Positions 1-64,000 of a stretch of 64,000 nucleotides of DNA are shown here, in pieces. Origin of the DNA: an uncultured Eubacteriales bacterium (GTDB lineage: Bacteria > Bacillota > Clostridia > Oscillospirales > UBA644). A model generated the notes under the pieces. That model worked only from the letters and a program-made list of their open reading frames with translations. It was not told the origin of the DNA and did not search any database. The stretch covers positions 19,358 through 83,357 of the forward strand of contig CAJLLT010000007.1 of the NCBI GenBank assembly GCA_905207625.1, in the 5' to 3' direction. A program made the position numbers and the translations under genes. Within the stretch, counting starts at the first letter, position 1. The number at the start of each line of letters is the position of its first letter.

Positions 1-362
1 ATAAATACAAGCATCAGCGAAATGCCGGTGACTATTTCCGGGTTAATGATCGGAATATTGGACACATTGATTATCGCGTCCCTTGCCCTTTTCTTTTTAA
101 CATTATAGATACCTACAGCTGCTGTCGTGCCAAGCAGTGAGGAAAGGACAGAGGAACATCCCGCAACCGCAAGAGTATTCATTAAAGCCTCAACCGCACC
201 CTCATTTTTAAAGAGACTGAAGTAGTTATTCAGAGTAAACCCTTTAAAAATGGTTATTGATGTAGGGTTGTCATTGAACGAGTAGAATATCATCAGCAGT
301 ATAGGCGCATAAAGGAACAGAAAAACAATTACGAGGTAGACCCGTGAAAGAACTTTTCTCAT
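1..362 (-). CDS. potC: ABC transporter permease, PotC-like (N-terminal part only; the gene runs off the window start)
   Basis: My own reverse translation from the ATG at 360-362 gives MRKVLSRVYLVIVFLFLYAPILLMIFYSFNDNPTS..., a hydrophobic ABC-permease N-terminus. A GGAGG SD lies upstream. It is the third gene after potA-potB. It is absent from the ORF track because it is truncated. Confidence 0.8.
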   Translation of the reverse strand, partial: MRKVLSRVYLVIVFLFLYAPILLMIFYSFNDNPTSITIFKGFTLNNYFSLFKNEGAVEALMNTLAVAGCSSVLSSLLGTTAAVGIYNVKKKRARDAIINVSNIPIINPEIVTGISLMLVF

Positions 363-371
363 CTCTGCCTC

Positions 372-1175
372 CTATACTATTGCGGAATCTTCGCCGGAAT
401 CGAATTTGTTCATTATCGCCATACTGATCAGAATAATGACCATCAGTACCAGAGCAAGCATCGACCCGATATGGTTATTCGCACCGATTCCCTTGTAATA
501 ACTTTGGATAGTATCACCGATGAGAAAACGTCCGCCGAGGTAGGTACTTATATAAAACGTACTTGCCGCAGGAACGAACACCATGGTTATACCGGTAATT
601 ACACCGGGAACACTGAGGGGCAGAATGATCCGGCGCAGGACATTGAAGCCGTTGCAGCCAAGATCCTGTCCCGCTTCGATCAGGGATCTGCTTATCTTTG
701 CCATTGTGGTATATATCGGAAGGACCATAAACGGCAGATAGTTATATACAATGCCTATGACTATAGCAGTCTCAGTCTGATAGATATGATTATTTCCGAA
801 ACCGAGAACCCCGAGAAGTGAGTCAAGGACGCCGTCGGGTTTGAGAATAAGCATCCAGGCACAGATACGGAGAACGAAATTCATCCACATCGGAAGCATG
901 ATCAGCATATTCATCATCTTCTGCGTCCGGACCTTCATCCGGGACATGATCAACGCCAGAGGATATGCAAGAATAAGGCACACAGCCGTGGAAATCAAAG
1001 CAATTTTCAGCGAATCAACGTAAGTTGAGGCATTTTTCGCAATAAACTGAAGATTATCGAAAGTAAATGCCCCGTTCTTGTCCGTAAAGGCATAATAAAC
1101 GATCATTGCAAGGGGCACTATGACAAATATCGCCATCCAAACTATGTATGGGTAGAGAAGTTTCCTGGATTTCAT
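372..1175 (-). CDS. potB: spermidine/putrescine-type ABC transporter permease
   Basis: 267 aa multi-TM ORF. Its start overlaps the stop of the upstream ATPase gene in an ATGA at 1172-1175. Confidence 0.85.
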
Positions 1176-2590
1176 TTCTCAGCCTCCCTGCGTCCGATCA
1201 AGGAGACCTCCGCCTTCAGCATGTCAAGTATTATACCGACCTCGGACCCCTGCTGTTCATCGATCTGACGGTGTACCACGATACGTCTTCCGTCATCCAT
1301 TTCGACTATCAGTTCATAGCAGTCGTTTTTACCTATAACACTGTAAATATATCCGTTGAGGTCGCCATCGTCTTTTGATGTTATACCTATTGTTTCAGCC
1401 GGGAAATTTATACGGACGGTATCCCCTTCGGAAAAGTTTTCCTCAGAGGGAAACTCCAGTTCTTTTCCCGCAATTTCAACAGTATACAGTCCCGCCTCTA
1501 TGTCCGCCGAAACGATCTCCGTTTCAAAGGCATTGACATCGGTGGTATACATTTTCTTCATTATGTGAATGTTGTCCGGCGTGACATACATTCCTATTTT
1601 GTCCCCGACCTTTGCGGGCTTTGTGGAATGGATCAGCCATATGCACTCAGCACTGTCGGAGTTTACTGTTATTTCAAAATGAACGCCTTTAAAAAGGCAG
1701 CTCTCCACTACACCGGTTATAAGACCCTTTTCGGGAGACACAACCTCAATATCTTCGGGACGGATAACGACATCGACTTCGACATCGTTGTCCGGACGGG
1801 GATCGACACACGGCAGAGATGCCCCCTTGACAATGACAACATCATCCTCGTACATCTGACCGTCAATTATGTTGCTTTCTCCGATAAAATCGGCAACAAA
1901 AGCATTTTTAGGCTCGTTATAGATATCCTGGGGAGAACCGATTTGCTGAATTATGCCGTTATTCATTACGACAACGGTATCAGACATGGTCAGGGCTTCC
2001 TCCTGATCATGAGTAACATATATAAAGGTTATGCCGGTCTTTATCTGAATGCTCTTCAGCTCCAGCTGCATTTCCTTTCTCAGTTTCAGATCAAGCGCTC
2101 CGAGGGGCTCATCCAGCAAAAGGACTTTGGGCTTATTGATAAGAGCACGGGCGATGGCAACACGCTGTTGCTGACCGCCGGACAGAGACTGAATATTCCG
2201 TTGACCGAATCCCTTGAGATTGACGACCGAAAGCATTTCTTCGACAAGAGGTTTTATCTGCTGTTTCGGGACTTTTTTGATGTTCAGACCGAATGCAACG
2301 TTTTCATATACGTTAAGGTGCGGAAACAGTGCGTACTTCTGAAACACAGTATTGACATTACGTTTATACGGGGGCAGGTCATTGATATTTTCACCCGCAA
2401 AAAAAACATTACCACTGTCCTGCTTCTGGAAGCCCGCGATGATTCTTAACGTCGTGGTCTTACCGCAGCCGCTGGGACCGAGTAATGTAACAAATTCCTT
2501 GTCTCTTATGTACAAGTTCAGATTGTCAAGTATCTTTTCCCCATCAAAAGCAACCGAAATATCTTCGAGTCGAATGATGTTTTCTGCCAT
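1172..2590 (-). CDS. potA: spermidine/putrescine-type ABC transporter ATP-binding protein with an extended C-terminus
   Basis: Walker [13 protein letters not shown] signature [15 protein letters not shown] and Walker B LLLDEP are present. At 472 aa it is about 100 aa longer than typical PotA. Confidence 0.9.
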
Positions 2591-2656
2591 CTATCTATCT
2601 CCCATCATCTGCTGTGCCGGAAACACGTCGACACAGTTTTCGATTTTTATACGCAT

Positions 2657-2684
2657 ATAATATCATATATTTTGCAATTGTCAA
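2657..2684 (-). promoter_or_regulatory. sigma-A-like promoter for potABC (TTGACA-16-TATTAT read on the minus strand)
   Basis: The reverse complement of 2679-2684 is TTGACA and that of 2657-2662 is TATTAT. It sits about 70 nt upstream of the potA ATG. Confidence 0.5.
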
Positions 2685-2724
2685 GGCATTTCCCAAAAAT
2701 TTAAACATTTTTCGTCAAAAAATA

Positions 2725-3723
2725 TTATTTTTCGCGCCACAAAAACTTTTTGAGAAAAAAAGGTTCCGTTCTGAACTCTCTGCCGTTGAGATAATCCAGG
2801 CAGGTCTGCTCTTTTTCCGTATCAAAATCAAACCGCAGATAGGCTGAACAAAGAGCCTGATGTTCGAATTTATACGGTTTATCGGAAAAGAAGGTTTTAT
2901 TCTGCTTCAGACTGCCGTATTTTGTATCTCCGAGCAACGGATGTCCGATAAAAGCCATATGAGCACGGATCTGATGTGTTCTGCCGGTATAAAGATCAAC
3001 CCTCAGCAGTGACACTTCACCGTCGGTCTTCTCCAGTCTGTACCCTGTTTTTATGGGCAGATAGCCGTTTTCGGAGGCGAATCTTTCGTCCGCAGTTATC
3101 CTGACGGTATTGTTTTCGGAATCCTTTTTCAGAAATGCAGTCAGAATCGCGGACGCAGGTTCGGGAACACCGAAAACAAGGCAGGAATAGACTTTGCTCA
3201 GTTCTCTCTGTTTTATTTTACCGTTCATCACCCTCAGAGCTTCCGCATTTTTCGCGGCGATTACAAGTCCTTGAGTGTTCTTGTCAATACGGTTGCACAA
3301 CGCGGGAGCAAAAGCCTTTTCGTTTTCCGGCGAATACTCCCCCTTCCGGGCGAGATAAGACTGTATCTGGTTTACAAGGGTGTTAAAGCTTTCCTTGTCG
3401 TCGCTCTGGCAGATGAGTCCCACGGACTTGTCCGCTATGAGTATGTTTTCATCCTCAAAAACAACATCGAACCCCTTACGGACACGGGAAAGGTCGACAG
3501 TCCGGTCTTCCCTCTCCCCAAAAAACTCGTCGCTGATATAAAGGGTAAGCACGTCACCCTTCTCAAGAACATGATCGGCGGAAACGTGCTTCCCGTTAAC
3601 TTTTATGCATTTTTTCCGGATATACTTTTGCAGCAGTGACTTCGGCATAGTCCTGAAACGCTTGGACATGTACCTGTCAAGACGTTGACCGCAGTCATTT
3701 CCGCCGATCACAAGTTGTCTCAT
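2725..3723 (-). CDS. RluA-family pseudouridine synthase with an N-terminal S4 domain
   Basis: 332 aa ORF with the motif HQIRAHMAFIGHPLLGD. Its ATG overlaps the stop of the upstream glucokinase gene (ATGA at 3720-3723). Confidence 0.85.
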   Translation of the reverse strand: MRQLVIGGNDCGQRLDRYMSKRFRTMPKSLLQKYIRKKCIKVNGKHVSADHVLEKGDVLTLYISDEFFGEREDRTVDLSRVRKGFDVVFEDENILIADKSVGLICQSDDKESFNTLVNQIQSYLARKGEYSPENEKAFAPALCNRIDKNTQGLVIAAKNAEALRVMNGKIKQRELSKVYSCLVFGVPEPASAILTAFLKKDSENNTVRITADERFASENGYLPIKTGYRLEKTDGEVSLLRVDLYTGRTHQIRAHMAFIGHPLLGDTKYGSLKQNKTFFSDKPYKFEHQALCSAYLRFDFDTEKEQTCLDYLNGREFRTEPFFLKKFLWREK

Positions 3724-4673
3724 TGCTTGACGGCGTTTACGAGGGCGGCTCCGATAATACCGGCATCATTGCCCAATTTCGCAATCTCTATGACCTGCTC
3801 GGGGTTTCTGTCTCCGCCGTAAACATGTTCCTTCACAAATTTCTTAAGGGGAACAAGCAGAGTGTCTCCCTCATTGCAGATTCCTCCGCCGATAATGAGA
3901 ACTTCCGGTCTGAAAATATTGATTATGTCAACAAGTCCCTCGGCAATGTAAATTATATACTTGTCAACAACGTCCTTTGCAATCTTGTCGCCTTTTCTCA
4001 TTGCATCAAAGGCGGTTCTGCCGCTCACGGTGTCCTGGGTCGCCATCTGATTCATTATGGATTCGGGATGCTCAAGCATGGCTCTTTTTGTCTGACGGAT
4101 AAGCGCCGTTGCGGAGGCATAAGCTTCCCAGCAGCCTTTTCTGCCGCAGCTGCACTGTTCGCCGTCATGAATAAGCATCATGTGTCCCAGTTCCGCACCC
4201 GCGGAATGCTGTCCCTCATAGATCTTGCCGTCAATGACGATACCGCCGCCAACACCTGTTCCAAGGGTAATCATTACAGCATTTTTCACACCTTTGGCGG
4301 CACCGGAAACCACCTCGCCCAGGGCGGCAACATTCGCGTCATTGCCCAGATAAACAGGCTTATCGATATACTTCTGCAAAAGCTCACGCATAGGCACATT
4401 GTGTCCGTATTTGAAGTTATTTGCATAAACAAGCACGCCTTTTTCGGTATTTACCGAACCCGGTGTGCCTATACCTATGGACTTTATTTCATCAAGTGAA
4501 ACCTTCTGTTCTGAAAGCAGCGTCATGATGCAGTCCGCCATATCCCTGAATATATCCTCAAAGGGACGGTTTGCACCTGTCTTTATGGATTTTTTCGCTT
4601 TTATAGCGCCCTGTTCCGTTACTATCCCGACGGCAATATTGGTTCCGCCGAGGTCCACACCTATATAATACAT
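3720..4673 (-). CDS. glcK: ROK-family glucokinase
   Basis: N-terminus MYYIGVDLGGTNIAVG and the ROK zinc motif CSCGRKGCWEAYAS. I chose the internal ATG at 4673 over the ORF-track start at 4730. Confidence 0.85.
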   Translation of the reverse strand: MYYIGVDLGGTNIAVGIVTEQGAIKAKKSIKTGANRPFEDIFRDMADCIMTLLSEQKVSLDEIKSIGIGTPGSVNTEKGVLVYANNFKYGHNVPMRELLQKYIDKPVYLGNDANVAALGEVVSGAAKGVKNAVMITLGTGVGGGIVIDGKIYEGQHSAGAELGHMMLIHDGEQCSCGRKGCWEAYASATALIRQTKRAMLEHPESIMNQMATQDTVSGRTAFDAMRKGDKIAKDVVDKYIIYIAEGLVDIINIFRPEVLIIGGGICNEGDTLLVPLKKFVKEHVYGGDRNPEQVIEIAKLGNDAGIIGAALVNAVKQ

Positions 4674-4780
4674 GATCTTCCTCCGAAAAACGATTTTCTT
4701 TATATTACCACAGAAATGCGCAAAAGTCAAGTTTAATGTCCTCCTTCCTCCCTGTTTTTCGGAATAATTACAAAAAAAGG

Positions 4781-4809
4781 TTGCAAAAAGTAACAGAGTG
4801 TGGTATAAT
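4781..4809 (+). promoter_or_regulatory. sigma-A-like promoter TTGCAA-17-TGgTATAAT
   Basis: -35 at 4781-4786, -10 at 4804-4809 with an extended TG, about 35 nt upstream of the amidase ATG. Confidence 0.6.
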
Positions 4810-4842
4810 CAGTGCGTAACAATTTTCTCCGAAAGGAAAAAT

Positions 4843-5886
4843 ATGAATACAAAACAACGTATAAACGCGGTACGCAGACGAAGACTCCTGATTCGCAGAA
4901 TAATGATAGTTGCGGTGGCTCTTGCCCTTGTTTCGGGGATCATACTCCTTACAGTTGCCATTGCCGGCTCAGCAAAAAAACCGGAGCCGGCCACCGAACC
5001 GCCAACCTCCGAAGCGACCGAACCGCAGACTGCTCCTTCCGAAAACACAGTTGACAGCAAATACTACTTTGACCCGGATTCCTTTTCGGAATGGGAAAAG
5101 ATAGACTTACTGAAGTATTCGGGACAAGTTCTCCCAAAAGTATTTCCGAATCCGGGATATATATATGATTCGTTTGCAACCGATATCGTAAAACTGGGAT
5201 CAAATGACAAAAAAGTAATAGTTATCGATGCCGGGCATCAGACTCAGGAGGATATAGTCAGAGCGGATGTATGGATGTCTCCGTATCTTGACCCTGCGGA
5301 TGAGGACTCATGGGTCAGGAAGCATTACATGAAAGTCGGAGCGACCGGCGTCAGTACGAAAAAAGCCGAAGCACAGACGACCCATGCACTGGCACTGAAG
5401 CTGAAGAAGGAACTCGAATCCGCCGGATTCACGGTATACCTGTCACATCCGGACATAGATTCAATGCTGAGTGCAGCCGAACGCGCGGCGGTAGCGAACA
5501 GAAACAACGCAGACCTGATGATTTCCCTTCACTGCAATTTCGACAGCGAATACCGTTCCACCCGGGGTGTTGAAGTCTACTACCCCGAAGTTTACGAGGG
5601 ATATCCGGACAAAACGCTTTCATATCTTTCCGAAAGAGCGGCAAAGGTTTTTCTTGATGAATATACGGCGGTAACGGGACTGAAAAAGAGAAGCGTCGGA
5701 GGATGGACCCTTACATCGATGTTCAATTTCTGTAAGAGCCCCATAATTCTCGTGGAACTGGGCTATACTTCCAACCCCGATGAAGACGAGGCTCTGAACA
5801 GTGAGGATTTTCAGCAGCTTATGGCAGAGGGGCTAACCCGGAGCACCTGCAAATACTTTGCCCTGCTCAAGAATTACGGCAAATAA
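4843..5886 (+). CDS. N-acetylmuramoyl-L-alanine amidase (Amidase_3 type), membrane-anchored
   Basis: N-terminal basic stretch plus TM helix, a PEPATEPPTSEATEP linker, and a C-terminal domain with VIDAGHQ and LHCN motifs typical of Amidase_3. I chose the start MNTKQ at 4843. Confidence 0.8.
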   Translation: MNTKQRINAVRRRRLLIRRIMIVAVALALVSGIILLTVAIAGSAKKPEPATEPPTSEATEPQTAPSENTVDSKYYFDPDSFSEWEKIDLLKYSGQVLPKVFPNPGYIYDSFATDIVKLGSNDKKVIVIDAGHQTQEDIVRADVWMSPYLDPADEDSWVRKHYMKVGATGVSTKKAEAQTTHALALKLKKELESAGFTVYLSHPDIDSMLSAAERAAVANRNNADLMISLHCNFDSEYRSTRGVEVYYPEVYEGYPDKTLSYLSERAAKVFLDEYTAVTGLKKRSVGGWTLTSMFNFCKSPIILVELGYTSNPDEDEALNSEDFQQLMAEGLTRSTCKYFALLKNYGK

Positions 5887-5920
5887 CCTTTTCTCCGGAA
5901 ATTGCATAAATTAAAAACAC

Positions 5921-5950
5921 AAAGCGTACCAGTTGCAACCGGTACGCTTT
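5921..5950. terminator. bidirectional hairpin terminator between convergent genes
   Basis: AAAGCGTACC (5921-5930) pairs with GGTACGCTTT (5941-5950). A and T runs flank it on both sides. Confidence 0.6.
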
Positions 5951-5993
5951 TAATATCAAACAAATCTACAAAGAGGACTCTGACACCTTATAC

Positions 5994-6731
5994 TCAGGGC
6001 TGATCCCTGAAAACCTGATCCTCCTGCTGTGGCTGCCCTGGCTGAGAGTCAGAGGCAACGTAACGCACGAGTATCGGATAGACAAGAAAATTATTGAACA
6101 GACTGCACAACGTAAAGGAAAAGAACAGTATAAAAGGCATACTCAGAGGGAACAGCAAAAGACAAGCGGCAGTGATGACGCCGTTGAAAAGAATCATCAG
6201 AAGGTTCTGCCCGAGTTTGTAAATGCCGAGGATCAGACTGTTTTTAAGTATGTTCTTCAGCGGAAGGTCAAAGGAGACCAGCATGGGAAAAACATAAAAA
6301 TTAGTGCAGACCAGAATATAAGCCACCAGAAATACGCACACAAGAGCTATTGTTCTCACGATTCCCGACACCGCAAGCTGAGACGAGGACCAGAAGAAGT
6401 AGGAATACACCGTAAGAAAAGCGACTACGGCGTCAATGAGCATGACTGCAAGACCCTTCAGGAAATTCTCTTTCCCCTTTTCCACGAAATCCGAAAAGAA
6501 GTAAGCGTGTTTTGACTGGGAAAAGTTCCTCATGACATAAGTCATACCGGCAGTGGCGCCGCCTATGGTAACTATCGGCAGACAGGCAAAAACATACAAC
6601 GCATTCAACGCTATTATCTGCCAGAACCGATGACCTATGACTTTAAAAAAACGGATGAACCCTACCGGCTGTTTTTCGTCCTTCCGGACACCGGGGCCCT
6701 CCGCTTCGTAATTCGGTCTGAATAAACTCAT
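5994..6731 (-). CDS. DUF624 (YesL-like) membrane protein
   Basis: 245 aa multi-TM ORF. The N-terminal region ...RFWQIIALNALYVFACLPIVTIGGATAGMTYV resembles the YesL family. Confidence 0.65.
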   Translation of the reverse strand: MSLFRPNYEAEGPGVRKDEKQPVGFIRFFKVIGHRFWQIIALNALYVFACLPIVTIGGATAGMTYVMRNFSQSKHAYFFSDFVEKGKENFLKGLAVMLIDAVVAFLTVYSYFFWSSSQLAVSGIVRTIALVCVFLVAYILVCTNFYVFPMLVSFDLPLKNILKNSLILGIYKLGQNLLMILFNGVITAACLLLFPLSMPFILFFSFTLCSLFNNFLVYPILVRYVASDSQPGQPQQEDQVFRDQP

Positions 6732-6768
6732 TTCTGATTTCCCTTACATTTTTTATGTATTGATTATA

Positions 6769-7344
6769 TCAGAAAAAAGCGGCTTTGTCAAGGAACATTT
6801 CAACAGTTTTATTACATAACCATGGCATTAAATACGCATTGTACAATGCAGCAAAAAAGTTGACAAGAACGCCGGCGGCACACTGTACGGAGAAACTCCG
6901 CAGCCTGTCTGCGCCGACATTACGGCACCCGTTGATGATATCGAAAGAGAGTTCCGAGCCGTATCGGCATAAAACCGAAAGAGAGATAATACGGACCAAT
7001 GCCGAAAAAGCAAAGGCGACAACCACTGATCCCGATACCGAATCCGATGCAATGAGATATCCGAGGGCGACGCCCATGAAATAAGACCTGGCCGCAAGGA
7101 TCGGATATACAAAAAGAAAACCTAAAATGAAGCCCCCGAGAAGACATATCAGAACCGCAGACCCAAGATCGGCAAAGAGATTCTTTGCCAGATATTGTCC
7201 CGGGTACAGTGAAACAAGATCAATTTGTGAACCCGGAAGATCCTGTTTTATCCCGAAAGCTCCCCCGATACAGAAACAAACAAGCCCAAGGAGTGCAGAA
7301 AATGCAAGTTTGGCTCTTTCATCCTTCAGCAACAAAATCATCAC
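6769..7344 (-). CDS. integral membrane protein (weak SpoIIM-like resemblance)
   Basis: 191 aa ORF with 5-6 predicted TM helices. The functional call is weak. Confidence 0.5.
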   Translation of the reverse strand: MMILLLKDERAKLAFSALLGLVCFCIGGAFGIKQDLPGSQIDLVSLYPGQYLAKNLFADLGSAVLICLLGGFILGFLFVYPILAARSYFMGVALGYLIASDSVSGSVVVAFAFSALVRIISLSVLCRYGSELSFDIINGCRNVGADRLRSFSVQCAAGVLVNFFAALYNAYLMPWLCNKTVEMFLDKAAFF

Positions 7345-7372
7345 CCCATAGCATGAGTATGGGGTGACTGAA

Positions 7373-7630
7373 TTATTTATTCCCGCTGCCGTCCCTCGGA
7401 CGGATCCGGATCAGAGCAAGATAAGTAAGTATTCCGATCGCAAAGGACTGCACTCCGGACTGTATCAGTCCGTCACAAAGCTGCGTTCTTTCTATGGGTG
7501 CAATATTTCCTCCGAGTCTGATCAGAAAGATCACCGCGACTAACTGAAGAATTGAGAATATCGCCGAAAAAATCAAAAATTTTTCCGGAAATGTTTCCCT
7601 GCTTATTATTGCGGTCAGTTTTTGTTTCAT
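7373..7630 (-). CDS. small membrane protein, function unknown
   Basis: 85 aa ORF with two hydrophobic helices. I recognise no family. Confidence 0.4.
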   Translation of the reverse strand: MKQKLTAIISRETFPEKFLIFSAIFSILQLVAVIFLIRLGGNIAPIERTQLCDGLIQSGVQSFAIGILTYLALIRIRPRDGSGNK

Positions 7631-7802
7631 GCTGATGCTCCTTATCGTAATATTTACTGATTTTCAGAAACCGTCCTTAAGGATACGGGAAATAGGATCA
7701 CGCTTCCTTCAAGAGCATTTTATCACAGTTAATAAGGGATTTCAACCATCGGAATTTTCCACTCACGGCAAGCATATCCATTTTTATAAAGGAGTGGTAC
7801 TT

Positions 7803-9077
7803 TTGGCTGTATTCAACTTTTTCGCAGAGACATTACCGACGCTGATGCTCATTGCCGCCGGAGTCATTTTTACTGTCCGTCTGAAGTTCTTTCAATTCCG
7901 ACCGGTCAGGTTGACGTTTGCGGCAATAAAATCCTCCGTCAAAGAAGGAAACCGTAATATTTTTTCTTACTTTTCCACCTCTCTGGCGGGGGCTGTCGGA
8001 ACCGGGAACATTATAGGTGTGGCGACGGCGATCACAATAGGAGGTCCCGGAGCAATATTCTGGATGTGGTGTGCCGGTCTGCTGGGAATGGCTACAAAAT
8101 ATGCCGAGGTCTTTCTTGCGGGAAAAAACAGTTTATTTTGCAAAAACGGAAACTTCAGTCCCATGTCTTATATCCGGAAAGCTTTCGGAAACGGGTTATT
8201 CCCTGAAATTTTTGCTTTTTTCGGTCTTGCGTCGGCATTTACCATGGGAAATATGCTGCAAAGCAATACCGCAAGTCTTTGTCTTTCCGATACTTTACCC
8301 CGGTTGCATCCGGGGATTTTCGGAGCGGTCATCGGGATCGTGGTTTTATGTGTAACCGTGGGAGGATTGAAAAGAATAACTTCTGTTTTTGAAAAGAGCA
8401 TTCCGTTTATGACAGTGATATTCATTCTCCTTGGACTGTTTTGCTGTATAAAAAATGCCCGGGTGATCCCCGGGGTATTCCGTATCATATTCCGCTCGGC
8501 ATTCAACCCCGGCGCCGCAGCGGGAGGTATAGCCGGTGTAACTTTCATGACCTGTCTGCGGACAGGTGCAGTAAAAGGGCTGATGTCAAATGAAGCAGGT
8601 ATGGGCAGTGCCGGTTTTGCTTATGCCAATGCGAACGGGGCAAGCCCGGGACTTCAGGGACTGTGGGGAGCTCTGGATGTATTCACCGACACTATCGTTC
8701 TGTCCACGGTAACGGCCCTGATAATAATGACCTGTCCCCTGTTTCCCGCGGCGGTGCCTTCGGTTCTTGATGCGTCAACATACAGTTTTGGCCCGGCCGC
8801 CGCTGTAGCCGTAACCGTGTGTGTTTTCTTTTTTGCAGTGGCATCGGTAATAACATGGTCCTATTACGGAGAATCATGTTTTTCTTTCCTGACAAACGGC
8901 GAGTTCATTCTGGTATACCGGATAGTTTTTGCCGCATTTGCGGTACTGGGATCGATATCGTCACCGATGTCGGTCTGGAACATTGCGGAAGCGGCAAATG
9001 CAGGAATGCTGTATACAAACCTTCCGGCACTGTTTGCGCTGAGAAAAGACGTGCACTTATATCGGGAAGACCGCTGA
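7803..9077 (+). CDS. alanine/glycine:cation symporter (AGCS family)
   Basis: Motif SLAGAVGTGNIIGVATAITIGGPGAIFWMWCAGLLGMATKYAEVFLA. The start is proposed at TTG 7803, 8 nt after the SD AAAGGAG (7788-7794). The ORF-track start at 7629 is probably too far upstream. Confidence 0.8.
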   Translation: MAVFNFFAETLPTLMLIAAGVIFTVRLKFFQFRPVRLTFAAIKSSVKEGNRNIFSYFSTSLAGAVGTGNIIGVATAITIGGPGAIFWMWCAGLLGMATKYAEVFLAGKNSLFCKNGNFSPMSYIRKAFGNGLFPEIFAFFGLASAFTMGNMLQSNTASLCLSDTLPRLHPGIFGAVIGIVVLCVTVGGLKRITSVFEKSIPFMTVIFILLGLFCCIKNARVIPGVFRIIFRSAFNPGAAAGGIAGVTFMTCLRTGAVKGLMSNEAGMGSAGFAYANANGASPGLQGLWGALDVFTDTIVLSTVTALIIMTCPLFPAAVPSVLDASTYSFGPAAAVAVTVCVFFFAVASVITWSYYGESCFSFLTNGEFILVYRIVFAAFAVLGSISSPMSVWNIAEAANAGMLYTNLPALFALRKDVHLYREDR

Positions 9078-9090
9078 CCGCGGTTGAAAT

Positions 9091-9273
9091 TCAGCCATCT
9101 TTTGTACCTTTTCCGTTGATTTTCTTCGGTTTTCTTTCACAGGCAACGGGAAATCCGTTTTTGAAATCAAGATGAAAGGCCCTGCAACTGATACAGTCTC
9201 CCTTTCGAGGGCAGAAGCTTCGTGAGCAGGGGCAATCGGACTCAGGCTTCCGAACAGTTTTTATCGTTTTCAT
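9091..9273 (-). CDS. small cysteine-rich protein (DUF6485-like)
   Basis: 60 aa ORF with CPCSRSFCPRKGDCISCRAFHLDFKNGFPVAC. A GGAGG SD lies upstream of the ATG. Confidence 0.55.
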   Translation of the reverse strand: MKTIKTVRKPESDCPCSRSFCPRKGDCISCRAFHLDFKNGFPVACERKPKKINGKGTKDG

Positions 9274-9332
9274 TCTCTACCTCCGCAGGACAACTTCAAT
9301 ACAGTATTTGTCCGGAGATGAGTATCTTATAC

Positions 9333-9357
9333 AAAAAAAGCCCCGCAAAAGCGGGGT
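9333..9357 (-). terminator. intrinsic terminator after the divIC-like gene
   Basis: On the minus strand CCCCGC-TTTT-GCGGGG is followed by a T run. Confidence 0.7.
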
Positions 9358-9404
9358 TAAATTCATGTCAAGCGCATCAGAGATGTCTGCCATACCCGGA
9401 TGCT

Positions 9405-9683
9405 TTATTTACCGGGGATATTGACGTAGATCTTTTCGTCGTATTCTCCATACCCAAGGTCATCCTCGGCAACGGTACGGTAAAAATCCTCAGCATTTTC
9501 ATCGGAAAGGATAGAACGGTACTCCTCGTTTCTGACCTTCTGGTCATTTATCCGGTCCACGATTCCTGAAATCTGCTTTTCAGTGTCTGCAATACTGGCA
9601 CGCATGATAAAAAAGGTGGCAGAGCAGATAACAGCGACTACACAGAGAACACATTTAAGCAATAAACCGAACGTTTTTTTCAA
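9405..9683 (-). CDS. divIC: septum formation initiator (FtsB/DivIC family)
   Basis: 92 aa ORF with an N-terminal TM helix and then a coiled coil. It follows yabP-yabQ, as in Bacillus. Confidence 0.7.
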   Translation of the reverse strand: MKKTFGLLLKCVLCVVAVICSATFFIMRASIADTEKQISGIVDRINDQKVRNEEYRSILSDENAEDFYRTVAEDDLGYGEYDEKIYVNIPGK

Positions 9684-9759
9684 CTCTAACGTGCCCTCCA
9701 GTCGATTATTTTCTATATTATACCACGTTTTTCTATCTTTTGCAAGTTATTTCGACAAA

Positions 9760-10086
9760 TTATTGCAACTTTTTTTCAACATTTTTACGCCTGCGTCTGA
9801 ACAAAGTCCTGAAAACGCCGGATAACCACAGTAAAAGTAAAAACCCAAGAAGCGTACCGATAACAAGATACAAACGGACCTGCCCCGCAGAGACTATAAA
9901 GGAGAAAACGAGAAAAAGCAAAGCGCAAACAAGACAAAACAAAATGTCAGTTATCCAGCAGACGGCGATACCGTTACGGAAAAGTTTCCTTATCAGTGCG
10001 AAGACCGAATACAGAATGAACTGTACCGCACCAAGAGCCAGTGCCAGAGAAAATGTCAGAAGCTGATTCAAAGGGTCTATACGCAT
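9760..10086 (-). CDS. yabQ: spore cortex biosynthesis protein YabQ
   Basis: Multi-TM protein immediately downstream of yabP. I chose the start MRIDPLNQ at 10086; the longer ORF-track start would overlap yabP. Confidence 0.7.
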   Translation of the reverse strand: MRIDPLNQLLTFSLALALGAVQFILYSVFALIRKLFRNGIAVCWITDILFCLVCALLFLVFSFIVSAGQVRLYLVIGTLLGFLLLLWLSGVFRTLFRRRRKNVEKKLQ

Positions 10087-10090
10087 AGCT

Positions 10091-10393
10091 TCACCGGAAA
10101 AGTTTTTTAATGGTGCTTTCGTTTCTGCCCGCAGTGTTTGAGCAGCCGTTGTATTCCAGGGAGTTAATCTGCCCCTCAACCGTGAGATCACCGTCACCCT
10201 GTCCCACCTGCAACCGGCTGATTTTCAGCCCGCTGCCCTTAACGGTAAGTTTTCCCATAACGGTGTACAGCAGAACGCTTTTCTCATCAAAACAAACCAC
10301 ATCGTTTACCCCGGTCAGAGTAAGGATCTTCCTTGACTGCATGGTCAGAGTGTGATTCTCCGCCATTACTTCCTCATTGTTGTTCACAGACAT
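10091..10393 (-). CDS. yabP: sporulation protein YabP
   Basis: 100 aa ORF with ...LTLTGVNDVVCFDEKSVLLYTVMGKLTVKGSGLKISRL..., typical of YabP. Confidence 0.85.
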   Translation of the reverse strand: MSVNNNEEVMAENHTLTMQSRKILTLTGVNDVVCFDEKSVLLYTVMGKLTVKGSGLKISRLQVGQGDGDLTVEGQINSLEYNGCSNTAGRNESTIKKLFR

Positions 10394-10465
10394 AGTCAGC
10401 CCCCATACAGCACATTTGTTAACAATATATGCTGCACGGGGGCATGAATATTACAAAGACAAAAT

Positions 10466-10708
10466 TTATTCAATTACACGGTACATGGAAGAAGCGTCCG
10501 ACTTCGTTGCATATTCGGAGACTTCCAGGACCTCGAATCTGACTGTCTTTCCGCCGAGGGTCAGTCCGATAATATCCCCGGGCTTGACTTCATACGACGG
10601 CTTTACAGTTTTTCCGTTTACCGAAACCCTTGAACCGGAGCATGCTTCGTTGGCAACGGTACGTCTCTTTATTATCCTTGAAACTTTAAGATATTTATCC
10701 AGTCTCAT
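10466..10708 (-). CDS. S4-domain RNA-binding protein (YabO/Hsp15-like)
   Basis: 80 aa ORF starting MRLDKYLKVSRIIKRRTVANEA, an S4 motif. Confidence 0.85.
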   Translation of the reverse strand: MRLDKYLKVSRIIKRRTVANEACSGSRVSVNGKTVKPSYEVKPGDIIGLTLGGKTVRFEVLEVSEYATKSDASSMYRVIE

Positions 10709-10794
10709 AACTCACCTGACAGTTCTGACGATCAAAAAAAGATTAAAGGCAATAAAACATTCCGTCTTATTGCCTTTACGACCTTAAAAAAGTC

Positions 10795-11067
10795 TTATTT
10801 TACTTTCTCACGAAGGACCTTACCTGCTTTGAAAACAGGAACATTGGTAGCCGGAATGGTGATCTCCTTCTTGGTCTGGGGATTTCTACCTACTCTGGCA
10901 ACTCTCTTGCGGACTTCGAAGCAGCCGAAGCCTACCAGCTGCACCTTTTCGCCCTTGGTAAGAGCGTCTGCGATATTGTCCAGAAAAGCGTCAACGATCT
11001 CAGTCGTCTGCTTCTTGGAAAGTCCGCAGTTAGCGGCAACATTGGCAATAAGTACATTCTTGTTCAT
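10795..11067 (-). CDS. hup: DNA-binding protein HU
   Basis: 90 aa ORF: MNKNVLIANVA...VQLVGFGCFEVRKRVARVGRNPQTKKEITIPATNVPVFKAGKVLREKV. Confidence 0.95.
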   Translation of the reverse strand: MNKNVLIANVAANCGLSKKQTTEIVDAFLDNIADALTKGEKVQLVGFGCFEVRKRVARVGRNPQTKKEITIPATNVPVFKAGKVLREKVK

Positions 11068-11137
11068 TTTTTCTTTCCTCCAAAAAGATAAAATTATTTT
11101 CTGTACTGCATAATTTTACACTATTTTTTGTCATTTT

Positions 11138-12721
11138 TCAAGAGTTTTTTTGTTTTTTTGCAAAAAACGCTTTAAATTCGTTAATATTGACCAATTTGAT
11201 AAGCAGTGAAACTGCGAAAAAGGCTACAATTGCACATATAATCGAAAGGAAGAGTACTATCTTTTCAGGGATAAAACTACCAAGACACAGCCTGACCCCG
11301 TAGGAAGCGGCATAACAGGAAGCCCCCGCAATAAGAGGTTTCAGAAATACGTTTTTAAAATCCGGGAGTATATGAAGGTTCTTGTAGATGAAATAAATAT
11401 TCAGTCCGAGCATAACGGGATACGCAACATTGGTCGCTATCGGCGCTCCGTAAATATTTATACTTTCTATGCCGAGAAGGATATAGGTAAGGGCTGTTTT
11501 GATACAGGCCCCGACGGTTACGGTGACTATCGTCAGCTTCGCCTTCCCTATTCCCTGCAAAATGGAGGATGTCACGTTCGTAAGCCCGACGGCTATCAGA
11601 GCAAAAGAAACAATCTGAAGCAAGGGAGTGGCAACCGCAACGCCTTCACTGTCGCCGGAAAAGAAAAGCCGGAGAACTTGCCCTGCCACGGAATTCAGCC
11701 CGAAAGCGCAGGCAAAAGCAAGCATCGAAGAGTATTTCAAAGACCGGTCAACGGTATCTTTGATCACCTCCTGATCCTTCTTTGCGTATCCGGCGGAGAT
11801 CGAAGGGATCAGGCTCACACCGATGGCAATAACGATAAATGACGGAAGATTGAATATGGTCAGAGCCATGCTGCTGTAGGAACCCCAGTAAAGATTGGCT
11901 GTATAATCCGGCAGATACGTTTTCAGCCTGTTGACCACAAACGCCGCATCCAGAAGTCCGAAAAGTTCGACGGTAACGGAAGTGATCATTATCGGAAGAG
12001 TGATGGAGAAGAAACTGCGTGCAAGCACTCTGGTCGGAGTTTGTTTGTCCCTGATAAACTGCCCCAGAGTCATACGGTAGCTCTTACTGCGGAATGTGTA
12101 TCTGGCAAGCATAAACAGCATTGCCGCAAAAGTACTGAGGGTCACGCCGAAAACAGCCCCTCCCACGACCTGTTCCACGGGATATCCCGCATTTGTCATG
12201 TAAAGAGCAATACCGTAGCCCGCGCAAAGCTTGACAACAGCTTCCACGAGATTGGATATCGCTGTGGGGACCATGTTATTGTAACCCTGAAAAAATCCCT
12301 TTAAAACAGAAACCACAGAGATGCACACCACCGCCGGCATAATGGCGGCAACGGCATAATATGCCTCACTGCTGTTCATTTTCTGGGCAAGCGGCATGGC
12401 AAAAATGAAACCCAGGACCGCAAGAACTGTGCCGAAGGAAATGAAAGCCGCAGCGGCGATCCGGGTAATTTTGTTTACATCACGAAGTTTTCCGAGGGTA
12501 AGTGACCGGGAGATCATTGCCGCAACACCGGTGGGAAGCCCCGAGGTTGCCAGGGCGAGAAGGAATACATATATACTGTATGCGGAGGAAAAGTACCCCA
12601 TTGCGGCAGAGCCGACAAGATTTGTCAGGGGAATTTTGAAGACGGCGCCCACGAGCTTGACCAGAAATCCAGAGACGGCAAGAACTATTGCGCCGTAGGT
12701 AAAATCACGTTTTTTTGACAT
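11138..12721 (-). CDS. MOP-superfamily flippase (SpoVB/YabM/MurJ-like polysaccharide biosynthesis protein)
   Basis: 527 aa ORF with about 14 TM helices, positioned upstream of the yabO-yabP-yabQ block. Confidence 0.75.
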   Translation of the reverse strand: MSKKRDFTYGAIVLAVSGFLVKLVGAVFKIPLTNLVGSAAMGYFSSAYSIYVFLLALATSGLPTGVAAMISRSLTLGKLRDVNKITRIAAAAFISFGTVLAVLGFIFAMPLAQKMNSSEAYYAVAAIMPAVVCISVVSVLKGFFQGYNNMVPTAISNLVEAVVKLCAGYGIALYMTNAGYPVEQVVGGAVFGVTLSTFAAMLFMLARYTFRSKSYRMTLGQFIRDKQTPTRVLARSFFSITLPIMITSVTVELFGLLDAAFVVNRLKTYLPDYTANLYWGSYSSMALTIFNLPSFIVIAIGVSLIPSISAGYAKKDQEVIKDTVDRSLKYSSMLAFACAFGLNSVAGQVLRLFFSGDSEGVAVATPLLQIVSFALIAVGLTNVTSSILQGIGKAKLTIVTVTVGACIKTALTYILLGIESINIYGAPIATNVAYPVMLGLNIYFIYKNLHILPDFKNVFLKPLIAGASCYAASYGVRLCLGSFIPEKIVLFLSIICAIVAFFAVSLLIKLVNINEFKAFFAKKQKNS

Positions 12722-12754
12722 TGAATCTCTCCAGTGGAAAAATCAGATTTCAGT

Positions 12755-13105
12755 TCAGAAGTCCGTGCCTTCCCCACTGTCCGGCTTATCTCCGGAGCAG
12801 CATCCGGCGCAAAGAGTCTCACCTTTTATCTGCGCAAGCTCAGCTTTCAGAAGTCTGATCCGGTTGAGGTTTTCGGCTATATCAGCCCTTATTCCAAGCA
12901 TTTCTTCGGTCATGTCAAGTCTGCCGTATGAAATTGCTTTATAGGTAAGCTTTCCCAGTTCGGAATACTGCCGGTCAACCTGCACCGATATTTCTGAGAT
13001 TCTGAGACTGATACGGGCCCGGTTACATATCTCCAGACCTTTCTGTTCCGCTTTATCCGCCCAGTATGCGCACCTGGCAAGCATCCCCTGTAAAGACTGA
13101 TTCAT
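12755..13105 (-). CDS. hypothetical coiled-coil protein with a C-terminal CAGCCSG cluster
   Basis: 116 aa ORF with a GGAGGT SD. It has its own extended -10 (TGaTATAAT, reverse complement of 13138-13146). Confidence 0.6.
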   Translation of the reverse strand: MNQSLQGMLARCAYWADKAEQKGLEICNRARISLRISEISVQVDRQYSELGKLTYKAISYGRLDMTEEMLGIRADIAENLNRIRLLKAELAQIKGETLCAGCCSGDKPDSGEGTDF

Positions 13106-13198
13106 TCTGATTACCTCCGCAAAGAGTTTCTTGGTACATTATATCACCGCAACAGAAAAAAAACAATACTCTCCGTAAATTTTTCATATATTTTACAT

Positions 13199-13225
13199 AA
13201 AAAAAGGCCGCCCTGAAAAGGGCGG
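13199..13225 (-). terminator. intrinsic terminator (GCCGCCCU-UUUC-AGGGCGGC plus U6) on the minus strand
   Basis: 8-bp GC-rich stem formed by 13206-13213 and 13218-13225. The A run at 13199-13204 gives a U tail on the minus strand. Confidence 0.7.
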
Positions 13226-13294
13226 CAAATCCGGAATTACCCGGAAAAACAAAGAAGAAAAAGAAATTTGGGGGTTGCTTGAAGGGAGTAAATA
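13199..13294 (-). ncRNA. candidate small RNA (about 96 nt, C-rich motifs), bracketed by its own promoter and terminator
   Basis: The minus-strand promoter at 13301-13329 and the minus-strand terminator at 13199-13225 enclose no credible ORF. The predicted RNA contains ACUCCCUUC and ACCCCCAAA followed by a U-rich tract. Confidence 0.4.
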
Positions 13295-13300
13295 TGGCTA

Positions 13301-13329
13301 TATTATACAGCATTGATCCGGTTTTGTAA
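13301..13329 (-). promoter_or_regulatory. sigma-A-like promoter TTTACA-17-TATAAT on the minus strand
   Basis: The reverse complement of 13324-13329 is TTTACA and that of 13301-13306 is TATAAT, preceded by TG. The spacer is exactly 17 nt. Confidence 0.6.
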
Positions 13330-13413
13330 AGGGGTTTCGGGAAAGAATCGTTCGTCAAATTCCGACTTTCGTCCGAAAATTATGTCGATTAATATAACTT
13401 TTTGTCGAAGATA

Positions 13414-13441
13414 TTGAAAAATGACTGTTTTATGCTATAAT
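13414..13441 (+). promoter_or_regulatory. sigma-A-like promoter TTGAAA-16-TGcTATAAT for the DUF1015-folD unit
   Basis: -35 at 13414-13419 and extended -10 at 13433-13441. A leader of about 120 nt precedes the ATG at 13569. Confidence 0.6.
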
Positions 13442-13568
13442 ATCATTAAAGAGGATAAAAGCCGTCCCCGTGCTGTCCGGAAACGGAAGCGGCGGCAGCA
13501 TCGGTTCCTTATCCCGAATCGAGGTATACGTTTTCACGGAATACCGAAGAAACAAGAGAGAGGTATTT

Positions 13569-14852
13569 ATGGATTTCCGTTCATCAGACATTCTCCTTCC
13601 CCGGCAAAACTTTGAAAAATGGAGTACTGTGGCATGCGATCAGTATACATCGGACGCTGAATACTGGACCGATGTTGAGAAAACTGTGGCAGATTCCCCG
13701 TCGGCTTTACGGATCATGCTTCCGGAGATATATCTGGAAGAAAAAAATGTTGACCGGCTCATAGAAAAGACATACGAAAAAATGAGAGAGTACCTCCGTG
13801 ACGGGGTTTTCGAAACGGTTAAAGACGCATACATCTACGTCGAAAGGACCCTTTCCGATGGAAAGACACGCAAAGGTCTGATGGGGATATTTGACCTTGA
13901 AGCTTATGATTTCAATGCAGGATCCGGCTCTGTAATAAGAGCGACGGAGGGCACGGTCCTTTCAAGGATTCCTCCGAGGGTCAGGATACGGCAGAATGCC
14001 TGTCTTGAAATGCCACATATTATGATACTCATCGATGACAGAAGCAAATGCGTGATCGAGCCTCTTGAAGAACAGAAAAGCGGTTTTGAAAAATTATATG
14101 ACTTCGATCTGATGAAAAACGGCGGTCATATAAAGGGTTACAAAGTGTCTGCCGCCGCAAAGAACAGTATTGAAACCGCAATAGCCTCCCTCTACGACGA
14201 AAAAGCATTTGCCGATAAATACGGAATTGAAGTTGGCAGTAAACCTCTGCTGGTATTTGCCGTGGGAGACGGAAACCACTCCCTTGCGACAGCAAAGACC
14301 TGCTGGGAGAATATCAAAAAGGATCTGACCGAAGAGGAAAAGCTGACGCACCCGGCAAGGTACGCCCTTGCAGAGCTTGTAAATCTTCACGATACGTCAC
14401 TTGAATTCGAACCCATACACAGAGTACTTTTCGGTGTGGACGAAGAAAAGTTCGTAAAGGATCTTGAAACATTCTTTGCCGGCTACAAGCTGAGGGAAGA
14501 CGAAGACAGCACCGGATTTTCCGTGCTTATAAACGGAAAAGAAAAGCATTATGTGATTGACGCGCCGAAAAGCAATCTTACAGTCGGAGACGTTCAGTGC
14601 TTCATAGACCATTATCTGAAAGATATACAACCGGACGCAAAAGTTGACTACATACACGGCGAGGAAGAAGTCAAAGCCCTTGCCGGAGTCCACGGGAACG
14701 TGGGAATACTCCTTCCCGCTATGGAGAAAAACGATCTGTTCAAAACCGTGATTCTTGACGGGGTACTGCCGAGAAAAACCTTTTCAATGGGACACGCAAA
14801 CGATAAACGCTATTATCTTGAAGTCAGGAAAATAACCCCTGACGCTGAATAA
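13569..14852 (+). CDS. DUF1015 family protein
   Basis: MDFRSSDILLPRQNFEKWSTVACDQYTSD... matches the DUF1015 N-terminus. I chose the ATG at 13569, which has a GAGAGAGG SD. Confidence 0.8.
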   Translation: MDFRSSDILLPRQNFEKWSTVACDQYTSDAEYWTDVEKTVADSPSALRIMLPEIYLEEKNVDRLIEKTYEKMREYLRDGVFETVKDAYIYVERTLSDGKTRKGLMGIFDLEAYDFNAGSGSVIRATEGTVLSRIPPRVRIRQNACLEMPHIMILIDDRSKCVIEPLEEQKSGFEKLYDFDLMKNGGHIKGYKVSAAAKNSIETAIASLYDEKAFADKYGIEVGSKPLLVFAVGDGNHSLATAKTCWENIKKDLTEEEKLTHPARYALAELVNLHDTSLEFEPIHRVLFGVDEEKFVKDLETFFAGYKLREDEDSTGFSVLINGKEKHYVIDAPKSNLTVGDVQCFIDHYLKDIQPDAKVDYIHGEEEVKALAGVHGNVGILLPAMEKNDLFKTVILDGVLPRKTFSMGHANDKRYYLEVRKITPDAE

Positions 14853-14871
14853 AAAGTATAGGAGAAAGAAT

Positions 14872-15717
14872 ATGGCAAAGATAATTAACGGCAAGGAAAT
14901 TTCCGCTCAGATCAGGGAGCAGATAAAAGAAGAAACTCTGAAAATGCAGGAAGAAAACGGTGTCACCCCCGGACTTGCGGTGATAATAGTCGGGGATGAC
15001 CCCGCATCGAAGGTTTATGTGGCGAATAAGAAAAAGGCCTGCGCCGAAGTCGGTTTCTACTCCGAAGAATATGCCCTGCCGGAAGAGACGGACGAACACA
15101 GTCTGCTTGAGCTTATCGATAAGCTCAACAAAAGGCCCGACATAGACGGGATTCTGGTGCAGCTCCCGTTACCGAAACATATTGACGCAAAAAAAATAGT
15201 CGACAGCATCAGACCCGACAAGGATGTTGACGCATTTCATCCCGTAAATGTGGGCAGAATAATGATCGGCGACTATACCCTTGCCCCCTGCACACCCTCC
15301 GGAGTAATGGAACTTATCAGGAGTACAGGGGTAACGGTTGAAGGAAAAAACTGCGTCGTGGTCGGAAGAAGCGACATTGTCGGAAAACCCCAGGCGATGC
15401 TTCTTCTTCATGAAAACGGTACGGTAACAATCTGTCATTCAAAAACGAAAGATCTCGCCGGGATAACAAAGAAAGCAGATATTCTCGTGGTTGCGGTCGG
15501 CAGAGCCGGATTCATTACCGGAGACATGATCAAAAAGGGCGCAGTGGTCATCGATGTTGGTATGAACCGGAATGAAGAAGGAAAACTCGTGGGAGACGTC
15601 GATTTTGATTCGGCCGCGGAGGTTGCCGGTTATATCACACCCGTTCCCGGAGGAGTGGGACCGATGACAATAACCATGCTTCTTAGAAATACACTCCGGG
15701 CAGCAGAGAATCACTGA
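14872..15717 (+). CDS. folD: bifunctional methylenetetrahydrofolate dehydrogenase/methenyltetrahydrofolate cyclohydrolase
   Basis: 281 aa ORF: MAKIINGKEISAQIREQIKEE...PGLAVIIVGDDPASKVYV...VVGRSDIVGKP...PVPGGVGPMT. Confidence 0.95.
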   Translation: MAKIINGKEISAQIREQIKEETLKMQEENGVTPGLAVIIVGDDPASKVYVANKKKACAEVGFYSEEYALPEETDEHSLLELIDKLNKRPDIDGILVQLPLPKHIDAKKIVDSIRPDKDVDAFHPVNVGRIMIGDYTLAPCTPSGVMELIRSTGVTVEGKNCVVVGRSDIVGKPQAMLLLHENGTVTICHSKTKDLAGITKKADILVVAVGRAGFITGDMIKKGAVVIDVGMNRNEEGKLVGDVDFDSAAEVAGYITPVPGGVGPMTITMLLRNTLRAAENH

Positions 15718-15732
15718 TCCGGAATCCGGCTA

Positions 15733-15761
15733 TTGACATCGGGATAAAAAAGTGCTAAAAT
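15733..15761 (+). promoter_or_regulatory. sigma-A-like promoter TTGACA-17-TGcTAAAAT
   Basis: -35 at 15733-15738 and -10 at 15756-15761, upstream of the yegP-like gene. Confidence 0.6.
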
Positions 15762-15796
15762 CAGATTGACAAAATTATTATACGGAGGTAACTGTC

Positions 15797-16168
15797 ATGG
15801 GCTCATTCGTAGTAAAGCAGACGGCAACGGGATTCAATTTCGCCCTTAAAGCCGGCAATGGTGAAACCATTCTCACATCCGAGGTTTATACCACGGAAGC
15901 GGCTTGCATGAACGGCATTGAAAGCGTAAAAAAGAACGCCCCTATCGCAAAAACCGAGGACCAGACCGTTGAAGATTTCGAAAAAGTAACAAATCCGAAA
16001 TTCGAAATGTTTACGGACAAGAGAGGCGAGTACAGATTCAATCTCAAGGCAAGAAACGGTGAAATCATCGGTTCTTCCGAGGGATACAAAGCGAAAGCCG
16101 GATGCAGAAACGGTATCGAAAGCGTAGTCAAAAATGCTCCCGATGCAAAGATTGTAAAGGCCGAATAG
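15797..16168 (+). CDS. YegP-family protein (two DUF1508 repeats)
   Basis: 123 aa ORF with an internal duplication: FNFALKAGNGETILTSEVYTT...CMNGIESVKKNAP against FNLKARNGEIIGSSEGYKA...CRNGIESVVKNAP. Confidence 0.85.
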   Translation: MGSFVVKQTATGFNFALKAGNGETILTSEVYTTEAACMNGIESVKKNAPIAKTEDQTVEDFEKVTNPKFEMFTDKRGEYRFNLKARNGEIIGSSEGYKAKAGCRNGIESVVKNAPDAKIVKAE

Positions 16169-16182
16169 CTTACAAATCCCTG

Positions 16183-16213
16183 AAACCCGCCGGAAAAATT
16201 CCGGCGGGTTTTT
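16183..16213 (+). terminator. intrinsic terminator
   Basis: CCCGCCGG (16186-16193) pairs with CCGGCGGG (16201-16208) and is followed by TTTTT. Confidence 0.85.
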
Positions 16214-16555
16214 CTATTCCGGAGCGCGTAATGCTTAAAAGCTTTACATACACAATTTGACATTTTACTGTAAAATTTGGGGTTTTTCGGGATTTGCACA
16301 AAATCGGTCCGAAAAGTATTCAAAACTGTGGAAAACCCTGTGAAAAGAGTTAATAACCCCGTGTTTTAACCGTTTTTCATGCCAAATGCCTGTGGAAAAC
16401 CGTATTTTTTATGCAGGAATTCAACAGTATCGACCGCATTATATTTGAAAATTGATGTAAAGCAGTTCGACATTACAAAACAGAATATGTCAAATACAAG
16501 CCGAAATCCGCTCCGAAAAATAATTATCAAAATGAGATAAATTGGAATAATATAC

Positions 16556-16584
16556 TTGACTTTACCCGGAAACTGTGGTATTAT
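16556..16584 (+). promoter_or_regulatory. sigma-A-like promoter TTGACT-17-TGgTATTAT for gltX-glnS
   Basis: -35 at 16556-16561 and -10 at 16579-16584. Confidence 0.6.
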
Positions 16585-16618
16585 GTATTAAATATGTTTA
16601 CAGTATAAGGACTGCATT

Positions 16619-18259
16619 ATGGACTTTGAATATCTTGCCGATCTGCTCTTTCCCGACGTAACCGAAACGCCTGAGGATATGGAGCTTAAATATCCGCCGA
16701 GAGATCTTCCCGAAGGCGCTAAAGTGACCCGTTTCGCCCCGAGCCCCACCGGATTTCTCCACTTCGGGGGGCTGTTCCCTACCCGTGTGGGAGAGAGACT
16801 TGCGCATCAGAGCGGTGGTATATTCTATCTGAGGATAGAAGATACCGACGCCAAGAGAGAAGTGGAAGGTGCAGAGGAAAGTCTGATAAAAACTCTCAGT
16901 CATTACGGTATAGACTTTGATGAAGGAGCAACCGCAAACGGCGCCGAAAAAGGTGCGTACGGTCCGTACAGACAAAGCCACAGAAAGAATATCTACCATG
17001 TTTTTGCCAAGGAACTGGTACGACAGGGCAAGGCTTATCCCTGCTTCTGCACTGAAGAAGAACTTATTCAGATCAGGCAACAACAGGAACAGCTCAAAGT
17101 CGATCCCGGTTATTACGGTAAGTGGGCAAAATACAGAGACGCAGATATTTCCGTCATTGAACCCCTGATAAAGGAAGGCAAACCCTTTGTCCTCCGGTTC
17201 AGATCCGAGGGAAATGTTGAAAACAAAATCAAATTCACGGATCTTGTCAAGGGAGAACTTGAGCTGACGGAAAACGACAAAGACCACGTTATTCTGAAAA
17301 GCGACGGTATTCCCAACTATCACTTTGCCCATGCGGTCGACGATCATCTCATGAGAACGACCCACGTTATCCGGGGCGAAGAGTGGCTTCCGTCTCTCCC
17401 CTTCCATATTCAGCTTTTCAAAGCCCTGGGCTTCAAACTTCCGAAATATCTGCACATAGCTCAACTTATGAAAATGGAAAACGGCTCAAAGAAAAAGCTT
17501 TCAAAGCGTGATGCGGGAGCGGATGTCAGATACTACGATGAGATCGGATATGACCCGGATTGCGTAATAGAGTATATAATGACTCTGCTGAACTCCAACT
17601 ATGAGGAATGGAGAACCGCAAATAAAGACAAGCCATACACAGATTTCCCCTTCTCCATCAAAAAGATGAGCAATTCCGGATGTCTGTTCGATTTCGACAA
17701 GCTCAACGATGTTACAAGAAACACCGTAAGCCTCATGTCAGCGGAACAGGTCTACGGGAAACTGCTGCAGTGGGCCGAAACCTACGACAAAGATTTTGCC
17801 GGGCTTCTCGCCGCTGATCCGGATTATGCGAAATCCATCCTTTCCATTGGCAGAGGCGGCGCGAAACCCAGAAAAGATCTCTGCACCTGGAACACCGTCA
17901 AGGATTATATGGGATTTTTCTATGATGAGCTGTTTACGCCCTCTGATGCCTATCCGGAAAACCTTGACAGGTCTGATATCAAAGCGATAATCGAAGAATA
18001 CACCGGTATATACGATGAATCGGACGACCAGACGGCATGGTTTGAAAAGCTCAAGAGTCTTGCCTCGCGTCACGGATTTGCGGCAGACACGAAAGAATAT
18101 AAAAAAGAACCCGGAAAGTATAAGGGGCATGTGGGAGATATTGCCATGATACTCCGTATTGCCGTCACGGGCAAGCAGGTCTCCCCCGATACCTATCAGG
18201 TCATGAAGATCCTCGGCAGGGATAAAGTTCTCAGCAGACTGCATAATGCGAAGATATAA
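16619..18259 (+). CDS. gltX: glutamate--tRNA ligase (long form)
   Basis: Class I aaRS motifs: SPTGFLHFGG (HIGH-type) and KLSKR. 546 aa. Confidence 0.85.
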   Translation: MDFEYLADLLFPDVTETPEDMELKYPPRDLPEGAKVTRFAPSPTGFLHFGGLFPTRVGERLAHQSGGIFYLRIEDTDAKREVEGAEESLIKTLSHYGIDFDEGATANGAEKGAYGPYRQSHRKNIYHVFAKELVRQGKAYPCFCTEEELIQIRQQQEQLKVDPGYYGKWAKYRDADISVIEPLIKEGKPFVLRFRSEGNVENKIKFTDLVKGELELTENDKDHVILKSDGIPNYHFAHAVDDHLMRTTHVIRGEEWLPSLPFHIQLFKALGFKLPKYLHIAQLMKMENGSKKKLSKRDAGADVRYYDEIGYDPDCVIEYIMTLLNSNYEEWRTANKDKPYTDFPFSIKKMSNSGCLFDFDKLNDVTRNTVSLMSAEQVYGKLLQWAETYDKDFAGLLAADPDYAKSILSIGRGGAKPRKDLCTWNTVKDYMGFFYDELFTPSDAYPENLDRSDIKAIIEEYTGIYDESDDQTAWFEKLKSLASRHGFAADTKEYKKEPGKYKGHVGDIAMILRIAVTGKQVSPDTYQVMKILGRDKVLSRLHNAKI

Positions 18260-18272
18260 GAGGTAGAATACA

Positions 18273-19919
18273 ATGGACGAGATCATTTCCAACAATTTCA
18301 TTCACGAAATTATCGACAGCGACCTGGAATCCGGACGGGAGGATCATATTCACACACGTTTTCCGCCCGAACCGAACGGTTATCTGCATATAGGCAGCGC
18401 AAAAGCCATATGGATAAACTGGGGAACCGCGAAAAAATACAACGGACTTTTCAACCTGCGTTTTGATGACACAAACCCGGTCAAAGAAGATGATGAGTAC
18501 GTTCAAGCTATTGAAGAGGACCTCCGCTGGCTCGGAGCAATTCCCAACGGAGGCATATACTACGGTTCGGATTACTTTGATGACTGCTATAAGTATGCAG
18601 TGCAGCTGATCAGGGACGGAAAAGCCTACGTTGACGATCTTTCGGCGGAAGAAATGAGAGAATACAGAGGATCGTTGACTGTTCCCGGCAGGAACAGCCC
18701 TTACCGCGACCGCAGCGTTGAGGAAAATCTTGAGCTCTTCGAGAGAATGAAAAACGGTGAGTTTGAAGACGGAACCCATACGCTCAGAGCAAAGATCGAT
18801 ATGTCATCTCCGAATATGAATCTCCGCGACCCTGCGATTTACAGGATAATACACACCTCGCATCACCGTCAGGGCAACAAATGGTGCATCTACCCTCTGT
18901 ATGACTTTGCACACCCCATTCAGGACGCATTGGAAGGAATAACCCACTCTCTTTGCTCCATTGAATTTGAGAACCACAGACCTCTGTACAACTGGGTCGT
19001 GGATAATATAGGATTTGAACACAAGCCTCACCAGTACGAATTTGCCCGTCTGAACCTGACATACACCGTAATGAGCAAACGTTACCTGCGTGAACTTGTC
19101 GAAACCGGAAAAGTTGACGGCTGGGACGATCCCCGTATGCCTACCCTCTGTGCGCTTCGCCGCAGGGGCTATACACCGGAAGCGATTTTCAATTTCGTTC
19201 AGAAGGCGGGAGTCGCAAAAGCTTACAGCATTGTTGACATAAGCCTGCTTGAGCACTGCATCCGGGACGAACTCAACACAACGGCTCAGAGACGTGTCGC
19301 AGTGCTTCGCCCGATAAAGCTGACCGTAACGAACTATCCTGACGATAAGATTGAGTATTTTGATCTCCCCAACAACCCGCAGAACCCAGAACTCGGAACG
19401 AGGAAAGTCCCCTTCACAAAGCATCTGTACATTGAAAGCGAAGATTTCGCCATGGATCCTCCCGGCAAGTTTTTCAGACTCAAACCCGGCGGAGAAGTTC
19501 GGCTTATGGGTGCTTATATCGTCAGATATCAGGATGTTGTCAGGGATGAGAACGGCAATATAACTGAGATACTCTGTACCTGTGATCTTGAGACCGGTTG
19601 CGGAGTTCCCGCCGACGGCCGCAAGGTAAAAGGAACCATTCACTGGCTTTCCGCAGAGCATGCCCTCACCACGGAGATACACCTTTACAACAGACTTTTC
19701 ACACTGGAGAATGTCTTTGATATTCCCGAAGACAAGACATATACGGATTACCTTAATCCGGATTCCATAGAGATCATAAAAGACGCGAAGATCGAACCCT
19801 CCTGCGCCGATTCCAAACCGGGGGAAAAGTTCCAGTTCGTCCGTAACGGTTATTTCTGCAAGGACACGAAATACGACAACTGCTACAACCTTACCGTATC
19901 TCTTAAAGACAGCAAATAA
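18273..19919 (+). CDS. glnS: glutamine--tRNA ligase
   Basis: FPPEPNGYLHIGSAKA (HIGH) and VMSKR (KMSKS), with a GlnRS-type C-terminal anticodon-binding region. 548 aa. Confidence 0.9.
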   Translation: MDEIISNNFIHEIIDSDLESGREDHIHTRFPPEPNGYLHIGSAKAIWINWGTAKKYNGLFNLRFDDTNPVKEDDEYVQAIEEDLRWLGAIPNGGIYYGSDYFDDCYKYAVQLIRDGKAYVDDLSAEEMREYRGSLTVPGRNSPYRDRSVEENLELFERMKNGEFEDGTHTLRAKIDMSSPNMNLRDPAIYRIIHTSHHRQGNKWCIYPLYDFAHPIQDALEGITHSLCSIEFENHRPLYNWVVDNIGFEHKPHQYEFARLNLTYTVMSKRYLRELVETGKVDGWDDPRMPTLCALRRRGYTPEAIFNFVQKAGVAKAYSIVDISLLEHCIRDELNTTAQRRVAVLRPIKLTVTNYPDDKIEYFDLPNNPQNPELGTRKVPFTKHLYIESEDFAMDPPGKFFRLKPGGEVRLMGAYIVRYQDVVRDENGNITEILCTCDLETGCGVPADGRKVKGTIHWLSAEHALTTEIHLYNRLFTLENVFDIPEDKTYTDYLNPDSIEIIKDAKIEPSCADSKPGEKFQFVRNGYFCKDTKYDNCYNLTVSLKDSK

Positions 19920-19932
19920 CAGTTATATAAAA

Positions 19933-19959
19933 AGACACGGGGGCTTGCCCCCCGTGTCT
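19933..19959 (+). terminator. strong GC hairpin after glnS (no clear U tail)
   Basis: 11-bp stem AGACACGGGGG/CCCCCGTGTCT. Confidence 0.55.
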
Positions 19960-20001
19960 CTGCCACAGAGTGGATTTCAAGATAATTTTTCCTTTTTACT
20001 A

Positions 20002-20030
20002 TTGACAAAATGCCCGGATTGTGGTATACT
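20002..20030 (+). promoter_or_regulatory. sigma-A-like promoter TTGACA-17-TGgTATACT for the tRNA pair
   Basis: -35 at 20002-20007 and -10 at 20025-20030, about 27 nt before tRNA-Leu. Confidence 0.65.
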
Positions 20031-20056
20031 GTTACGGAAGCAGAAAGCATAAAAAT

Positions 20057-20140
20057 GCGGGCGTGGCGGAACTGGCAGACGCGCCAGACTTAGGATCTGG
20101 TGTCAACGACGTGGGGGTTCAAGTCCCTTCGCCCGCACCA
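20057..20140 (+). tRNA. tRNA-Leu (anticodon TAG), class II, encoded CCA
   Basis: Acceptor stem GCGGGCG/CGCCCGC, anticodon loop CTTAGGA, long variable arm, T loop TTCAAGT. Confidence 0.9.
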
Positions 20141-20148
20141 CATCAGAC

Positions 20149-20222
20149 GCAGGTGTAGTTCAATGGCAGAACATCAGCTTCCCAAGCTGAATACGCGGGT
20201 TCGATTCCCGTCACCTGCTCCA
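20149..20222 (+). tRNA. tRNA-Gly (anticodon CCC), encoded CCA
   Basis: Acceptor stem GCAGGTG/CACCTGC, anticodon stem-loop TCAGC-TTCCCAA-GCTGA, T loop TTCGATT. Confidence 0.9.
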
Positions 20223-20278
20223 GAAATGAGCCGTTACCGCGGCTCTTTAGTTTTATCTGTCTGTATGAGGTAACCGAA

Positions 20279-22708
20279 TTGAGCAGAAAGAAGAGAAATG
20301 CGAGAAAACGCAGAACCAGACGCCTTGTTGCACTGGTTTTGATTTTTGTCCTTGCCGCGTTCGTTGCGGTAATGTTCAACAGCGATATCAGGTCTGAAGT
20401 TCTATCGTTTTTTAACGGACAACGCCCCACCGAACCCGCAACGGAACCTCCCACCGAGCCGGTTTACCATGACCTTGTCATAAGTGAGGCCATGCTTTCA
20501 AATGATACCGTAGCTGTGGATAACACATTCTGTGACTGGATTGAAATATACAACAGCGGAACGCAGACCGTTGATCTTTCGGAGTATTATATATCAAAAA
20601 GCGCTTCAAATCTCAGAAAATGTCCCCTCCCGGAAATAACCGTGGCACCCGGAGAATACAAGGTTCTCAAGTGCGACGGCACAGAGGTGACATTCAATCT
20701 TTCCAAAACGGGTGAAACGGTTTATATTGCGGACAAGTACGGGGTCGTTGTGGACAGTCTGACTGTACCGGCTATAGCCGACGATCACTCCTATGTTGCG
20801 GGGCTCGGAGAATGTGATAAGCCATCGCCCGGATATGAAAACACCGAGGAGGGATACCTCACCTACAGGCTTTCGACTTATTCCGGACTTTCCGTCAATG
20901 AAGTACTCTCAACAAACACGAAGTACTACCCTGTCAAAGGCAAGTATTATGATCTGATTGAGATCAGAAATAATTCCGCCGCGGACATCGATCTTGCGGA
21001 TTATTACATTTCGGACAGCAAAAAGAACCTGAAAAAATACAAATTGCCGTCAAAGGTTCTCAAACCGGGTGAGCTCTATGTTGTTATCGCTTCCGGCAAC
21101 GGCGGGGATCAGGCTAATTTTTCCATCAGCACCTACGGAGAATGCGTGTATATAACCGATCTGGACGGAAAGGTATGTGACGCATTCAGTGTTCCCTCTC
21201 TGCTCCCGGATGTAAGTTACGGCAGGGACAGTGAAGGAGCGGCGTATTTCCTTGAGCCTACGATCGGAAAAGAAAATCCCACCGGACTGAAAGAAGTCTC
21301 TTCCAACCCATCCACCACCGTTCCGGGAGGATTCTATGATTCCGGACTGACGGTCAAACTCACCGGCAATAACATTTTCTACACCCTCGACGGACGTGAC
21401 CCGAGAACTTACGGAACGCTCTACGCCGGTGAAGACATTCCGGTACAGCAAACCGTTGCCATAAGGATGTACAGCGGAGAAACAGGCAAAGTTCCGAGTA
21501 AAACCGTTACCGTTAATTATTTTATTTCTCTGCCGGATTACACCCTGCCGGTGCTTAAGATAACCGCATATAACGAGGATATTTTCGGCGAGACCACAGG
21601 AATTTACACAAATTACAACCAGAAATGGGAGAAACCTGCGAACATCGCCCTCTACGTCAACGGAAATGAAGAATTCAGTGTCGACTGCGGACTCAGACTT
21701 CACGGAAGCGGTACGAGAAAGGACGCAAAAAAATCGTTCCAGGTTCGTTTCAGAGGCAAATACGGAACATCAAAACTCAAGTATCCGCTGTTTCCGGGCT
21801 ACAGTATTACCGAATTTAATTCAATAGTAATACGCTCCGGGGTTGAGGACATGTCCTCTGCCCTGTTCCGGGACGAACTTCAGACGACCCTGGTTCGGAC
21901 TTCCGATCTGATCAAGGAGGTCTACACCCAGAACTTCCGTCCGGTAAATCTCTACGTTAACGGTGAATATTTCGGCATTTATTTCATAAGGGAACGTTTC
22001 AGCGATGACTATGTCGCCTCCCATTTGAATGTTTCCGAAAACTCCGTGACGATACTTGAGTCCAAGGGAAGCAGCGGAATGCGCGGATACAAGGATATGA
22101 ACTCCATTGTCGAATACTGCGCGACCCATGACATGAACGATCCCGAGACCATCAAATACGTTTCGGACCGGATATGCGTGGACAGCTTCATTGATTACTA
22201 CATTGCCCGTGCCTATACCGGGGACAAGGATTTCCCGAATATAAGATTCTTCAAATCCACCGACAATGACGGAAAGTGGCGTCTGATGTTTTACGATCTC
22301 GACTGGGGATTCCGTTCCGTCAACACGAAAAATCCCCTGACATCGTATTTTGACAGTTACCATTATACCGATTCAAAAAACAGCGCAATAATATACAGGC
22401 TCGTGCAGAATGACGGGATCAGGGACAGATTCCTTAAGAGAATGGCTGAACTGCTCTCAACCACCTTCTCTCCGGAAAACGTGTCCAGAACCGTGGATCA
22501 GATCCATGATCAGCTCCAGCCCGACATGAAGTACGACCGGGAAAGATGGGGATACAGAATCGAAAGCTGGGAAAAAGCTGTTGCTTATCTCAAAACTTTC
22601 GGAGAAAACCGGACGGCGCAGATGATAGAAGATGCTCAGTCCGTATTCAAACTCACAGACGATGAAGTACAGTACTACTTCGGAAGTCTGCTGAACCCTC
22701 AGCAATAA
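20279..22708 (+). CDS. cotH: CotH-family protein with an N-terminal membrane anchor and two lamin-tail-like (LTD) domains
   Basis: 809 aa ORF with a TTG start. Repeated ...CDWIEIYNSG.../...YDLIEIRNNS... LTD-type segments. The C-terminal region has CotH-type motifs (FRGKYG, FYDLDWGF). Confidence 0.8.
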   Translation: MSRKKRNARKRRTRRLVALVLIFVLAAFVAVMFNSDIRSEVLSFFNGQRPTEPATEPPTEPVYHDLVISEAMLSNDTVAVDNTFCDWIEIYNSGTQTVDLSEYYISKSASNLRKCPLPEITVAPGEYKVLKCDGTEVTFNLSKTGETVYIADKYGVVVDSLTVPAIADDHSYVAGLGECDKPSPGYENTEEGYLTYRLSTYSGLSVNEVLSTNTKYYPVKGKYYDLIEIRNNSAADIDLADYYISDSKKNLKKYKLPSKVLKPGELYVVIASGNGGDQANFSISTYGECVYITDLDGKVCDAFSVPSLLPDVSYGRDSEGAAYFLEPTIGKENPTGLKEVSSNPSTTVPGGFYDSGLTVKLTGNNIFYTLDGRDPRTYGTLYAGEDIPVQQTVAIRMYSGETGKVPSKTVTVNYFISLPDYTLPVLKITAYNEDIFGETTGIYTNYNQKWEKPANIALYVNGNEEFSVDCGLRLHGSGTRKDAKKSFQVRFRGKYGTSKLKYPLFPGYSITEFNSIVIRSGVEDMSSALFRDELQTTLVRTSDLIKEVYTQNFRPVNLYVNGEYFGIYFIRERFSDDYVASHLNVSENSVTILESKGSSGMRGYKDMNSIVEYCATHDMNDPETIKYVSDRICVDSFIDYYIARAYTGDKDFPNIRFFKSTDNDGKWRLMFYDLDWGFRSVNTKNPLTSYFDSYHYTDSKNSAIIYRLVQNDGIRDRFLKRMAELLSTTFSPENVSRTVDQIHDQLQPDMKYDRERWGYRIESWEKAVAYLKTFGENRTAQMIEDAQSVFKLTDDEVQYYFGSLLNPQQ

Positions 22709-22719
22709 AGATACACACA

Positions 22720-22757
22720 AGATCCACCCGTTTTTGTGCGGGTGGATCTGTATTTTT
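22720..22757 (+). terminator. intrinsic terminator after cotH
   Basis: AGATCCACCCG (22720-22730) pairs with CGGGTGGATCT (22739-22749); a T-rich tail follows. Confidence 0.75.
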
Positions 22758-22943
22758 GTATAAAGCAATACCTTCAGGTACGGAATAAATCGTATTACAG
22801 TTCAGACTTCCGGGATAAAAAAACGAATCGATTTTTACATAAAAACCGACATCACGTTCAATAATTGTTCCCGGAATTACTTTTCCGATGAATATTCCCG
22901 CCGGTTATGCCAAAGAATATATCGGAAGAGAGGCGATAAAAAT

Positions 22944-23654
22944 ATGGACGAAGAAAGATCCGGAAATACCGAAGAGCAGGCAGTACAAACCGAGCAGATC
23001 GAAAAAATGGGTTCTGTCACCACGGACAATATTCATTGCCTGACAGTTATCGGGCAGATTGAAGGACATTATATCCTTGCCCCACAGAATAAAACGACAA
23101 AATATGAGCACGTTATTCCTGCCCTTGTCGCTATTGAGAGGAGCCGGGAAATCAAAGGGCTTCTGATAATCCTCAATACAGTCGGCGGAGACGTTGAGGC
23201 AGGACTTGCCATTGCGGAAATGATATCAAGCATGAAAAAGCCAACAGTCTCACTTGTTCTGGGCGGAGGACACTCAATCGGCGTCCCTCTTGCGGTGTCG
23301 GCTAAATACTCTTTCATTGCTCCGTCCGCGACCATGACGATACATCCGGTAAGGCTTAACGGACTTATTGTCGGGGTTCCCCAGACATTCTCCTACTTTG
23401 ATAAAATGCAGGACAGAATAATCCGTTTTGTTACTCAGAATTCCAGAATGACGGAGGAAAAATTCCGCCAGCTCATGACATCTACAGGCGGGTTAATGAA
23501 TGATGTGGGAACGATGATCGGCGGAGATGAGGCTGTTCAGGCGGGGCTTATCGACAGAGTCGGGGGACTGAACGACGCACTCGAAAAACTTGACAGTATG
23601 ATTGCGGAGGCTGAAAATGGTGATACACAGCGTGCTGCTGCCGATAATGCCTGA
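22944..23654 (+). CDS. tepA: ClpP-family protease-like protein TepA
   Basis: 236 aa ORF: ...[44 protein letters not shown]...TMTIHPVR, a ClpP/TepA fold. Confidence 0.8.
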
Positions 23655-23838
23655 AGACCGGGGGCAGGGTCAGCCCCGGGCAGAACGGGTCCAGCTGACA
23701 AACGGAGTTCCCAGTATTTACAAAACTGTGCCGGACAAAGGTCTTTATTTTCTGGGACAGGACAAGCTTCTGTTTTCTACCCGACCTTCCGACTGGCTCA
23801 AAGAAAGCTATAATCTTCTTAAGAAGGACGATATATGA
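23617..23838 (+). CDS. YlzJ-like small protein
   Basis: Starts [14 protein letters not shown]... with a GGAGG SD. It overlaps the tepA 3' end, the usual tepA-ylzJ arrangement. Confidence 0.6.
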
Positions 23839-23842
23839 TAAG

Positions 23843-23875
23843 TGACAGGTGTGCCGGACGGTGCACCTGTCATTT
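23843..23875 (+). terminator. intrinsic terminator
   Basis: TGACAGGTG/CACCTGTCA stem followed by TTT. Confidence 0.6.
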
Positions 23876-23895
23876 GCCTAAAGCAAGCAAAGGTC

Positions 23896-23924
23896 TTGAA
23901 AACCGTCCGGATATGTGATATACT
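23896..23924 (+). promoter_or_regulatory. sigma-A-like promoter TTGAAA-17-TGaTATACT for hflX
   Basis: -35 at 23896-23901 and -10 at 23919-23924. Confidence 0.55.
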
Positions 23925-23953
23925 TATATTATCTGAAACTCTGAGGTGAAATT

Positions 23954-25252
23954 ATGCCTGAAACAAAAAAAGACAAAGAGCGAGTGGTACTGATCGCAGT
24001 TGATCCTGATTCCGGGACAGAGGCGGAAGCCTCCCTGGATGAACTTGAAAGGCTTGCGGATACTGCGGGTGCCGAAACCGTAGGTAAAATGATCCAGAAA
24101 AGATCTGTTCCCCACCCTTCTACATACATCGGTAAGGGAAAACTGGAAGAACTGAAGGAATTCTGCGGCGCAAACGATGTTGATACCGTCATTGCGGATG
24201 ATGAACTTACGGGCTCTCAGACAAAAGAACTTGAGTCCGTACTTGACGTCAAGGTTATCGATCGGACAACTCTCATACTTGACATATTTGCAATGAGAGC
24301 CCGTTCCGCGGAGGGCAGACTGCAGATAGAATTGGCCCAGCTGAATTACCGTCTGCCCCGGCTTTCCGGAATGGGTAAAGCCCTTTCCCGTCTCGGCGGC
24401 GGTATAGGAACGAGAGGCCCCGGCGAGAGTAAACTTGAGACAGACAGACGGCACATCCGCAGACGTATTTTTGCCATTGAGGAGCAGTTGCGGCAGGTTT
24501 CCGACAGAAGAAAGGTCACGCGGCGGCTCAGAGGAAAAAACAGTGTTCCGACCTGCGCGCTTGTGGGGTACACAAATGCCGGGAAAAGCAGTCTGATGAA
24601 CGCTCTGTGCGGCAGTGACGTCTATGCTGAGGACCAGCTTTTTGCAACTCTGGACACAACTGTACGGAAGGTGAATTTCTCGGACATTGACGAAACCTGC
24701 CGTGACGTATTGCTCATCGATACCGTAGGTTTTATCAGGAAACTGCCGCATGCACTTGTCGACGCATTTAAATCGACACTTGAAGAATCAGTCAATGCCG
24801 ACCTACTGCTTCATGTAGTTGATATTTCCGACCCTGAGGCTGAAAAGCATATCATGGTGGTGGAGCAGATACTGTCGGAACTGGGAGCAGCGGATAAGCC
24901 GGTATTTCTTGTCTGCAATAAATTTGACGCATACAACCCTCCTGAAGACGAACCCGGATTCATTCCGGTACAGCAGAGACAGAAAAAGCCGTATGTATTC
25001 AATGTTTCGGCAAAAACCGGATACGGTCTGACCGAGTTGAAAAAAGCTATTGCATTGAGATTTTCACGTCAGAAAGTATACTCACTTCTCATTCCGTACA
25101 CAGAAGGGGCTTTGCTTGATGAGATCCACCGAAATTCCAGTGTTCTTTACGTCGAACACACCCCGGAAGGCACACTCATTACACTCAAGGCAGATTTCGA
25201 TCCCGAATTCAGATCAAAAATAGAACAATACTCCACAAAGATTGAACCGTAG
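23954..25252 (+). CDS. hflX: GTPase HflX
   Basis: 432 aa ORF with the HflX N-domain. G1 motif GYTNAGKSSL and G3 motif DTVGF are present. Confidence 0.9.
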   Translation: MPETKKDKERVVLIAVDPDSGTEAEASLDELERLADTAGAETVGKMIQKRSVPHPSTYIGKGKLEELKEFCGANDVDTVIADDELTGSQTKELESVLDVKVIDRTTLILDIFAMRARSAEGRLQIELAQLNYRLPRLSGMGKALSRLGGGIGTRGPGESKLETDRRHIRRRIFAIEEQLRQVSDRRKVTRRLRGKNSVPTCALVGYTNAGKSSLMNALCGSDVYAEDQLFATLDTTVRKVNFSDIDETCRDVLLIDTVGFIRKLPHALVDAFKSTLEESVNADLLLHVVDISDPEAEKHIMVVEQILSELGAADKPVFLVCNKFDAYNPPEDEPGFIPVQQRQKKPYVFNVSAKTGYGLTELKKAIALRFSRQKVYSLLIPYTEGALLDEIHRNSSVLYVEHTPEGTLITLKADFDPEFRSKIEQYSTKIEP

Positions 25253-25304
25253 GTTGATTTATCTGACAAAACATCTAACTTTGTTACTTTTTAAGGCTGA
25301 CATG

Positions 25305-25333
25305 TTGACATTTCGGGTAGAAAACTATATAAT
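25305..25333 (+). promoter_or_regulatory. sigma-A-like promoter TTGACA-17-TATAAT for serC-serA
   Basis: -35 at 25305-25310 and -10 at 25328-25333. Confidence 0.65.
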
Positions 25334-25386
25334 AATATGGAACAAAAGTTCAATCTGAAAAAATCAACTTCTCGAAAGGAATTGTC

Positions 25387-26466
25387 ATGAGCAGAGTTTA
25401 TAATTTTTCTGCGGGTCCATCGATGTTGCCCGAAGAAGTGCTTAAAAAGGCACAGGAACAGATGTTGGAGTATGAGGACAGCGGCATGTCCGTTATGGAG
25501 ATGAGCCACCGATCCAAAACATATGAAGCCATAATCAACGGTGCCGAATCCCTTTTACGGGAAGTTATGAATATCCCTTCCAACTACAAAGTTCTTTTCC
25601 TTCAGGGTGGCGCATCTTCTCAGTTTTCGATGATCCCCCTCAATCTTATGAAGAAAAAGAAAATAGACCTGGTACTTACAGGTCAGTGGGCACAGAAAGC
25701 CTTTGACGAGGCGTCCCGCTACGGACAGGTAAATGTCGTTGCCTCCTCCAAAGACAAAATATACAACTACATACCGAAGCTTGACCCCGCAAAATTTGAC
25801 AAAGATGCGGATTATTTCTATATCTGCCAGAACAACACCATTTACGGAACCCGTTTTGCAACCCTGCCCGATACCGGAAATGTTCCGCTGGTTGCTGACC
25901 TGTCATCCTGCATCCTCAGCGAGCCTGTTGATGTATCAAAGTACGGACTGATCTTTGCCGGGGCGCAGAAAAACATGGGTCCTGCCGGTCTGACGGTGGT
26001 AATAATAAGAGAAGACCTCATTACAACTCCCATGGACATAACCCCTCAGATGTTCAAATACAAGATCCACGCGGATAACGGCTCAATGTATAATACTCCC
26101 CCCACCTATGCCATCTATATCTGCAAGCTTGTTCTTGAATGGATAAAGAATCTCGGCGGACTTGAAAAAATGGCAGAGATCAATTACAAAAAAGCTGCAA
26201 TCATATATGATTTCCTTGACAGTTCCAAAATGTTCTCCGCCACTGTTCAGGGAGAAGACCGCTCCATAATGAATATACCCTTCGTTACGGGCAATGAGGA
26301 GCTTGATGCAAAATTCGTCAAACAGGCTGCCGCCGCAGGCTTTGTAAACCTCAAGGGTCACAGAAGTGTCGGCGGAATGAGAGCCAGCATCTACAACGCG
26401 ATGCCTGTCGAGGGTTGCGAAGCCCTGGTTAAATTCATGGCTGAATTTGAAAAGGAGAACGCATAA
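25387..26466 (+). CDS. serC: 3-phosphoserine aminotransferase
   Basis: 359 aa ORF: MSRVYNFSAGPSMLPEEVL...AGAQKNMGPAGLTVVIIR. Confidence 0.95.
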   Translation: MSRVYNFSAGPSMLPEEVLKKAQEQMLEYEDSGMSVMEMSHRSKTYEAIINGAESLLREVMNIPSNYKVLFLQGGASSQFSMIPLNLMKKKKIDLVLTGQWAQKAFDEASRYGQVNVVASSKDKIYNYIPKLDPAKFDKDADYFYICQNNTIYGTRFATLPDTGNVPLVADLSSCILSEPVDVSKYGLIFAGAQKNMGPAGLTVVIIREDLITTPMDITPQMFKYKIHADNGSMYNTPPTYAIYICKLVLEWIKNLGGLEKMAEINYKKAAIIYDFLDSSKMFSATVQGEDRSIMNIPFVTGNEELDAKFVKQAAAAGFVNLKGHRSVGGMRASIYNAMPVEGCEALVKFMAEFEKENA

Positions 26467-27635
26467 TGTATTCAATCAAAACTCTGAACAAGATCTCCCC
26501 TGTCGGACTGGAAAAACTTGATCTTAACAGATATAACTGCTCCGACAGCGAATCTGATCCTGACGGTATAATAGTCCGTTCCGCGTCGCTTCACGAATAT
26601 GAATTCAACCGCAACCTCAAGGGAATTGCCCGTGCGGGTGCCGGTGTCAACAATATCCCGATAGATAAATGCACCGCCGCAGGCATAGCCGTGTTCAACA
26701 CCCCCGGCGGAAACGCGAACGCCGTCAAGGAGCTTACCGTGGCTTCCTTTTTCCTTGCGTCCAGAAAAATCGTTGATGCAATAAACTGGGCTCAGACACT
26801 CAAGGGCAAAGGTGCTGAGATCCCTGCTCTCGTTGAAAAGGGAAAGAGCAACTTTACCGGCCCGGAACTTGCGGGTAAAAAGCTCGGCGTAATCGGTCTC
26901 GGAGCTATCGGAAGCCTTATCGTCAATGCCGCACTGGGTCTGAATATGGAAGTATACGGCTATGATAACTATCTGTCCGTGGAAAGTGCGCTGAGAATGA
27001 GCCGCGGACTGAAGCGGGTCGACAGTGTCAGGGCAATTTACGAAAATTGCGATTACATAACGGTCCATGTTCCCCTCACTCCCGACACTAAGGGAATGAT
27101 AAACAAGGATGTTATAGCGCAGATGAAAGACGGAGTCCGCCTGTTCAATTTTTCCAGAGGTGATATTATCAATAAAGAGGATGTTGCGCAGGCTCTGGAA
27201 TCCGGAAAGATCGCCAAATACGTAACGGACTTCCCGGATGAAGAAGTCCTCGCGATGAAAAACGTGATCGCTATCCCCCACCTTGCGGCATCTACACCTG
27301 AATCTGAGGATAACTGTGCGGTCATGGCGGTAAATGAGCTTACCGACTACCTGGAAAACGGAAACACCGTAAACAGTGTGAATTTTCCCAACGTATCCTC
27401 CGAAAGAAGCACAGGAAGCCGTATATGCGTGTTGCACCGGAATATCCCGAACATGCTCACCCAGATAACGTCTGTTGTCAGTGCGGAGAATTACAACATT
27501 GAATTTATGCACAGCAAAAGCCGCGGTGATGTATCCTACGCCATATTTGATATGACAAAAACCATCACCGATCCGATGATCGCGGAAAAGATATCTAAAG
27601 TTGACGGCGTTATGAACGTCCGGGTCATTGACTGA
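26466..27635 (+). CDS. serA: D-3-phosphoglycerate dehydrogenase
   Basis: 389 aa ORF with the NAD-binding motif GVIGLGAIG, a 2-hydroxyacid dehydrogenase catalytic region and a C-terminal ACT-like domain. Its ATG overlaps the serC stop. Confidence 0.9.
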   Translation: MYSIKTLNKISPVGLEKLDLNRYNCSDSESDPDGIIVRSASLHEYEFNRNLKGIARAGAGVNNIPIDKCTAAGIAVFNTPGGNANAVKELTVASFFLASRKIVDAINWAQTLKGKGAEIPALVEKGKSNFTGPELAGKKLGVIGLGAIGSLIVNAALGLNMEVYGYDNYLSVESALRMSRGLKRVDSVRAIYENCDYITVHVPLTPDTKGMINKDVIAQMKDGVRLFNFSRGDIINKEDVAQALESGKIAKYVTDFPDEEVLAMKNVIAIPHLAASTPESEDNCAVMAVNELTDYLENGNTVNSVNFPNVSSERSTGSRICVLHRNIPNMLTQITSVVSAENYNIEFMHSKSRGDVSYAIFDMTKTITDPMIAEKISKVDGVMNVRVID

Positions 27636-27660
27636 TTTTTTCATTTAATTGAATAGATTT

Positions 27661-27713
27661 CCTCCCGCAGGAAATAATGTCGGTATAAACGACTTTTCCT
27701 GCGGGAGGTTTTT
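27661..27713 (+). terminator. long hairpin plus T run after serA; the 3' arm contains the SD of the next gene
   Basis: CCTCCCGCAGGAAA (27661-27674) pairs with TTTCCTGCGGGAGG (27695-27708), followed by TTTTT. Confidence 0.7.
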
Positions 27714-27715
27714 AT

Positions 27716-28453
27716 ATGTCCGGTTCATACAGAAAAAAGAAAGGTTTCATCTCCGCTCTTGCCGGGGATAAAGGATTTTATTCGGTACTGACCGTAAGCA
27801 TACTCATGGTATGTCTTGCGGCTTATCTTGCGCTGAGTTACGGCGGAACACCGCAGCATCAGCAGATTGAAAAACCGTCGGAAAGCACAAAGACAATAAA
27901 TTCAGATGATATCAGGCCCAATCCGTTCCAGGAGGTCACCCCGACCGAAGATTCCAAGGTCAGTAAACCGATGGAAGGAATAACGGAGGCTCCGACTCAA
28001 CCGGCAACTGAGCCTGCGACAACGGAGCAGACAAAAGTCACATTCATTATTCCTGTTGATATGACTCTTGTCGGGTCAGTCAACGTTTTTGCCGGAACGT
28101 CCCCCGTGTTTTCCGAGACACTTAATGATTGGAGACTTCATCAGGGAATGGACTTTCTGACCAGCGGAACCCGGCCCGTATATGCCTCGGCAAACGGCGT
28201 AGTCGAAGATGTTTACGAGGATGCCATGATGGGTTGTTCCCTGCTGATACTTCACCCTGACGGCAGCCGCAGCCTGTATCAGTCAATGTCCACCGTCAGC
28301 GTGAATAAAAATGAAGCTGTTACAGCCGGAAAAATAGTGGGATATACCGGCAAAACCGCGGATGCGGAAGAGACGATGGGCGAGCATCTGCACTTTGCGG
28401 TGATCCGTGACGGAGCATTCATTGACCCCAATGATCTTTTCATGATACACTGA
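27716..28453 (+). CDS. M23-family peptidoglycan endopeptidase, membrane-anchored
   Basis: 245 aa ORF with a TM helix, a PTQPATEPATTE linker, and the M23 motifs HQGMDF and HLHFAV. Confidence 0.85.
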   Translation: MSGSYRKKKGFISALAGDKGFYSVLTVSILMVCLAAYLALSYGGTPQHQQIEKPSESTKTINSDDIRPNPFQEVTPTEDSKVSKPMEGITEAPTQPATEPATTEQTKVTFIIPVDMTLVGSVNVFAGTSPVFSETLNDWRLHQGMDFLTSGTRPVYASANGVVEDVYEDAMMGCSLLILHPDGSRSLYQSMSTVSVNKNEAVTAGKIVGYTGKTADAEETMGEHLHFAVIRDGAFIDPNDLFMIH

Positions 28454-28472
28454 CGTCCCAGTTTTTATTATA

Positions 28473-28511
28473 GCAGAAGAGGTATACCGGACTCCGGTAT
28501 ACCTCTTCTGC
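28473..28511. terminator. bidirectional terminator, perfect 18-bp hairpin
   Basis: GCAGAAGAGGTATACCGG (28473-28490) pairs with CCGGTATACCTCTTCTGC (28494-28511), with a 3-nt loop. It sits between convergent genes. Confidence 0.75.
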
Positions 28512-28528
28512 TTAATACTGGATTTATA

Positions 28529-29476
28529 TCAATCTTTTACAATTTCCTTGAGCGTTCCGGCAAGACCGGCAACAGACTGTATCTGTGACGGAATAATGAT
28601 CTTTGTCGCCTTTCCGTCTGCGGCTTTTCCGAAAGCTTCCATGGCCTTGAGCCGGAGCACCGCATCTGAGGGAGCGGCCTCATTGAGTTTTTTCAGACCC
28701 AGTGCATTTGCCTCCTGGACCTTAAGAATAGCCTCAGCCTCACCTTCGGCCTCCCTGATCCGGACTTCTTTTTCGGCTTCCGCACGAAGTATTGCCGCCT
28801 GCTTTTCCGCTTCTGCGGTGAGGATCATTGATTCCTTCTGTCCTTCCGCGACAAGAATCGCACTCTTTTTATCACCCTCGGCACGAAGGATGGATTCACG
28901 GCGTTCACGTTCGGCCTTCATCTGCTTTTCCATGGCATCGCGTATTTCTTTGGGAGGAATTATATTCTTAAGCTCCACGCGCATAACCTTGATGCCCCAG
29001 GGATCGGTTGCTATGTCAAGGATTGAACGCATTTTGGTATTGATAATATCCCTTGAAGTAAGAGTGGCGTCGAGTTCAAGATCACCGATAATATTTCTCA
29101 GGGTCGTTGCGGTAAGATTTTCTATTGCCGACATGGGGTTTTCAACACCGTAAGCGTAAAGCTTCGGATCAGTGATTTCAAAATATACTACGGTATCTAT
29201 CTGCATGGTAACATTATCTTTTGTGATAACCGGCTGAGGATCGAAATCCACGACCTGTTCCTTCAGAGACATGACTTTTGCGACCTTGTCAATCAGAGGT
29301 ATTTTCACATGAAGACCCGTTTTCCAGGTCGCAAGGTATGATCCGAGCCTTTCAACGACGATCGCCTGCGTCTGGGACACGATTCTGATATTTGAAATTA
29401 TCAGGAGCAGGACAATGATGATCACCGCCGCCACAGCGACGAATCCTCCGGCAATTGATGCGACAGTAAGTAACAT
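28529..29476 (-). CDS. SPFH/Band 7 (stomatin-like) protein
   Basis: 315 aa ORF with an N-terminal TM helix, an SPFH core, and an Ala/Glu-rich coiled coil (AEAEKQAAILRAEAEKE). Confidence 0.9.
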   Translation of the reverse strand: MLLTVASIAGGFVAVAAVIIIVLLLIISNIRIVSQTQAIVVERLGSYLATWKTGLHVKIPLIDKVAKVMSLKEQVVDFDPQPVITKDNVTMQIDTVVYFEITDPKLYAYGVENPMSAIENLTATTLRNIIGDLELDATLTSRDIINTKMRSILDIATDPWGIKVMRVELKNIIPPKEIRDAMEKQMKAERERRESILRAEGDKKSAILVAEGQKESMILTAEAEKQAAILRAEAEKEVRIREAEGEAEAILKVQEANALGLKKLNEAAPSDAVLRLKAMEAFGKAADGKATKIIIPSQIQSVAGLAGTLKEIVKD

Positions 29477-29490
29477 GATTAACCCTCCGT

Positions 29491-30003
29491 TCAGTTTTTA
29501 TCCGACACCGTTTCTTTTACGGTATCGCTTGAATGACAAATAACTTTGACCCCTTCGATCCGGTCTACAACAACCTGTTGTCCCTGATCAATAACTTCCC
29601 CGTCCGCCGACCGTGCCATCCATCTGTTTCCGGATATGAGCACCGACCCGGTTTCGGCCGTATTATCGATTTTTTCTTCAACTACGGCAGTCTGCCCCAC
29701 CACGGTATCCGCATTGGTAGCAACTATGGACGGTTTGAGTTTTTTACGCACAAGAGGCCTCGTGAGTACAAGAGACGCAACGGACACCGTCAGAAATACG
29801 ATCAGGCACGCCCATTCGGGAAGTCCGAAAAGAGAAACTATCAGCGCCGCAAGCGCACCCGCAGCAAACCAGATCGTAACCAGACTTGCGGTCACGGCTT
29901 CAATAACAACAAAAACAATAAGCAAAGCAAGCCAGACATAGGTCACATCAAAATTTCCGAATATTTCGGGCAAATCCAGCACCTCCATTCCACAGAGGTT
30001 CAC
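29491..30003 (-). CDS. NfeD-family membrane protein
   Basis: Multi-TM N-terminus plus a C-terminal OB-like soluble domain, immediately upstream of the SPFH gene (the classic NfeD-SPFH pair). The start codon is uncertain: GTG 30003, ATG 29988 or TTG 29973. Confidence 0.8.
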   Translation of the reverse strand: MNLCGMEVLDLPEIFGNFDVTYVWLALLIVFVVIEAVTASLVTIWFAAGALAALIVSLFGLPEWACLIVFLTVSVASLVLTRPLVRKKLKPSIVATNADTVVGQTAVVEEKIDNTAETGSVLISGNRWMARSADGEVIDQGQQVVVDRIEGVKVICHSSDTVKETVSDKN

Positions 30004-30116
30004 TCTGTAGCAATATTATAGCATACTTTTATACGATTTGCAAGTACCCGGAAAACTTTTTCAGCGTCCGGGTCATATAATGTAAAAGAACTGAAACAGA
30101 AAGAACGGATAATCCG

Positions 30117-30341
30117 ATGACATATAAATGTATACTTGTAAAATCGTCAACCTATGCACAGAAAGCGGCTGGAATACTCTCCAGAAAAGGGATAAACGCC
30201 TACGTCACCCGGCAGACTTTCAACAGTAAATACGGCTGCGCCCGTTGCATTAAAGTTTCGGATAAAGATGTGCAGAAAGCAAAAGAGATCATGCGCAATG
30301 AGGGCATCCCCCTTACCGGAGATGTGTACGACTATGAATAA
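30117..30341 (+). CDS. DUF3343 (putative Se/S carrier-like) small protein
   Basis: 74 aa ORF. It lies upstream of, and overlaps, the class V aminotransferase gene, which is the typical DUF3343 context. Confidence 0.6.
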   Translation: MTYKCILVKSSTYAQKAAGILSRKGINAYVTRQTFNSKYGCARCIKVSDKDVQKAKEIMRNEGIPLTGDVYDYE

Positions 30342-31458
30342 TACCGTATACCTTGACAACGCCGCATCAAGCTTCCCCAAGCCCCCGTGCGTATTCAGGG
30401 CAGTTCTGTCCGCGATATCCGAAAATGCGGCAAATCCGGGAAGAAGCGGACATTTCATGTCAGAACAGGCTGCAATACGGGTTTTCAATGCACGTCACAC
30501 TGTTGCGGAGTACTTCGGACTGAGCGGCGGAGAAGAAAACGTTATTTTCACTCTCAACGCGACCCATGCGATAAACACCGTCATTAACGGAGTTCTCCAG
30601 AACGGAGGACATGCGCTTATCTCAGATATGGAACACAATTCGGTCCTGAGACCCCTGGAAGCACTCAGTCGCAGGGGGAATGTGCGCTATGACGCGGTCA
30701 GAACCGTAACCGGAGGTGCGGCGGATTTCATACCCGCTTTCAGACGTGATACAAAACTTGTTTTCGTTACCCACGCCTCAAATGTTACGGGACAAATGCT
30801 GGATATTGCGGATATCGGAAAGGCCTGCAGGCAAAGAGGGATCCTGTTTGCCGTTGACGCATCCCAGACTGCCGGACATCTGAGATATGATCTTTCAAAG
30901 TTACCGGTGGATTTTGTTTGTACTGCGGGACACAAAGGACTTTTCGGTCCTCAGGGAACGGGATTGTTGCTCCTGAACACAAAATATCCTCTTCCTCCGC
31001 TGCTTTACGGCGGAACAGGTACCATGTCAATGAGCGCTTCCCAGCCGCAGATACGTCCTGAAGCTTACGAAAGCGGAACTGTGAATACCCCCGGGATTCT
31101 CGGTCTCGCCGCAGGTATTGATTTTCTGAGAAAAAATGCCGATGCGCTGGCGTCAAACGAGCGTAACGCCTACGAATACGCACTGACCCGATTGAAAAAA
31201 ACCGACGGAATAACCGTACTGACTCCCGAAAACAGCATCTCTTCCCTTCTGGCTTTCAATGTACGTGATCTTCATTCGGAAAAAGTGACCGAAATACTCA
31301 GCCAGAACGGGATATGCGTACGTGGCGGCTATCACTGTTCCATGCTGATGCACAGAAAACTGGGAACAGAAGCTACTGGTGTTGTAAGAGCCTCCTTCGG
31401 AGGTTTCAATACCGTAACGGATGCGGAAAAACTAATTTTTTGCTTAAAAAAATGTTAA
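30334..31458 (+). CDS. class V aminotransferase / cysteine desulfurase family protein
   Basis: MNNTVYLDNAASSFPKP... and the putative PLP-lysine region CTAGHKGLFGP. I chose the ATG at 30334. Confidence 0.85.
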   Translation: MNNTVYLDNAASSFPKPPCVFRAVLSAISENAANPGRSGHFMSEQAAIRVFNARHTVAEYFGLSGGEENVIFTLNATHAINTVINGVLQNGGHALISDMEHNSVLRPLEALSRRGNVRYDAVRTVTGGAADFIPAFRRDTKLVFVTHASNVTGQMLDIADIGKACRQRGILFAVDASQTAGHLRYDLSKLPVDFVCTAGHKGLFGPQGTGLLLLNTKYPLPPLLYGGTGTMSMSASQPQIRPEAYESGTVNTPGILGLAAGIDFLRKNADALASNERNAYEYALTRLKKTDGITVLTPENSISSLLAFNVRDLHSEKVTEILSQNGICVRGGYHCSMLMHRKLGTEATGVVRASFGGFNTVTDAEKLIFCLKKC

Positions 31459-31474
31459 ATAATAAAAATATACT

Positions 31475-31502
31475 TGATTTTCCACGGAATAACTGTTATA
31501 AT
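31475..31502 (+). promoter_or_regulatory. sigma-A-like promoter TTGATT-16-TGtTATAAT for cdaA
   Basis: -35 at 31475-31480 and -10 at 31497-31502. Confidence 0.55.
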
Positions 31503-31595
31503 GTAACTGAAAATACTTAACAGCAGGTTTTGTGGAATATCACGGTGTGCCCGTTCGCCGGAAGAAACGGGATCTTACAGATAACGGGAGTATCA

Positions 31596-32462
31596 ATGGT
31601 TGACTTTTTCAAGAATATGTGGAGCTTTATAGCCACAACCATAACCCACATCAGCATTTTTGACATAGTCGATATACTTCTGGTGTCGGTTCTTGTTTAT
31701 ACGGTCATTAAATTTGCCCGGGACACCCGCGCCGCACAGCTTTTCAAGGGAATTATACTGCTGATAATTCTCCTGCAGGTCGCCGAACTACTCAACCTTT
31801 CCGCAACCCGTTATATTCTGAATTCATGTCTTGAATTCGGTGTTCTTGCGGTCATAATCCTTTTCCAGCCCGAGCTCCGCAATGTTCTGGAGAAAATGGG
31901 ACGGAAAAGTTTCGGAAAGATCATAATCGGACAGGACGAAGAGGGAAAGAGCGAAGAAAGTACAAAGGAAATGATCTCCAACCTGACCAAAGCGGTCAGT
32001 AATTTCTCCGCGACAAAGACCGGTGCCCTTATAGTAATCGAACGTATAACAAAACTCGGGAATATAATATCCACCGGAAAAGTGCTTGATGCATCCACGA
32101 CCCCCGAACTTGTAATGAATATTTTCTTCAACAAGGCGCCTCTGCATGACGGCGCAATGATAATCCGGAACAACAGGATCATTGCCGCCGGATGTATCCT
32201 TCCCCTGTCGGACAACCTTAATGACCCCGAACTGGGAACACGCCACAGGGCAGGACTGGGAATGAGTGAAAACTCCGACGCCATAGTTATCATTGTTTCG
32301 GAAGAAACGGGCATAATCTCAACGGCAATAGACGGCAAATTGACAAGAAGACTTACACCGGATGCCCTTGCGAACACGCTTACAAAGCTGCTTATGGCAA
32401 AGAAGGATGAGAAAAAGGAATTTCTCCCCTCACTCTGGAAAGGACGTAAAAAAGAGAAATGA
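31596..32462 (+). CDS. cdaA: diadenylate cyclase CdaA
   Basis: Three N-terminal TM helices and a DAC domain (...GALIVIE..., DGAMII, RHRAGLG..., VIIVSEETG). I chose the ATG at 31596. Confidence 0.9.
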   Translation: MVDFFKNMWSFIATTITHISIFDIVDILLVSVLVYTVIKFARDTRAAQLFKGIILLIILLQVAELLNLSATRYILNSCLEFGVLAVIILFQPELRNVLEKMGRKSFGKIIIGQDEEGKSEESTKEMISNLTKAVSNFSATKTGALIVIERITKLGNIISTGKVLDASTTPELVMNIFFNKAPLHDGAMIIRNNRIIAAGCILPLSDNLNDPELGTRHRAGLGMSENSDAIVIIVSEETGIISTAIDGKLTRRLTPDALANTLTKLLMAKKDEKKEFLPSLWKGRKKEK

Positions 32463-33727
32463 GCAAGATAACTGATTTTTTCAAGTCCCTGATTGCCAGA
32501 GACGGAATCGTCCGGATTATTTCTCTCGTTCTCGCTATAGGACTGTGGCTTTATATCGTCAACATAGCTGATCCCAGCACCACAAGGGAATATACCGATA
32601 TTCCCGTGCAGTTCAATTATGAAGGCTCAACGGCGGATACCAATGAACTCATGCCTTTACTTGCTAGTACCGTTTTTACCGTGAACGTCAAGGTTTCCGG
32701 TCCGAGGACCAGTTTTATTAATTTTTCAAAATACAAGATAACAGCAAAACTCAACATGAATTCGGTCGGTGCAGAGGGTACCTACAATATCCCGATATAC
32801 GTATCGACCGCCGATGAGGCTCTCTCCTGCGAAATCGTCGGTGACAATTACGTTTCAATAGAGTTCAAAAAGAGGGCAAAAGCGGTCATCAACCTACAGT
32901 ACGAGAAGATCGGAAATTATGTTTCCGGTTATGTGGAGACAAATGTCAACATTGAGCCCTCCACCGTTACGGTCTCGGGCCCGAGAGACGTGGTTGAGCG
33001 CATCAGTACCGCTTCCGCAAAGGTTTCCGTAATAGGCTACAAGGAAAACTTTACAAAACTTGTTGATATTTCCCTTTTTGATGCAAACGGGGCGGCAGTA
33101 GACCGCACCTTCCTTACCCTTGATGTCACCCAGGCGTATATTGACGTAGATCTCGAATATCAGAAGGAAGTTCCTTTCCGGCTGAGCCTTGTAAACCGCT
33201 ACGGAGGCGATGAATCCTCGTATGCCGTGGTTAATTTTTCCACTCCGACGATCGTCCTGAGAGGACCTGAAGATATTCTCTCGGGAATTGAATCAATAGA
33301 TGTCGGACCGGTATATCTTGATACCATTAAAGCCTCGCATATGACCTTTACCCTGCCCGTGACTTTGCCGGGCCAGATAACATCTGTAGACGAGATAACT
33401 CAGGTTACCGCCGACGTTTCCCTCGGCACCCCGAAGACAAAGACTTTCACACTCGATAAAAATATCCTGCAAAAAACGGAGTTTCTCAACCTTGATCCGG
33501 CATATACAGCCGCGGTCACAACCAGAAGTCTTAAAGTTGCCCTCCGTGCTCAGTCGGACGTTATCGATGACATAAGTGCCGATGATTTCATCCTTTATGT
33601 CGATCTCAACGCGAAAGATCCGGAGACCGGAAAATACCCGCTTTCCATAACTCTTCCCGGATATATTCCCGGCGGTTTTATGGCTCAGTACTACGTTGAT
33701 GTTGATCTTGAACCGATAAATCACTGA
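32459..33727 (+). CDS. cdaR: CdaR (YbbR-domain) regulator of CdaA
   Basis: 422 aa ORF with an N-terminal TM helix and repeated YbbR-like beta domains. Its ATG overlaps the cdaA stop. Confidence 0.8.
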   Translation: MSKITDFFKSLIARDGIVRIISLVLAIGLWLYIVNIADPSTTREYTDIPVQFNYEGSTADTNELMPLLASTVFTVNVKVSGPRTSFINFSKYKITAKLNMNSVGAEGTYNIPIYVSTADEALSCEIVGDNYVSIEFKKRAKAVINLQYEKIGNYVSGYVETNVNIEPSTVTVSGPRDVVERISTASAKVSVIGYKENFTKLVDISLFDANGAAVDRTFLTLDVTQAYIDVDLEYQKEVPFRLSLVNRYGGDESSYAVVNFSTPTIVLRGPEDILSGIESIDVGPVYLDTIKASHMTFTLPVTLPGQITSVDEITQVTADVSLGTPKTKTFTLDKNILQKTEFLNLDPAYTAAVTTRSLKVALRAQSDVIDDISADDFILYVDLNAKDPETGKYPLSITLPGYIPGGFMAQYYVDVDLEPINH

Positions 33728-35241
33728 TGAAAATAATTCATAATATCCGATTACCGATATCCTCCTGCAATGAAGACGCTGTCACCGCAGCCCTCAGGCA
33801 GGCAAAACTCCCGAAGGATTCGGATGCCTTCGTATACAGGCGGTCCATTGATGCCAGACGGAACGAAATCACCTATGTCTATTCCGTCGCTGTCCGGGAT
33901 GTCCGTAACAGAGCCGACCTTCAGGAACTCGATGAATTTACCCCTGTTTTCAGCAAGAAAAAAGACAAAAATGTTTATATTATCGGCTTCGGTCCCGCCG
34001 GAATGTTCTGTGCCTACGCACTGACTTTGGCGGGACTGTGTCCCGTTGTTGTGGAAAGAGGAAAGCCGGTGGAACAGCGGGCGGAAGATATTGACAGTTT
34101 CTTTTCAGGGAAATCCCTTGACCCCGATTCTAACGTGCGCTTCGGCGAAGGTGGAGCGGGGACATTTTCCGACGGCAAGCTGACGACCCGGATTAATGAT
34201 CCGAGATGCCGATTCATTCTGGAAACCTTTGTCAGATTCGGCGCACCGGAAGAAATACTTTACCTTGCAAAACCCCATATAGGTACGGACATTCTGCGGA
34301 AAATAATGGTCAATCTGCGTAACGAAATTCTTTCCCGGGGCGGAAGAATACTCTACAGTTCGAAATTTGAGGATTTGGATGTTTCCTCCGGAAAAATCAG
34401 AAGTATCACTGTGAACGGGGAGCGTTTAGATGCCGAAAACGTCGTTCTCGCCATCGGCAACGGAGCGGATGACACATACTCCATGTTGCTCGGAAAGCCT
34501 GTGATGATCTCAGCGAAACCATTTTCCGTAGGTTTCCGAATGGAACATCTCCAGTCGGACATTGATCGCGCCATATACGGCAAATATGCCGGGGATCACA
34601 GGCTTGGAGCCGCCGACTATTCATTCTACAGACACCTTGACAAAGCCCGGACTCATACAGTATACACCTTCTGTATGTGTCCCGGAGGTCAGGTCATCAA
34701 TTCATCGTCCGAACCAGGAAGACTTGTCACAAACGGCATGAGTTATCATGCCCGGGACGGTAAAAATGCTAATTCAGCGCTTTTGGCAACGGTAAGTTTC
34801 GACACCCCGCAGCAGGGTCTTGATTTCAGAAAAGAAATAGAGAAAAAAGCCTTTGATGTCGCCGGTGGTTTCGCTCCTGTAACATTGGCAAAAGATTTTC
34901 TTTCGGCTCATAGCTCTTCGGGATTCGGCAGGATCACTCCGACCTTTCTTCCCGGAACACAGTTCGGCGATTTTGACAAAATATTCCCGGCTGAAATATC
35001 AGGGATGCTTCGCTCCGGGCTTGCCGCATTCGGGAAAAGCATCTGCGAAAGTCCCGATGCCGTGCTTACGGCTCCGGAAACAGGATCCTCTTCCCCTCTG
35101 CGCATACTCCGGAACGAAGAGGGGCAGGCTCTGGGAATAAAAGGATTTTACCCCTGCGGCGAAGGTGCAGGCTATGCAGGTGGAATTATGAGTTCTGCGG
35201 TGGACGGGCTCCGGATCGCGGAAAGTATTCTGAAAGACTGA
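33727..35241 (+). CDS. FAD-dependent oxidoreductase (COG2509-type, uncharacterised dehydrogenase)
   Basis: 504 aa ORF with the dinucleotide-binding motif YIIGFGPAGMFCA. Its ATG overlaps the cdaR stop (TGATG). Confidence 0.75.
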   Translation: MKIIHNIRLPISSCNEDAVTAALRQAKLPKDSDAFVYRRSIDARRNEITYVYSVAVRDVRNRADLQELDEFTPVFSKKKDKNVYIIGFGPAGMFCAYALTLAGLCPVVVERGKPVEQRAEDIDSFFSGKSLDPDSNVRFGEGGAGTFSDGKLTTRINDPRCRFILETFVRFGAPEEILYLAKPHIGTDILRKIMVNLRNEILSRGGRILYSSKFEDLDVSSGKIRSITVNGERLDAENVVLAIGNGADDTYSMLLGKPVMISAKPFSVGFRMEHLQSDIDRAIYGKYAGDHRLGAADYSFYRHLDKARTHTVYTFCMCPGGQVINSSSEPGRLVTNGMSYHARDGKNANSALLATVSFDTPQQGLDFRKEIEKKAFDVAGGFAPVTLAKDFLSAHSSSGFGRITPTFLPGTQFGDFDKIFPAEISGMLRSGLAAFGKSICESPDAVLTAPETGSSSPLRILRNEEGQALGIKGFYPCGEGAGYAGGIMSSAVDGLRIAESILKD

Positions 35242-35249
35242 GGTTTACA

Positions 35250-35687
35250 ATGACAGTTTCCGGCCGTGTCGTTAGAATAAAAGACGGAACAGCACTTGTA
35301 AAGGTCCAAAGACCGCAAGGCTGTGAACATTGTGAAAATGTTTCCTTTTGCAAAGAGAAGCAGACAGAAATAATGGCAAAGGATACTTTGGGGGTAAAAG
35401 TCGGAGATACGGTCAGTGTCACCATTCCGAAATCCCCTCTGACCTGGCTGAGTTTACTTTATACATTCCTGGTTCCCGTAGCAATCATTTTTGCGGCTTA
35501 CGGTCTTTTTTTGCTCTCACCGTATACCCTGATTCTCACCGCATGCCTTATCACAGGCTACTATCTCGGACTCAGAAAGCTGGAAAAGAAAGTTTCGGGA
35601 GCCGAAATCACTTCTTTTATAACAGAAAGCGAAAACAGTTGTCGCTGTTGCGGCACGGAGGTCAGGAATGAAGAAAAACAGTCTTAA
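35250..35687 (+). CDS. RseC/MucC-family (SoxR-reducing-system-type) membrane protein
   Basis: 145 aa ORF: MTVSGRVVRIKDGTALVKVQRPQGCEHCE..., followed by two TM helices. Confidence 0.7.
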   Translation: MTVSGRVVRIKDGTALVKVQRPQGCEHCENVSFCKEKQTEIMAKDTLGVKVGDTVSVTIPKSPLTWLSLLYTFLVPVAIIFAAYGLFLLSPYTLILTACLITGYYLGLRKLEKKVSGAEITSFITESENSCRCCGTEVRNEEKQS

Positions 35688-36381
35688 GAGAAGACAGCGA
35701 ATATATTCCCTGCTGTTCCGCGTATGTGTTGCCGTTTTTGCTGTTTCGGCGATCTTTGCTATTGTCGCGACCGTCACACATGCCCTCAGAGACAGAACGT
35801 CTTCTTTACCTGCAAATCCGCCCACCGAACCGGCGACTGAACCGATGACCGAGCCTGAGACGGAAACTGAAACTTTACCTGAACCCAAGAGTGAACTGGA
35901 TCAGTTTATAGATCTGACGGTAGCTTATGCCATGTGCCAGCCTGAATATCCCGTCAATGAAAACGGAGAGACAAAGTACGGAGCGTTATTCGGACACCCT
36001 AAGGCGCAGTGGTGTACGGAATTTGTGATGTGGTGTCTGCTTCAGGCGGAAAAGGACATGGATACAGACTATATCGGGACAGTCTTCCCTTACCGAGACT
36101 GGTCCGGCGGCTGTGTTGAAAAATACAAGGAATGGGGCAGGCTCCGTTATGCTGAATCCGGATATGTTCCGAAAAAAGGCGATCTTGTTTTCTTTAAGGT
36201 CCTGTCGGATTCCGCAACGGATCACACCGGTCTCGTGATCGGCACAACAGAGGAAAACGGTCAGATATACGTTCTGACTATAGAAGGCAACATCCCTACG
36301 GACGAAATAAAGTGCATCAGGCAAAGAAAGCTGCCGCTCAATGACAGAACACTGTACGCATACGGGACATTTGCGGATTAG
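35668..36381 (+). CDS. CHAP-domain peptidoglycan hydrolase-like protein, membrane-anchored
   Basis: TM helix, a PTEPATEPMTEPETETE linker, then the CHAP-type catalytic context QWCTEFVMWC ... DHTGLV. Confidence 0.7.
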   Translation: MKKNSLKRRQRIYSLLFRVCVAVFAVSAIFAIVATVTHALRDRTSSLPANPPTEPATEPMTEPETETETLPEPKSELDQFIDLTVAYAMCQPEYPVNENGETKYGALFGHPKAQWCTEFVMWCLLQAEKDMDTDYIGTVFPYRDWSGGCVEKYKEWGRLRYAESGYVPKKGDLVFFKVLSDSATDHTGLVIGTTEENGQIYVLTIEGNIPTDEIKCIRQRKLPLNDRTLYAYGTFAD

Positions 36382-36400
36382 TTTTGGTACATTTTTGTTA

Positions 36401-36429
36401 TTGTCAAATCCCGAAAATTTTTATATAAT
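36401..36429 (+). promoter_or_regulatory. sigma-A-like promoter TTGTCA-17-TATAAT for mecA
   Basis: -35 at 36401-36406 and -10 at 36424-36429. Confidence 0.55.
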
Positions 36430-36459
36430 GGTATTAAGAATGCTTTCGGGAGGCGCAAT

Positions 36460-37041
36460 ATGCTCATTGAACAGATAAACGAAGATAAAATAAAAGCAGT
36501 GGTTGACGAGGAGGAACAAAAGGAATACGGAATAACCTATGAATCCATGAACTACAGCGACTCCAATACCCGAAGGCTTTGCGAGGACATAATGCAGCGT
36601 GCCCGGTCCGAGGTGGGCTTTACGGTCGGAGACTCAAAACTGCTTGTCGAGGCCCGACTCTGTTCCAACGGTTCTGTTGCCCTTTATCTGTCAAAGATTC
36701 TCCGTAATGAAGCCGAAGAAAAGGATGAACTCTTCGGTCAGGTAATAAGATTTGACAATGTAAATGCTTTGATTGACGGAATTACAACTTTTATACCCTA
36801 CGACGATAAGCTCTGCCACAGCAATCTTTACAGTTATGCCGGCAACTACTATCTGTATTTTGAAATACTCTGCAAGCATTCTCAGGCTAAACGTCTTCTC
36901 CGGGATCTGCTGGAGTTTTCCGTAAGAACCCGCTACAGTGCGGCTTTTCTTGACGAACACGCTCAGATAATAACCGAACATACTGCGGTGCAGGAAATGT
37001 GCCGCGGAAGAAAGTACTCACAGCTTAATATTCGCCGTTAG
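36460..37041 (+). CDS. mecA: adaptor protein MecA-like
   Basis: 193 aa ORF: MLIEQINEDKIKAVVDEEEQKEYGITYESMNYSDSNTRRLCEDIM..., a MecA N-terminal pattern. Confidence 0.7.
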   Translation: MLIEQINEDKIKAVVDEEEQKEYGITYESMNYSDSNTRRLCEDIMQRARSEVGFTVGDSKLLVEARLCSNGSVALYLSKILRNEAEEKDELFGQVIRFDNVNALIDGITTFIPYDDKLCHSNLYSYAGNYYLYFEILCKHSQAKRLLRDLLEFSVRTRYSAAFLDEHAQIITEHTAVQEMCRGRKYSQLNIRR

Positions 37042-37210
37042 ATACCGGCTTTCGGAAACGTTGCGCGGATCGGTAATTTTTACCGGTCCGCATATTTTTA
37101 TACGCAAAAGGTTAAAATCACTGCCGTGTTTTTGTTTCCAAAACGGAATAATATTCATTTTTCTGCAAACAATACATGTACAACCAATGATAATAAAGGG
37201 GTTTTTAAAT

Positions 37211-37753
37211 ATGAAAGCAACAGGCATAGTCAGAAGGATAGACGATCTCGGCCGCGTCGTAATTCCGAAGGAAATACGGCGGACAATGCGGATCCGGGAG
37301 GGCGATCCTCTGGAAATCTATACGGAAAAAGACGGAGAAGTTATTTTTAAAAAGTATTCCCCGATCGGAGAACTTGCAAATTTTGTCCACGCATACTGCG
37401 AAACGCTGAACCGTTCAACGGGGATAACCGTTGCCATCGCCGATAAAGATTCGATTATCGCGGCTTCCGGTTCCCACAAAAAAGAACTGGTCGAAAAGAA
37501 AATTTCAACCGAGACGGAAAAGCTGCTTGAACAGCGTCAGACCTATATTTACAGGGTTGGCGAACGTCGTATACCTGTCAGCGATTTTACCGAAAAACTT
37601 CATGTCGGAGTGTGTTCACCCATAGTTGTTGACGGTGACATCATCGGTGCGATAATACTGCTGGTTGACGATATGGGAGCATCTGCATCGGAAATGGATG
37701 TCAAACTCGTTTCCGCATCCGCCCAGCTCCTTGCAAGGCAGCTCGAAAGCTGA
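37211..37753 (+). CDS. spoVT: stage V sporulation regulator SpoVT (AbrB-type N-domain plus GAF-like C-domain)
   Basis: MKATGIVRRIDDLGRVVIPKEIRRTMRIREGDPLEIY...; 180 aa. I chose the ATG at 37211, which has an AAGGGG SD. Confidence 0.9.
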   Translation: MKATGIVRRIDDLGRVVIPKEIRRTMRIREGDPLEIYTEKDGEVIFKKYSPIGELANFVHAYCETLNRSTGITVAIADKDSIIAASGSHKKELVEKKISTETEKLLEQRQTYIYRVGERRIPVSDFTEKLHVGVCSPIVVDGDIIGAIILLVDDMGASASEMDVKLVSASAQLLARQLES

Positions 37754-37787
37754 AAATTACCCGATGCTGTACGCATCGGGTAATTTT
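37754..37787 (+). terminator. intrinsic terminator after spoVT
   Basis: AAAATTACCCGATGC pairs with GCATCGGGTAATTTT. Confidence 0.85.
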
Positions 37788-37810
37788 TACCGAAATTTCA
37801 GCGTTACATG

Positions 37811-37839
37811 TTGACTTTAGCGGAAAAATGTGGTATCAT
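37811..37839 (+). promoter_or_regulatory. sigma-A-like promoter TTGACT-17-TGgTATCAT
   Basis: -35 at 37811-37816 and -10 at 37834-37839. Confidence 0.6.
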
Positions 37840-37874
37840 CAGAACCAAAGTAAAGTGAAACAGAGGTTTACGCA

Positions 37875-38693
37875 ATGTCTGAAGGTTGTACACATAATTG
37901 CAGTACCTGCTCATCCGCCTGTAAAAGCGGAGAAACGGTCAGTCAGTACGCAGCTCTTCATCAGATGAGCAGTATTAAAAAAGTTATTGGAGTCGTCAGC
38001 GGAAAAGGAGGTGTCGGCAAGAGCCTGGTCACTTCCCTTTTAGCCGTCAACGCCGCGAGAAAAGGGCTCAGAGTCGGAATCCTTGACGCGGATATAACCG
38101 GGCCGTCAATACCGAATGTTTTCGGTGTCAACGATATGGCTACGGGCGACGACAACGGCATCTATCCCTGTGAAACAAAGTCCGGGATAAAAATAATGTC
38201 CCTGAATCTGTTGCTTGAGGATAAAACCATGCCAGTGGCATGGAGAGGTCCTATCATTGCCGGTACGGTAAAGCAGTTCTGGACGGACGTTATCTGGGGC
38301 GAACTTGATGTTCTGTATATAGATATGCCTCCGGGAACCGGAGACGTGGCTCTGACAGTATTTCAATCTATCCCTGTGGACGGCATAGTAATGGTCACTT
38401 CTCCCCAGGATCTTGTGGGAATGATTGTAGAAAAAGCCATACATCTGGCTGAAAAGATGGAAATAGAAGTGCTGGGGCTTGTTGAAAATTACAGCTATTT
38501 CAAATGTCCCGACTGCGGCAAAACCTATGAAATATTCGGTAAAAGCAAAGTTGATGAAATTGCTGCCAGATTCGGCTTCAAATTCCGTTCAAAACTTCCT
38601 GTGGACCCTAAACTTGCAGAACTCTGCGACAAGGGTCTGATTGAACTGTACGAAGGCGACTATTTGAAAGAAGCCGAAAAATATTGCGAATAA
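37875..38693 (+). CDS. Mrp/NBP35-family Fe-S cluster carrier ATPase
   Basis: Deviant Walker A GKGGVGKS, a CPDCG motif, and an N-terminal Cys-rich tag CTHNCSTCSSAC. Confidence 0.9.
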   Translation: MSEGCTHNCSTCSSACKSGETVSQYAALHQMSSIKKVIGVVSGKGGVGKSLVTSLLAVNAARKGLRVGILDADITGPSIPNVFGVNDMATGDDNGIYPCETKSGIKIMSLNLLLEDKTMPVAWRGPIIAGTVKQFWTDVIWGELDVLYIDMPPGTGDVALTVFQSIPVDGIVMVTSPQDLVGMIVEKAIHLAEKMEIEVLGLVENYSYFKCPDCGKTYEIFGKSKVDEIAARFGFKFRSKLPVDPKLAELCDKGLIELYEGDYLKEAEKYCE

Positions 38694-38697
38694 AACC

Positions 38698-38725
38698 AGA
38701 GACCCATCCGGAACGGATGGGTCTC
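38698..38725. terminator. bidirectional hairpin terminator
   Basis: GAGACCCATCCG-GAA-CGGATGGGTCTC, between convergent genes. Confidence 0.75.
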
Positions 38726-38742
38726 GATCTTTCTTATACAGG

Positions 38743-39570
38743 TCAGTGAGAAGTCATGTCTTCTCCCGAAACGATTTCAAGATCCCGCAGAAGTGTCTTC
38801 CTTCCGCGCCATATAAATGCTCTGCCCCTGAATTTCTCCCGGAACTGTCTTTCCGTCAATCCCTGCAACTGTTCAGGCTCAAGTCTGTAAATAAGATTAT
38901 CCCTGTTTGCCCCCGCAAACTCCGAAAACAAACCTGCAAGAGGTCTGTTATGCGGACATACATTCTGGCAAACATCACACCCCCACGCGATTCCGGATTT
39001 TCTGATTGCGACCTTTTCTGCATCAGTAAGCTCACCCTTACGCTGGGTCACCGCGGACAAACACAGGTTAAAGTCAAGTTTTCCGTCAGCTATGGCTCCC
39101 ACGGGGCAACTTCGTTCACAAAGTCCGCAGTTTTCGCAACAAGAATCCGGATAACTGTCGCATCCGATACGGATATCCGAACATACAGATCCCAGGAAAA
39201 CGAATGACCCGTGTTTTTTTGTTATAAGCAGACTGTTGCGTCCCTTTACCCCCAGGCCTGCCCTCAGGGCGGCTTTTTTTTCATCTACGGGGCTTTTATC
39301 CACATAAACGTCAAACACGTTATCCGGGAAAGTCTCACGCAGTTTCTCCGCCGCAACCTCCAGTTTTTCCGAAAACGCGTCATGATAATCCGGCAAAGAG
39401 GCGTATTTGCAGATATTGGCATTTTCCGGCTGGGGAAAGTAATACGGCAGGTATGTTACAAGTACCGTAAAATACTCTTTTTCAGGCTCACTGAACCTGA
39501 CTTCGGCAAAATCTGCAAAGCCGACCTCAAGTCCGCAATCGGAAAAAATACGGCTTATTATTTTTTTCAT
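38743..39570 (-). CDS. queG: epoxyqueuosine reductase QueG-like (4Fe-4S protein)
   Basis: 275 aa ORF with the ferredoxin motifs CENCGLCERSCP and CDVCQNVCP, and the context GLGVKGRNSLLI. Confidence 0.75.
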   Translation of the reverse strand: MKKIISRIFSDCGLEVGFADFAEVRFSEPEKEYFTVLVTYLPYYFPQPENANICKYASLPDYHDAFSEKLEVAAEKLRETFPDNVFDVYVDKSPVDEKKAALRAGLGVKGRNSLLITKKHGSFVFLGSVCSDIRIGCDSYPDSCCENCGLCERSCPVGAIADGKLDFNLCLSAVTQRKGELTDAEKVAIRKSGIAWGCDVCQNVCPHNRPLAGLFSEFAGANRDNLIYRLEPEQLQGLTERQFREKFRGRAFIWRGRKTLLRDLEIVSGEDMTSH

Positions 39571-40172
39571 TTCAGGCCCAGAGCCTCCTTTGCAAGAGAA
39601 TCAGCCATTTCATTGTAGGTCACGCCGGTATGAGCGGCAACCTTGTGGAATATGATGTCTATTTTGCCCCGGAATCTCTCCATATATTTCATATACTCTG
39701 TGGCACAATAGCTTTCTGCTTTCCATTTCTTTTCATACCACATGCATATTCCGGCATAATCATGGTAAATATGCACCTGTTCAAATCCGTTTTTGACCGC
39801 CCATGTCACTGCATACATTGTTGCAAGAAGTTCCCCCGCAACATTTCTTGCAGTGCGGGCATTTTCTTCTTCCCCTGTACCATTCTTTGTGACGATTCCG
39901 CCGTCAGGACGTATAAGGACACAACCAAAGGCGTACCTGCAGGTTTTGACGTCATAGCTCCCGTCAACGTACGCAATCAGCGCCTTTTCTCCGAAATCCG
40001 GAAGTTTATCCGGAACCTGCTCCGATCCGAGATAAGCCTCGGCTTCTTTCTTTGTTGTAAAGCTTTTATATTCCGCACCGGGAAAACCGTCAACGGAGCC
40101 CCGGCATTTCTCCCAATCGGTAAATATACCGGTATCCCTTCCGTTCTTCACGGCATAATACTTCTTTGCCAT
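39567..40172 (-). CDS. rnhA: RNase H type 1 with an N-terminal hybrid-binding (Cauli_VI-like) domain
   Basis: MAKKYYAVKNGRDTGIFTDWEKCRGSVDGFPGAEYKSFTTKKEAEAYL, then an RNase H core (YVDGS, GELLA, HDYAG, NEMADSLAK). I chose the ATG at 40172 with a GGAGG SD. The stop overlaps the queG start. Confidence 0.85.
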   Translation of the reverse strand: MAKKYYAVKNGRDTGIFTDWEKCRGSVDGFPGAEYKSFTTKKEAEAYLGSEQVPDKLPDFGEKALIAYVDGSYDVKTCRYAFGCVLIRPDGGIVTKNGTGEEENARTARNVAGELLATMYAVTWAVKNGFEQVHIYHDYAGICMWYEKKWKAESYCATEYMKYMERFRGKIDIIFHKVAAHTGVTYNEMADSLAKEALGLK

Positions 40173-40215
40173 GTATCCTCCGAATTTTATTGTCAATACC
40201 AATTTGCCGTCAAAA

Positions 40216-40279
40216 GCTTGAGCGGTGCGAAGCACCGGGGGCAAAGCCCCAAAGTCTTGCGCTGCAAGACTTCTCAAGC
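40216..40279. other. 64-nt perfect nested inverted-repeat module (closing stem plus three triloop hairpins)
   Basis: GCTTGAG(40216-22)/CTCAAGC(40273-79) encloses CGGTGC-GAA-GCACCG (40223-37), GGGGC-AAA-GCCCC (40238-50) and AGTCTTGC-GCT-GCAAGACT (40253-71). All 26 pairs are Watson-Crick. Confidence 0.85.
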
Positions 40280-40281
40280 GT

Positions 40282-40310
40282 ATTATAACACACCCCCTCC
40301 CCGATTTCAA
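40282..40310 (-). promoter_or_regulatory. sigma-A-like promoter TTGAAA-17-TGtTATAAT for rnhA-queG
   Basis: The reverse complement of 40305-40310 is TTGAAA and that of 40282-40287 is TATAAT. It directly abuts the nested-repeat module. Confidence 0.6.
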
Positions 40311-40371
40311 CCCCATGACAACAAAATGTCAAAACATAAAGATTATTTGATCACCCTGCCCCACAAAACTC

Positions 40372-40400
40372 TTGACGTATCAATTTTTCTGTGTTATAAT
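40372..40400 (+). promoter_or_regulatory. sigma-A-like promoter TTGACG-17-TGtTATAAT
   Basis: -35 at 40372-40377 and -10 at 40395-40400. Confidence 0.6.
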
Positions 40401-40428
40401 AAGAAAAAACAAATGGAGAAAAAGTATT

Positions 40429-40908
40429 ATGAAATGCCAGAACTGTGGATCCGAAAACAGTGAAAACGCAAAATATTGCGAAATGTGCGGAAGTAAGCTT
40501 GAACAGCCATCGGTCGTTGATCAGGAAAAGACATCTGAAACGGTACAGACCGCAGTGAACCCTCAAAGCACCGAAAGTGAAGCAACATCCGCTGTGGTTC
40601 AACCGCGTCAGGTTTACGACACACCCGGATACAATGTCACCGAGCAGAACTCCGGTAAAAATGCAGACGGTTTTGCCGTTGCGTCACTTATACTTTCCCT
40701 TTTCGGACTTCCCTGCTCTGTTACCTGTATAAACATCTTCGCTATACTCGGTCTGATTTTCGGAATACTCGGTGTTAAATCCACGAAGAATAAAGGAGTG
40801 GCAATCGCCGGTATAATAATCTCCTCCGTCGGGCTTCTTCTGACAGTAGTCGCCGTGTTCTGCTATTTTGTGGCAATGATCACCAACGGATTGAATCCGG
40901 AATTCTGA
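40429..40908 (+). CDS. zinc-ribbon plus DUF4190-like membrane protein
   Basis: MKCQNCGSENSENAKYCEMCGSKL, followed by two C-terminal TM helices. Confidence 0.7.
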   Translation: MKCQNCGSENSENAKYCEMCGSKLEQPSVVDQEKTSETVQTAVNPQSTESEATSAVVQPRQVYDTPGYNVTEQNSGKNADGFAVASLILSLFGLPCSVTCINIFAILGLIFGILGVKSTKNKGVAIAGIIISSVGLLLTVVAVFCYFVAMITNGLNPEF

Positions 40909-40921
40909 AGTACGTGATTGT

Positions 40922-41335
40922 ATGCAGTATAAGACAAAACAACGTGATGCCATACTTGACCTGTTGAGGAAAAATAACGACAGGCATATGACAGCCGATG
41001 ATATTTATACAAGCCTCATGGGCTCAGGGGTAAAGGTCGGGAAGACCACCGTTTATCGGTATATCGAAGCACTGGTGAACGAAGGAGCGGTACGAAGATA
41101 CGATAATGGAGGAACCGGAGGAGCCTGCTTTCAGATAGTGGAAAACGGAAGCTGTCAGACACATTATCATCTGAGATGCACCGGGTGCGGAAAACTGTTC
41201 CATTTACAGTGCGGTCTGGTCAGAGAGCTTCAGCAACACGTTCTGAAGGATCACGGTTTTGCCATAGACGGAAGCAGGACCGTCTTTTACGGACTGTGTC
41301 GCGAATGCATAGAGAAAAAGAATTCGGAGAATTAG
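40922..41335 (+). CDS. Fur-family transcriptional regulator
   Basis: 137 aa ORF with a winged-helix N-domain, and the CxxC pairs CTGCGK and CRECI. Confidence 0.85.
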   Translation: MQYKTKQRDAILDLLRKNNDRHMTADDIYTSLMGSGVKVGKTTVYRYIEALVNEGAVRRYDNGGTGGACFQIVENGSCQTHYHLRCTGCGKLFHLQCGLVRELQQHVLKDHGFAIDGSRTVFYGLCRECIEKKNSEN

Positions 41336-41337
41336 AA

Positions 41338-41958
41338 ATGCTTGAAAATATAACTAACCCCAATGAGCGTAAAATTGCCGCCGACCAACTGAAACAGGAG
41401 TATACGGATCTTCTGCTCTCCACAGGCAGAGAAGGTGTTGAGAAACTTCTGGAGTACCTGAATGCCCGTACGGACTTTTTCACCGCACCCGCCGCTGCCA
41501 AATTCCATAACAATTTTGAGGGCGGTCTTCTGGAACACAGCCTTAATGTTTACAGGAATTTCAAAGACCTTCTTGCTATGAAGAATATTGAAATGGAGCA
41601 GGACAGCATTATTATCACCGCACTGCTGCATGACCTGTGCAAATGTAACTATTACATAAAGGAAGAACGTAACCGTAAAGTCAACGGAAAATGGGAAAGC
41701 TATGAAACCTGGGGATACGTAAAGGCACCGACTGTGCTTCTCCCCCATTCTCAGAGATCCATCCGCATAATCCGGAATTTCATTCCGCTTAAATTTGTCG
41801 AAGAGCTGACCATATTCTACCATATGGGACCTTTTGGCGGAGAAGATTACGAATACCGTAATCTTTTGCAGGCAGCAAACTCCAAATATCCGCAGACTCT
41901 TCTGTTTTATATTGCCGACCTCATATCGTCATATATGGATGAGCATATCGTCGAATAA
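41338..41958 (+). CDS. HD-domain phosphohydrolase
   Basis: GGLLEHSLNV ... ALLHDLCK. I chose the ATG at 41338, 3 nt after the fur-family stop. Confidence 0.75.
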   Translation: MLENITNPNERKIAADQLKQEYTDLLLSTGREGVEKLLEYLNARTDFFTAPAAAKFHNNFEGGLLEHSLNVYRNFKDLLAMKNIEMEQDSIIITALLHDLCKCNYYIKEERNRKVNGKWESYETWGYVKAPTVLLPHSQRSIRIIRNFIPLKFVEELTIFYHMGPFGGEDYEYRNLLQAANSKYPQTLLFYIADLISSYMDEHIVE

Positions 41959-42009
41959 ATGACACAACCCGCTTTGCAAATATTTTACAAATTATATTAC
42001 AAAAAGGGC

Positions 42010-42038
42010 TTGACAAAAAAACCTTTTTCGTGTATAAT
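42010..42038 (+). promoter_or_regulatory. sigma-A-like promoter TTGACA-17-TATAAT for the tRNA pair
   Basis: -35 at 42010-42015 and -10 at 42033-42038. Confidence 0.65.
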
Positions 42039-42075
42039 GTAATAGCTGTTCGCGAGTGATGCGGAAAGCTCATAA

Positions 42076-42152
42076 GGCGGAATAGCTCAGTTGGCTAGAG
42101 CATACGGTTCATACCCGTACGGTCGCCGGTTCAAATCCAGCTTCCGCTACCA
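42076..42152 (+). tRNA. tRNA-Met (anticodon CAT, elongator type), encoded CCA
   Basis: Acceptor stem GGCGGAA/TTCCGCT, anticodon stem-loop TACGG-TTCATAC-CCGTA. It closely resembles Bacillus elongator tRNA-Met. The T stem has one C-A mismatch. Confidence 0.85.
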
Positions 42153-42154
42153 AC

Positions 42155-42229
42155 GGCCCGTTGGTCAAGAGGTTAAGACACGGCCCTTTCACGGCTGTAA
42201 CAGCAGTTCGATTCTGCTACGGGTCACCA
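42155..42229 (+). tRNA. tRNA-Glu (anticodon TTC), encoded CCA
   Basis: GGCCCGTTGGTCAAG...CCCTTTCACGG...ACGGGTCACCA. It resembles Bacillus tRNA-Glu. Confidence 0.9.
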
Positions 42230-42236
42230 CGAAAAA

Positions 42237-42272
42237 ATCTCATTTGTCTATCCGACGAATGAGATTTTTTTT
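42237..42272 (+). terminator. intrinsic terminator after the tRNA pair
   Basis: ATCTCATT/AATGAGAT stem followed by a T8 run. Confidence 0.7.
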
Positions 42273-42300
42273 ATTTTCCAACAATTACGGAGGATACAGG

Positions 42301-43419
42301 ATGAAAACCGCAGGAATAGTCGCAGAATTCAACCCATTTCATCAGGGGCACCGATATCTTATCCAACAGGCCCGCAGTCACGGAGCGGATAATATCATCT
42401 GCGTAATGAGCGGAAATTTCGTCCAGAGGTGTGAACCCGCCTTTTTTGAAAAACATATACGCGCAAAATCCGCCGTGGATAACGGCGCCGATCTGGTAAT
42501 AGAACTCCCCTTCCGGTTTTCCGTGGCGTCCGCGGAAAAATTTGCACGGGGTGCCGTTTACCTTTTATCGGAATGCGGCATTGACACCCTTGCCTTCGGC
42601 AGCGAGTGCGGTGACAGAGAAAGGCTGAAAAACATCGCATATACTTTGCTGGATGCGGACAATTCGGAAGAATTCAGAAACGAACTGAAAAAAGGGATAT
42701 CTTTTGCTTCGGCAAGGAATAACATACTTCGCAGACACGGCATCGACCTTTCGTTACCCAATGATATTCTCGCAGTTGAATACATCAAAGCCCTCACGGT
42801 ACTCGGTTATGATGCGGACATCTTTACGGTCAGACGCACCGATGACTACCTGTCATCCGCCTCTGAAATCAGAAGTAATCTGCTTGGGGGTGAATACGGC
42901 ATCCTTACGGAAGATCTGAAAAAAGAAATATATTCTTCGCGGGCACCGGCACAGATGGATAATATTGAAAAAATCCTCATAGCATTTCTGAGAAATGCAA
43001 CGGAAAAAGACATGGAAAATGTTTATGCGGTCAATACAGAGGAAGGCATGCATAAACGGCTTCTTGCGGCAGGCAAGGAAACATGTCTGGAAGATGTTTT
43101 CAATGCGGTCAAGACGAAACGTTTTGCCTTTTCCGCGGTTAAGAGAGCCTTGATTTCCGCCTATTTCAGGTTGCCGGATGATGACACCCTTCCCCCTTAC
43201 ATACGAATCCTTGCAATGAACGACAAGGGCAGAGCTATTGTCCGGAATATGCGTAAAAAAACGGATCTTCCCATTGTCTCGAATCTTTCAAAATTACGGC
43301 AGGAGCCCGAATGTTCAGTCTTTGCGGATGAGGAGAGACGGGCAACGGATCTGTTCAATCTTGCCCTGCCTGTCCCGGGACGGGGAATGACGGAATTCAC
43401 GGACAAAACCTCTTTCTGA
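42301..43419 (+). CDS. tmcAL: tRNA(Met) cytidine acetate ligase TmcAL-like nucleotidyltransferase (UPF0348/YlbM family)
   Basis: MKTAGIVAEFNPFHQGHRYLIQQAR... I chose the ATG at 42301 with a GGAGG SD. The ORF-track N-terminal extension overlaps the tRNAs. Confidence 0.8.
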   Translation: MKTAGIVAEFNPFHQGHRYLIQQARSHGADNIICVMSGNFVQRCEPAFFEKHIRAKSAVDNGADLVIELPFRFSVASAEKFARGAVYLLSECGIDTLAFGSECGDRERLKNIAYTLLDADNSEEFRNELKKGISFASARNNILRRHGIDLSLPNDILAVEYIKALTVLGYDADIFTVRRTDDYLSSASEIRSNLLGGEYGILTEDLKKEIYSSRAPAQMDNIEKILIAFLRNATEKDMENVYAVNTEEGMHKRLLAAGKETCLEDVFNAVKTKRFAFSAVKRALISAYFRLPDDDTLPPYIRILAMNDKGRAIVRNMRKKTDLPIVSNLSKLRQEPECSVFADEERRATDLFNLALPVPGRGMTEFTDKTSF

Positions 43420-43456
43420 AATAATATTGAAAAACGGGTTTTTGACCGCACAAATA

Positions 43457-43485
43457 TTGACATCAATACAAAAATATGCTATAAT
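43457..43485 (+). promoter_or_regulatory. sigma-A-like promoter TTGACA-17-TGcTATAAT
   Basis: -35 at 43457-43462 and -10 at 43480-43485. Confidence 0.65.
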
Positions 43486-43518
43486 TCATATAAATATAAT
43501 ATACTGTTGAGGTGTGCC

Positions 43519-44451
43519 ATGAACTGCAAAGAAATTACTTACAAAAACTACGGCAGATGCCTGGAAATGACTAACGGAACGGTCGAACTCGTCGTTACCC
43601 TTGACCTCGGTCCGAGAATCATCAGGTACGGTTTCTGCGGCAAAGATAACATGCTGTACGAAGATATTGCAAGAGAATCCAGATACGAAAAAGAAGACCT
43701 TAAGGAAATGTTCGGAGAGAAAGCCGTTTGGTATAACTACGGCGGACACAGACTCTGGATCGCTCCCGAAACAACCGAAACTTATTTCCCGGACAATAAT
43801 CCGGTAGATTATGAAATATCCGAGGAGGATAATACGGTTTATTTTTCCTGCGACATTCAGGAACAGACCGGACTTCAGTTTACCACTGTCGTTACCCTTC
43901 AGCCTGAAGGTTCCGATGTGAAAATAACTCATTTTATCACTAACTGCAGTGGCGAATCCCTCAAATTCGCACCTTGGGCAATCACTGTTCTTGACCGGGG
44001 CGGCGTGGAAATAATCCCCTGGAACGACACCGACACTGTTCTTCTGCCCAACAGAACCGTCCGTGCCTGGCCTTACACAAACTTTGCCGATCACAGACTG
44101 AATATGGGCAAAAAATTCATGACACTCTCCTCTGATACCACAGATCAGGCTATAAAGCTGGGTGTTGACCTGGAAAAAGGTACTGTCGCATATGTAAACA
44201 AGGGTATGATGTTTGTAAAGTCCTTCCGTCATTATCCCGATACCGAATACCCCGATAACGGATGCTCTCTTGAGACCTACACCTGCAAAATATTCCTTGA
44301 ATGCGAAACTCTCGGTGAATATGGCAGCAAGCCGGACGGAAGCACGGTTTCTCACACCGAATACTGGTCTCTTTATGACAATGTCACACTCAAAGACCCC
44401 AGAGACGAAGCCGAGCTTGAAAAGCTTTTTGACGAACACGACCTTATCTGA
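43519..44451 (+). CDS. hypothetical beta-rich protein (possibly aldose-epimerase-like fold)
   Basis: 310 aa ORF with a balanced composition and a GAGGTG SD before the ATG at 43519. I have no confident family assignment. Confidence 0.65.
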   Translation: MNCKEITYKNYGRCLEMTNGTVELVVTLDLGPRIIRYGFCGKDNMLYEDIARESRYEKEDLKEMFGEKAVWYNYGGHRLWIAPETTETYFPDNNPVDYEISEEDNTVYFSCDIQEQTGLQFTTVVTLQPEGSDVKITHFITNCSGESLKFAPWAITVLDRGGVEIIPWNDTDTVLLPNRTVRAWPYTNFADHRLNMGKKFMTLSSDTTDQAIKLGVDLEKGTVAYVNKGMMFVKSFRHYPDTEYPDNGCSLETYTCKIFLECETLGEYGSKPDGSTVSHTEYWSLYDNVTLKDPRDEAELEKLFDEHDLI

Positions 44452-44492
44452 TAATGAAGGAGACGGTCGGCTGAAGTCGGCCCTGGATTGAA

Positions 44493-45206
44493 ATGAGCGA
44501 TCAAATCAAATATCAGCGTATACTTGTTAAACTCAGTGGCGAAGCTCTTGCCGGAAGTAACGGACACGGCATAGATTTTGCAAATGCGGAAACCATTTGC
44601 CGTAATATAAAGACCTGCCTGGAACTTGGTGTTGAAACGGCTATAGTCATCGGTGCCGGAAATTTCTGGCGCGGACGCAACGGCAATAATATGGACCATA
44701 CAAGGGCGGATCATATGGGCATGCTTGCAACGATGATGAACTGCATTGCTCTTCAGGACGTGTTTGAATCCATAGGAGTGGAAGCGCACGTTCTGTCCGC
44801 AGTGACTATGGACAGATTCGCTGAAACATTCAACAGAGACGTTGCCATGAAGTATCTCAGATCCGGCAAAGTTGTAATCTTCGGTTGCGGAACCGGAAAC
44901 CCCTTCTTTACAACCGACACTGCAGCCGTTCTGAGGGCTATTGAAATTGATGCGGACGTTGCCCTTCTTGCAAAGAATGTCGACGGTGTGTACACCGCTG
45001 ACCCCAAAAAAGATCCCGACGCAAAGAAATTCGAAAGTCTCAGTTACATGGAAGTGCTTGACCGTCAGCTTACGGTTATTGATACCGCAGCAGCAGCCCT
45101 CTGCAAGGACAACAACATGAATGCTTTGCTTTTTGACCTCGGAGACGGCGGAAATATCGTCAGAGCGGTCAGGGGCGAAGCGATCGGAACCATAATAACA
45201 AAATAA
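44493..45206 (+). CDS. pyrH: UMP kinase
   Basis: YQRILVKLSGEALAG...VIGAGNFWRG...GTGNPFFTTDTAA. Confidence 0.95.
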   Translation: MSDQIKYQRILVKLSGEALAGSNGHGIDFANAETICRNIKTCLELGVETAIVIGAGNFWRGRNGNNMDHTRADHMGMLATMMNCIALQDVFESIGVEAHVLSAVTMDRFAETFNRDVAMKYLRSGKVVIFGCGTGNPFFTTDTAAVLRAIEIDADVALLAKNVDGVYTADPKKDPDAKKFESLSYMEVLDRQLTVIDTAAAALCKDNNMNALLFDLGDGGNIVRAVRGEAIGTIITK

Positions 45207-45230
45207 TCCAACCAGAAGGAGATACCGACA

Positions 45231-45785
45231 ATGAAACCTCAGTACAGAGAAATTGAAGAAAAAATGGACAAAACCATCGCCGCTCTCCAGAATGAATTCT
45301 CTTCTATCAGAGCGAACCGTGCAAATCCCGCAGTCCTCGACAAGCTTTCGGTGGATTATTACGGCGCAATGACGAAAATCAACCAGCTTGCAAGTGTTTC
45401 CGTTCAGGGAGCAAATATCCTTGTTATTCAACCCTATGACGGTTCAGTACTGAAAGCTATTGAGAAGGAGATTCTCACCTCCGACATCGGAATTCATCCC
45501 CAGAATGACGGAAAGGTTATCCGGCTGACTTTTCCCCCTCTGACGGAGGAAAGAAGAAAAGAGATATGCAAAGGTATATCCAAGACAAGCGAAGAAGCAA
45601 AAGTAGCTATCCGCTCCATCCGCAGAGACGGTATTGAAAAATTCAAAACCATGAAGAAAAACAATGAGATCACCGAAGATGACCTGAAGATCGCGGAAAA
45701 AGATATTCAGGAAGCAACCGACAAGTATTGCAAGAATATCGATGAGATCTCCAAGAAAAAAGAAGCGGAGATCATGGTTGTCTGA
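45231..45785 (+). CDS. frr: ribosome recycling factor
   Basis: 184 aa ORF: ...FSSIRANRANPAVLDKLSVDYYG...LTEERRKE... Confidence 0.95.
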   Translation: MKPQYREIEEKMDKTIAALQNEFSSIRANRANPAVLDKLSVDYYGAMTKINQLASVSVQGANILVIQPYDGSVLKAIEKEILTSDIGIHPQNDGKVIRLTFPPLTEERRKEICKGISKTSEEAKVAIRSIRRDGIEKFKTMKKNNEITEDDLKIAEKDIQEATDKYCKNIDEISKKKEAEIMVV

Positions 45786-46525
45786 TGTCAGGACAGAATT
45801 CTGAAAAACTTAATACAACTACCAAACCCGTCCATATTGCTTTTATTATGGACGGGAACGGTCGTTGGGCGAAAAAAAGAGGGCTGCCCCGGACATTCGG
45901 TCACGATGCGGGAACCAAAACCCTTGAAAAAATAATAAATTGCTGTTTTGACCGTGGAATTGAGTACATAACGTTTTACGCTTTTTCAACGGAAAACTGG
46001 TCCAGGCCAAAAAATGAAGTGGATCACCTGATGAAGCTTTTTGAGTCCTATCTGGACTATCTTATAAAAAAAACAGAGGGTTCCACCAGCGGCATTTACG
46101 CTTTGACCCGCCTGAGATTTATAGGAGACCTGACCGTTCTCAGCAACAGAGTTCAGGAAAAGATCGGTTTGCTTGAAAAAAGGAGCATGGTCGGTCCGCG
46201 CAGTATGACTTTGAGTATTGCCGTTAATTATGGCGGAAGAGATGACATTGTTCACGCTGTCAACCGTCTCATCGAAAGCGGTAACAGGACGAAAATAACC
46301 GCGGAGGATATTTCCGCGAACCTTTTCACCAGAGAGCTTCCCGACCCTGATCTGATAATCAGAACAGGAGGAGAAATGCGCCTTTCAAACTTTCTTTTGT
46401 GGCAGGCGGCATATACTGAGTTTTATTCGACCCACGTTCTGTGGCCGGACTTTTCCGGAGAGGACCTTGATAAGGCCATTTCGGATTTTTCCTCCAGAGA
46501 ACGCCGTTTCGGCAATATAAAATAA
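45785..46525 (+). CDS. uppS: isoprenyl transferase (undecaprenyl diphosphate synthase)
   Basis: HIAFIMDGNGRWA ... FSTENWSRP ... RTGGEMRLSNFLLWQ. Confidence 0.95.
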   Translation: MSGQNSEKLNTTTKPVHIAFIMDGNGRWAKKRGLPRTFGHDAGTKTLEKIINCCFDRGIEYITFYAFSTENWSRPKNEVDHLMKLFESYLDYLIKKTEGSTSGIYALTRLRFIGDLTVLSNRVQEKIGLLEKRSMVGPRSMTLSIAVNYGGRDDIVHAVNRLIESGNRTKITAEDISANLFTRELPDPDLIIRTGGEMRLSNFLLWQAAYTEFYSTHVLWPDFSGEDLDKAISDFSSRERRFGNIK

Positions 46526-46538
46526 CTTCGGAGTGTGT

Positions 46539-47390
46539 ATGAAAAACAGACTGATTTCAGCGGCAGTTATAATTGCGGTCTTTCTTGTTGCGGTTTTTAC
46601 TTCCTCGATTCCCTTTGTTCTCAGCGGAGTAGTCGCGCTTGTCTCTGCCGCGGCTCTTTATGAAGTACTGTCGGTAACAAAATACGCAGAGGGACGCGTT
46701 TTCAGAAATATCGGAACACTCTTTGCGGTTACCGTTCCTTTCCTTACGGAGCTGACTGCAACCCGGATCCTCGAAAAATATAACGTCAATTTTTCTGTAG
46801 TCGCACTGGCGGCAGTCTTCATCTATACACTCATTCTCTTCTGTACAATCCTTATAAGCAACGGGAAATACAGTTTTGAGCACCTTGGTACTGTATTCCT
46901 GATGTCCGTAATCATTCCCTTTTTCTTTTCCACAATAGTTTCCGTGAACCACAAAGAATACGGAATACTGTATGTAATACTCATGTTTCTCTGCTCCTGG
47001 GGCGCTGACACCGGAGGTTATATTTTCGGTTGTCTGTTCGGAAGAAAAAAATTCGCCCCGCATATCAGTCCGAAAAAGACATTCGCCGGAGTTATCGGAG
47101 CCCTGGCTACAGCGGTCTCCGTTTGCATACTGATAGGATACTGCGCCGGAAAGGTTGGAACCGTACCCGTTGACTACGTCAGTCTTGCAATTTGCGGTGT
47201 GGTGGGCGGAATGTGTGCAATTACCGGTGATCTTATTGCATCGATGATTAAAAGGAGTTTCGGAGTCAAGGATTTCGGTAATCTGATTCCCGGTCACGGA
47301 GGAATAATGGACAGATTTGATTCTGTGCTTTTCGCCTCCCCCGCCATTTATCTGATAATTACCGTTATGCCGGCTTTCGGTTCAAACTGA
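46539..47390 (+). CDS. cdsA: phosphatidate cytidylyltransferase
   Basis: Multi-TM ORF with the C-terminal signature SMIKRSFGVKDFGNLIPGHGGIMDRFDS. Confidence 0.9.
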   Translation: MKNRLISAAVIIAVFLVAVFTSSIPFVLSGVVALVSAAALYEVLSVTKYAEGRVFRNIGTLFAVTVPFLTELTATRILEKYNVNFSVVALAAVFIYTLILFCTILISNGKYSFEHLGTVFLMSVIIPFFFSTIVSVNHKEYGILYVILMFLCSWGADTGGYIFGCLFGRKKFAPHISPKKTFAGVIGALATAVSVCILIGYCAGKVGTVPVDYVSLAICGVVGGMCAITGDLIASMIKRSFGVKDFGNLIPGHGGIMDRFDSVLFASPAIYLIITVMPAFGSN

Positions 47391-47396
47391 CAAGAT

Positions 47397-48569
47397 ATGA
47401 AAAAACTGATTATTCTGGGCTCAACCGGTTCTATAGGGACTCAGACACTGGACTGTGTCAGGGCTCATCCGGATCTTTTCCGGGTCTCGGCTCTGTCCGC
47501 GGGAAAAAACATCGACCTTCTGGAAAAACAGATCCGTGAATTCTCCCCCTCTTTTGTCGCAGTGGCGGATACTTCCTGTGCCATAAGATTATCCGAAAGA
47601 ATAGCGGACACATCCACTGTTGTCCTTTCCGGAGAAAATGGGATTCTCCGGCTCATGGATGAAACAGAATCGGACATGGTTGTCAACGGAATAGTAGGCA
47701 TGGCGGGAATGATGCCGACTTATCACGCCGTGAGCAAGGGAATTACCGTCGCTCTGGCAAACAAGGAAAGTATGGTTGTTGCCGGGAATATCATTATGGA
47801 ACTTTCCCGGCGCAATAACGTCAGAATACTGCCGGTTGACAGCGAGCATTCAGCCATTTTTCAGTGTCTGAACGGTATTTGTCCTACAGAAGACGATATC
47901 TCCGGAAATGACAGCCGGAAAAAGCTGAAGAAAATCATCCTTACAGCCTCCGGCGGCGCGTTTTTCGGAAAAAGCGATGACGAACTCCGGAATATGAAGG
48001 CTGCCGACGCACTCAGACATCCCAACTGGTCCATGGGGGCAAAGATAACCATAGACTGTGCCACGATGTTCAACAAAGGATTTGAAATTCTGGAGGCTGC
48101 GCATATTTTTGACCTGCCGCCGGATAGAATAGAAGTGTTGATACACCGGGAAAGCGTGATTCATTCCATGATCTGCTTTTGTGACAATTCTGTTCTTGCC
48201 CAGCTTGGTGTTCCGGATATGAGGGTACCGATTCAGTACGCCCTGACATACCCGTCAAGGCTTGAGAGTCCCGCAAAAGAACTTGATCTTGTGCAAACAG
48301 CAAAATTGACATTTTTCCGGCCTGATGCCAGGTCTCAGAGAGTAATGGACCTTTGCCGCAACGCTTTCAATTGCAGAGGGACTGCGACCGCCGTGCTCAA
48401 TGCGGCGAATGAATGTGCGGTTGAGGAGTTTCTTAAAGGCAATATCCCGTTTACGGAGATCGCCGACCGGGTTGAATCTGCCCTGATTGCCCATAATAAC
48501 ATATCAGATCCAACCATTGAACAGATAATTCAGGCGGACATCGATACCCGTCATACTGTTTTCAGATAA
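47397..48569 (+). CDS. dxr: 1-deoxy-D-xylulose 5-phosphate reductoisomerase
   Basis: ILGSTGSIGTQTLD ... LANKESMV ... PVDSEHSAIFQC. Confidence 0.95.
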   Translation: MKKLIILGSTGSIGTQTLDCVRAHPDLFRVSALSAGKNIDLLEKQIREFSPSFVAVADTSCAIRLSERIADTSTVVLSGENGILRLMDETESDMVVNGIVGMAGMMPTYHAVSKGITVALANKESMVVAGNIIMELSRRNNVRILPVDSEHSAIFQCLNGICPTEDDISGNDSRKKLKKIILTASGGAFFGKSDDELRNMKAADALRHPNWSMGAKITIDCATMFNKGFEILEAAHIFDLPPDRIEVLIHRESVIHSMICFCDNSVLAQLGVPDMRVPIQYALTYPSRLESPAKELDLVQTAKLTFFRPDARSQRVMDLCRNAFNCRGTATAVLNAANECAVEEFLKGNIPFTEIADRVESALIAHNNISDPTIEQIIQADIDTRHTVFR

Positions 48570-48582
48570 AGGAGAGTAGGAA

Positions 48583-49623
48583 ATGCAAGCGGTTGTCAAT
48601 GTATTACTGCAAATACTTTATACCGTTCTCGTGTTCGGTTTTCTCATTTTTGTTCACGAATTCGGTCATTTTTTCACTGCAAAACTGTTTAAGGTAAAAG
48701 TCAATGAGTTCGCCCTCGGCATGGGACCGGCAATTTTTAAAAAGCAGAAAGGCGATACGACTTACGCCGTCAGGGCCTTCCCCATCGGCGGTTTTGTTCA
48801 GATGGAGGGCGAGGACGAAGCAAGTGACGATCCGAATGCTTTCGGAAATAAGCCTGCCTGGCAAAGATTCATAATTGTTGCCGCAGGCGCACTGATGAAC
48901 ATTGTATTCGGTCTGATATTTACCGCTGTAATTGTTTGCAACGCTCAGCTTAAATCCTGCACCGTGAGCCAGTTTTATGACGGAGCAAAATCCTCTGAAT
49001 ACGGCTTGCAGGTCGGTGATACCATACTAACCATCGATGGCAAAAAAATCGGAACGTACATGGATATTCAGACGGCATTTTCCATGACTTACAATAAAGA
49101 CAGCATTGATATTGAAGTCAGACGGGACGGTCAGAAAGTTCTTCTTGAAAACGTGGAATTTATTAAGACTCAGGTCCAGGATCTCACGATACTGACCCGG
49201 GACTTCGACCTTGCCGATGAAAGCCGGACCTTCGGCAACCTGTTCAGACATACCGTCAGAACAACATTTTCATTTATAACAATGACCTATGATACACTCG
49301 GAGACCTCATAACCGGCAAGGTTTCGGTTAAATATGTTTCCGGACCTATAGGAGCATCCACGACTATTGTTGAAGCGGCAAACAGCGGTATTTTAACACT
49401 TCTTATGCTTATGGCAATGCTCTCCGCAAACCTTGCCGTAGTGAATATTCTTCCCCTCCCCGCTCTCGACGGCGGAAGGCTTCTGTTCATTCTGATTGAA
49501 ATGATATTCCGCAAACCCGTACCGAAAAAGGCAGAAGCGATAGTACATTTTGTAGGAATAATCATTCTTTTCGCACTGATGATTGTCATCGCCTTCAAAG
49601 ATATTCTGATGCTGATTTTATGA
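48583..49623 (+). CDS. rseP: RIP metalloprotease RseP (M50 family)
   Basis: HEFGHF zinc motif, a PDZ region, and the C-terminal motif LPLPALDGG. Confidence 0.9.
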   Translation: MQAVVNVLLQILYTVLVFGFLIFVHEFGHFFTAKLFKVKVNEFALGMGPAIFKKQKGDTTYAVRAFPIGGFVQMEGEDEASDDPNAFGNKPAWQRFIIVAAGALMNIVFGLIFTAVIVCNAQLKSCTVSQFYDGAKSSEYGLQVGDTILTIDGKKIGTYMDIQTAFSMTYNKDSIDIEVRRDGQKVLLENVEFIKTQVQDLTILTRDFDLADESRTFGNLFRHTVRTTFSFITMTYDTLGDLITGKVSVKYVSGPIGASTTIVEAANSGILTLLMLMAMLSANLAVVNILPLPALDGGRLLFILIEMIFRKPVPKKAEAIVHFVGIIILFALMIVIAFKDILMLIL

Positions 49624-50690
49624 TGAGAAACTATAAAGAGATCAGAATCGGAAACGTCCGCATCGGCGCAGATAATCCGATTGCTGTGCAGTCAATGTGC
49701 AACGTCCCGTTCAGTCGGTTTGATGAGTTGAAAACACAGGCATTGCAACTTCAGAATGCCGGTTGCGATATTTTGCGGGTTTCGGTTCCGGATGAGGATT
49801 CAGCCCGTCTGTTCAGAGAACTGAAACGTACTCTGTCAATTCCCCTTGTTGCGGACATACATTTCAGTTACAAACTGGCTCTGGCGTCAATTGATGCCGG
49901 CGCGGATAAAATCCGGATAAACCCGGGAAATCTTGAACGGGATAAGATCAGGGTCGTTGCCGATGCCGCAAGAAAAGCGGGAATTCCGATTAGGGTCGGT
50001 ATTAACAGCGGCTCGCTGGAAAAACGTCTGCTGGCGAAATACGGCTCTCCTACCGCAGCGGCTTTGGCGGAAAGTGCCCTTGACAACGTAAAATTGCTTG
50101 AAGACTGTGACTTTTCGGATATTGCCGTATCAATCAAGAGTTCCGATGTGAGACTCACTGTCGAGGCATATAAGGCATTCGACGAACTGAACGTGAACAG
50201 ATATCCGCTACATATCGGTGTGACCGAAGCTGGAACTCTCCGTACGGGACTGATAAAAGGGTCTGCCGGAATAGGTGCACTTCTGCTTCAGGGAATAGGA
50301 AGCACTATACGGTACTCACTGACAGCCGATCCGATAGAGGAGATTCACGCAGCGAAAACTCTGCTCCGGGCTCTTGGTCTGAATGATACCGGGATTGAAG
50401 TAATTTCCTGCCCGACCTGCGGAAGGACCACTGTAGATTCCGTCAGGCTTGCAAACCGCATAGAGACGGAGTTTTCCCATATCAAAAAGCATCTGAAAAT
50501 TGCAGTCATGGGTTGCGTGGTAAACGGTATCGGCGAAGCCCGTGAGGCGGATTTCGGAGTTACCGGAGCCAACGGACTTTATGTTCTGTTTCAGAAAGCC
50601 GGTGACGGCACGGTGAAGATACTCCGGGACAAGATCCGTGAAGATGAGATCTTTTCCGTAATAGAAAAACAGATACAATCAATGCTTTGA
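49620..50690 (+). CDS. ispG: 4-hydroxy-3-methylbut-2-en-1-yl diphosphate synthase
   Basis: VQSMCN ... LRVSVP ... RINPGN ... SCPTCGR ... MGCVVNGIGE. Confidence 0.95.
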   Translation: MMRNYKEIRIGNVRIGADNPIAVQSMCNVPFSRFDELKTQALQLQNAGCDILRVSVPDEDSARLFRELKRTLSIPLVADIHFSYKLALASIDAGADKIRINPGNLERDKIRVVADAARKAGIPIRVGINSGSLEKRLLAKYGSPTAAALAESALDNVKLLEDCDFSDIAVSIKSSDVRLTVEAYKAFDELNVNRYPLHIGVTEAGTLRTGLIKGSAGIGALLLQGIGSTIRYSLTADPIEEIHAAKTLLRALGLNDTGIEVISCPTCGRTTVDSVRLANRIETEFSHIKKHLKIAVMGCVVNGIGEAREADFGVTGANGLYVLFQKAGDGTVKILRDKIREDEIFSVIEKQIQSML

Positions 50691-50714
50691 TCATAAACAA
50701 CAGAGAGGTTTAAA

Positions 50715-53381
50715 ATGAGCAATTCCGACCGGATACAGTCCCCCCTGGCTGAAAAAGGGATGCGTCGTTTTTTCAAGAATAATTTTTATTGTATTCTCTC
50801 CTTTGCCGTGCCCTTCGTTATTATGTTTACGGTATATGCGGCGGCAGGAGTCCATCCTTTCGGTTCAAATCAAATACTGGTGACTGATTTCTGGCACCAG
50901 TATTATCCGTTTTTGTCTGAAATGCAGTCAAAACTTCAGCAGGGCGGTTCCCTTCTCTACTCATGGAATACCGGTCTCGGTTCCAACTTTCTTGCGATAA
51001 TTGCTTATTACTGTACAAGCCCGCTTAACTTCCTCACGATTCTTGTTCCTAAGGAATGGCTGAGGGAAGCCGTAACGCTTTTTGTTATAACAAAGATCAG
51101 CTGCGCCGGGCTTTTCATGTCTGTTTTCCTGAAAAAATCCTATAAAAAGAACGGACCTGAATTGCTTCTGTTCTCCCTCGGTTATGCCCTTTGCAGTTTT
51201 ATGGTGGGCTATTCCTGGAATATAATGTGGCTTGATTCGGTGGCTCTGCTGCCCCTTGTGGTTCTCGGAATCCGTTCACTGTTTTTTGAAAAGAAGTACA
51301 AGCTCTATATAATAGCCCTGGCTCTTGCGGTAATTTCGAATTACTATATGGGCTTCATGATATGTGTTTTCACTGCCCTGTACTTTTTTATGCTCAATGC
51401 CGCAAATACGGTCCGGGCAAAGGATTTCTTCACCGGACTCGTCCGTATCGGCTGGGCATCTCTTATTGCGGTGGCAATGACCGCTGTTGTCCTTTTGCCC
51501 GCATATCTTGCCCTGCAACTGGCTTACCAGTCTCCGAGCAAACCGTCCCTTTTCCAGTTATATGAGAGTTTTACCGACATTCTCGCAAAATTTACACCGT
51601 TTGAAGCTCCGACAGCCAAAGAAGGACTTCCGAATATCTACTCCGGAGCATTGGCTCTCCTTTCCGGTTCGGTATTTCTTGTATCGGACAGATATAAAAC
51701 AAGGGAAAAAATATCCTACGTATCCCTTCTTGTTTTCCTGCTGATTTGTTGCAATTTCAAATATCTCAACTTCCTCTGGCACGGGGCTCATATCCCGAAT
51801 ATGCTGCCTTACAGATTCTCGTTCCTCATATCATTCCTTCTCGTGGAAATTGCGTTCAAAGCTTTCTGCACCATGCTTGACGAAGGTGTGAAACGGATCC
51901 ACCTTCTCGCCATTGCCGTAACGGCAGTACTTTACCAGACGCTTGCCTTTGTCTATAACGCAAGAGGCGCGGCAATCGGATGTCTTGTAATGTTCCTTTT
52001 GTATGTGGTGGTATTCTGCCTCTGGAACATGGAAACGGAAGCAAAAGTTCGTATTCCCCGTTCGTGCATGTCGGTTGCGCTTACGATTTTTGTGGTGGCG
52101 GAAGCGGCGGCATCCACAGGGCTCGGCATCGCCGAGGTCAGGGTATCGGATTATACGACATACCCGGCGTACTACTCAACAGTCAAGCCTCTGATCGACC
52201 TGGTTCACGAGGATCAGAGTTTCCAGAGGACGGAAACGACCAAAACATATACTCTCAATGATCCCGTTCTGTACTCTTACCGGGGAGTATCTCAGTTTTC
52301 CTCCACGGCAGTGGTGAATGTCACAACTTTCCTGAAAAATCTCGGACTTTCCGCCGCAGAGAACGCAAACAGATACTATTACTCCAGCACTTCGGAATTC
52401 GTCAACTCGGCTTTCGGAATAAAATACCTTATTGCCAAAGACGGTTTCTTTGCGGATTCCCTGCACTTCAAACGTGTGGCTTCCGAAGAGTATTCCTCCC
52501 TGTACGAAAACATATATACCCTTCCCATAGGATATATGACGGATCGTAATATAAGAGATTATACAGGTAAGGCCGACACCTGCTTTGCGGTTCAGAACGA
52601 TCTGTTTACCCGCATGACAGGAATTGACAGAGATCTTTTCCTGATGCTTACCCCCACAGAGGAAAGTTCAGTGGGAATAAGCCTGTACCGGTACTCGGAA
52701 GGTAAGTTTTCATACCTGGATAACGGGTCAGGGGCAGGAGTCTTCAGTACAACGGTGACATATACCATGCCTGCGGACGGAGTCCTTTATGTCTATACCT
52801 CTGCCGGAAACGATTCCACTTCCGTAATGATAACCGGGGACGTGGATCAGGCATCAAAATCCTTCTCCCTCGACACTATGCGCCCGGCAATGTTTGCGGC
52901 GGGAACATTCAAAGCCGGCGAAAAAGTCACCCTGACAAACTATTTCGATGAAGGAGCTTCCGGGACTCTTACGCAGTATGTTGCCGTTATGGACGAACCG
53001 GTGTTCCGCGCGGGATACGACAGTCTCCGTGACGAGGGGCTCGAGGTAACCGACTATTCCGATACATCTCTGAAAGGAACCGTTTCGGTCAGAAAACCGG
53101 GAACAATGTTCCTTACCGTACCCTATGAAAAGGGCTGGTCGCTGTATGTCAACGGAGAAAAGACTGAGATTGACCCGATTCTCGGAACCTTTATCGCAGT
53201 TGATCTTGATACCGGGGACTATGAGATAGAACTGAAATACTCCCCTGACGGGTTCCGTACCGGTGCTGTTATATCCGTGTCGGCGATACTGATCTTTGCC
53301 GCGATCTGTGTGACGGATACGGTAATAAAAAGGAAGAAAAAAGACGGGAACTCTCCCGCCGGAAACGAAGGAAAGGAATAA
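50715..53381 (+). CDS. yfhO: YfhO-family (GT-C type) membrane glycosyltransferase
   Basis: 888 aa ORF with about 13 N-terminal TM helices, a large extracytoplasmic domain and a C-terminal TM helix, which is the YfhO architecture. Confidence 0.8.
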   Translation: MSNSDRIQSPLAEKGMRRFFKNNFYCILSFAVPFVIMFTVYAAAGVHPFGSNQILVTDFWHQYYPFLSEMQSKLQQGGSLLYSWNTGLGSNFLAIIAYYCTSPLNFLTILVPKEWLREAVTLFVITKISCAGLFMSVFLKKSYKKNGPELLLFSLGYALCSFMVGYSWNIMWLDSVALLPLVVLGIRSLFFEKKYKLYIIALALAVISNYYMGFMICVFTALYFFMLNAANTVRAKDFFTGLVRIGWASLIAVAMTAVVLLPAYLALQLAYQSPSKPSLFQLYESFTDILAKFTPFEAPTAKEGLPNIYSGALALLSGSVFLVSDRYKTREKISYVSLLVFLLICCNFKYLNFLWHGAHIPNMLPYRFSFLISFLLVEIAFKAFCTMLDEGVKRIHLLAIAVTAVLYQTLAFVYNARGAAIGCLVMFLLYVVVFCLWNMETEAKVRIPRSCMSVALTIFVVAEAAASTGLGIAEVRVSDYTTYPAYYSTVKPLIDLVHEDQSFQRTETTKTYTLNDPVLYSYRGVSQFSSTAVVNVTTFLKNLGLSAAENANRYYYSSTSEFVNSAFGIKYLIAKDGFFADSLHFKRVASEEYSSLYENIYTLPIGYMTDRNIRDYTGKADTCFAVQNDLFTRMTGIDRDLFLMLTPTEESSVGISLYRYSEGKFSYLDNGSGAGVFSTTVTYTMPADGVLYVYTSAGNDSTSVMITGDVDQASKSFSLDTMRPAMFAAGTFKAGEKVTLTNYFDEGASGTLTQYVAVMDEPVFRAGYDSLRDEGLEVTDYSDTSLKGTVSVRKPGTMFLTVPYEKGWSLYVNGEKTEIDPILGTFIAVDLDTGDYEIELKYSPDGFRTGAVISVSAILIFAAICVTDTVIKRKKKDGNSPAGNEGKE

Positions 53382-53386
53382 TCCCG

Positions 53387-54328
53387 ATGGACGTTATTTC
53401 CGTTATTGTTCCCTGCTTTAATGAGGAAGAAAGTCTCCCGCTCTTTTATGACGAAATCACCCGTGTCGCTTCCGAAATGCCGGAGGTCCGGTTCGAGGTC
53501 ATAGTTGTTGACGACGGTTCAAAGGATAAAACCGTTGAAGTCGCCCGGCAACTATGCAAAAAAGACGACCGCTTCCGCTATATCTCATTCTCCCGGAATT
53601 TCGGCAAGGAGTCTGCGATGTATGCGGGACTGCAAGCCTGCACCGGAGATTATGCCGTAGTCATCGATGCGGATCTGCAGCATCCGCCGAAGTATATCAA
53701 ACAAATGTATTCGGAGATCCTCAGCGAAGGCTGGGATTGCGTTGCCATGCGCAGGGTAAGCCGTGAGGGTGAGCCGAAGCTCCGCTCTTTCTTCTCCCGT
53801 ATGTTTTATAAACTCATGGCAAAGATCTCCGGCACGGAGGTCGTGGACGGTGCGTGCGACTACCGGCTCATGTGCCGACGGATGGTTGACGCGGTATTGT
53901 CCGTAGCGGAAAGAAACCGCTTTTCCAAGGGCATTTTCTCCTGGGTCGGATTCAGGACAAAATGGCTGGAGTTTGAAAACGTTGAACGGGTTGCGGGAAC
54001 GACAAAATGGTCCTTCCGGAAACTTCTGATGTACTCCTTTGACGGAATAACGGCGTTTTCCACTACCCCGCTTTATATATCCTCCTTTGTGGGATTTATT
54101 TTCTGCGCCGTTGCCTTTATCTGGATGCTGGTGTATATAATCAAGACCCTGATATGGGGTGACCCGGTTCCGGGGTTCCCGACGCTGGCATGTCTGATAC
54201 TGTTTATAGGCGGAATTCAGCTGCTCGTCATCGGCGTTCTGGGACAGTATCTCGCAAAAACCTATATTGAAACCAAGCACAGACCCATATATATCGTTCG
54301 GGAAACGGAAGAAGATCTGAAAAAATGA
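53387..54328 (+). CDS. GT2 polyprenyl-phosphate glycosyltransferase (CsbB/GtrB-like)
   Basis: ISVIVPCFNEEES ... VVDDGSKD ... IDADLQHPP, plus two C-terminal TM helices. Confidence 0.9.
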   Translation: MDVISVIVPCFNEEESLPLFYDEITRVASEMPEVRFEVIVVDDGSKDKTVEVARQLCKKDDRFRYISFSRNFGKESAMYAGLQACTGDYAVVIDADLQHPPKYIKQMYSEILSEGWDCVAMRRVSREGEPKLRSFFSRMFYKLMAKISGTEVVDGACDYRLMCRRMVDAVLSVAERNRFSKGIFSWVGFRTKWLEFENVERVAGTTKWSFRKLLMYSFDGITAFSTTPLYISSFVGFIFCAVAFIWMLVYIIKTLIWGDPVPGFPTLACLILFIGGIQLLVIGVLGQYLAKTYIETKHRPIYIVRETEEDLKK

Positions 54329-54831
54329 AGCTGATTGAAAAAATCAAAACTCTCTTTGACGCGAAGCTCCTTAAATTTATTATCGTAGGCGTAATAAATA
54401 CCCTTGTGGGTACAGCCATTATGTTCGGGCTTTATAATCTGATTCTTCCGGCTCTGGGCTGGTTCCCGGCGGAAAAATCCTACGATATTGCGGTTTTCGG
54501 TCACAGTTTCACTATAACCGACCTGAATTTCTGGATTGCCTCGGCGGCAAACTATATCCTGACAAGTATCCTCAGCTTCATTCTCAACAAGCATTTCACC
54601 TTCAAAAATAAGGAACGCTCCTTTGCGGTAGTGGTCAGATTCGTACTGAATATCGCCGTATGCTATATCCTCGCCTACGGGATTGCCAAACCTCTTACGG
54701 TTGCGTTGCTCTCCGGATGCTCCCAGAAGGTTCAGTCCAATATAGCAATGCTCGTCGGTATGTGCTTCTTCACCGGATTCAATTACCTCGGTCAGAGGCT
54801 CTTTGCTTTCAGGGATAAAACCGAATCCTGA
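54325..54831 (+). CDS. GtrA-family membrane protein (putative lipid-linked sugar flippase)
   Basis: 168 aa ORF with four TM helices and the N-terminus LLKFIIVGVINTLVG. Its ATG overlaps the upstream stop. Confidence 0.85.
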   Translation: MKLIEKIKTLFDAKLLKFIIVGVINTLVGTAIMFGLYNLILPALGWFPAEKSYDIAVFGHSFTITDLNFWIASAANYILTSILSFILNKHFTFKNKERSFAVVVRFVLNIAVCYILAYGIAKPLTVALLSGCSQKVQSNIAMLVGMCFFTGFNYLGQRLFAFRDKTES

Positions 54832-54855
54832 AATCCGAAAATAAAGATACATAAA

Positions 54856-54890
54856 CCCCGAAGACAAGCCGGTCTCCGGGGCTTTCTCTT
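54856..54890 (+). terminator. probable terminator after the glycosylation module
   Basis: CCCCGAAGAC/GTCTCCGGGG stem with one mismatch, followed by a pyrimidine-rich tail. Confidence 0.45.
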
Positions 54891-55019
54891 TCTTCTCAGA
54901 CCTCACGTCCGAAAATAATTCCAAAAAAATAACGATAAGATACAGTGTGTATGGATTAACGCTTGTGTTAAAATGTGCATTAACCGTTTATACTATGTAC
55001 AGTAAAAACAAAGTCGAAA

Positions 55020-55346
55020 ATGGGTGATGTAATGATAGACAAGCGTATCGGCAAACGTATAAAAAAATGCCGGGAAAAACTCGGGCTGACACAGGAGGAT
55101 TTCGCCGAAAAGACCGGACTGTCCGTCAATTACATTTCCACGGTGGAGCGTGGCGGCTCATTTCCCCGCTGCGAAAGACTTATAACAATAATAAACGGTT
55201 TGGAAACATCTGCCGATGCCATATTCTGCGATGTAATCAACGCTTCTACAGGATATAAAGAAAACGAAATCAGCAAAAGGCTGGCAGATATGCCTCCGGA
55301 AGAACAAAAAAGAATACTCGAGATGCTTGACAAGTTAACAGATTAA
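55020..55346 (+). CDS. XRE-family helix-turn-helix transcriptional regulator
   Basis: 108 aa ORF: IKKCREKLGLTQEDFAEKTGLSVNYISTVERG. The start could instead be the ATG at 55032. Confidence 0.85.
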   Translation: MGDVMIDKRIGKRIKKCREKLGLTQEDFAEKTGLSVNYISTVERGGSFPRCERLITIINGLETSADAIFCDVINASTGYKENEISKRLADMPPEEQKRILEMLDKLTD

Positions 55347-55398
55347 GTCTACAGATAAATATAAAGATATACACATAATTTTAAGGAGAACAAAATAC

Positions 55399-55890
55399 AT
55401 GAAGAACTGCTGTTTTACCGGTCATAGACCCAAATCCCTCCCCTTCGGATATAATGAAAGCGAACCTGAATGCCGGAGAATGAAAGACCGGCTGAGAGAA
55501 ACCGTGGAAAAACTTATTACTGAGGAAGGTGTGACCCATTTCATAAGCGGAATGGCTATGGGGGTGGATATGTATGCGGCGGAGGAAGTCCTTGCGCTGA
55601 AAGAAAAATATCCGCATATTACTCTGGAATGTGCTCTCCCCTGTGAAACACAGGCCGAAAAGTGGTCCGAGGATATGAGAGTCCGATATTTCGGAATAAT
55701 CGAAAAATCCGACAAAGAAACACTCTTGCAGAACCGATACACGAACGATTGCATGATGAAACGGAACAGGTATATGGTGGACAATTGTGACGTACTGGTT
55801 GCCGTCTGGAACGGAAAGAAAAGCGGCACCGCCAACACTGTTAATTACGCTCTTGCAACGGGTAAGAGAGTGATCGTTATTGATCCGTAG
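55399..55890 (+). CDS. SLOG-family protein (DUF1273, YpsA-like)
   Basis: 163 aa ORF: MKNCCFTGHRPK ... FISGMAMGVDMYAAE ... DVLVAVWNGKKSGTANTV. Confidence 0.8.
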   Translation: MKNCCFTGHRPKSLPFGYNESEPECRRMKDRLRETVEKLITEEGVTHFISGMAMGVDMYAAEEVLALKEKYPHITLECALPCETQAEKWSEDMRVRYFGIIEKSDKETLLQNRYTNDCMMKRNRYMVDNCDVLVAVWNGKKSGTANTVNYALATGKRVIVIDP

Positions 55891-55962
55891 AACTTGACTT
55901 AGTTGCAATTCAGATTCATTTTGGGGTTTTGGCCGCACCCGCAGTGGGGTTTATCACTGAGG

Positions 55963-55992
55963 AAAATACCCGGTCCTCGGACCGGGTATTTT
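55963..55992. terminator. bidirectional hairpin terminator
   Basis: AAAATACCCGGTC-CTCG-GACCGGGTATTTT, between convergent genes. Confidence 0.8.
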
Positions 55993-56020
55993 CTTTTATT
56001 GAGTAGGATAAGAACCTTTG

Positions 56021-56896
56021 TTAAACTCCGGGGAAAATGACCATTCCGAGGGTTCCGGCGACGATCAGGGCAAGTCCCACAAGAGCTTTCGGAGTGATCT
56101 TTTCGTGAAACACGAAACGGGAAAAGGCTACGGTCACGAGAATACTGAGCTTGTCCACGGGTACGACCACGCTTGCGAGCCCGTCACGGAGAGCCTTATA
56201 ATAGCACGGCCAGGAAGCGCCGGTGGCAAGCCCCGAAAGGCAGATAAAACCTATCTCTTTTTTCGGTATTCCTTTTAATTTTCCGCCCTTTCCGGTAACG
56301 AAGACCATAAGCCAGGACATGACAAGAACCACGGCAGTCCTTATTGCCGTACCGAGGTTGGATTCCACCCCCTCAATTCCTATCTTACCGAGAATCGAAG
56401 TCAGAGCGGCGAAAACTGCGGATAACAGAGCAAATATAAGCCATGATCCGCCCGCGCCCCCGGAACCGGCGGAGGCACCGTCCTTTTTGGTCATAAGATA
56501 TGTACCGACTGCAATGAGAACAATACAGCCTCCTTTTATCCAGGTGATGGGTTCGTGGAAAAATATCACCGCGAGGAGTATAGTGAGGACTGTGCTTGAC
56601 TTATCCACCACCGCAACCTTGTTCACATCGCCGATCTGCAGAGCCTTGAAGTAACACAGCCAGGATGCACCGGTTGCAAGTCCCGAAAGGACGATGAAAA
56701 GCCAGGTCCGGGCAGAGATAGACTTTATTCCGTCAAAAGAGCCGACAATTAAGACCATTCCGAGGGCGGTCAGGAGAACGACAATGGTTCTTATTGCTGT
56801 AGCCACGGTGGAGTCCGTTTTTCTTATGCCGCATTTAGCGAGAATAGCTGTAAGCCCGGCGAACTATGACGACAAAAACGCAAAAACGATCCACAT
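56021..56896 (-). pseudogene. EamA/DMT-family transporter gene interrupted by an in-frame TAG at codon 11
   Basis: The ATG at 56894-56896 gives MWIVFAFLSS-TAG(56864-56866)-FAGLTAILAKCGIRKTDSTVATAIRTIVVL... The pre-stop and post-stop segments together mirror the second EamA repeat, SWLIFALLSAVFAALTSILGKIGIEGVESNLGTAIRTAVVL. The ORF track starts only at GTG 56806. Confidence 0.55.
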
Positions 56897-56940
56897 AAAC
56901 AACCCTTCTTTTAATAAAAACTACTTAAAATTAAAATTTT

Positions 56941-57969
56941 TCAGTCAACCTTTATTTTTCCGGCAAGTATCTGCTTGTAATCCTCAAGATTGGCTTTGAG
57001 AAGTTTAGGGGTATCCAGACCGTAGGGACATTTTGAAGCACACTGATAGCATCCGATGCAATTCTCGATCTTCATCATTTTTTCCTGCCCCTGAACCGAC
57101 AGCCAGTTGCGGGAAGGACTGCGGCGGATAAGCTGGGACATCCGGGCGCAGTTATTTATCTCAATTCCCACGGGACATGGCATACAATAGCCACAGCCGC
57201 GGCAGAAGTTACCGACAAGCTGTTCTCTGTCCTTACGGATGAATTCCCGTATCTCATCGGTCATGACCTGACCGGCGCTCATATAGGAAATGAATTCGTC
57301 AAGCTCGCTTTCCCTCTGAACTCCCCATATAGGAAGAACATTGTCAAACTGCTCAATATACCCGTAAGCCGCGGCGGAATTTGTCAGCAATCCCCCGGAA
57401 AGGGCTTTCATGGCAATAAACCCAATGTTGTACTCTTTGCACAGACGGACTATTCCAATATCCTTTTCGGTCGCCAGATAGCAGAACGGAAATTGCAATG
57501 TTTCATAAAGTCCGGACCGGACAGCCTCCTCCGCCACATTCAGACGGTGATTTGTTATCCCGATATGACGGATCTTTCCCTCATCCTTCGCCTGAAGCAT
57601 TGCTTCATAAAGCCCTGTGCCGTCGCCGGGTCTGGGACAGAAAGCGGGATTATGGAACTGATAAACGTCAATGTAGTCCGTTTTCAGGTTTTCAAGGCTT
57701 GCGTTCAGATCTTTCCAGAAGCCCTCCACGGTGGTGGACATTGTTTTTGTGGCTATCCGGATATTTTTACGCACGTCGGACAGGGCAAGTCCGATTTTTT
57801 CCTCACTGTCGGAATATGCACGGGCAGTATCAAAATATGTAAATCCGGCATTATACGCCTTACGCAGAAGCATCGCCGCATATTCTTCGCTGACACGCTG
57901 TATGGGAAGCGCTCCGAAGGCATTTTGCGGGCTTGTAATACCGGTGGAACCGAGTGTGACTGTTCTCAT
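56941..57969 (-). CDS. aldo/keto reductase with a C-terminal 4Fe-4S ferredoxin-like domain
   Basis: 342 aa ORF with an AKR N-terminus (FDTARAYSDSEE). CxxCxxC motifs CRGCGYCMPCP and CIGCYQCASKCP are present. Confidence 0.85.
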   Translation of the reverse strand: MRTVTLGSTGITSPQNAFGALPIQRVSEEYAAMLLRKAYNAGFTYFDTARAYSDSEEKIGLALSDVRKNIRIATKTMSTTVEGFWKDLNASLENLKTDYIDVYQFHNPAFCPRPGDGTGLYEAMLQAKDEGKIRHIGITNHRLNVAEEAVRSGLYETLQFPFCYLATEKDIGIVRLCKEYNIGFIAMKALSGGLLTNSAAAYGYIEQFDNVLPIWGVQRESELDEFISYMSAGQVMTDEIREFIRKDREQLVGNFCRGCGYCMPCPVGIEINNCARMSQLIRRSPSRNWLSVQGQEKMMKIENCIGCYQCASKCPYGLDTPKLLKANLEDYKQILAGKIKVD

Positions 57970-57993
57970 GATTTATTCCTTTCTGTTATCTTA

Positions 57994-58671
57994 TCAAATT
58001 CTGAGCGTCCGCAGGTATTTCTTTTCCCCGTCGCTTATCCGGTAACTTTCTATCGCCTTCCGGATAGTTTTATTATGTACCCAGGCGGAAAGTCTCCCCT
58101 CCTGAAGCACTTTGACGGCGGAATCGTACTGTTTTGCCAGAGCTGTGGCGAAAAACCAGGCCTGCATCATCATGACATAATACTCTTCGCTCCTGATCCC
58201 GTAGACTTTTTTGAGTATATCCTCTGTGAAATTCCGGTTAAGGAAATACCTCATAAGTGTACCTATACCGTAGCGAACTGTATAAACATGGTCCGAGGAT
58301 ATCCATTTTTCCGCGTAAGGAAGCAGTTTTTTCGTATTCCCGGCAAAGACCTTTGGGTTCATGCAGTCACAGGTCGCCCAGTTATCCACATACGGAAGAA
58401 AATCCTCCACCTTGGACACAGCCTTTTCAAAATCTTTTTCCTTTTCAATAAGAAAAGCATGGAGATTGTTTTCCTCATAATATTTATGGGGCAGTTGCAA
58501 TATAAAAGCGTCCGCAACCGGAGTGCCGTCAAGCTGTTTTGCAAGCAGCCGGAGCTGAGGTGTCCTCACTCCTATCACCGTTTCTGGAGACACAGCAGGC
58601 ATCAGCGACTGCTGAAATCTCTGATATTCCCTGTCCTGAAGCCGGAAAAGCAGTTCTTCTGTCTGTTTCAT
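57994..58671 (-). CDS. DNA alkylation repair protein (AlkD-like HEAT-repeat family)
   Basis: 225 aa helical-repeat protein with a conserved WATCD-type segment (YVDNWATCDCM). Confidence 0.7.
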   Translation of the reverse strand: MKQTEELLFRLQDREYQRFQQSLMPAVSPETVIGVRTPQLRLLAKQLDGTPVADAFILQLPHKYYEENNLHAFLIEKEKDFEKAVSKVEDFLPYVDNWATCDCMNPKVFAGNTKKLLPYAEKWISSDHVYTVRYGIGTLMRYFLNRNFTEDILKKVYGIRSEEYYVMMMQAWFFATALAKQYDSAVKVLQEGRLSAWVHNKTIRKAIESYRISDGEKKYLRTLRI

Positions 58672-58724
58672 CTTTGTGTTGACCTCAAAAAATATACCTG
58701 CGAATGAGTTCTATTTCCGACTGT

Positions 58725-58753
58725 ATTATAGCACATTTGCCGGAATTTGTAAA
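58725..58753 (-). promoter_or_regulatory. sigma-A-like promoter TTTACA-17-TGcTATAAT for the alkD-like gene
   Basis: The reverse complement of 58748-58753 is TTTACA and that of 58725-58730 is TATAAT. Confidence 0.6.
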
Positions 58754-58974
58754 TAGTGATTTAAACGGTTCCGGCTATGCAGAAGATAGCCGGTTTCCCC
58801 TCATTAACAAAACATCACTCAAAAGAAAAAAGAAGCAGCCATACAACTGCTTCTTTCTCTTCGTCTGGTACGAGTGTTCATAACAGACTTACAAAAAGAC
58901 GGTCGGACATATTCCTTTCGTGCTGGTTTTGCCGGTGATACAAGTGAAAAACGAAATTTGAAAGGAAACAGATC

Positions 58975-59325
58975 ATGAAAATTACTTACACGGAAAACAA
59001 AAACGGCATTTATTATCCCAATCTGACTTTGCCGACAGGCACAACCTATTCCATCGGCAAATATGGACAGTTATATCTTGACTATCTCAAAAAGCATCGG
59101 CGGGGTACATACACAACGCTCCTGACAGAAAACCGTCTGAATGAATATTTGCACCGAGTTGATTTTGCGGCAAGGGAGGCGGTTTTGAAGATCACAGAGG
59201 AACTCGCTACCGCACGAGGGATTGACGAGCACCTGAAAACCGCTGATCCCATCCGATGGGTGCAGGAAATGAATGTTGCCAAGCATGATGCGGAGGAAAT
59301 CGTTATGGGAAATTACTTTGCATGA
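58975..59325 (+). mobile_element. tnpV: transposon-associated protein TnpV
   Basis: 116 aa ORF: ...YYPNLTLP...IGKYGQLYLDYLKKHRRGTYTTLLTENRLNEYLH...RGIDEHLKTADPIRWVQEMN. This is the pattern I recall for TnpV of Tn4451-family clostridial elements. Confidence 0.75.
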
Positions 59326-59432
59326 GTAAATGATGCAGCATCAAAAATGAACTGCCGGTACATTTGGGGCGGCAGAGATGTGAATTGCAAAAAGATGCTG
59401 AACAAGCAGAATACCCATGAATTTTCAAGCAA

Positions 59433-59467
59433 AACGCTCCCCACTCCTTCTTGGAACGGGGAGCGTT
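59433..59467. terminator. hairpin between convergent tnpV and the helicase gene
   Basis: AACGCTCCCC (59433-59442) pairs with GGGGAGCGTT (59458-59467). Confidence 0.6.
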
Positions 59468-59477
59468 CATTTTCGTG

Positions 59478-62400
59478 CTAGAACGAAATTTCATCAAAGG
59501 AGTCGTTTTCAATTGTTTCAACTGATCCAACAAATTGCTTTAAGAATTCGATTGCCAGTTTTCTATCGAGCAAGTCATGAACCTTTTGGTTTTCGTAACT
59601 GCGCAAACAATTATAGCAAGATGGTTCACAGTTGCATTCACTCATTGATTTCAATGCTGACATAAAGATGCTATGAAGCATTTTTCCGTCCTTTGTTACC
59701 AATCGTCTTGAGTGACCTGCACCACCGGGAACAGAATCATAAATTACGATGGAAAGATCTAAAATGCCGTTGATAAGCTTCGCAGACAGACATGCCTTGA
59801 TATCTCGTCTTTCGATATTCAAATCTTTAGCCATCGCATTCAAGATTGCATACATTACTGACACCATTGTATTGTAATCGGAGGTGTTGCATCTGAAAGA
59901 TATTTTAGCGACATCGGTTTTGAATTCGTGGTGAAGCGAACGTCTTACAAGCTCGTGGCAGTTGCAATTATACTGACCGTATAAGCTTTCGTGAGATTTG
60001 ACAGTTGTTATTGACAGCGCTCCATCACGCATTTGCTTTTCAATTTCTTTTTCACCTATACCTTCATCCTCAGCAACAGCGTAACCGCAGAGAGGACAAA
60101 CATAGAAGTTATTATAGGATTTTACCATCAAAGAATCATTAGTTGTTGACTCGACCTGTATCTCGATGGAGTTGAACAGATATCTGTGCTTATCAATAGT
60201 TCTTGCAGCAATGTTTCCGATGTAATAATCCTCGGAGCGATAATTCTTCTCTTGGCGAGTCATGGGAACATCTCGATCCTGTCGCTCGGCAACAAAGCCG
60301 GAGCGCGGCTCGATGCTCTCGTAGAAGTCCATCTTGAATAGCTTTCTACCGCAGGCCGAGCAAGGTATACCTTCGCTTGTTATGGGTGTAATGCTATAAT
60401 TAACAGTATTACAATCCTTGTTGCGACAAGTTCCTATATAGCCTGTATACCAATCTTGCTTATCCTTGCCGGTTGCAGACTTTTTAATATAACGGCTTGT
60501 ATAAAGTCTACCATCTGCGACAACCTCAGAAGAAGGCGCATATTCAGCTATTGCAATTTGCAAATCTCTGCTCAATCTTAACTTAGAAACATTATTTGCG
60601 GTTGTATTTTGCTGCAGTTCTACCGTATTAACCGGGAAACCGTATCTCGGCAGTATATTGCCGCGCGCCAAGAAGTCAATCAACTTGTTTTTCTTGTAGT
60701 GCTGAAGCTTTCTCTCACACATAGCCGCTTTTGTTAAATCGTTTTCTCTCTTGAATTGTTTGATCAGCTTTTCGAAGTTTTGAATGTTGTTTTCATACTC
60801 CTGAATCAACTGTGTAAAAACACCTTCAGCGCCGCTAAATTCTTCAATCCAAGAAAAATCGTCAATTCCAAGGCGCTTATGCAAATTATCGAGATCGGGG
60901 ATGGATACCTTCAGCATATCCAAAAGTCTTTGCGGATGACGATTGATCCATTCGATAAAGCCCTCATATCCCTTTTGGTTTATGAACTTATCAGCATCGT
61001 TATGATTATATTGATCCTCGTGGTCCGCAAAATATATACTCAACGCAACCGCATAGATATGTCTACGAACAATCTTCTCATTATCCAACTTAAAGAGCGG
61101 AGGAAGTATTGTTCCGCCAATCATCCGCTTGGGATCCTTGAAGAATGCCAAGTCGTGAGAGCTCAGCTTTGCAAATGTAAGCACGAATGCCGCCGCATCG
61201 AGGCTTCGGCCTGCACGTCCGGCACGCTGTGCGTAGTTGGATGGCAAAGGAGGAACATCTCGCAAAAATACGGTTTCAAGGTCACCAACATCGACACCCA
61301 TTTCAAATGTGGTTGAGCAAGAAAGCGCATTAATTTCTTTCTTGATGAACTGCTCCTGATATTCTGCACTCTCTTTTTTGCTCAGCTGTGCGGTGTGCTC
61401 TTTGATAAGCAGCGGTGACATTCTATCGCTCATATACAGCTTTGCAAAATGATTATCTCTCGTAATATCATCGGGCAAAACTTCAACGATCTTTCCTCCG
61501 CATCTAACAGAAGGGCAATGACCTAAATTAAACTGCGTTATTTTACCGCATTTTTTACAACGGTACCAATGTGCATCTGGAGAGCCGTTTACCTTAACAG
61601 TAAAATGTTTTGCACGAAGTACATAAGTGCCATCTTTATTCAGGTCATCCATGCAATACGGATTGCCGCATTCGGGATCAGAAAGATAATCAAAATACTG
61701 CGTTAAAAATTCTATCGCACGATCCTCAGTTATACCAAGAATTGAGCAAACATAATACAGACGATTTGATTTGTAATATCCGTTTCCGCTGCCCTTGCTT
61801 TTGGGCATCCAATTTGACACCGTAGTTCTCTTTCTTTCGGGGGATTGCATAAAAGCAACGAATCTCTGTGACGGAGTGAAGAATATGTATTCTCTGTCGT
61901 TATCGTCGATATCACTATCGGAGTCTGTATATATTGCTCCTATTTTAACGATTTCGAAGATTAACAAATCGAGCAATGCTTTTACCGAAATAGGATCTGT
62001 ACTATATTCGTCAGCAATTGCCTGAACAATTTCCGGTGTGTTTCCTTTATACTCGAATTGAATTTGTCCTAATGCAGTAAGAGATGTAGTAGAACCATAT
62101 CGCGCTAATTCATTAAGAAGTGCAACCCATGCATTCTTACGGCTATCCAATGTAAGATTGCTTTCATCCGAATTGCTCTTTGCAAAGCTCTTCTTTGATG
62201 TAAAATAATTTGTGAGCATCGTCACAAAATCGGATATCGTATATTCGTGGGCAATAATCTCGTCTTTTCTCTCTGCTATGATGCGACAAATGCCACGCCT
62301 ACGCAAAAACTCATTATAGCTCTTTCCCAGATAGCACGCGAATTTAGCCGCTTCTTGTCTGCTGTCGGAGAAAGCTAAAAACTGTCTTCCTGTCTTTTGC

Positions 62401-64000
62401 GCAACTTTTTTATTGGATGAGACCGCTCTTGCAAAAATGTTTTTCGCCTTAGTCTGTTCTACATTCTCAACATATTCGATTTCGGGAAGCTCCTCATACA
62501 AGGAAGTTGCTAAGACAGCTGTTGCAGCATCGTTACCAAGATACAATCTCTTGTAATGACCGGTGTGACAGTTTCCGCATCTTGCACCTATTTTGAGGAT
62601 TTTTGCTTTAATAACTTTAATATAATTTTCTTTGCCGCAATCGCAAGGCAGATTATGAATCTCATTTTCGGCAACGATTGCTCCACAGATTGGGCAGAGA
62701 TAGAATACTTCTTTCTTTCCGTCGGTTTCGTCATCGATATCGTCATCTTCAATATTAATATTATCGTCGGAATCAAGATAATAATATTCGACTTTTTCCT
62801 CAAGCTTGCTTGCCTGAGCCAATTTACGACTCTCAATTTTTCCGACTATTGCAATTCGTCCACAATCATCGCAAACAGCTGCTTCGAAAACGGCAGATTC
62901 TTTGCCGCTTTCCCAATAGGTTCTTTGGCGGTTTAAGAACAATCTTTTATCACCGTTTAAAGTAATATAACAACCTTCAAGACTACGGATAAAAAAATGA
63001 TATCTTGCATCAATCAATGATTTTTTGTTTTTTTGTGCGCGAGTGCAAAGCGAAATAAACGCAATTGCTACATCCATGCTCACAGACAGCTTTTCTCCAA
63101 TTTCGGATAACTCACAAATGCCGCCAAGATGCAGACGTAATGAATGATACAAATCAGAGGATAATAAGAAATCATACAGCAGTTCTTTTTCATCAGTTGC
63201 TTTATCAACATTAAATCCGTAATCATTCAGAACCTGCCATACAAAATTTTCACTATCCGCTAATTTATTGTATAGCTCGTCCGGATATTTCTTAATTGTA
63301 GCGTTCGGGACATACGGTTCTCGTTCGGCTCTAATGATATACTTTTTGTCAAAGTTTACACCACACAGATTCTCCGCAAAGGTGATGATATCATCGTCCA
63401 CACTGCTATCGCTACCTAAGGTAGCACTCGTTAAGATAAAGCGTGTATCCTTGGTGGCCGAAATTCTTGCTTTCAATCTACGCAGAAGGATTGATGTTTC
63501 TATACCTGTTGCACCGGTATATATGTGTGCTTCATCCAAAACAACGAATCTAAAATCCGCATTGGAGAAAAGCACATCATCCTTCGGACGCAACAGCAAA
63601 TGCTCAAGCATTGCATAGTTAGTAAACAGAATGTTCGGAGGATTTTTCTTCATTTCGTCACGAGAAAGAATTTCGTTTGGCAATCTGTGGCGAAGCTCAG
63701 GCACTTTTTCTTTGGCGAACATCGCTTCATATACTGCGATAGCACTTTCTTCGTCATTTTCTGTGCCACCGTTATATGCGCCAAAGGTTATATCAGGATA
63801 GCACATCAAAATTTCCCTGATATTCTTCATTTGGTCGTTTGCAAGAGCGTTCATCGGATAAATGAATAATGCACGAACTCCCTTGCCGAGCGTTCCTTGT
63901 TCCTTTTCTCTCAACAGTTCGTTTAGTACAGGAATCAAGAAGCAGTTTGTTTTACCGCTACCTGTACCGGTGGAAACAACAGCATTATTTCCTCCGACGA
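59478..64000 (-). CDS. giant SF2 DEAH-box helicase fused to a C-terminal DUF1998/MrfA-type zinc domain (Druantia DruE-like); the N-terminus lies beyond the window end
   Basis: The frame is open from 59478 to the window edge. Walker A STGTGSGKT is at about 63950-63975, DEAH at 63525-63536, and motif VI QRAGRAGR at 61206-61229. The C-terminus carries IVIYDSVPGGAGHS ... CNCEPSCYNCLRSYENQKVHDLLDR (59559-59750). Confidence 0.9.
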   Translation of the reverse strand, partial: VGGNNAVVSTGTGSGKTNCFLIPVLNELLREKEQGTLGKGVRALFIYPMNALANDQMKNIREILMCYPDITFGAYNGGTENDEESAIAVYEAMFAKEKVPELRHRLPNEILSRDEMKKNPPNILFTNYAMLEHLLLRPKDDVLFSNADFRFVVLDEAHIYTGATGIETSILLRRLKARISATKDTRFILTSATLGSDSSVDDDIITFAENLCGVNFDKKYIIRAEREPYVPNATIKKYPDELYNKLADSENFVWQVLNDYGFNVDKATDEKELLYDFLLSSDLYHSLRLHLGGICELSEIGEKLSVSMDVAIAFISLCTRAQKNKKSLIDARYHFFIRSLEGCYITLNGDKRLFLNRQRTYWESGKESAVFEAAVCDDCGRIAIVGKIESRKLAQASKLEEKVEYYYLDSDDNINIEDDDIDDETDGKKEVFYLCPICGAIVAENEIHNLPCDCGKENYIKVIKAKILKIGARCGNCHTGHYKRLYLGNDAATAVLATSLYEELPEIEYVENVEQTKAKNIFARAVSSNKKVAQKTGRQFLAFSDSRQEAAKFACYLGKSYNEFLRRRGICRIIAERKDEIIAHEYTISDFVTMLTNYFTSKKSFAKSNSDESNLTLDSRKNAWVALLNELARYGSTTSLTALGQIQFEYKGNTPEIVQAIADEYSTDPISVKALLDLLIFEIVKIGAIYTDSDSDIDDNDREYIFFTPSQRFVAFMQSPERKRTTVSNWMPKSKGSGNGYYKSNRLYYVCSILGITEDRAIEFLTQYFDYLSDPECGNPYCMDDLNKDGTYVLRAKHFTVKVNGSPDAHWYRCKKCGKITQFNLGHCPSVRCGGKIVEVLPDDITRDNHFAKLYMSDRMSPLLIKEHTAQLSKKESAEYQEQFIKKEINALSCSTTFEMGVDVGDLETVFLRDVPPLPSNYAQRAGRAGRSLDAAAFVLTFAKLSSHDLAFFKDPKRMIGGTILPPLFKLDNEKIVRRHIYAVALSIYFADHEDQYNHNDADKFINQKGYEGFIEWINRHPQRLLDMLKVSIPDLDNLHKRLGIDDFSWIEEFSGAEGVFTQLIQEYENNIQNFEKLIKQFKRENDLTKAAMCERKLQHYKKNKLIDFLARGNILPRYGFPVNTVELQQNTTANNVSKLRLSRDLQIAIAEYAPSSEVVADGRLYTSRYIKKSATGKDKQDWYTGYIGTCRNKDCNTVNYSITPITSEGIPCSACGRKLFKMDFYESIEPRSGFVAERQDRDVPMTRQEKNYRSEDYYIGNIAARTIDKHRYLFNSIEIQVESTTNDSLMVKSYNNFYVCPLCGYAVAEDEGIGEKEIEKQMRDGALSITTVKSHESLYGQYNCNCHELVRRSLHHEFKTDVAKISFRCNTSDYNTMVSVMYAILNAMAKDLNIERRDIKACLSAKLINGILDLSIVIYDSVPGGAGHSRRLVTKDGKMLHSIFMSALKSMSECNCEPSCYNCLRSYENQKVHDLLDRKLAIEFLKQFVGSVETIENDSFDEISF

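What the first reader, a model, noticed from the sequence alone, without database searches (positions are those of the whole stretch)
59478..64000. Giant SF2 helicase-DUF1998 fusion of more than 1,500 aa: a candidate defence helicase (Druantia DruE-like or novel) whose partner genes lie off-window
Seen in the sequence: one uninterrupted minus-strand frame of at least 1,507 codons runs from the window edge to the TAG at 59478-59480. It carries a helicase motif I (STGTGSGKT, in the first 60 nt of the window end), DEAH, and QRAGRAGR. Its C-terminal module has the hallmarks of DUF1998/MrfA_Zn (YDSVPGGAGHS followed by CxCxxxCxxC and YENQ..H..LDR).

Established knowledge: the housekeeping helicase with this module (Bacillus MrfA/YprA) is about half this size. 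Very large helicase+DUF1998 proteins are the signature component DruE of Druantia systems, and helicase plus DUF1998 are split as DrmA/DrmB in DISARM.

Inference: this is the terminal gene of a defence operon whose upstream partners (DruA-D, DruH, or something new) would lie beyond position 64000. The gene sits in an AT-richer block next to a transposon gene, which fits horizontally acquired immunity.
Basis: partly seen in the sequence, partly recalled or inferred. Interest (0 to 1): 0.75.

Follow-up and report, generated by a model that had tools for sequence, protein, structure and literature searches.

The report
Compact Druantia-type defence helicase on mobile element
The giant helicase gene is real and is the signature helicase (DruE) of the Druantia anti-phage family, in a compact form with no nuclease domain; it forms a two-gene operon with a 931-residue partner just beyond the window edge, and the pair is carried by a 12.4 kb mobile element that some strains have and others lack.

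Summary
It covers 93% of a 1,615-aa protein; only 109 codons lie off-window.

The protein is a DruE-clade helicase. PADLOC DruE models score E = 1e-159 to 5.5e-164; the best non-DruE model scores 2.8e-23. It ends 41 residues after the MrfA zinc domain, so it lacks the C-terminal PLD nuclease domains of E. coli type III-A DruE. This matches the published "compact DruE / type III-B" form.

The source contig (GCA_902473425.1, 100% identical to the window) supplies the missing partner: one co-oriented 931-aa gene overlapping druE by 35 nt. There are no DruA-D, DruM/F/G or methyltransferase genes.

The partner has a DruH-like plan: a helical N-terminal domain followed by an Ig-like array. It hits no DruH model and has no C-terminal helical domain. 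Homology to DruH is only hinted at (hhalign 52%).

The gene pair is cargo of a ~12.4 kb serine-recombinase/TnpV element inserted at the 3' end of a tRNA-Pro gene. Near-identical strains have the empty site.

Verdict: a new member of a known kind. Anti-phage function is inferred, not tested.

The parts
59478..64000 (-). 3' 93% of druE-like gene (residues 110-1615 of a 1,615-aa protein); stop TAG at 59478-59480. The start codon lies about 325 nt beyond the window edge.
   Evidence: Open frame. PADLOC DruE3 at 5.5e-164 and DruE1 at 1e-159. Full-length P0001 and L088 copies.
63414..63992 (-). RecA1 / DEAD-DEAH domain, with motif I (63948-63974), motif II DEAH (63525-63542) and motif III SAT (63420-63431).
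   Evidence: Pfam DEAD 4.7e-20 over residues 3-195; motif coordinates.
61413..63413 (-). Insertion of about 670 aa between RecA1 and RecA2, carrying Cys clusters: CDDC/CPIC/CDC/CGNC at 62568-62873 and CGNPYC/CKKC/CPSVRC at 61500-61670. It lies where Bell et al. place the BrxA-like, zinc beta-barrel and MarR-like inserts of the ARMADA-Druantia clade.
   Evidence: Gap between Pfam DEAD (3-195) and Helicase_C (863-931). Cys motifs. Precomputed Pfam PF27116 YjiV_N on full-length homologues. Domain assignment is by analogy with 10.1101/2025.09.15.676423; the folds were not tested here.
61206..61412 (-). RecA2 / Helicase_C core, with motif VI QRAGRAGR (61206-61229).
   Evidence: Pfam Helicase_C 8.1e-11.
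59604..60428 (-). C-terminal canopy region: two further Cys modules (CRNKDC/CSAC at 60351-60428; CPLC/CNC at 59958-60098) and the MrfA zinc-binding domain (DUF1998) at 59604-59855, with the four-Cys cluster at 59607-59636. Only 41 residues follow, so there is no nuclease domain.
   Evidence: Pfam MZB 2.7e-12 over residues 1382-1465. Solved DruE 9tu7 continues about 390 residues beyond the aligned end.
58975..59325 (+). tnpV (116 aa), a gene of the mobile element, convergent with druE.
   Evidence: Pfam TnpV 2.6e-33; conserved in the same position in L001, L088, L090 and L096-L100.
58866..58888 (.). End of the mobile element: core TGGT (58866-58869, the reverse complement of the tRNA 3' ACCA), then the terminal inverted repeat CGAGTGTTCATAACAGAC (58871-58888). 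The chromosomal flank ends here. In empty-site strains a tRNA-Pro(CGG) gene follows directly.
   Evidence: Similarity to L001 starts at 58866. Similarity to empty sites L089 and L091-L094 stops at 58876. Inverted repeat found at both ends in L001, L096-L098 and L100. tRNA-Pro calls.

Best explanation
The gene encodes a compact DruE: the signature superfamily-2, YprA/MrfA-family helicase of Druantia anti-phage systems, in the form that lacks a C-terminal nuclease domain. It is the second and last gene of a two-gene operon. The first gene, just off-window, encodes a 931-aa protein with a helical N-terminal domain followed by an all-beta, Ig-like array. It occupies the DruH position and overlaps druE by 35 nt. 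The layout corresponds best to the published Druantia 'type III-B / type III-like' layout.

The pair is cargo of a ~12.4 kb integrative element (large serine recombinase, ParB-like, NikA-like, TnpV, 18-bp terminal inverted repeats). The element inserts immediately after the 3' ACCA of tRNA-Pro genes and circulates among human-gut Clostridia.

Likely mechanism, inferred from 2026 work on type III systems:
- The helicase loads on exposed single-stranded DNA or fork-like replication/recombination intermediates of an invading phage and unwinds 3'-to-5' using ATP.
- The partner senses or processes the DNA and licenses the helicase.
- Because this DruE has no nuclease domain, clearance would rely on unwinding itself, on an activity of the partner's N-terminal domain, or on host nucleases.

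Shown here: identity of the helicase, operon structure, absence of a nuclease domain, mobility, and strain variability.

Inferred: anti-phage function, DNA substrate, and the role of the partner.
For: **Helicase identity**
- PADLOC DruE models score 1e-94 to 5.5e-164; all other families score 2.8e-23 or weaker. The full-length copy scores 3.5e-171.
- Solved DruE 9tu7 matches at 2e-81; MrfA 6znp matches at 4e-17, at motif I only.
- Pfam finds DEAD + Helicase_C + MZB. Homologues carry the precomputed Pfam YjiV_N domain, named after the E. coli K-12 druE pseudogene.

**Compact form**
- The protein ends 41 aa after MZB.
- The literature defines III-B as a compact DruE lacking PLD domains plus one partner.
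- M. smegmatis DruH (1,132 aa) with DruE (1,667 aa, no nuclease domain, 17-bp overlap) is experimentally protective.

**Operon**
- L088 is 100% identical to the window. It has the 931-aa gene at 1586-4381 and druE at 4347-9194.
- The same pair is present in L001-L005 and L096-L100.
- 66 of the 70 genome loci from six phyla and one archaeon where an upstream ORF could be scored have a co-oriented upstream ORF of at least 900 aa abutting the helicase.
- An HMM of the partner's N-terminal domain recovers 58 of the 68 ORFs that lie upstream of DruE homologues (the set of 69 also held the E. coli DruH control, which it did not recover). Partner clusters are linked by hhalign at 95.8-99.6%.

**Partner architecture**
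- The AlphaFold2 model (pLDDT 84.5) has helices at 1-245 and beta domains from 265 to about 917.
- Foldseek returns only multi-Ig arrays, the same kind of hit reported for solved DruH.
- Distant family members are fused to DNA-handling modules: UvrD-like helicase, HU, and RNA polymerase alpha C-terminal domain.

**Mobility**
- Empty sites in strains 99.2-99.8% identical in the flank.
- tRNA-Pro target.
- Inverted repeats at both ends and at least five different chromosomal flanks.
- G+C drop across the block.
Against: - No experiment shows defence for this system or for any Bacillota member.
- The partner hits none of the 11 PADLOC DruH models that the E. coli control hits. It has no NCBIfam or Pfam hit, and the precomputed Pfam column shows none of the DruH families PF27205/PF27201.
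- Profile-profile comparison with DruH is weak: 0.1% for the full length and 52% for the N-terminal domain.
- The model shows no C-terminal helical domain. In P. aeruginosa DruH that domain binds DruE, and in E. coli DruH it forms half of the ssDNA site. How the two proteins would communicate here is therefore unknown.
- With no nuclease in the pair, the effector step is unexplained. Published reports conflict on whether the nuclease is required even in type III-A.
- Clade placement as III-B rests on architecture. It was not checked by a tree with the published reference sequences.
Confidence: 0.78

Rival explanations
1. This is a distinct DruE-like two-gene system whose partner is not a DruH homologue. 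On this reading an independent helical-plus-Ig module has been recruited to compact DruE helicases (and, in other lineages, fused to UvrD-type helicases). That would make it a new Druantia-like type rather than type III.
For: - No DruH model of any library matches the partner or any of 30 partner proteins sampled across phyla, while the E. coli control hits 11 models.
- hhalign of the full-length profiles gives 0.1%.
- The partner has no C-terminal helical domain (compared).
- Family members are fused to UvrD-like helicase, HU or RNA polymerase alpha C-terminal domain. I found no report of such fusions for DruH in the papers read.
Against: - Position, size class, gene overlap and overall plan (helical N-terminal domain plus Ig array) match DruH.
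- The N-terminal domains align collinearly over 123 columns (52%, E = 1.4e-4), pairing the conserved FW and L-x-H-A-x-x-P motifs of the partner with GWSWDPIW and SEGGLPF of DruH. Cluster B reaches 23% over 161 columns.
- DruH subfamilies are themselves conserved mainly in the N-terminal domain: E. coli YjiT matches solved DruH 9tud only at residues 14-258.
- The literature already treats partners of compact DruE as DruH.
Confidence: 0.17
2. The helicase pair serves the mobile element itself (DNA processing during excision, transfer or replication) rather than host defence.
For: The pair is the only large cargo of the element and sits between ParB-like/NikA-like genes and TnpV.
Against: - Homologous pairs occur in many phyla in unrelated contexts that lack this element.
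- The helicase belongs to a family whose characterised members are defence proteins.
- Copies with a decayed recombinase keep both genes intact.
Confidence: 0.03
3. This is a housekeeping MrfA/YprA-type repair helicase, or a component of ARMADA, DISARM or Druantia type I/II.
For: It shares the DEAD + Helicase_C + MZB core with all of these.
Against: - The protein is 1,615 aa, against 751 aa for YprA, and the MrfA match is confined to motif I.
- The locus is strain-variable.
- No methyltransferase, BrxHII-like helicase, DrmB, DruA-D or DruM/F/G gene lies in or next to the 12.4 kb element.
- No NCBIfam model reaches its cut-off.
Confidence: 0.02

Closest known systems
Druantia type III-B / 'type III-like' systems (Bell et al. 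2025, 10.1101/2025.09.15.676423; Himpich et al. 2026, 10.64898/2026.05.13.724758). The M. smegmatis DruH-DruE pair (PMC13316683) is a tested system with a similarly compact DruE.
   Same: - A compact DruE of about 1,600-1,670 aa that ends after the MZB domain with no nuclease.
- Exactly one additional large gene immediately upstream, overlapping druE.
- Carried in variable or mobile regions.
   Different: - The partner is shorter (931 aa, against 1,132 aa in M. smegmatis) and is not recognised by DruH models.
- Membership of the III-B clade was not checked against the published reference (GIH50614.1).
- The host is a gut Clostridium-like bacterium, and the vehicle is a small tRNA-Pro-targeting serine-recombinase element.
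Druantia type III-A (E. coli YjiT/DruH + DruE; P. aeruginosa DruH-DruE; solved structures 9tu7 and 9tud)
   Same: - DruE helicase core, zinc modules and MZB domain (9tu7 at E = 2e-81; 26% identity to E. coli DruE).
- Two-gene operon in the order partner-then-helicase.
- Partner built from a helical N-terminal domain plus Ig-like repeats.
   Different: - E. coli DruE is 2,108-2,114 aa with two C-terminal PLD domains; this protein has none.
- E. coli and P. aeruginosa DruH have a C-terminal helical domain that binds DruE and ssDNA; the partner model is all-beta after residue 265.
- No DruH HMM matches the partner.
MrfA/YprA of Bacillus subtilis (PDB 6znp)
   Same: Superfamily-2 DEAH core and a four-Cys MZB/DUF1998 domain.
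   Different: - Half the size.
- No ~670-aa insertion between the RecA domains and no extra zinc modules.
- A housekeeping repair role, against a strain-variable mobile cargo here.
Tn4451/Tn4453-type clostridial elements (large serine recombinase TnpX, TnpV)
   Same: Encodes a large serine recombinase (Resolvase + Recombinase + Zn_ribbon_recom + DUF4368) and TnpV, and occurs in Clostridia.
   Different: - About 12.4 kb, with ParB-like and NikA-like genes and a defence cargo instead of catP.
- Site-specific for the 3' end of tRNA-Pro genes.
- The relation to Tn4451 rests on my own knowledge of that family plus the Pfam hits only.

Membership tests
YprA/MrfA-family SF2 helicases | DEAD/DEAH RecA1 + Helicase_C RecA2 + C-terminal MZB (DUF1998) domain with a four-Cys cluster | tested here: met
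   Pfam DEAD 4.7e-20, Helicase_C 8.1e-11, MZB 2.7e-12; CNCEPSCYNC at 59607-59636.
Druantia (any type) | DruE signature helicase | tested here: met
   Seven PADLOC DruE models at 1.5e-94 to 5.5e-164; next family at 2.8e-23. Solved DruE 9tu7 at 2e-81.
ARMADA-BRIGADE-TALON-Druantia clade of YprA helicases | BrxA-like, zinc beta-barrel and MarR-like insertions between RecA1 and RecA2 | tested here: inconclusive
   A ~670-aa insertion with seven Cys motifs (four CxxC, one CxC, two with four residues between the cysteines) lies in the expected place, and homologues carry Pfam YjiV_N. The folds were not modelled because the protein exceeds the 1,200-aa limit.
Druantia type III-A | DruE with two C-terminal PLD-family nuclease domains | tested here: not met
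   Only 41 residues follow MZB. The alignment to 9tu7 ends at chain residue 1716 of 2108.
Druantia type III (A or B) | DruH (STY4851/ECs_5259 family; PADLOC DruH3; Pfam PF27205/PF27201) encoded next to druE | tested here: inconclusive
   A single large gene is in the DruH position with a helical N-terminal domain plus Ig array. It has no PADLOC, Pfam or NCBIfam DruH hit, while the E. coli control hits 11 models. hhalign gives 0.1% for full length and 52% (E = 1.4e-4) for the N-terminal domain.
Druantia type III (A or B) | DruH C-terminal alpha-helical domain that contacts DruE | tested here: not met
   The AlphaFold2 model (pLDDT 84.5) has only strands from residue 265 to about 917 apart from three short helical stretches (328-331, 649-658, 784-787), and none after 787. 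Feature as described.
Druantia type III-B | Compact DruE lacking PLD domains, plus one partner gene only | tested here: met
   A 1,615-aa DruE without a nuclease domain in a two-gene operon with a 35-nt overlap; the neighbours are element genes on the other strand. Definition.
Druantia type III-B | Phylogenetic placement with the published III-B reference (GIH50614.1) | not testable with these tools
   The reference sequences could not be retrieved. PADLOC scores are about equal for DruE1 and DruE3 models, so they do not decide it.
Druantia type I / type II | DruA-D, or DruM/DruF/DruG, upstream of druE | tested here: not met
   Upstream of the partner are small ORFs plus NikA-like and ParB_N genes on the opposite strand. 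The partner has no PADLOC hit.
ARMADA / DISARM | [quoted passage not shown] | tested here: not met
   No such gene in the 12.4 kb element or its flanks. MZB is fused to the helicase, not split off.
Housekeeping MrfA/YprA | About 750 aa, conserved at a fixed locus in relatives | tested here: not met
   The protein is 1,615 aa. Strains with 99.2-99.8% identical flanks lack the whole block.
Serine-recombinase integrative element (Tn4451-like) | Large serine recombinase, TnpV, defined ends, and occupied versus empty sites | tested here: met
   Recombinase domains in L001 and L100. TnpV 2.6e-33. 18-bp inverted repeats at both ends. tRNA-Pro target and empty sites.

The most novel reading that the evidence does not exclude
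The 931-aa partner belongs to a widespread, unnamed protein superfamily that is not DruH. It has 544 clusters at 50% identity and partners compact DruE in at least six phyla and one archaeon. On this reading it is a helical-domain-plus-Ig-array module that couples to different helicases: DruE in trans, UvrD-like in cis, sometimes with a NERD-UvrD third gene. It would define a nuclease-free Druantia-like type with its own sensing and effector logic.
Probability: 0.2. Interest if true: 0.6.

Novelty: new member of a known kind. Interest (0 to 1): 0.4.

Why it matters
The Druantia type III mechanism was worked out only in 2025-2026, and almost entirely on proteobacterial type III-A systems whose DruE carries PLD nuclease domains. 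Those reports disagree on whether the nuclease is needed. This locus is a naturally minimal version: no nuclease domain, and a shorter partner without the C-terminal helical domain that binds DruE in type III-A. It sits on a small, well-delimited element with natural presence/absence strains in the human gut. It could therefore be a convenient test case for what the helicase and its partner do without a nuclease. It also shows that current DruH models miss the partners of the compact branch, so standard annotation would report this system as an orphan helicase.

Tried and rejected
- **Wrong frame.** The first translation, from base 64000, was out of frame; corrected.
- **NCBIfam on the helicase.** Nothing reached a curated cut-off.
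- **Family scans on the partner.** PADLOC, Pfam and NCBIfam gave no hits.
- **PDB sequence searches with the partner.** Neither the single protein nor the profile gave anything meaningful.
- **Foldseek, full-length partner model against PDB.** Only generic multi-Ig arrays, with TM-scores around 0.1.
- **Foldseek, N-terminal domain model** (pLDDT 83.8, pTM 0.84). No match with E below 0.4. That library stops at 2026-04-08 and evidently lacks the DruH entry 9tud, so a direct structural test of DruH homology was not possible.
- **hhalign, partner against a single E. coli DruH sequence.** 0.6%.
- **hhalign, partner profile against the DruH profile.** 0.1%. Only the N-terminal-domain superfamily profile gave a suggestive 52%.
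- **jackhmmer from E. coli DruH** against the 68 ORFs found upstream of DruE homologues. It recruited nothing.
- **Organism name.** The cluster look-up returned no names.
- **Two family scans** failed on input limits or frame and were repeated.
- **Rejected hypotheses.** Housekeeping MrfA, Druantia type I/II, ARMADA/DISARM, and an element-maintenance helicase; reasons are given under the rival explanations.

Full report
**1. The observation**

Translated in register (window 59478-63998, minus strand), the frame gives 1,506 sense codons followed by TAG at 59478-59480, with no internal stop, and it is open to the window edge. All quoted motifs are present:
- motif I STGTGSGKT at 63948-63974
- DEAH at 63525-63542
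- QRAGRAGR at 61206-61229
- YDSVPGGAGH at 59712-59741
- the four-Cys cluster CNCEPSCYNC at 59607-59636
- YENQKVHDLLDR at 59562-59597

Pfam finds DEAD (residues 3-195), Helicase_C (863-931) and the MrfA zinc-binding domain PF09369 (1382-1465). G+C drops to 0.40-0.42 over the last 5 kb, against 0.46-0.49 before it. The adjacent 116-aa gene at 58975-59325 is TnpV (E = 2.6e-33). The one correction is that the protein is 1,615 aa in full, so only 109 residues are missing.

**2. What the helicase is**

Against PADLOC, seven DruE models are the top hits (5.5e-164, 1e-159, down to 1.5e-94). The best non-DruE family, DpdJ, scores 2.8e-23. The full-length homologue scores 3.5e-171.

Among solved structures, DruE 9tu7 (2,108 aa) matches at 2e-81 over the RecA2-to-MZB region. 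B. subtilis YprA/MrfA (6znp, 751 aa) matches at 4e-17, around motif I only. No NCBIfam model reaches its cut-off.

About 670 residues with several Cys clusters separate RecA1 from RecA2, and two more Cys modules interrupt the region before MZB. This is where Bell et al. (10.1101/2025.09.15.676423) place the BrxA-like, zinc beta-barrel, MarR-like and canopy insertions typical of the ARMADA-Druantia branch. I did not model those folds.

The protein ends 41 residues after MZB. E. coli DruE (2,114 aa, 26% identical) and 9tu7 continue for about 390 residues, which are the two PLD nuclease domains. This is therefore the compact DruE without a nuclease domain. Bell et al. describe it as the most frequent state of the 'type III-like' branch. 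[quoted passage not shown] A comparably compact pair from M. smegmatis (DruH 1,132 aa, DruE 1,667 aa, 17-bp overlap, no nuclease domain) protects against phages experimentally.

**3. The missing partner**

A look-up of the neighbouring DNA-alkylation-repair protein (window 57997-58671) found the source contig. L088, from GCA_902473425.1 contig CABRRO010000005.1, is 100% identical to window 50001-64000. There druE (1,615 aa) is preceded by one co-oriented 931-aa gene that overlaps it by 35 nt. Further upstream lie small ORFs plus NikA-like and ParB-like genes on the opposite strand.

The same pair is present in every contig examined for close relatives (L001-L005, L090, L096-L100). A scan of species-representative genomes with a DruE alignment returned 80 loci from Bacillota, Bacteroidota, Actinomycetota, Chloroflexota, Verrucomicrobiota and others, plus one Methanomassiliicoccaceae archaeon. 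Nearly all have a co-oriented ORF of 900-1,970 aa abutting the helicase start. No DruA-D, DruM/F/G, methyltransferase or BrxHII-like genes are present.

**4. Is the partner DruH?**

By sequence models, no:
- The partner has no PADLOC, Pfam or NCBIfam hit.
- The precomputed Pfam column is empty for the whole family. Canonical DruH proteins carry PF27205 + PF27201 and the NCBI name 'STY4851/ECs_5259 family'.
- As a positive control, E. coli YjiT/DruH (fetched from strain 19A14) hits 11 PADLOC DruH models.
- None of 30 partner proteins sampled across phyla hits any DruH model.

By architecture, largely yes:
- An AlphaFold2 model built on 35 homologues (pLDDT 84.5) has a helical domain at 1-245 and beta-sandwich domains from 265 to about 917.
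- Foldseek returns only multi-Ig arrays such as contactins, cytokine receptors and complement. Loeff et al. report the same kind of hit for solved DruH.

One clear difference remains. [quoted passage not shown] The partner model has no helices after residue 787.

Remote homology is hinted at but not established:
- The partners of compact DruE form one superfamily. hhalign between clusters gives 95.8-99.6%, and an HMM of the N-terminal domain recovers 58 of the 68 ORFs that lie upstream of DruE homologues (the set of 69 also held the E. coli DruH control, which it did not recover).
- The N-terminal-domain profile aligns collinearly with the DruH N-terminal domain over 123 columns at 52% probability (E = 1.4e-4), pairing the most conserved motifs of each.
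- The full-length profiles give 0.1%, and one partner cluster gives 23%.
- DruH subfamilies are themselves conserved mainly in this N-terminal domain: YjiT matches solved DruH 9tud only at residues 14-258.
- A structure-based test failed for lack of a DruH entry in the Foldseek library.

I treat DruH homology as probable but unproven.

**5. Wider family features**

A profile search over 1.84 billion representatives found 544 partner-family clusters. Some members are fused to a C-terminal UvrD/GajB-like SF1 helicase, others to N-terminal RNA polymerase alpha C-terminal domains or to HU. This points to work on DNA and to cooperation with helicases.

Some relatives of the compact DruE add a third, downstream gene. 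In L020 and L081 it encodes NERD nuclease plus a UvrD-like helicase. In L035 and L061 only the UvrD-like part is detected. The L084 DruE carries a PLD-like C-terminal domain. Nuclease modules are thus optional add-ons in this branch, and the window's system is the minimal form.

The partner diverges faster than the helicase. For example, pairs on the same contigs are 86% (helicase) versus 69% (partner) identical to the query, and 71% versus 40%. This fits a role at the interface with the invader, but that is inference.

**6. The vehicle**

Similarity between the window and L001 (the same cargo in another genome) begins at 58866. Similarity to five 'empty' contigs, 99.2-99.8% identical in the flank, stops at 58876. 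In those contigs a tRNA-Pro(CGG) gene and a WYL-domain gene follow directly.

The element end reads TGGT (the reverse complement of the tRNA 3' ACCA) followed by the 18-bp repeat CGAGTGTTCATAACAGAC (58871-58888). The inverted copy sits at the far end next to a tRNA-Pro gene in L096 and L100, and next to a similar tRNA 3'-end-like sequence in L001 and L098, where ARAGORN called no tRNA.

The element is about 12.37 kb in L100. It encodes a large serine recombinase, a ParB-like protein, a NikA-like protein, small ORFs, the defence pair and TnpV. It occurs in at least five different flanks, and in some copies the recombinase is split, which suggests decay. About 5.1 kb of the element lies inside the window.

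**7. Mechanism**

Shown here: identity of the helicase, intact ATPase/helicase motifs and zinc clusters, operon structure, lack of a nuclease domain, mobility.

Inferred from the literature on type III:
- DruE dimers load on exposed ssDNA or 3' overhangs and unwind 3'-to-5'.
- DruH binds ssDNA in competition with ATP, or acts as a 3'-5' exonuclease that prepares forked DNA and recruits DruE.
- The M. smegmatis system blocks phage DNA circularisation and replication and requires a DruH-DruE interaction.

[quoted passage not shown] It is reported as required in PMC13192584 and as dispensable in Himpich et al.. For the present pair I expect recognition of phage replication or recombination intermediates, followed by ATP-driven unwinding. 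Clearance would then depend on the partner's N-terminal domain or on host nucleases. The interface between the two proteins must differ from the type III-A one.

**8. Verdict**

The locus is a new member of a known kind: a compact, type III-B-like Druantia system. Its notable features are a partner that escapes all current DruH models and a tidy mobile context. Interest is moderate. The most novel reading still open is that the partner family is not DruH at all.

Noticed in passing
window 58866-58888; L089 8761-8836; L096 5068-5164; L100 18-115: The ~12.4 kb element integrates immediately after the 3' ACCA of tRNA-Pro genes: the CGG anticodon in this host's empty site, and GGG in two other hosts. 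It has 18-bp terminal inverted repeats. Five contigs with 99.2-99.8% identical flanks have the empty site.
   Followed up: yes
P0334, P0368 (about 1,600 aa); P0321, P0382; P0296: Distant members of the partner family are fused to a C-terminal UvrD/GajB-like SF1 helicase, to N-terminal RNA polymerase alpha C-terminal domains, or to an N-terminal HU domain. I found no report of such fusions for DruH in the papers read.
   Followed up: partly
L020 10455-12302; L081 11102-12907; L035 11134-12843; L061 11301-13034; also L030, L039, L054, L058, L065, L066, L070: Many relatives of the compact DruE have a third gene directly downstream, of about 570-615 aa. It encodes NERD nuclease plus a UvrD-like helicase in L020 and L081; only the UvrD-like part is detected in L035 and L061. 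DruE in those loci is 1,700-1,830 aa. This may be a three-gene variant of the system.
   Followed up: partly
L084 10603-11862 (DruE C-terminus); also L049, L069, L074, L075, L077, L078, L080, L086, L087: Other relatives have DruE of 1,930-2,000 aa. In L084 the extension matches a PLD-like domain (MIT_C, 8.8e-07). In L049, L075 and L077 the extension has no Pfam hit.
   Followed up: partly
L096 5320-6263; L097 5073-6016; L098 6695-7638; L099 2139-2492: In several copies of the element the large serine recombinase is split into short Resolvase and DUF4368 fragments while the defence pair stays intact. This suggests immobilised elements whose cargo is retained.
   Followed up: no
L012 10826-13918: In an Erysipelotrichaceae relative, the gene directly downstream of druE encodes a 1,030-aa AAA_11/AAA_12 (Upf1-like SF1) helicase with a DUF2726 C-terminus. 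This is another helicase/nuclease-like add-on.
   Followed up: no
L006 10415-14856 (E. coli K-12 MG1655 yjiT-yjiV): K-12 yjiT (505 aa, annotated as a normal CDS) and the pseudogene yjiV are the remnants of a type III-A Druantia operon. In strain 19A14 the operon is intact: YjiT 1,096 aa and a DEAD/DEAH helicase of 2,114 aa. yjiT-like DNA was found in 630 of 5,426 complete E. coli genomes.
   Followed up: partly
window 55399-55890 (+): A 163-aa YpsA/DprA-like protein (Pfam labels YpsA and DNA_processg_A in the contig annotation) sits next to an HTH regulator in the chromosomal flank. It is unrelated to the finding.
   Followed up: no
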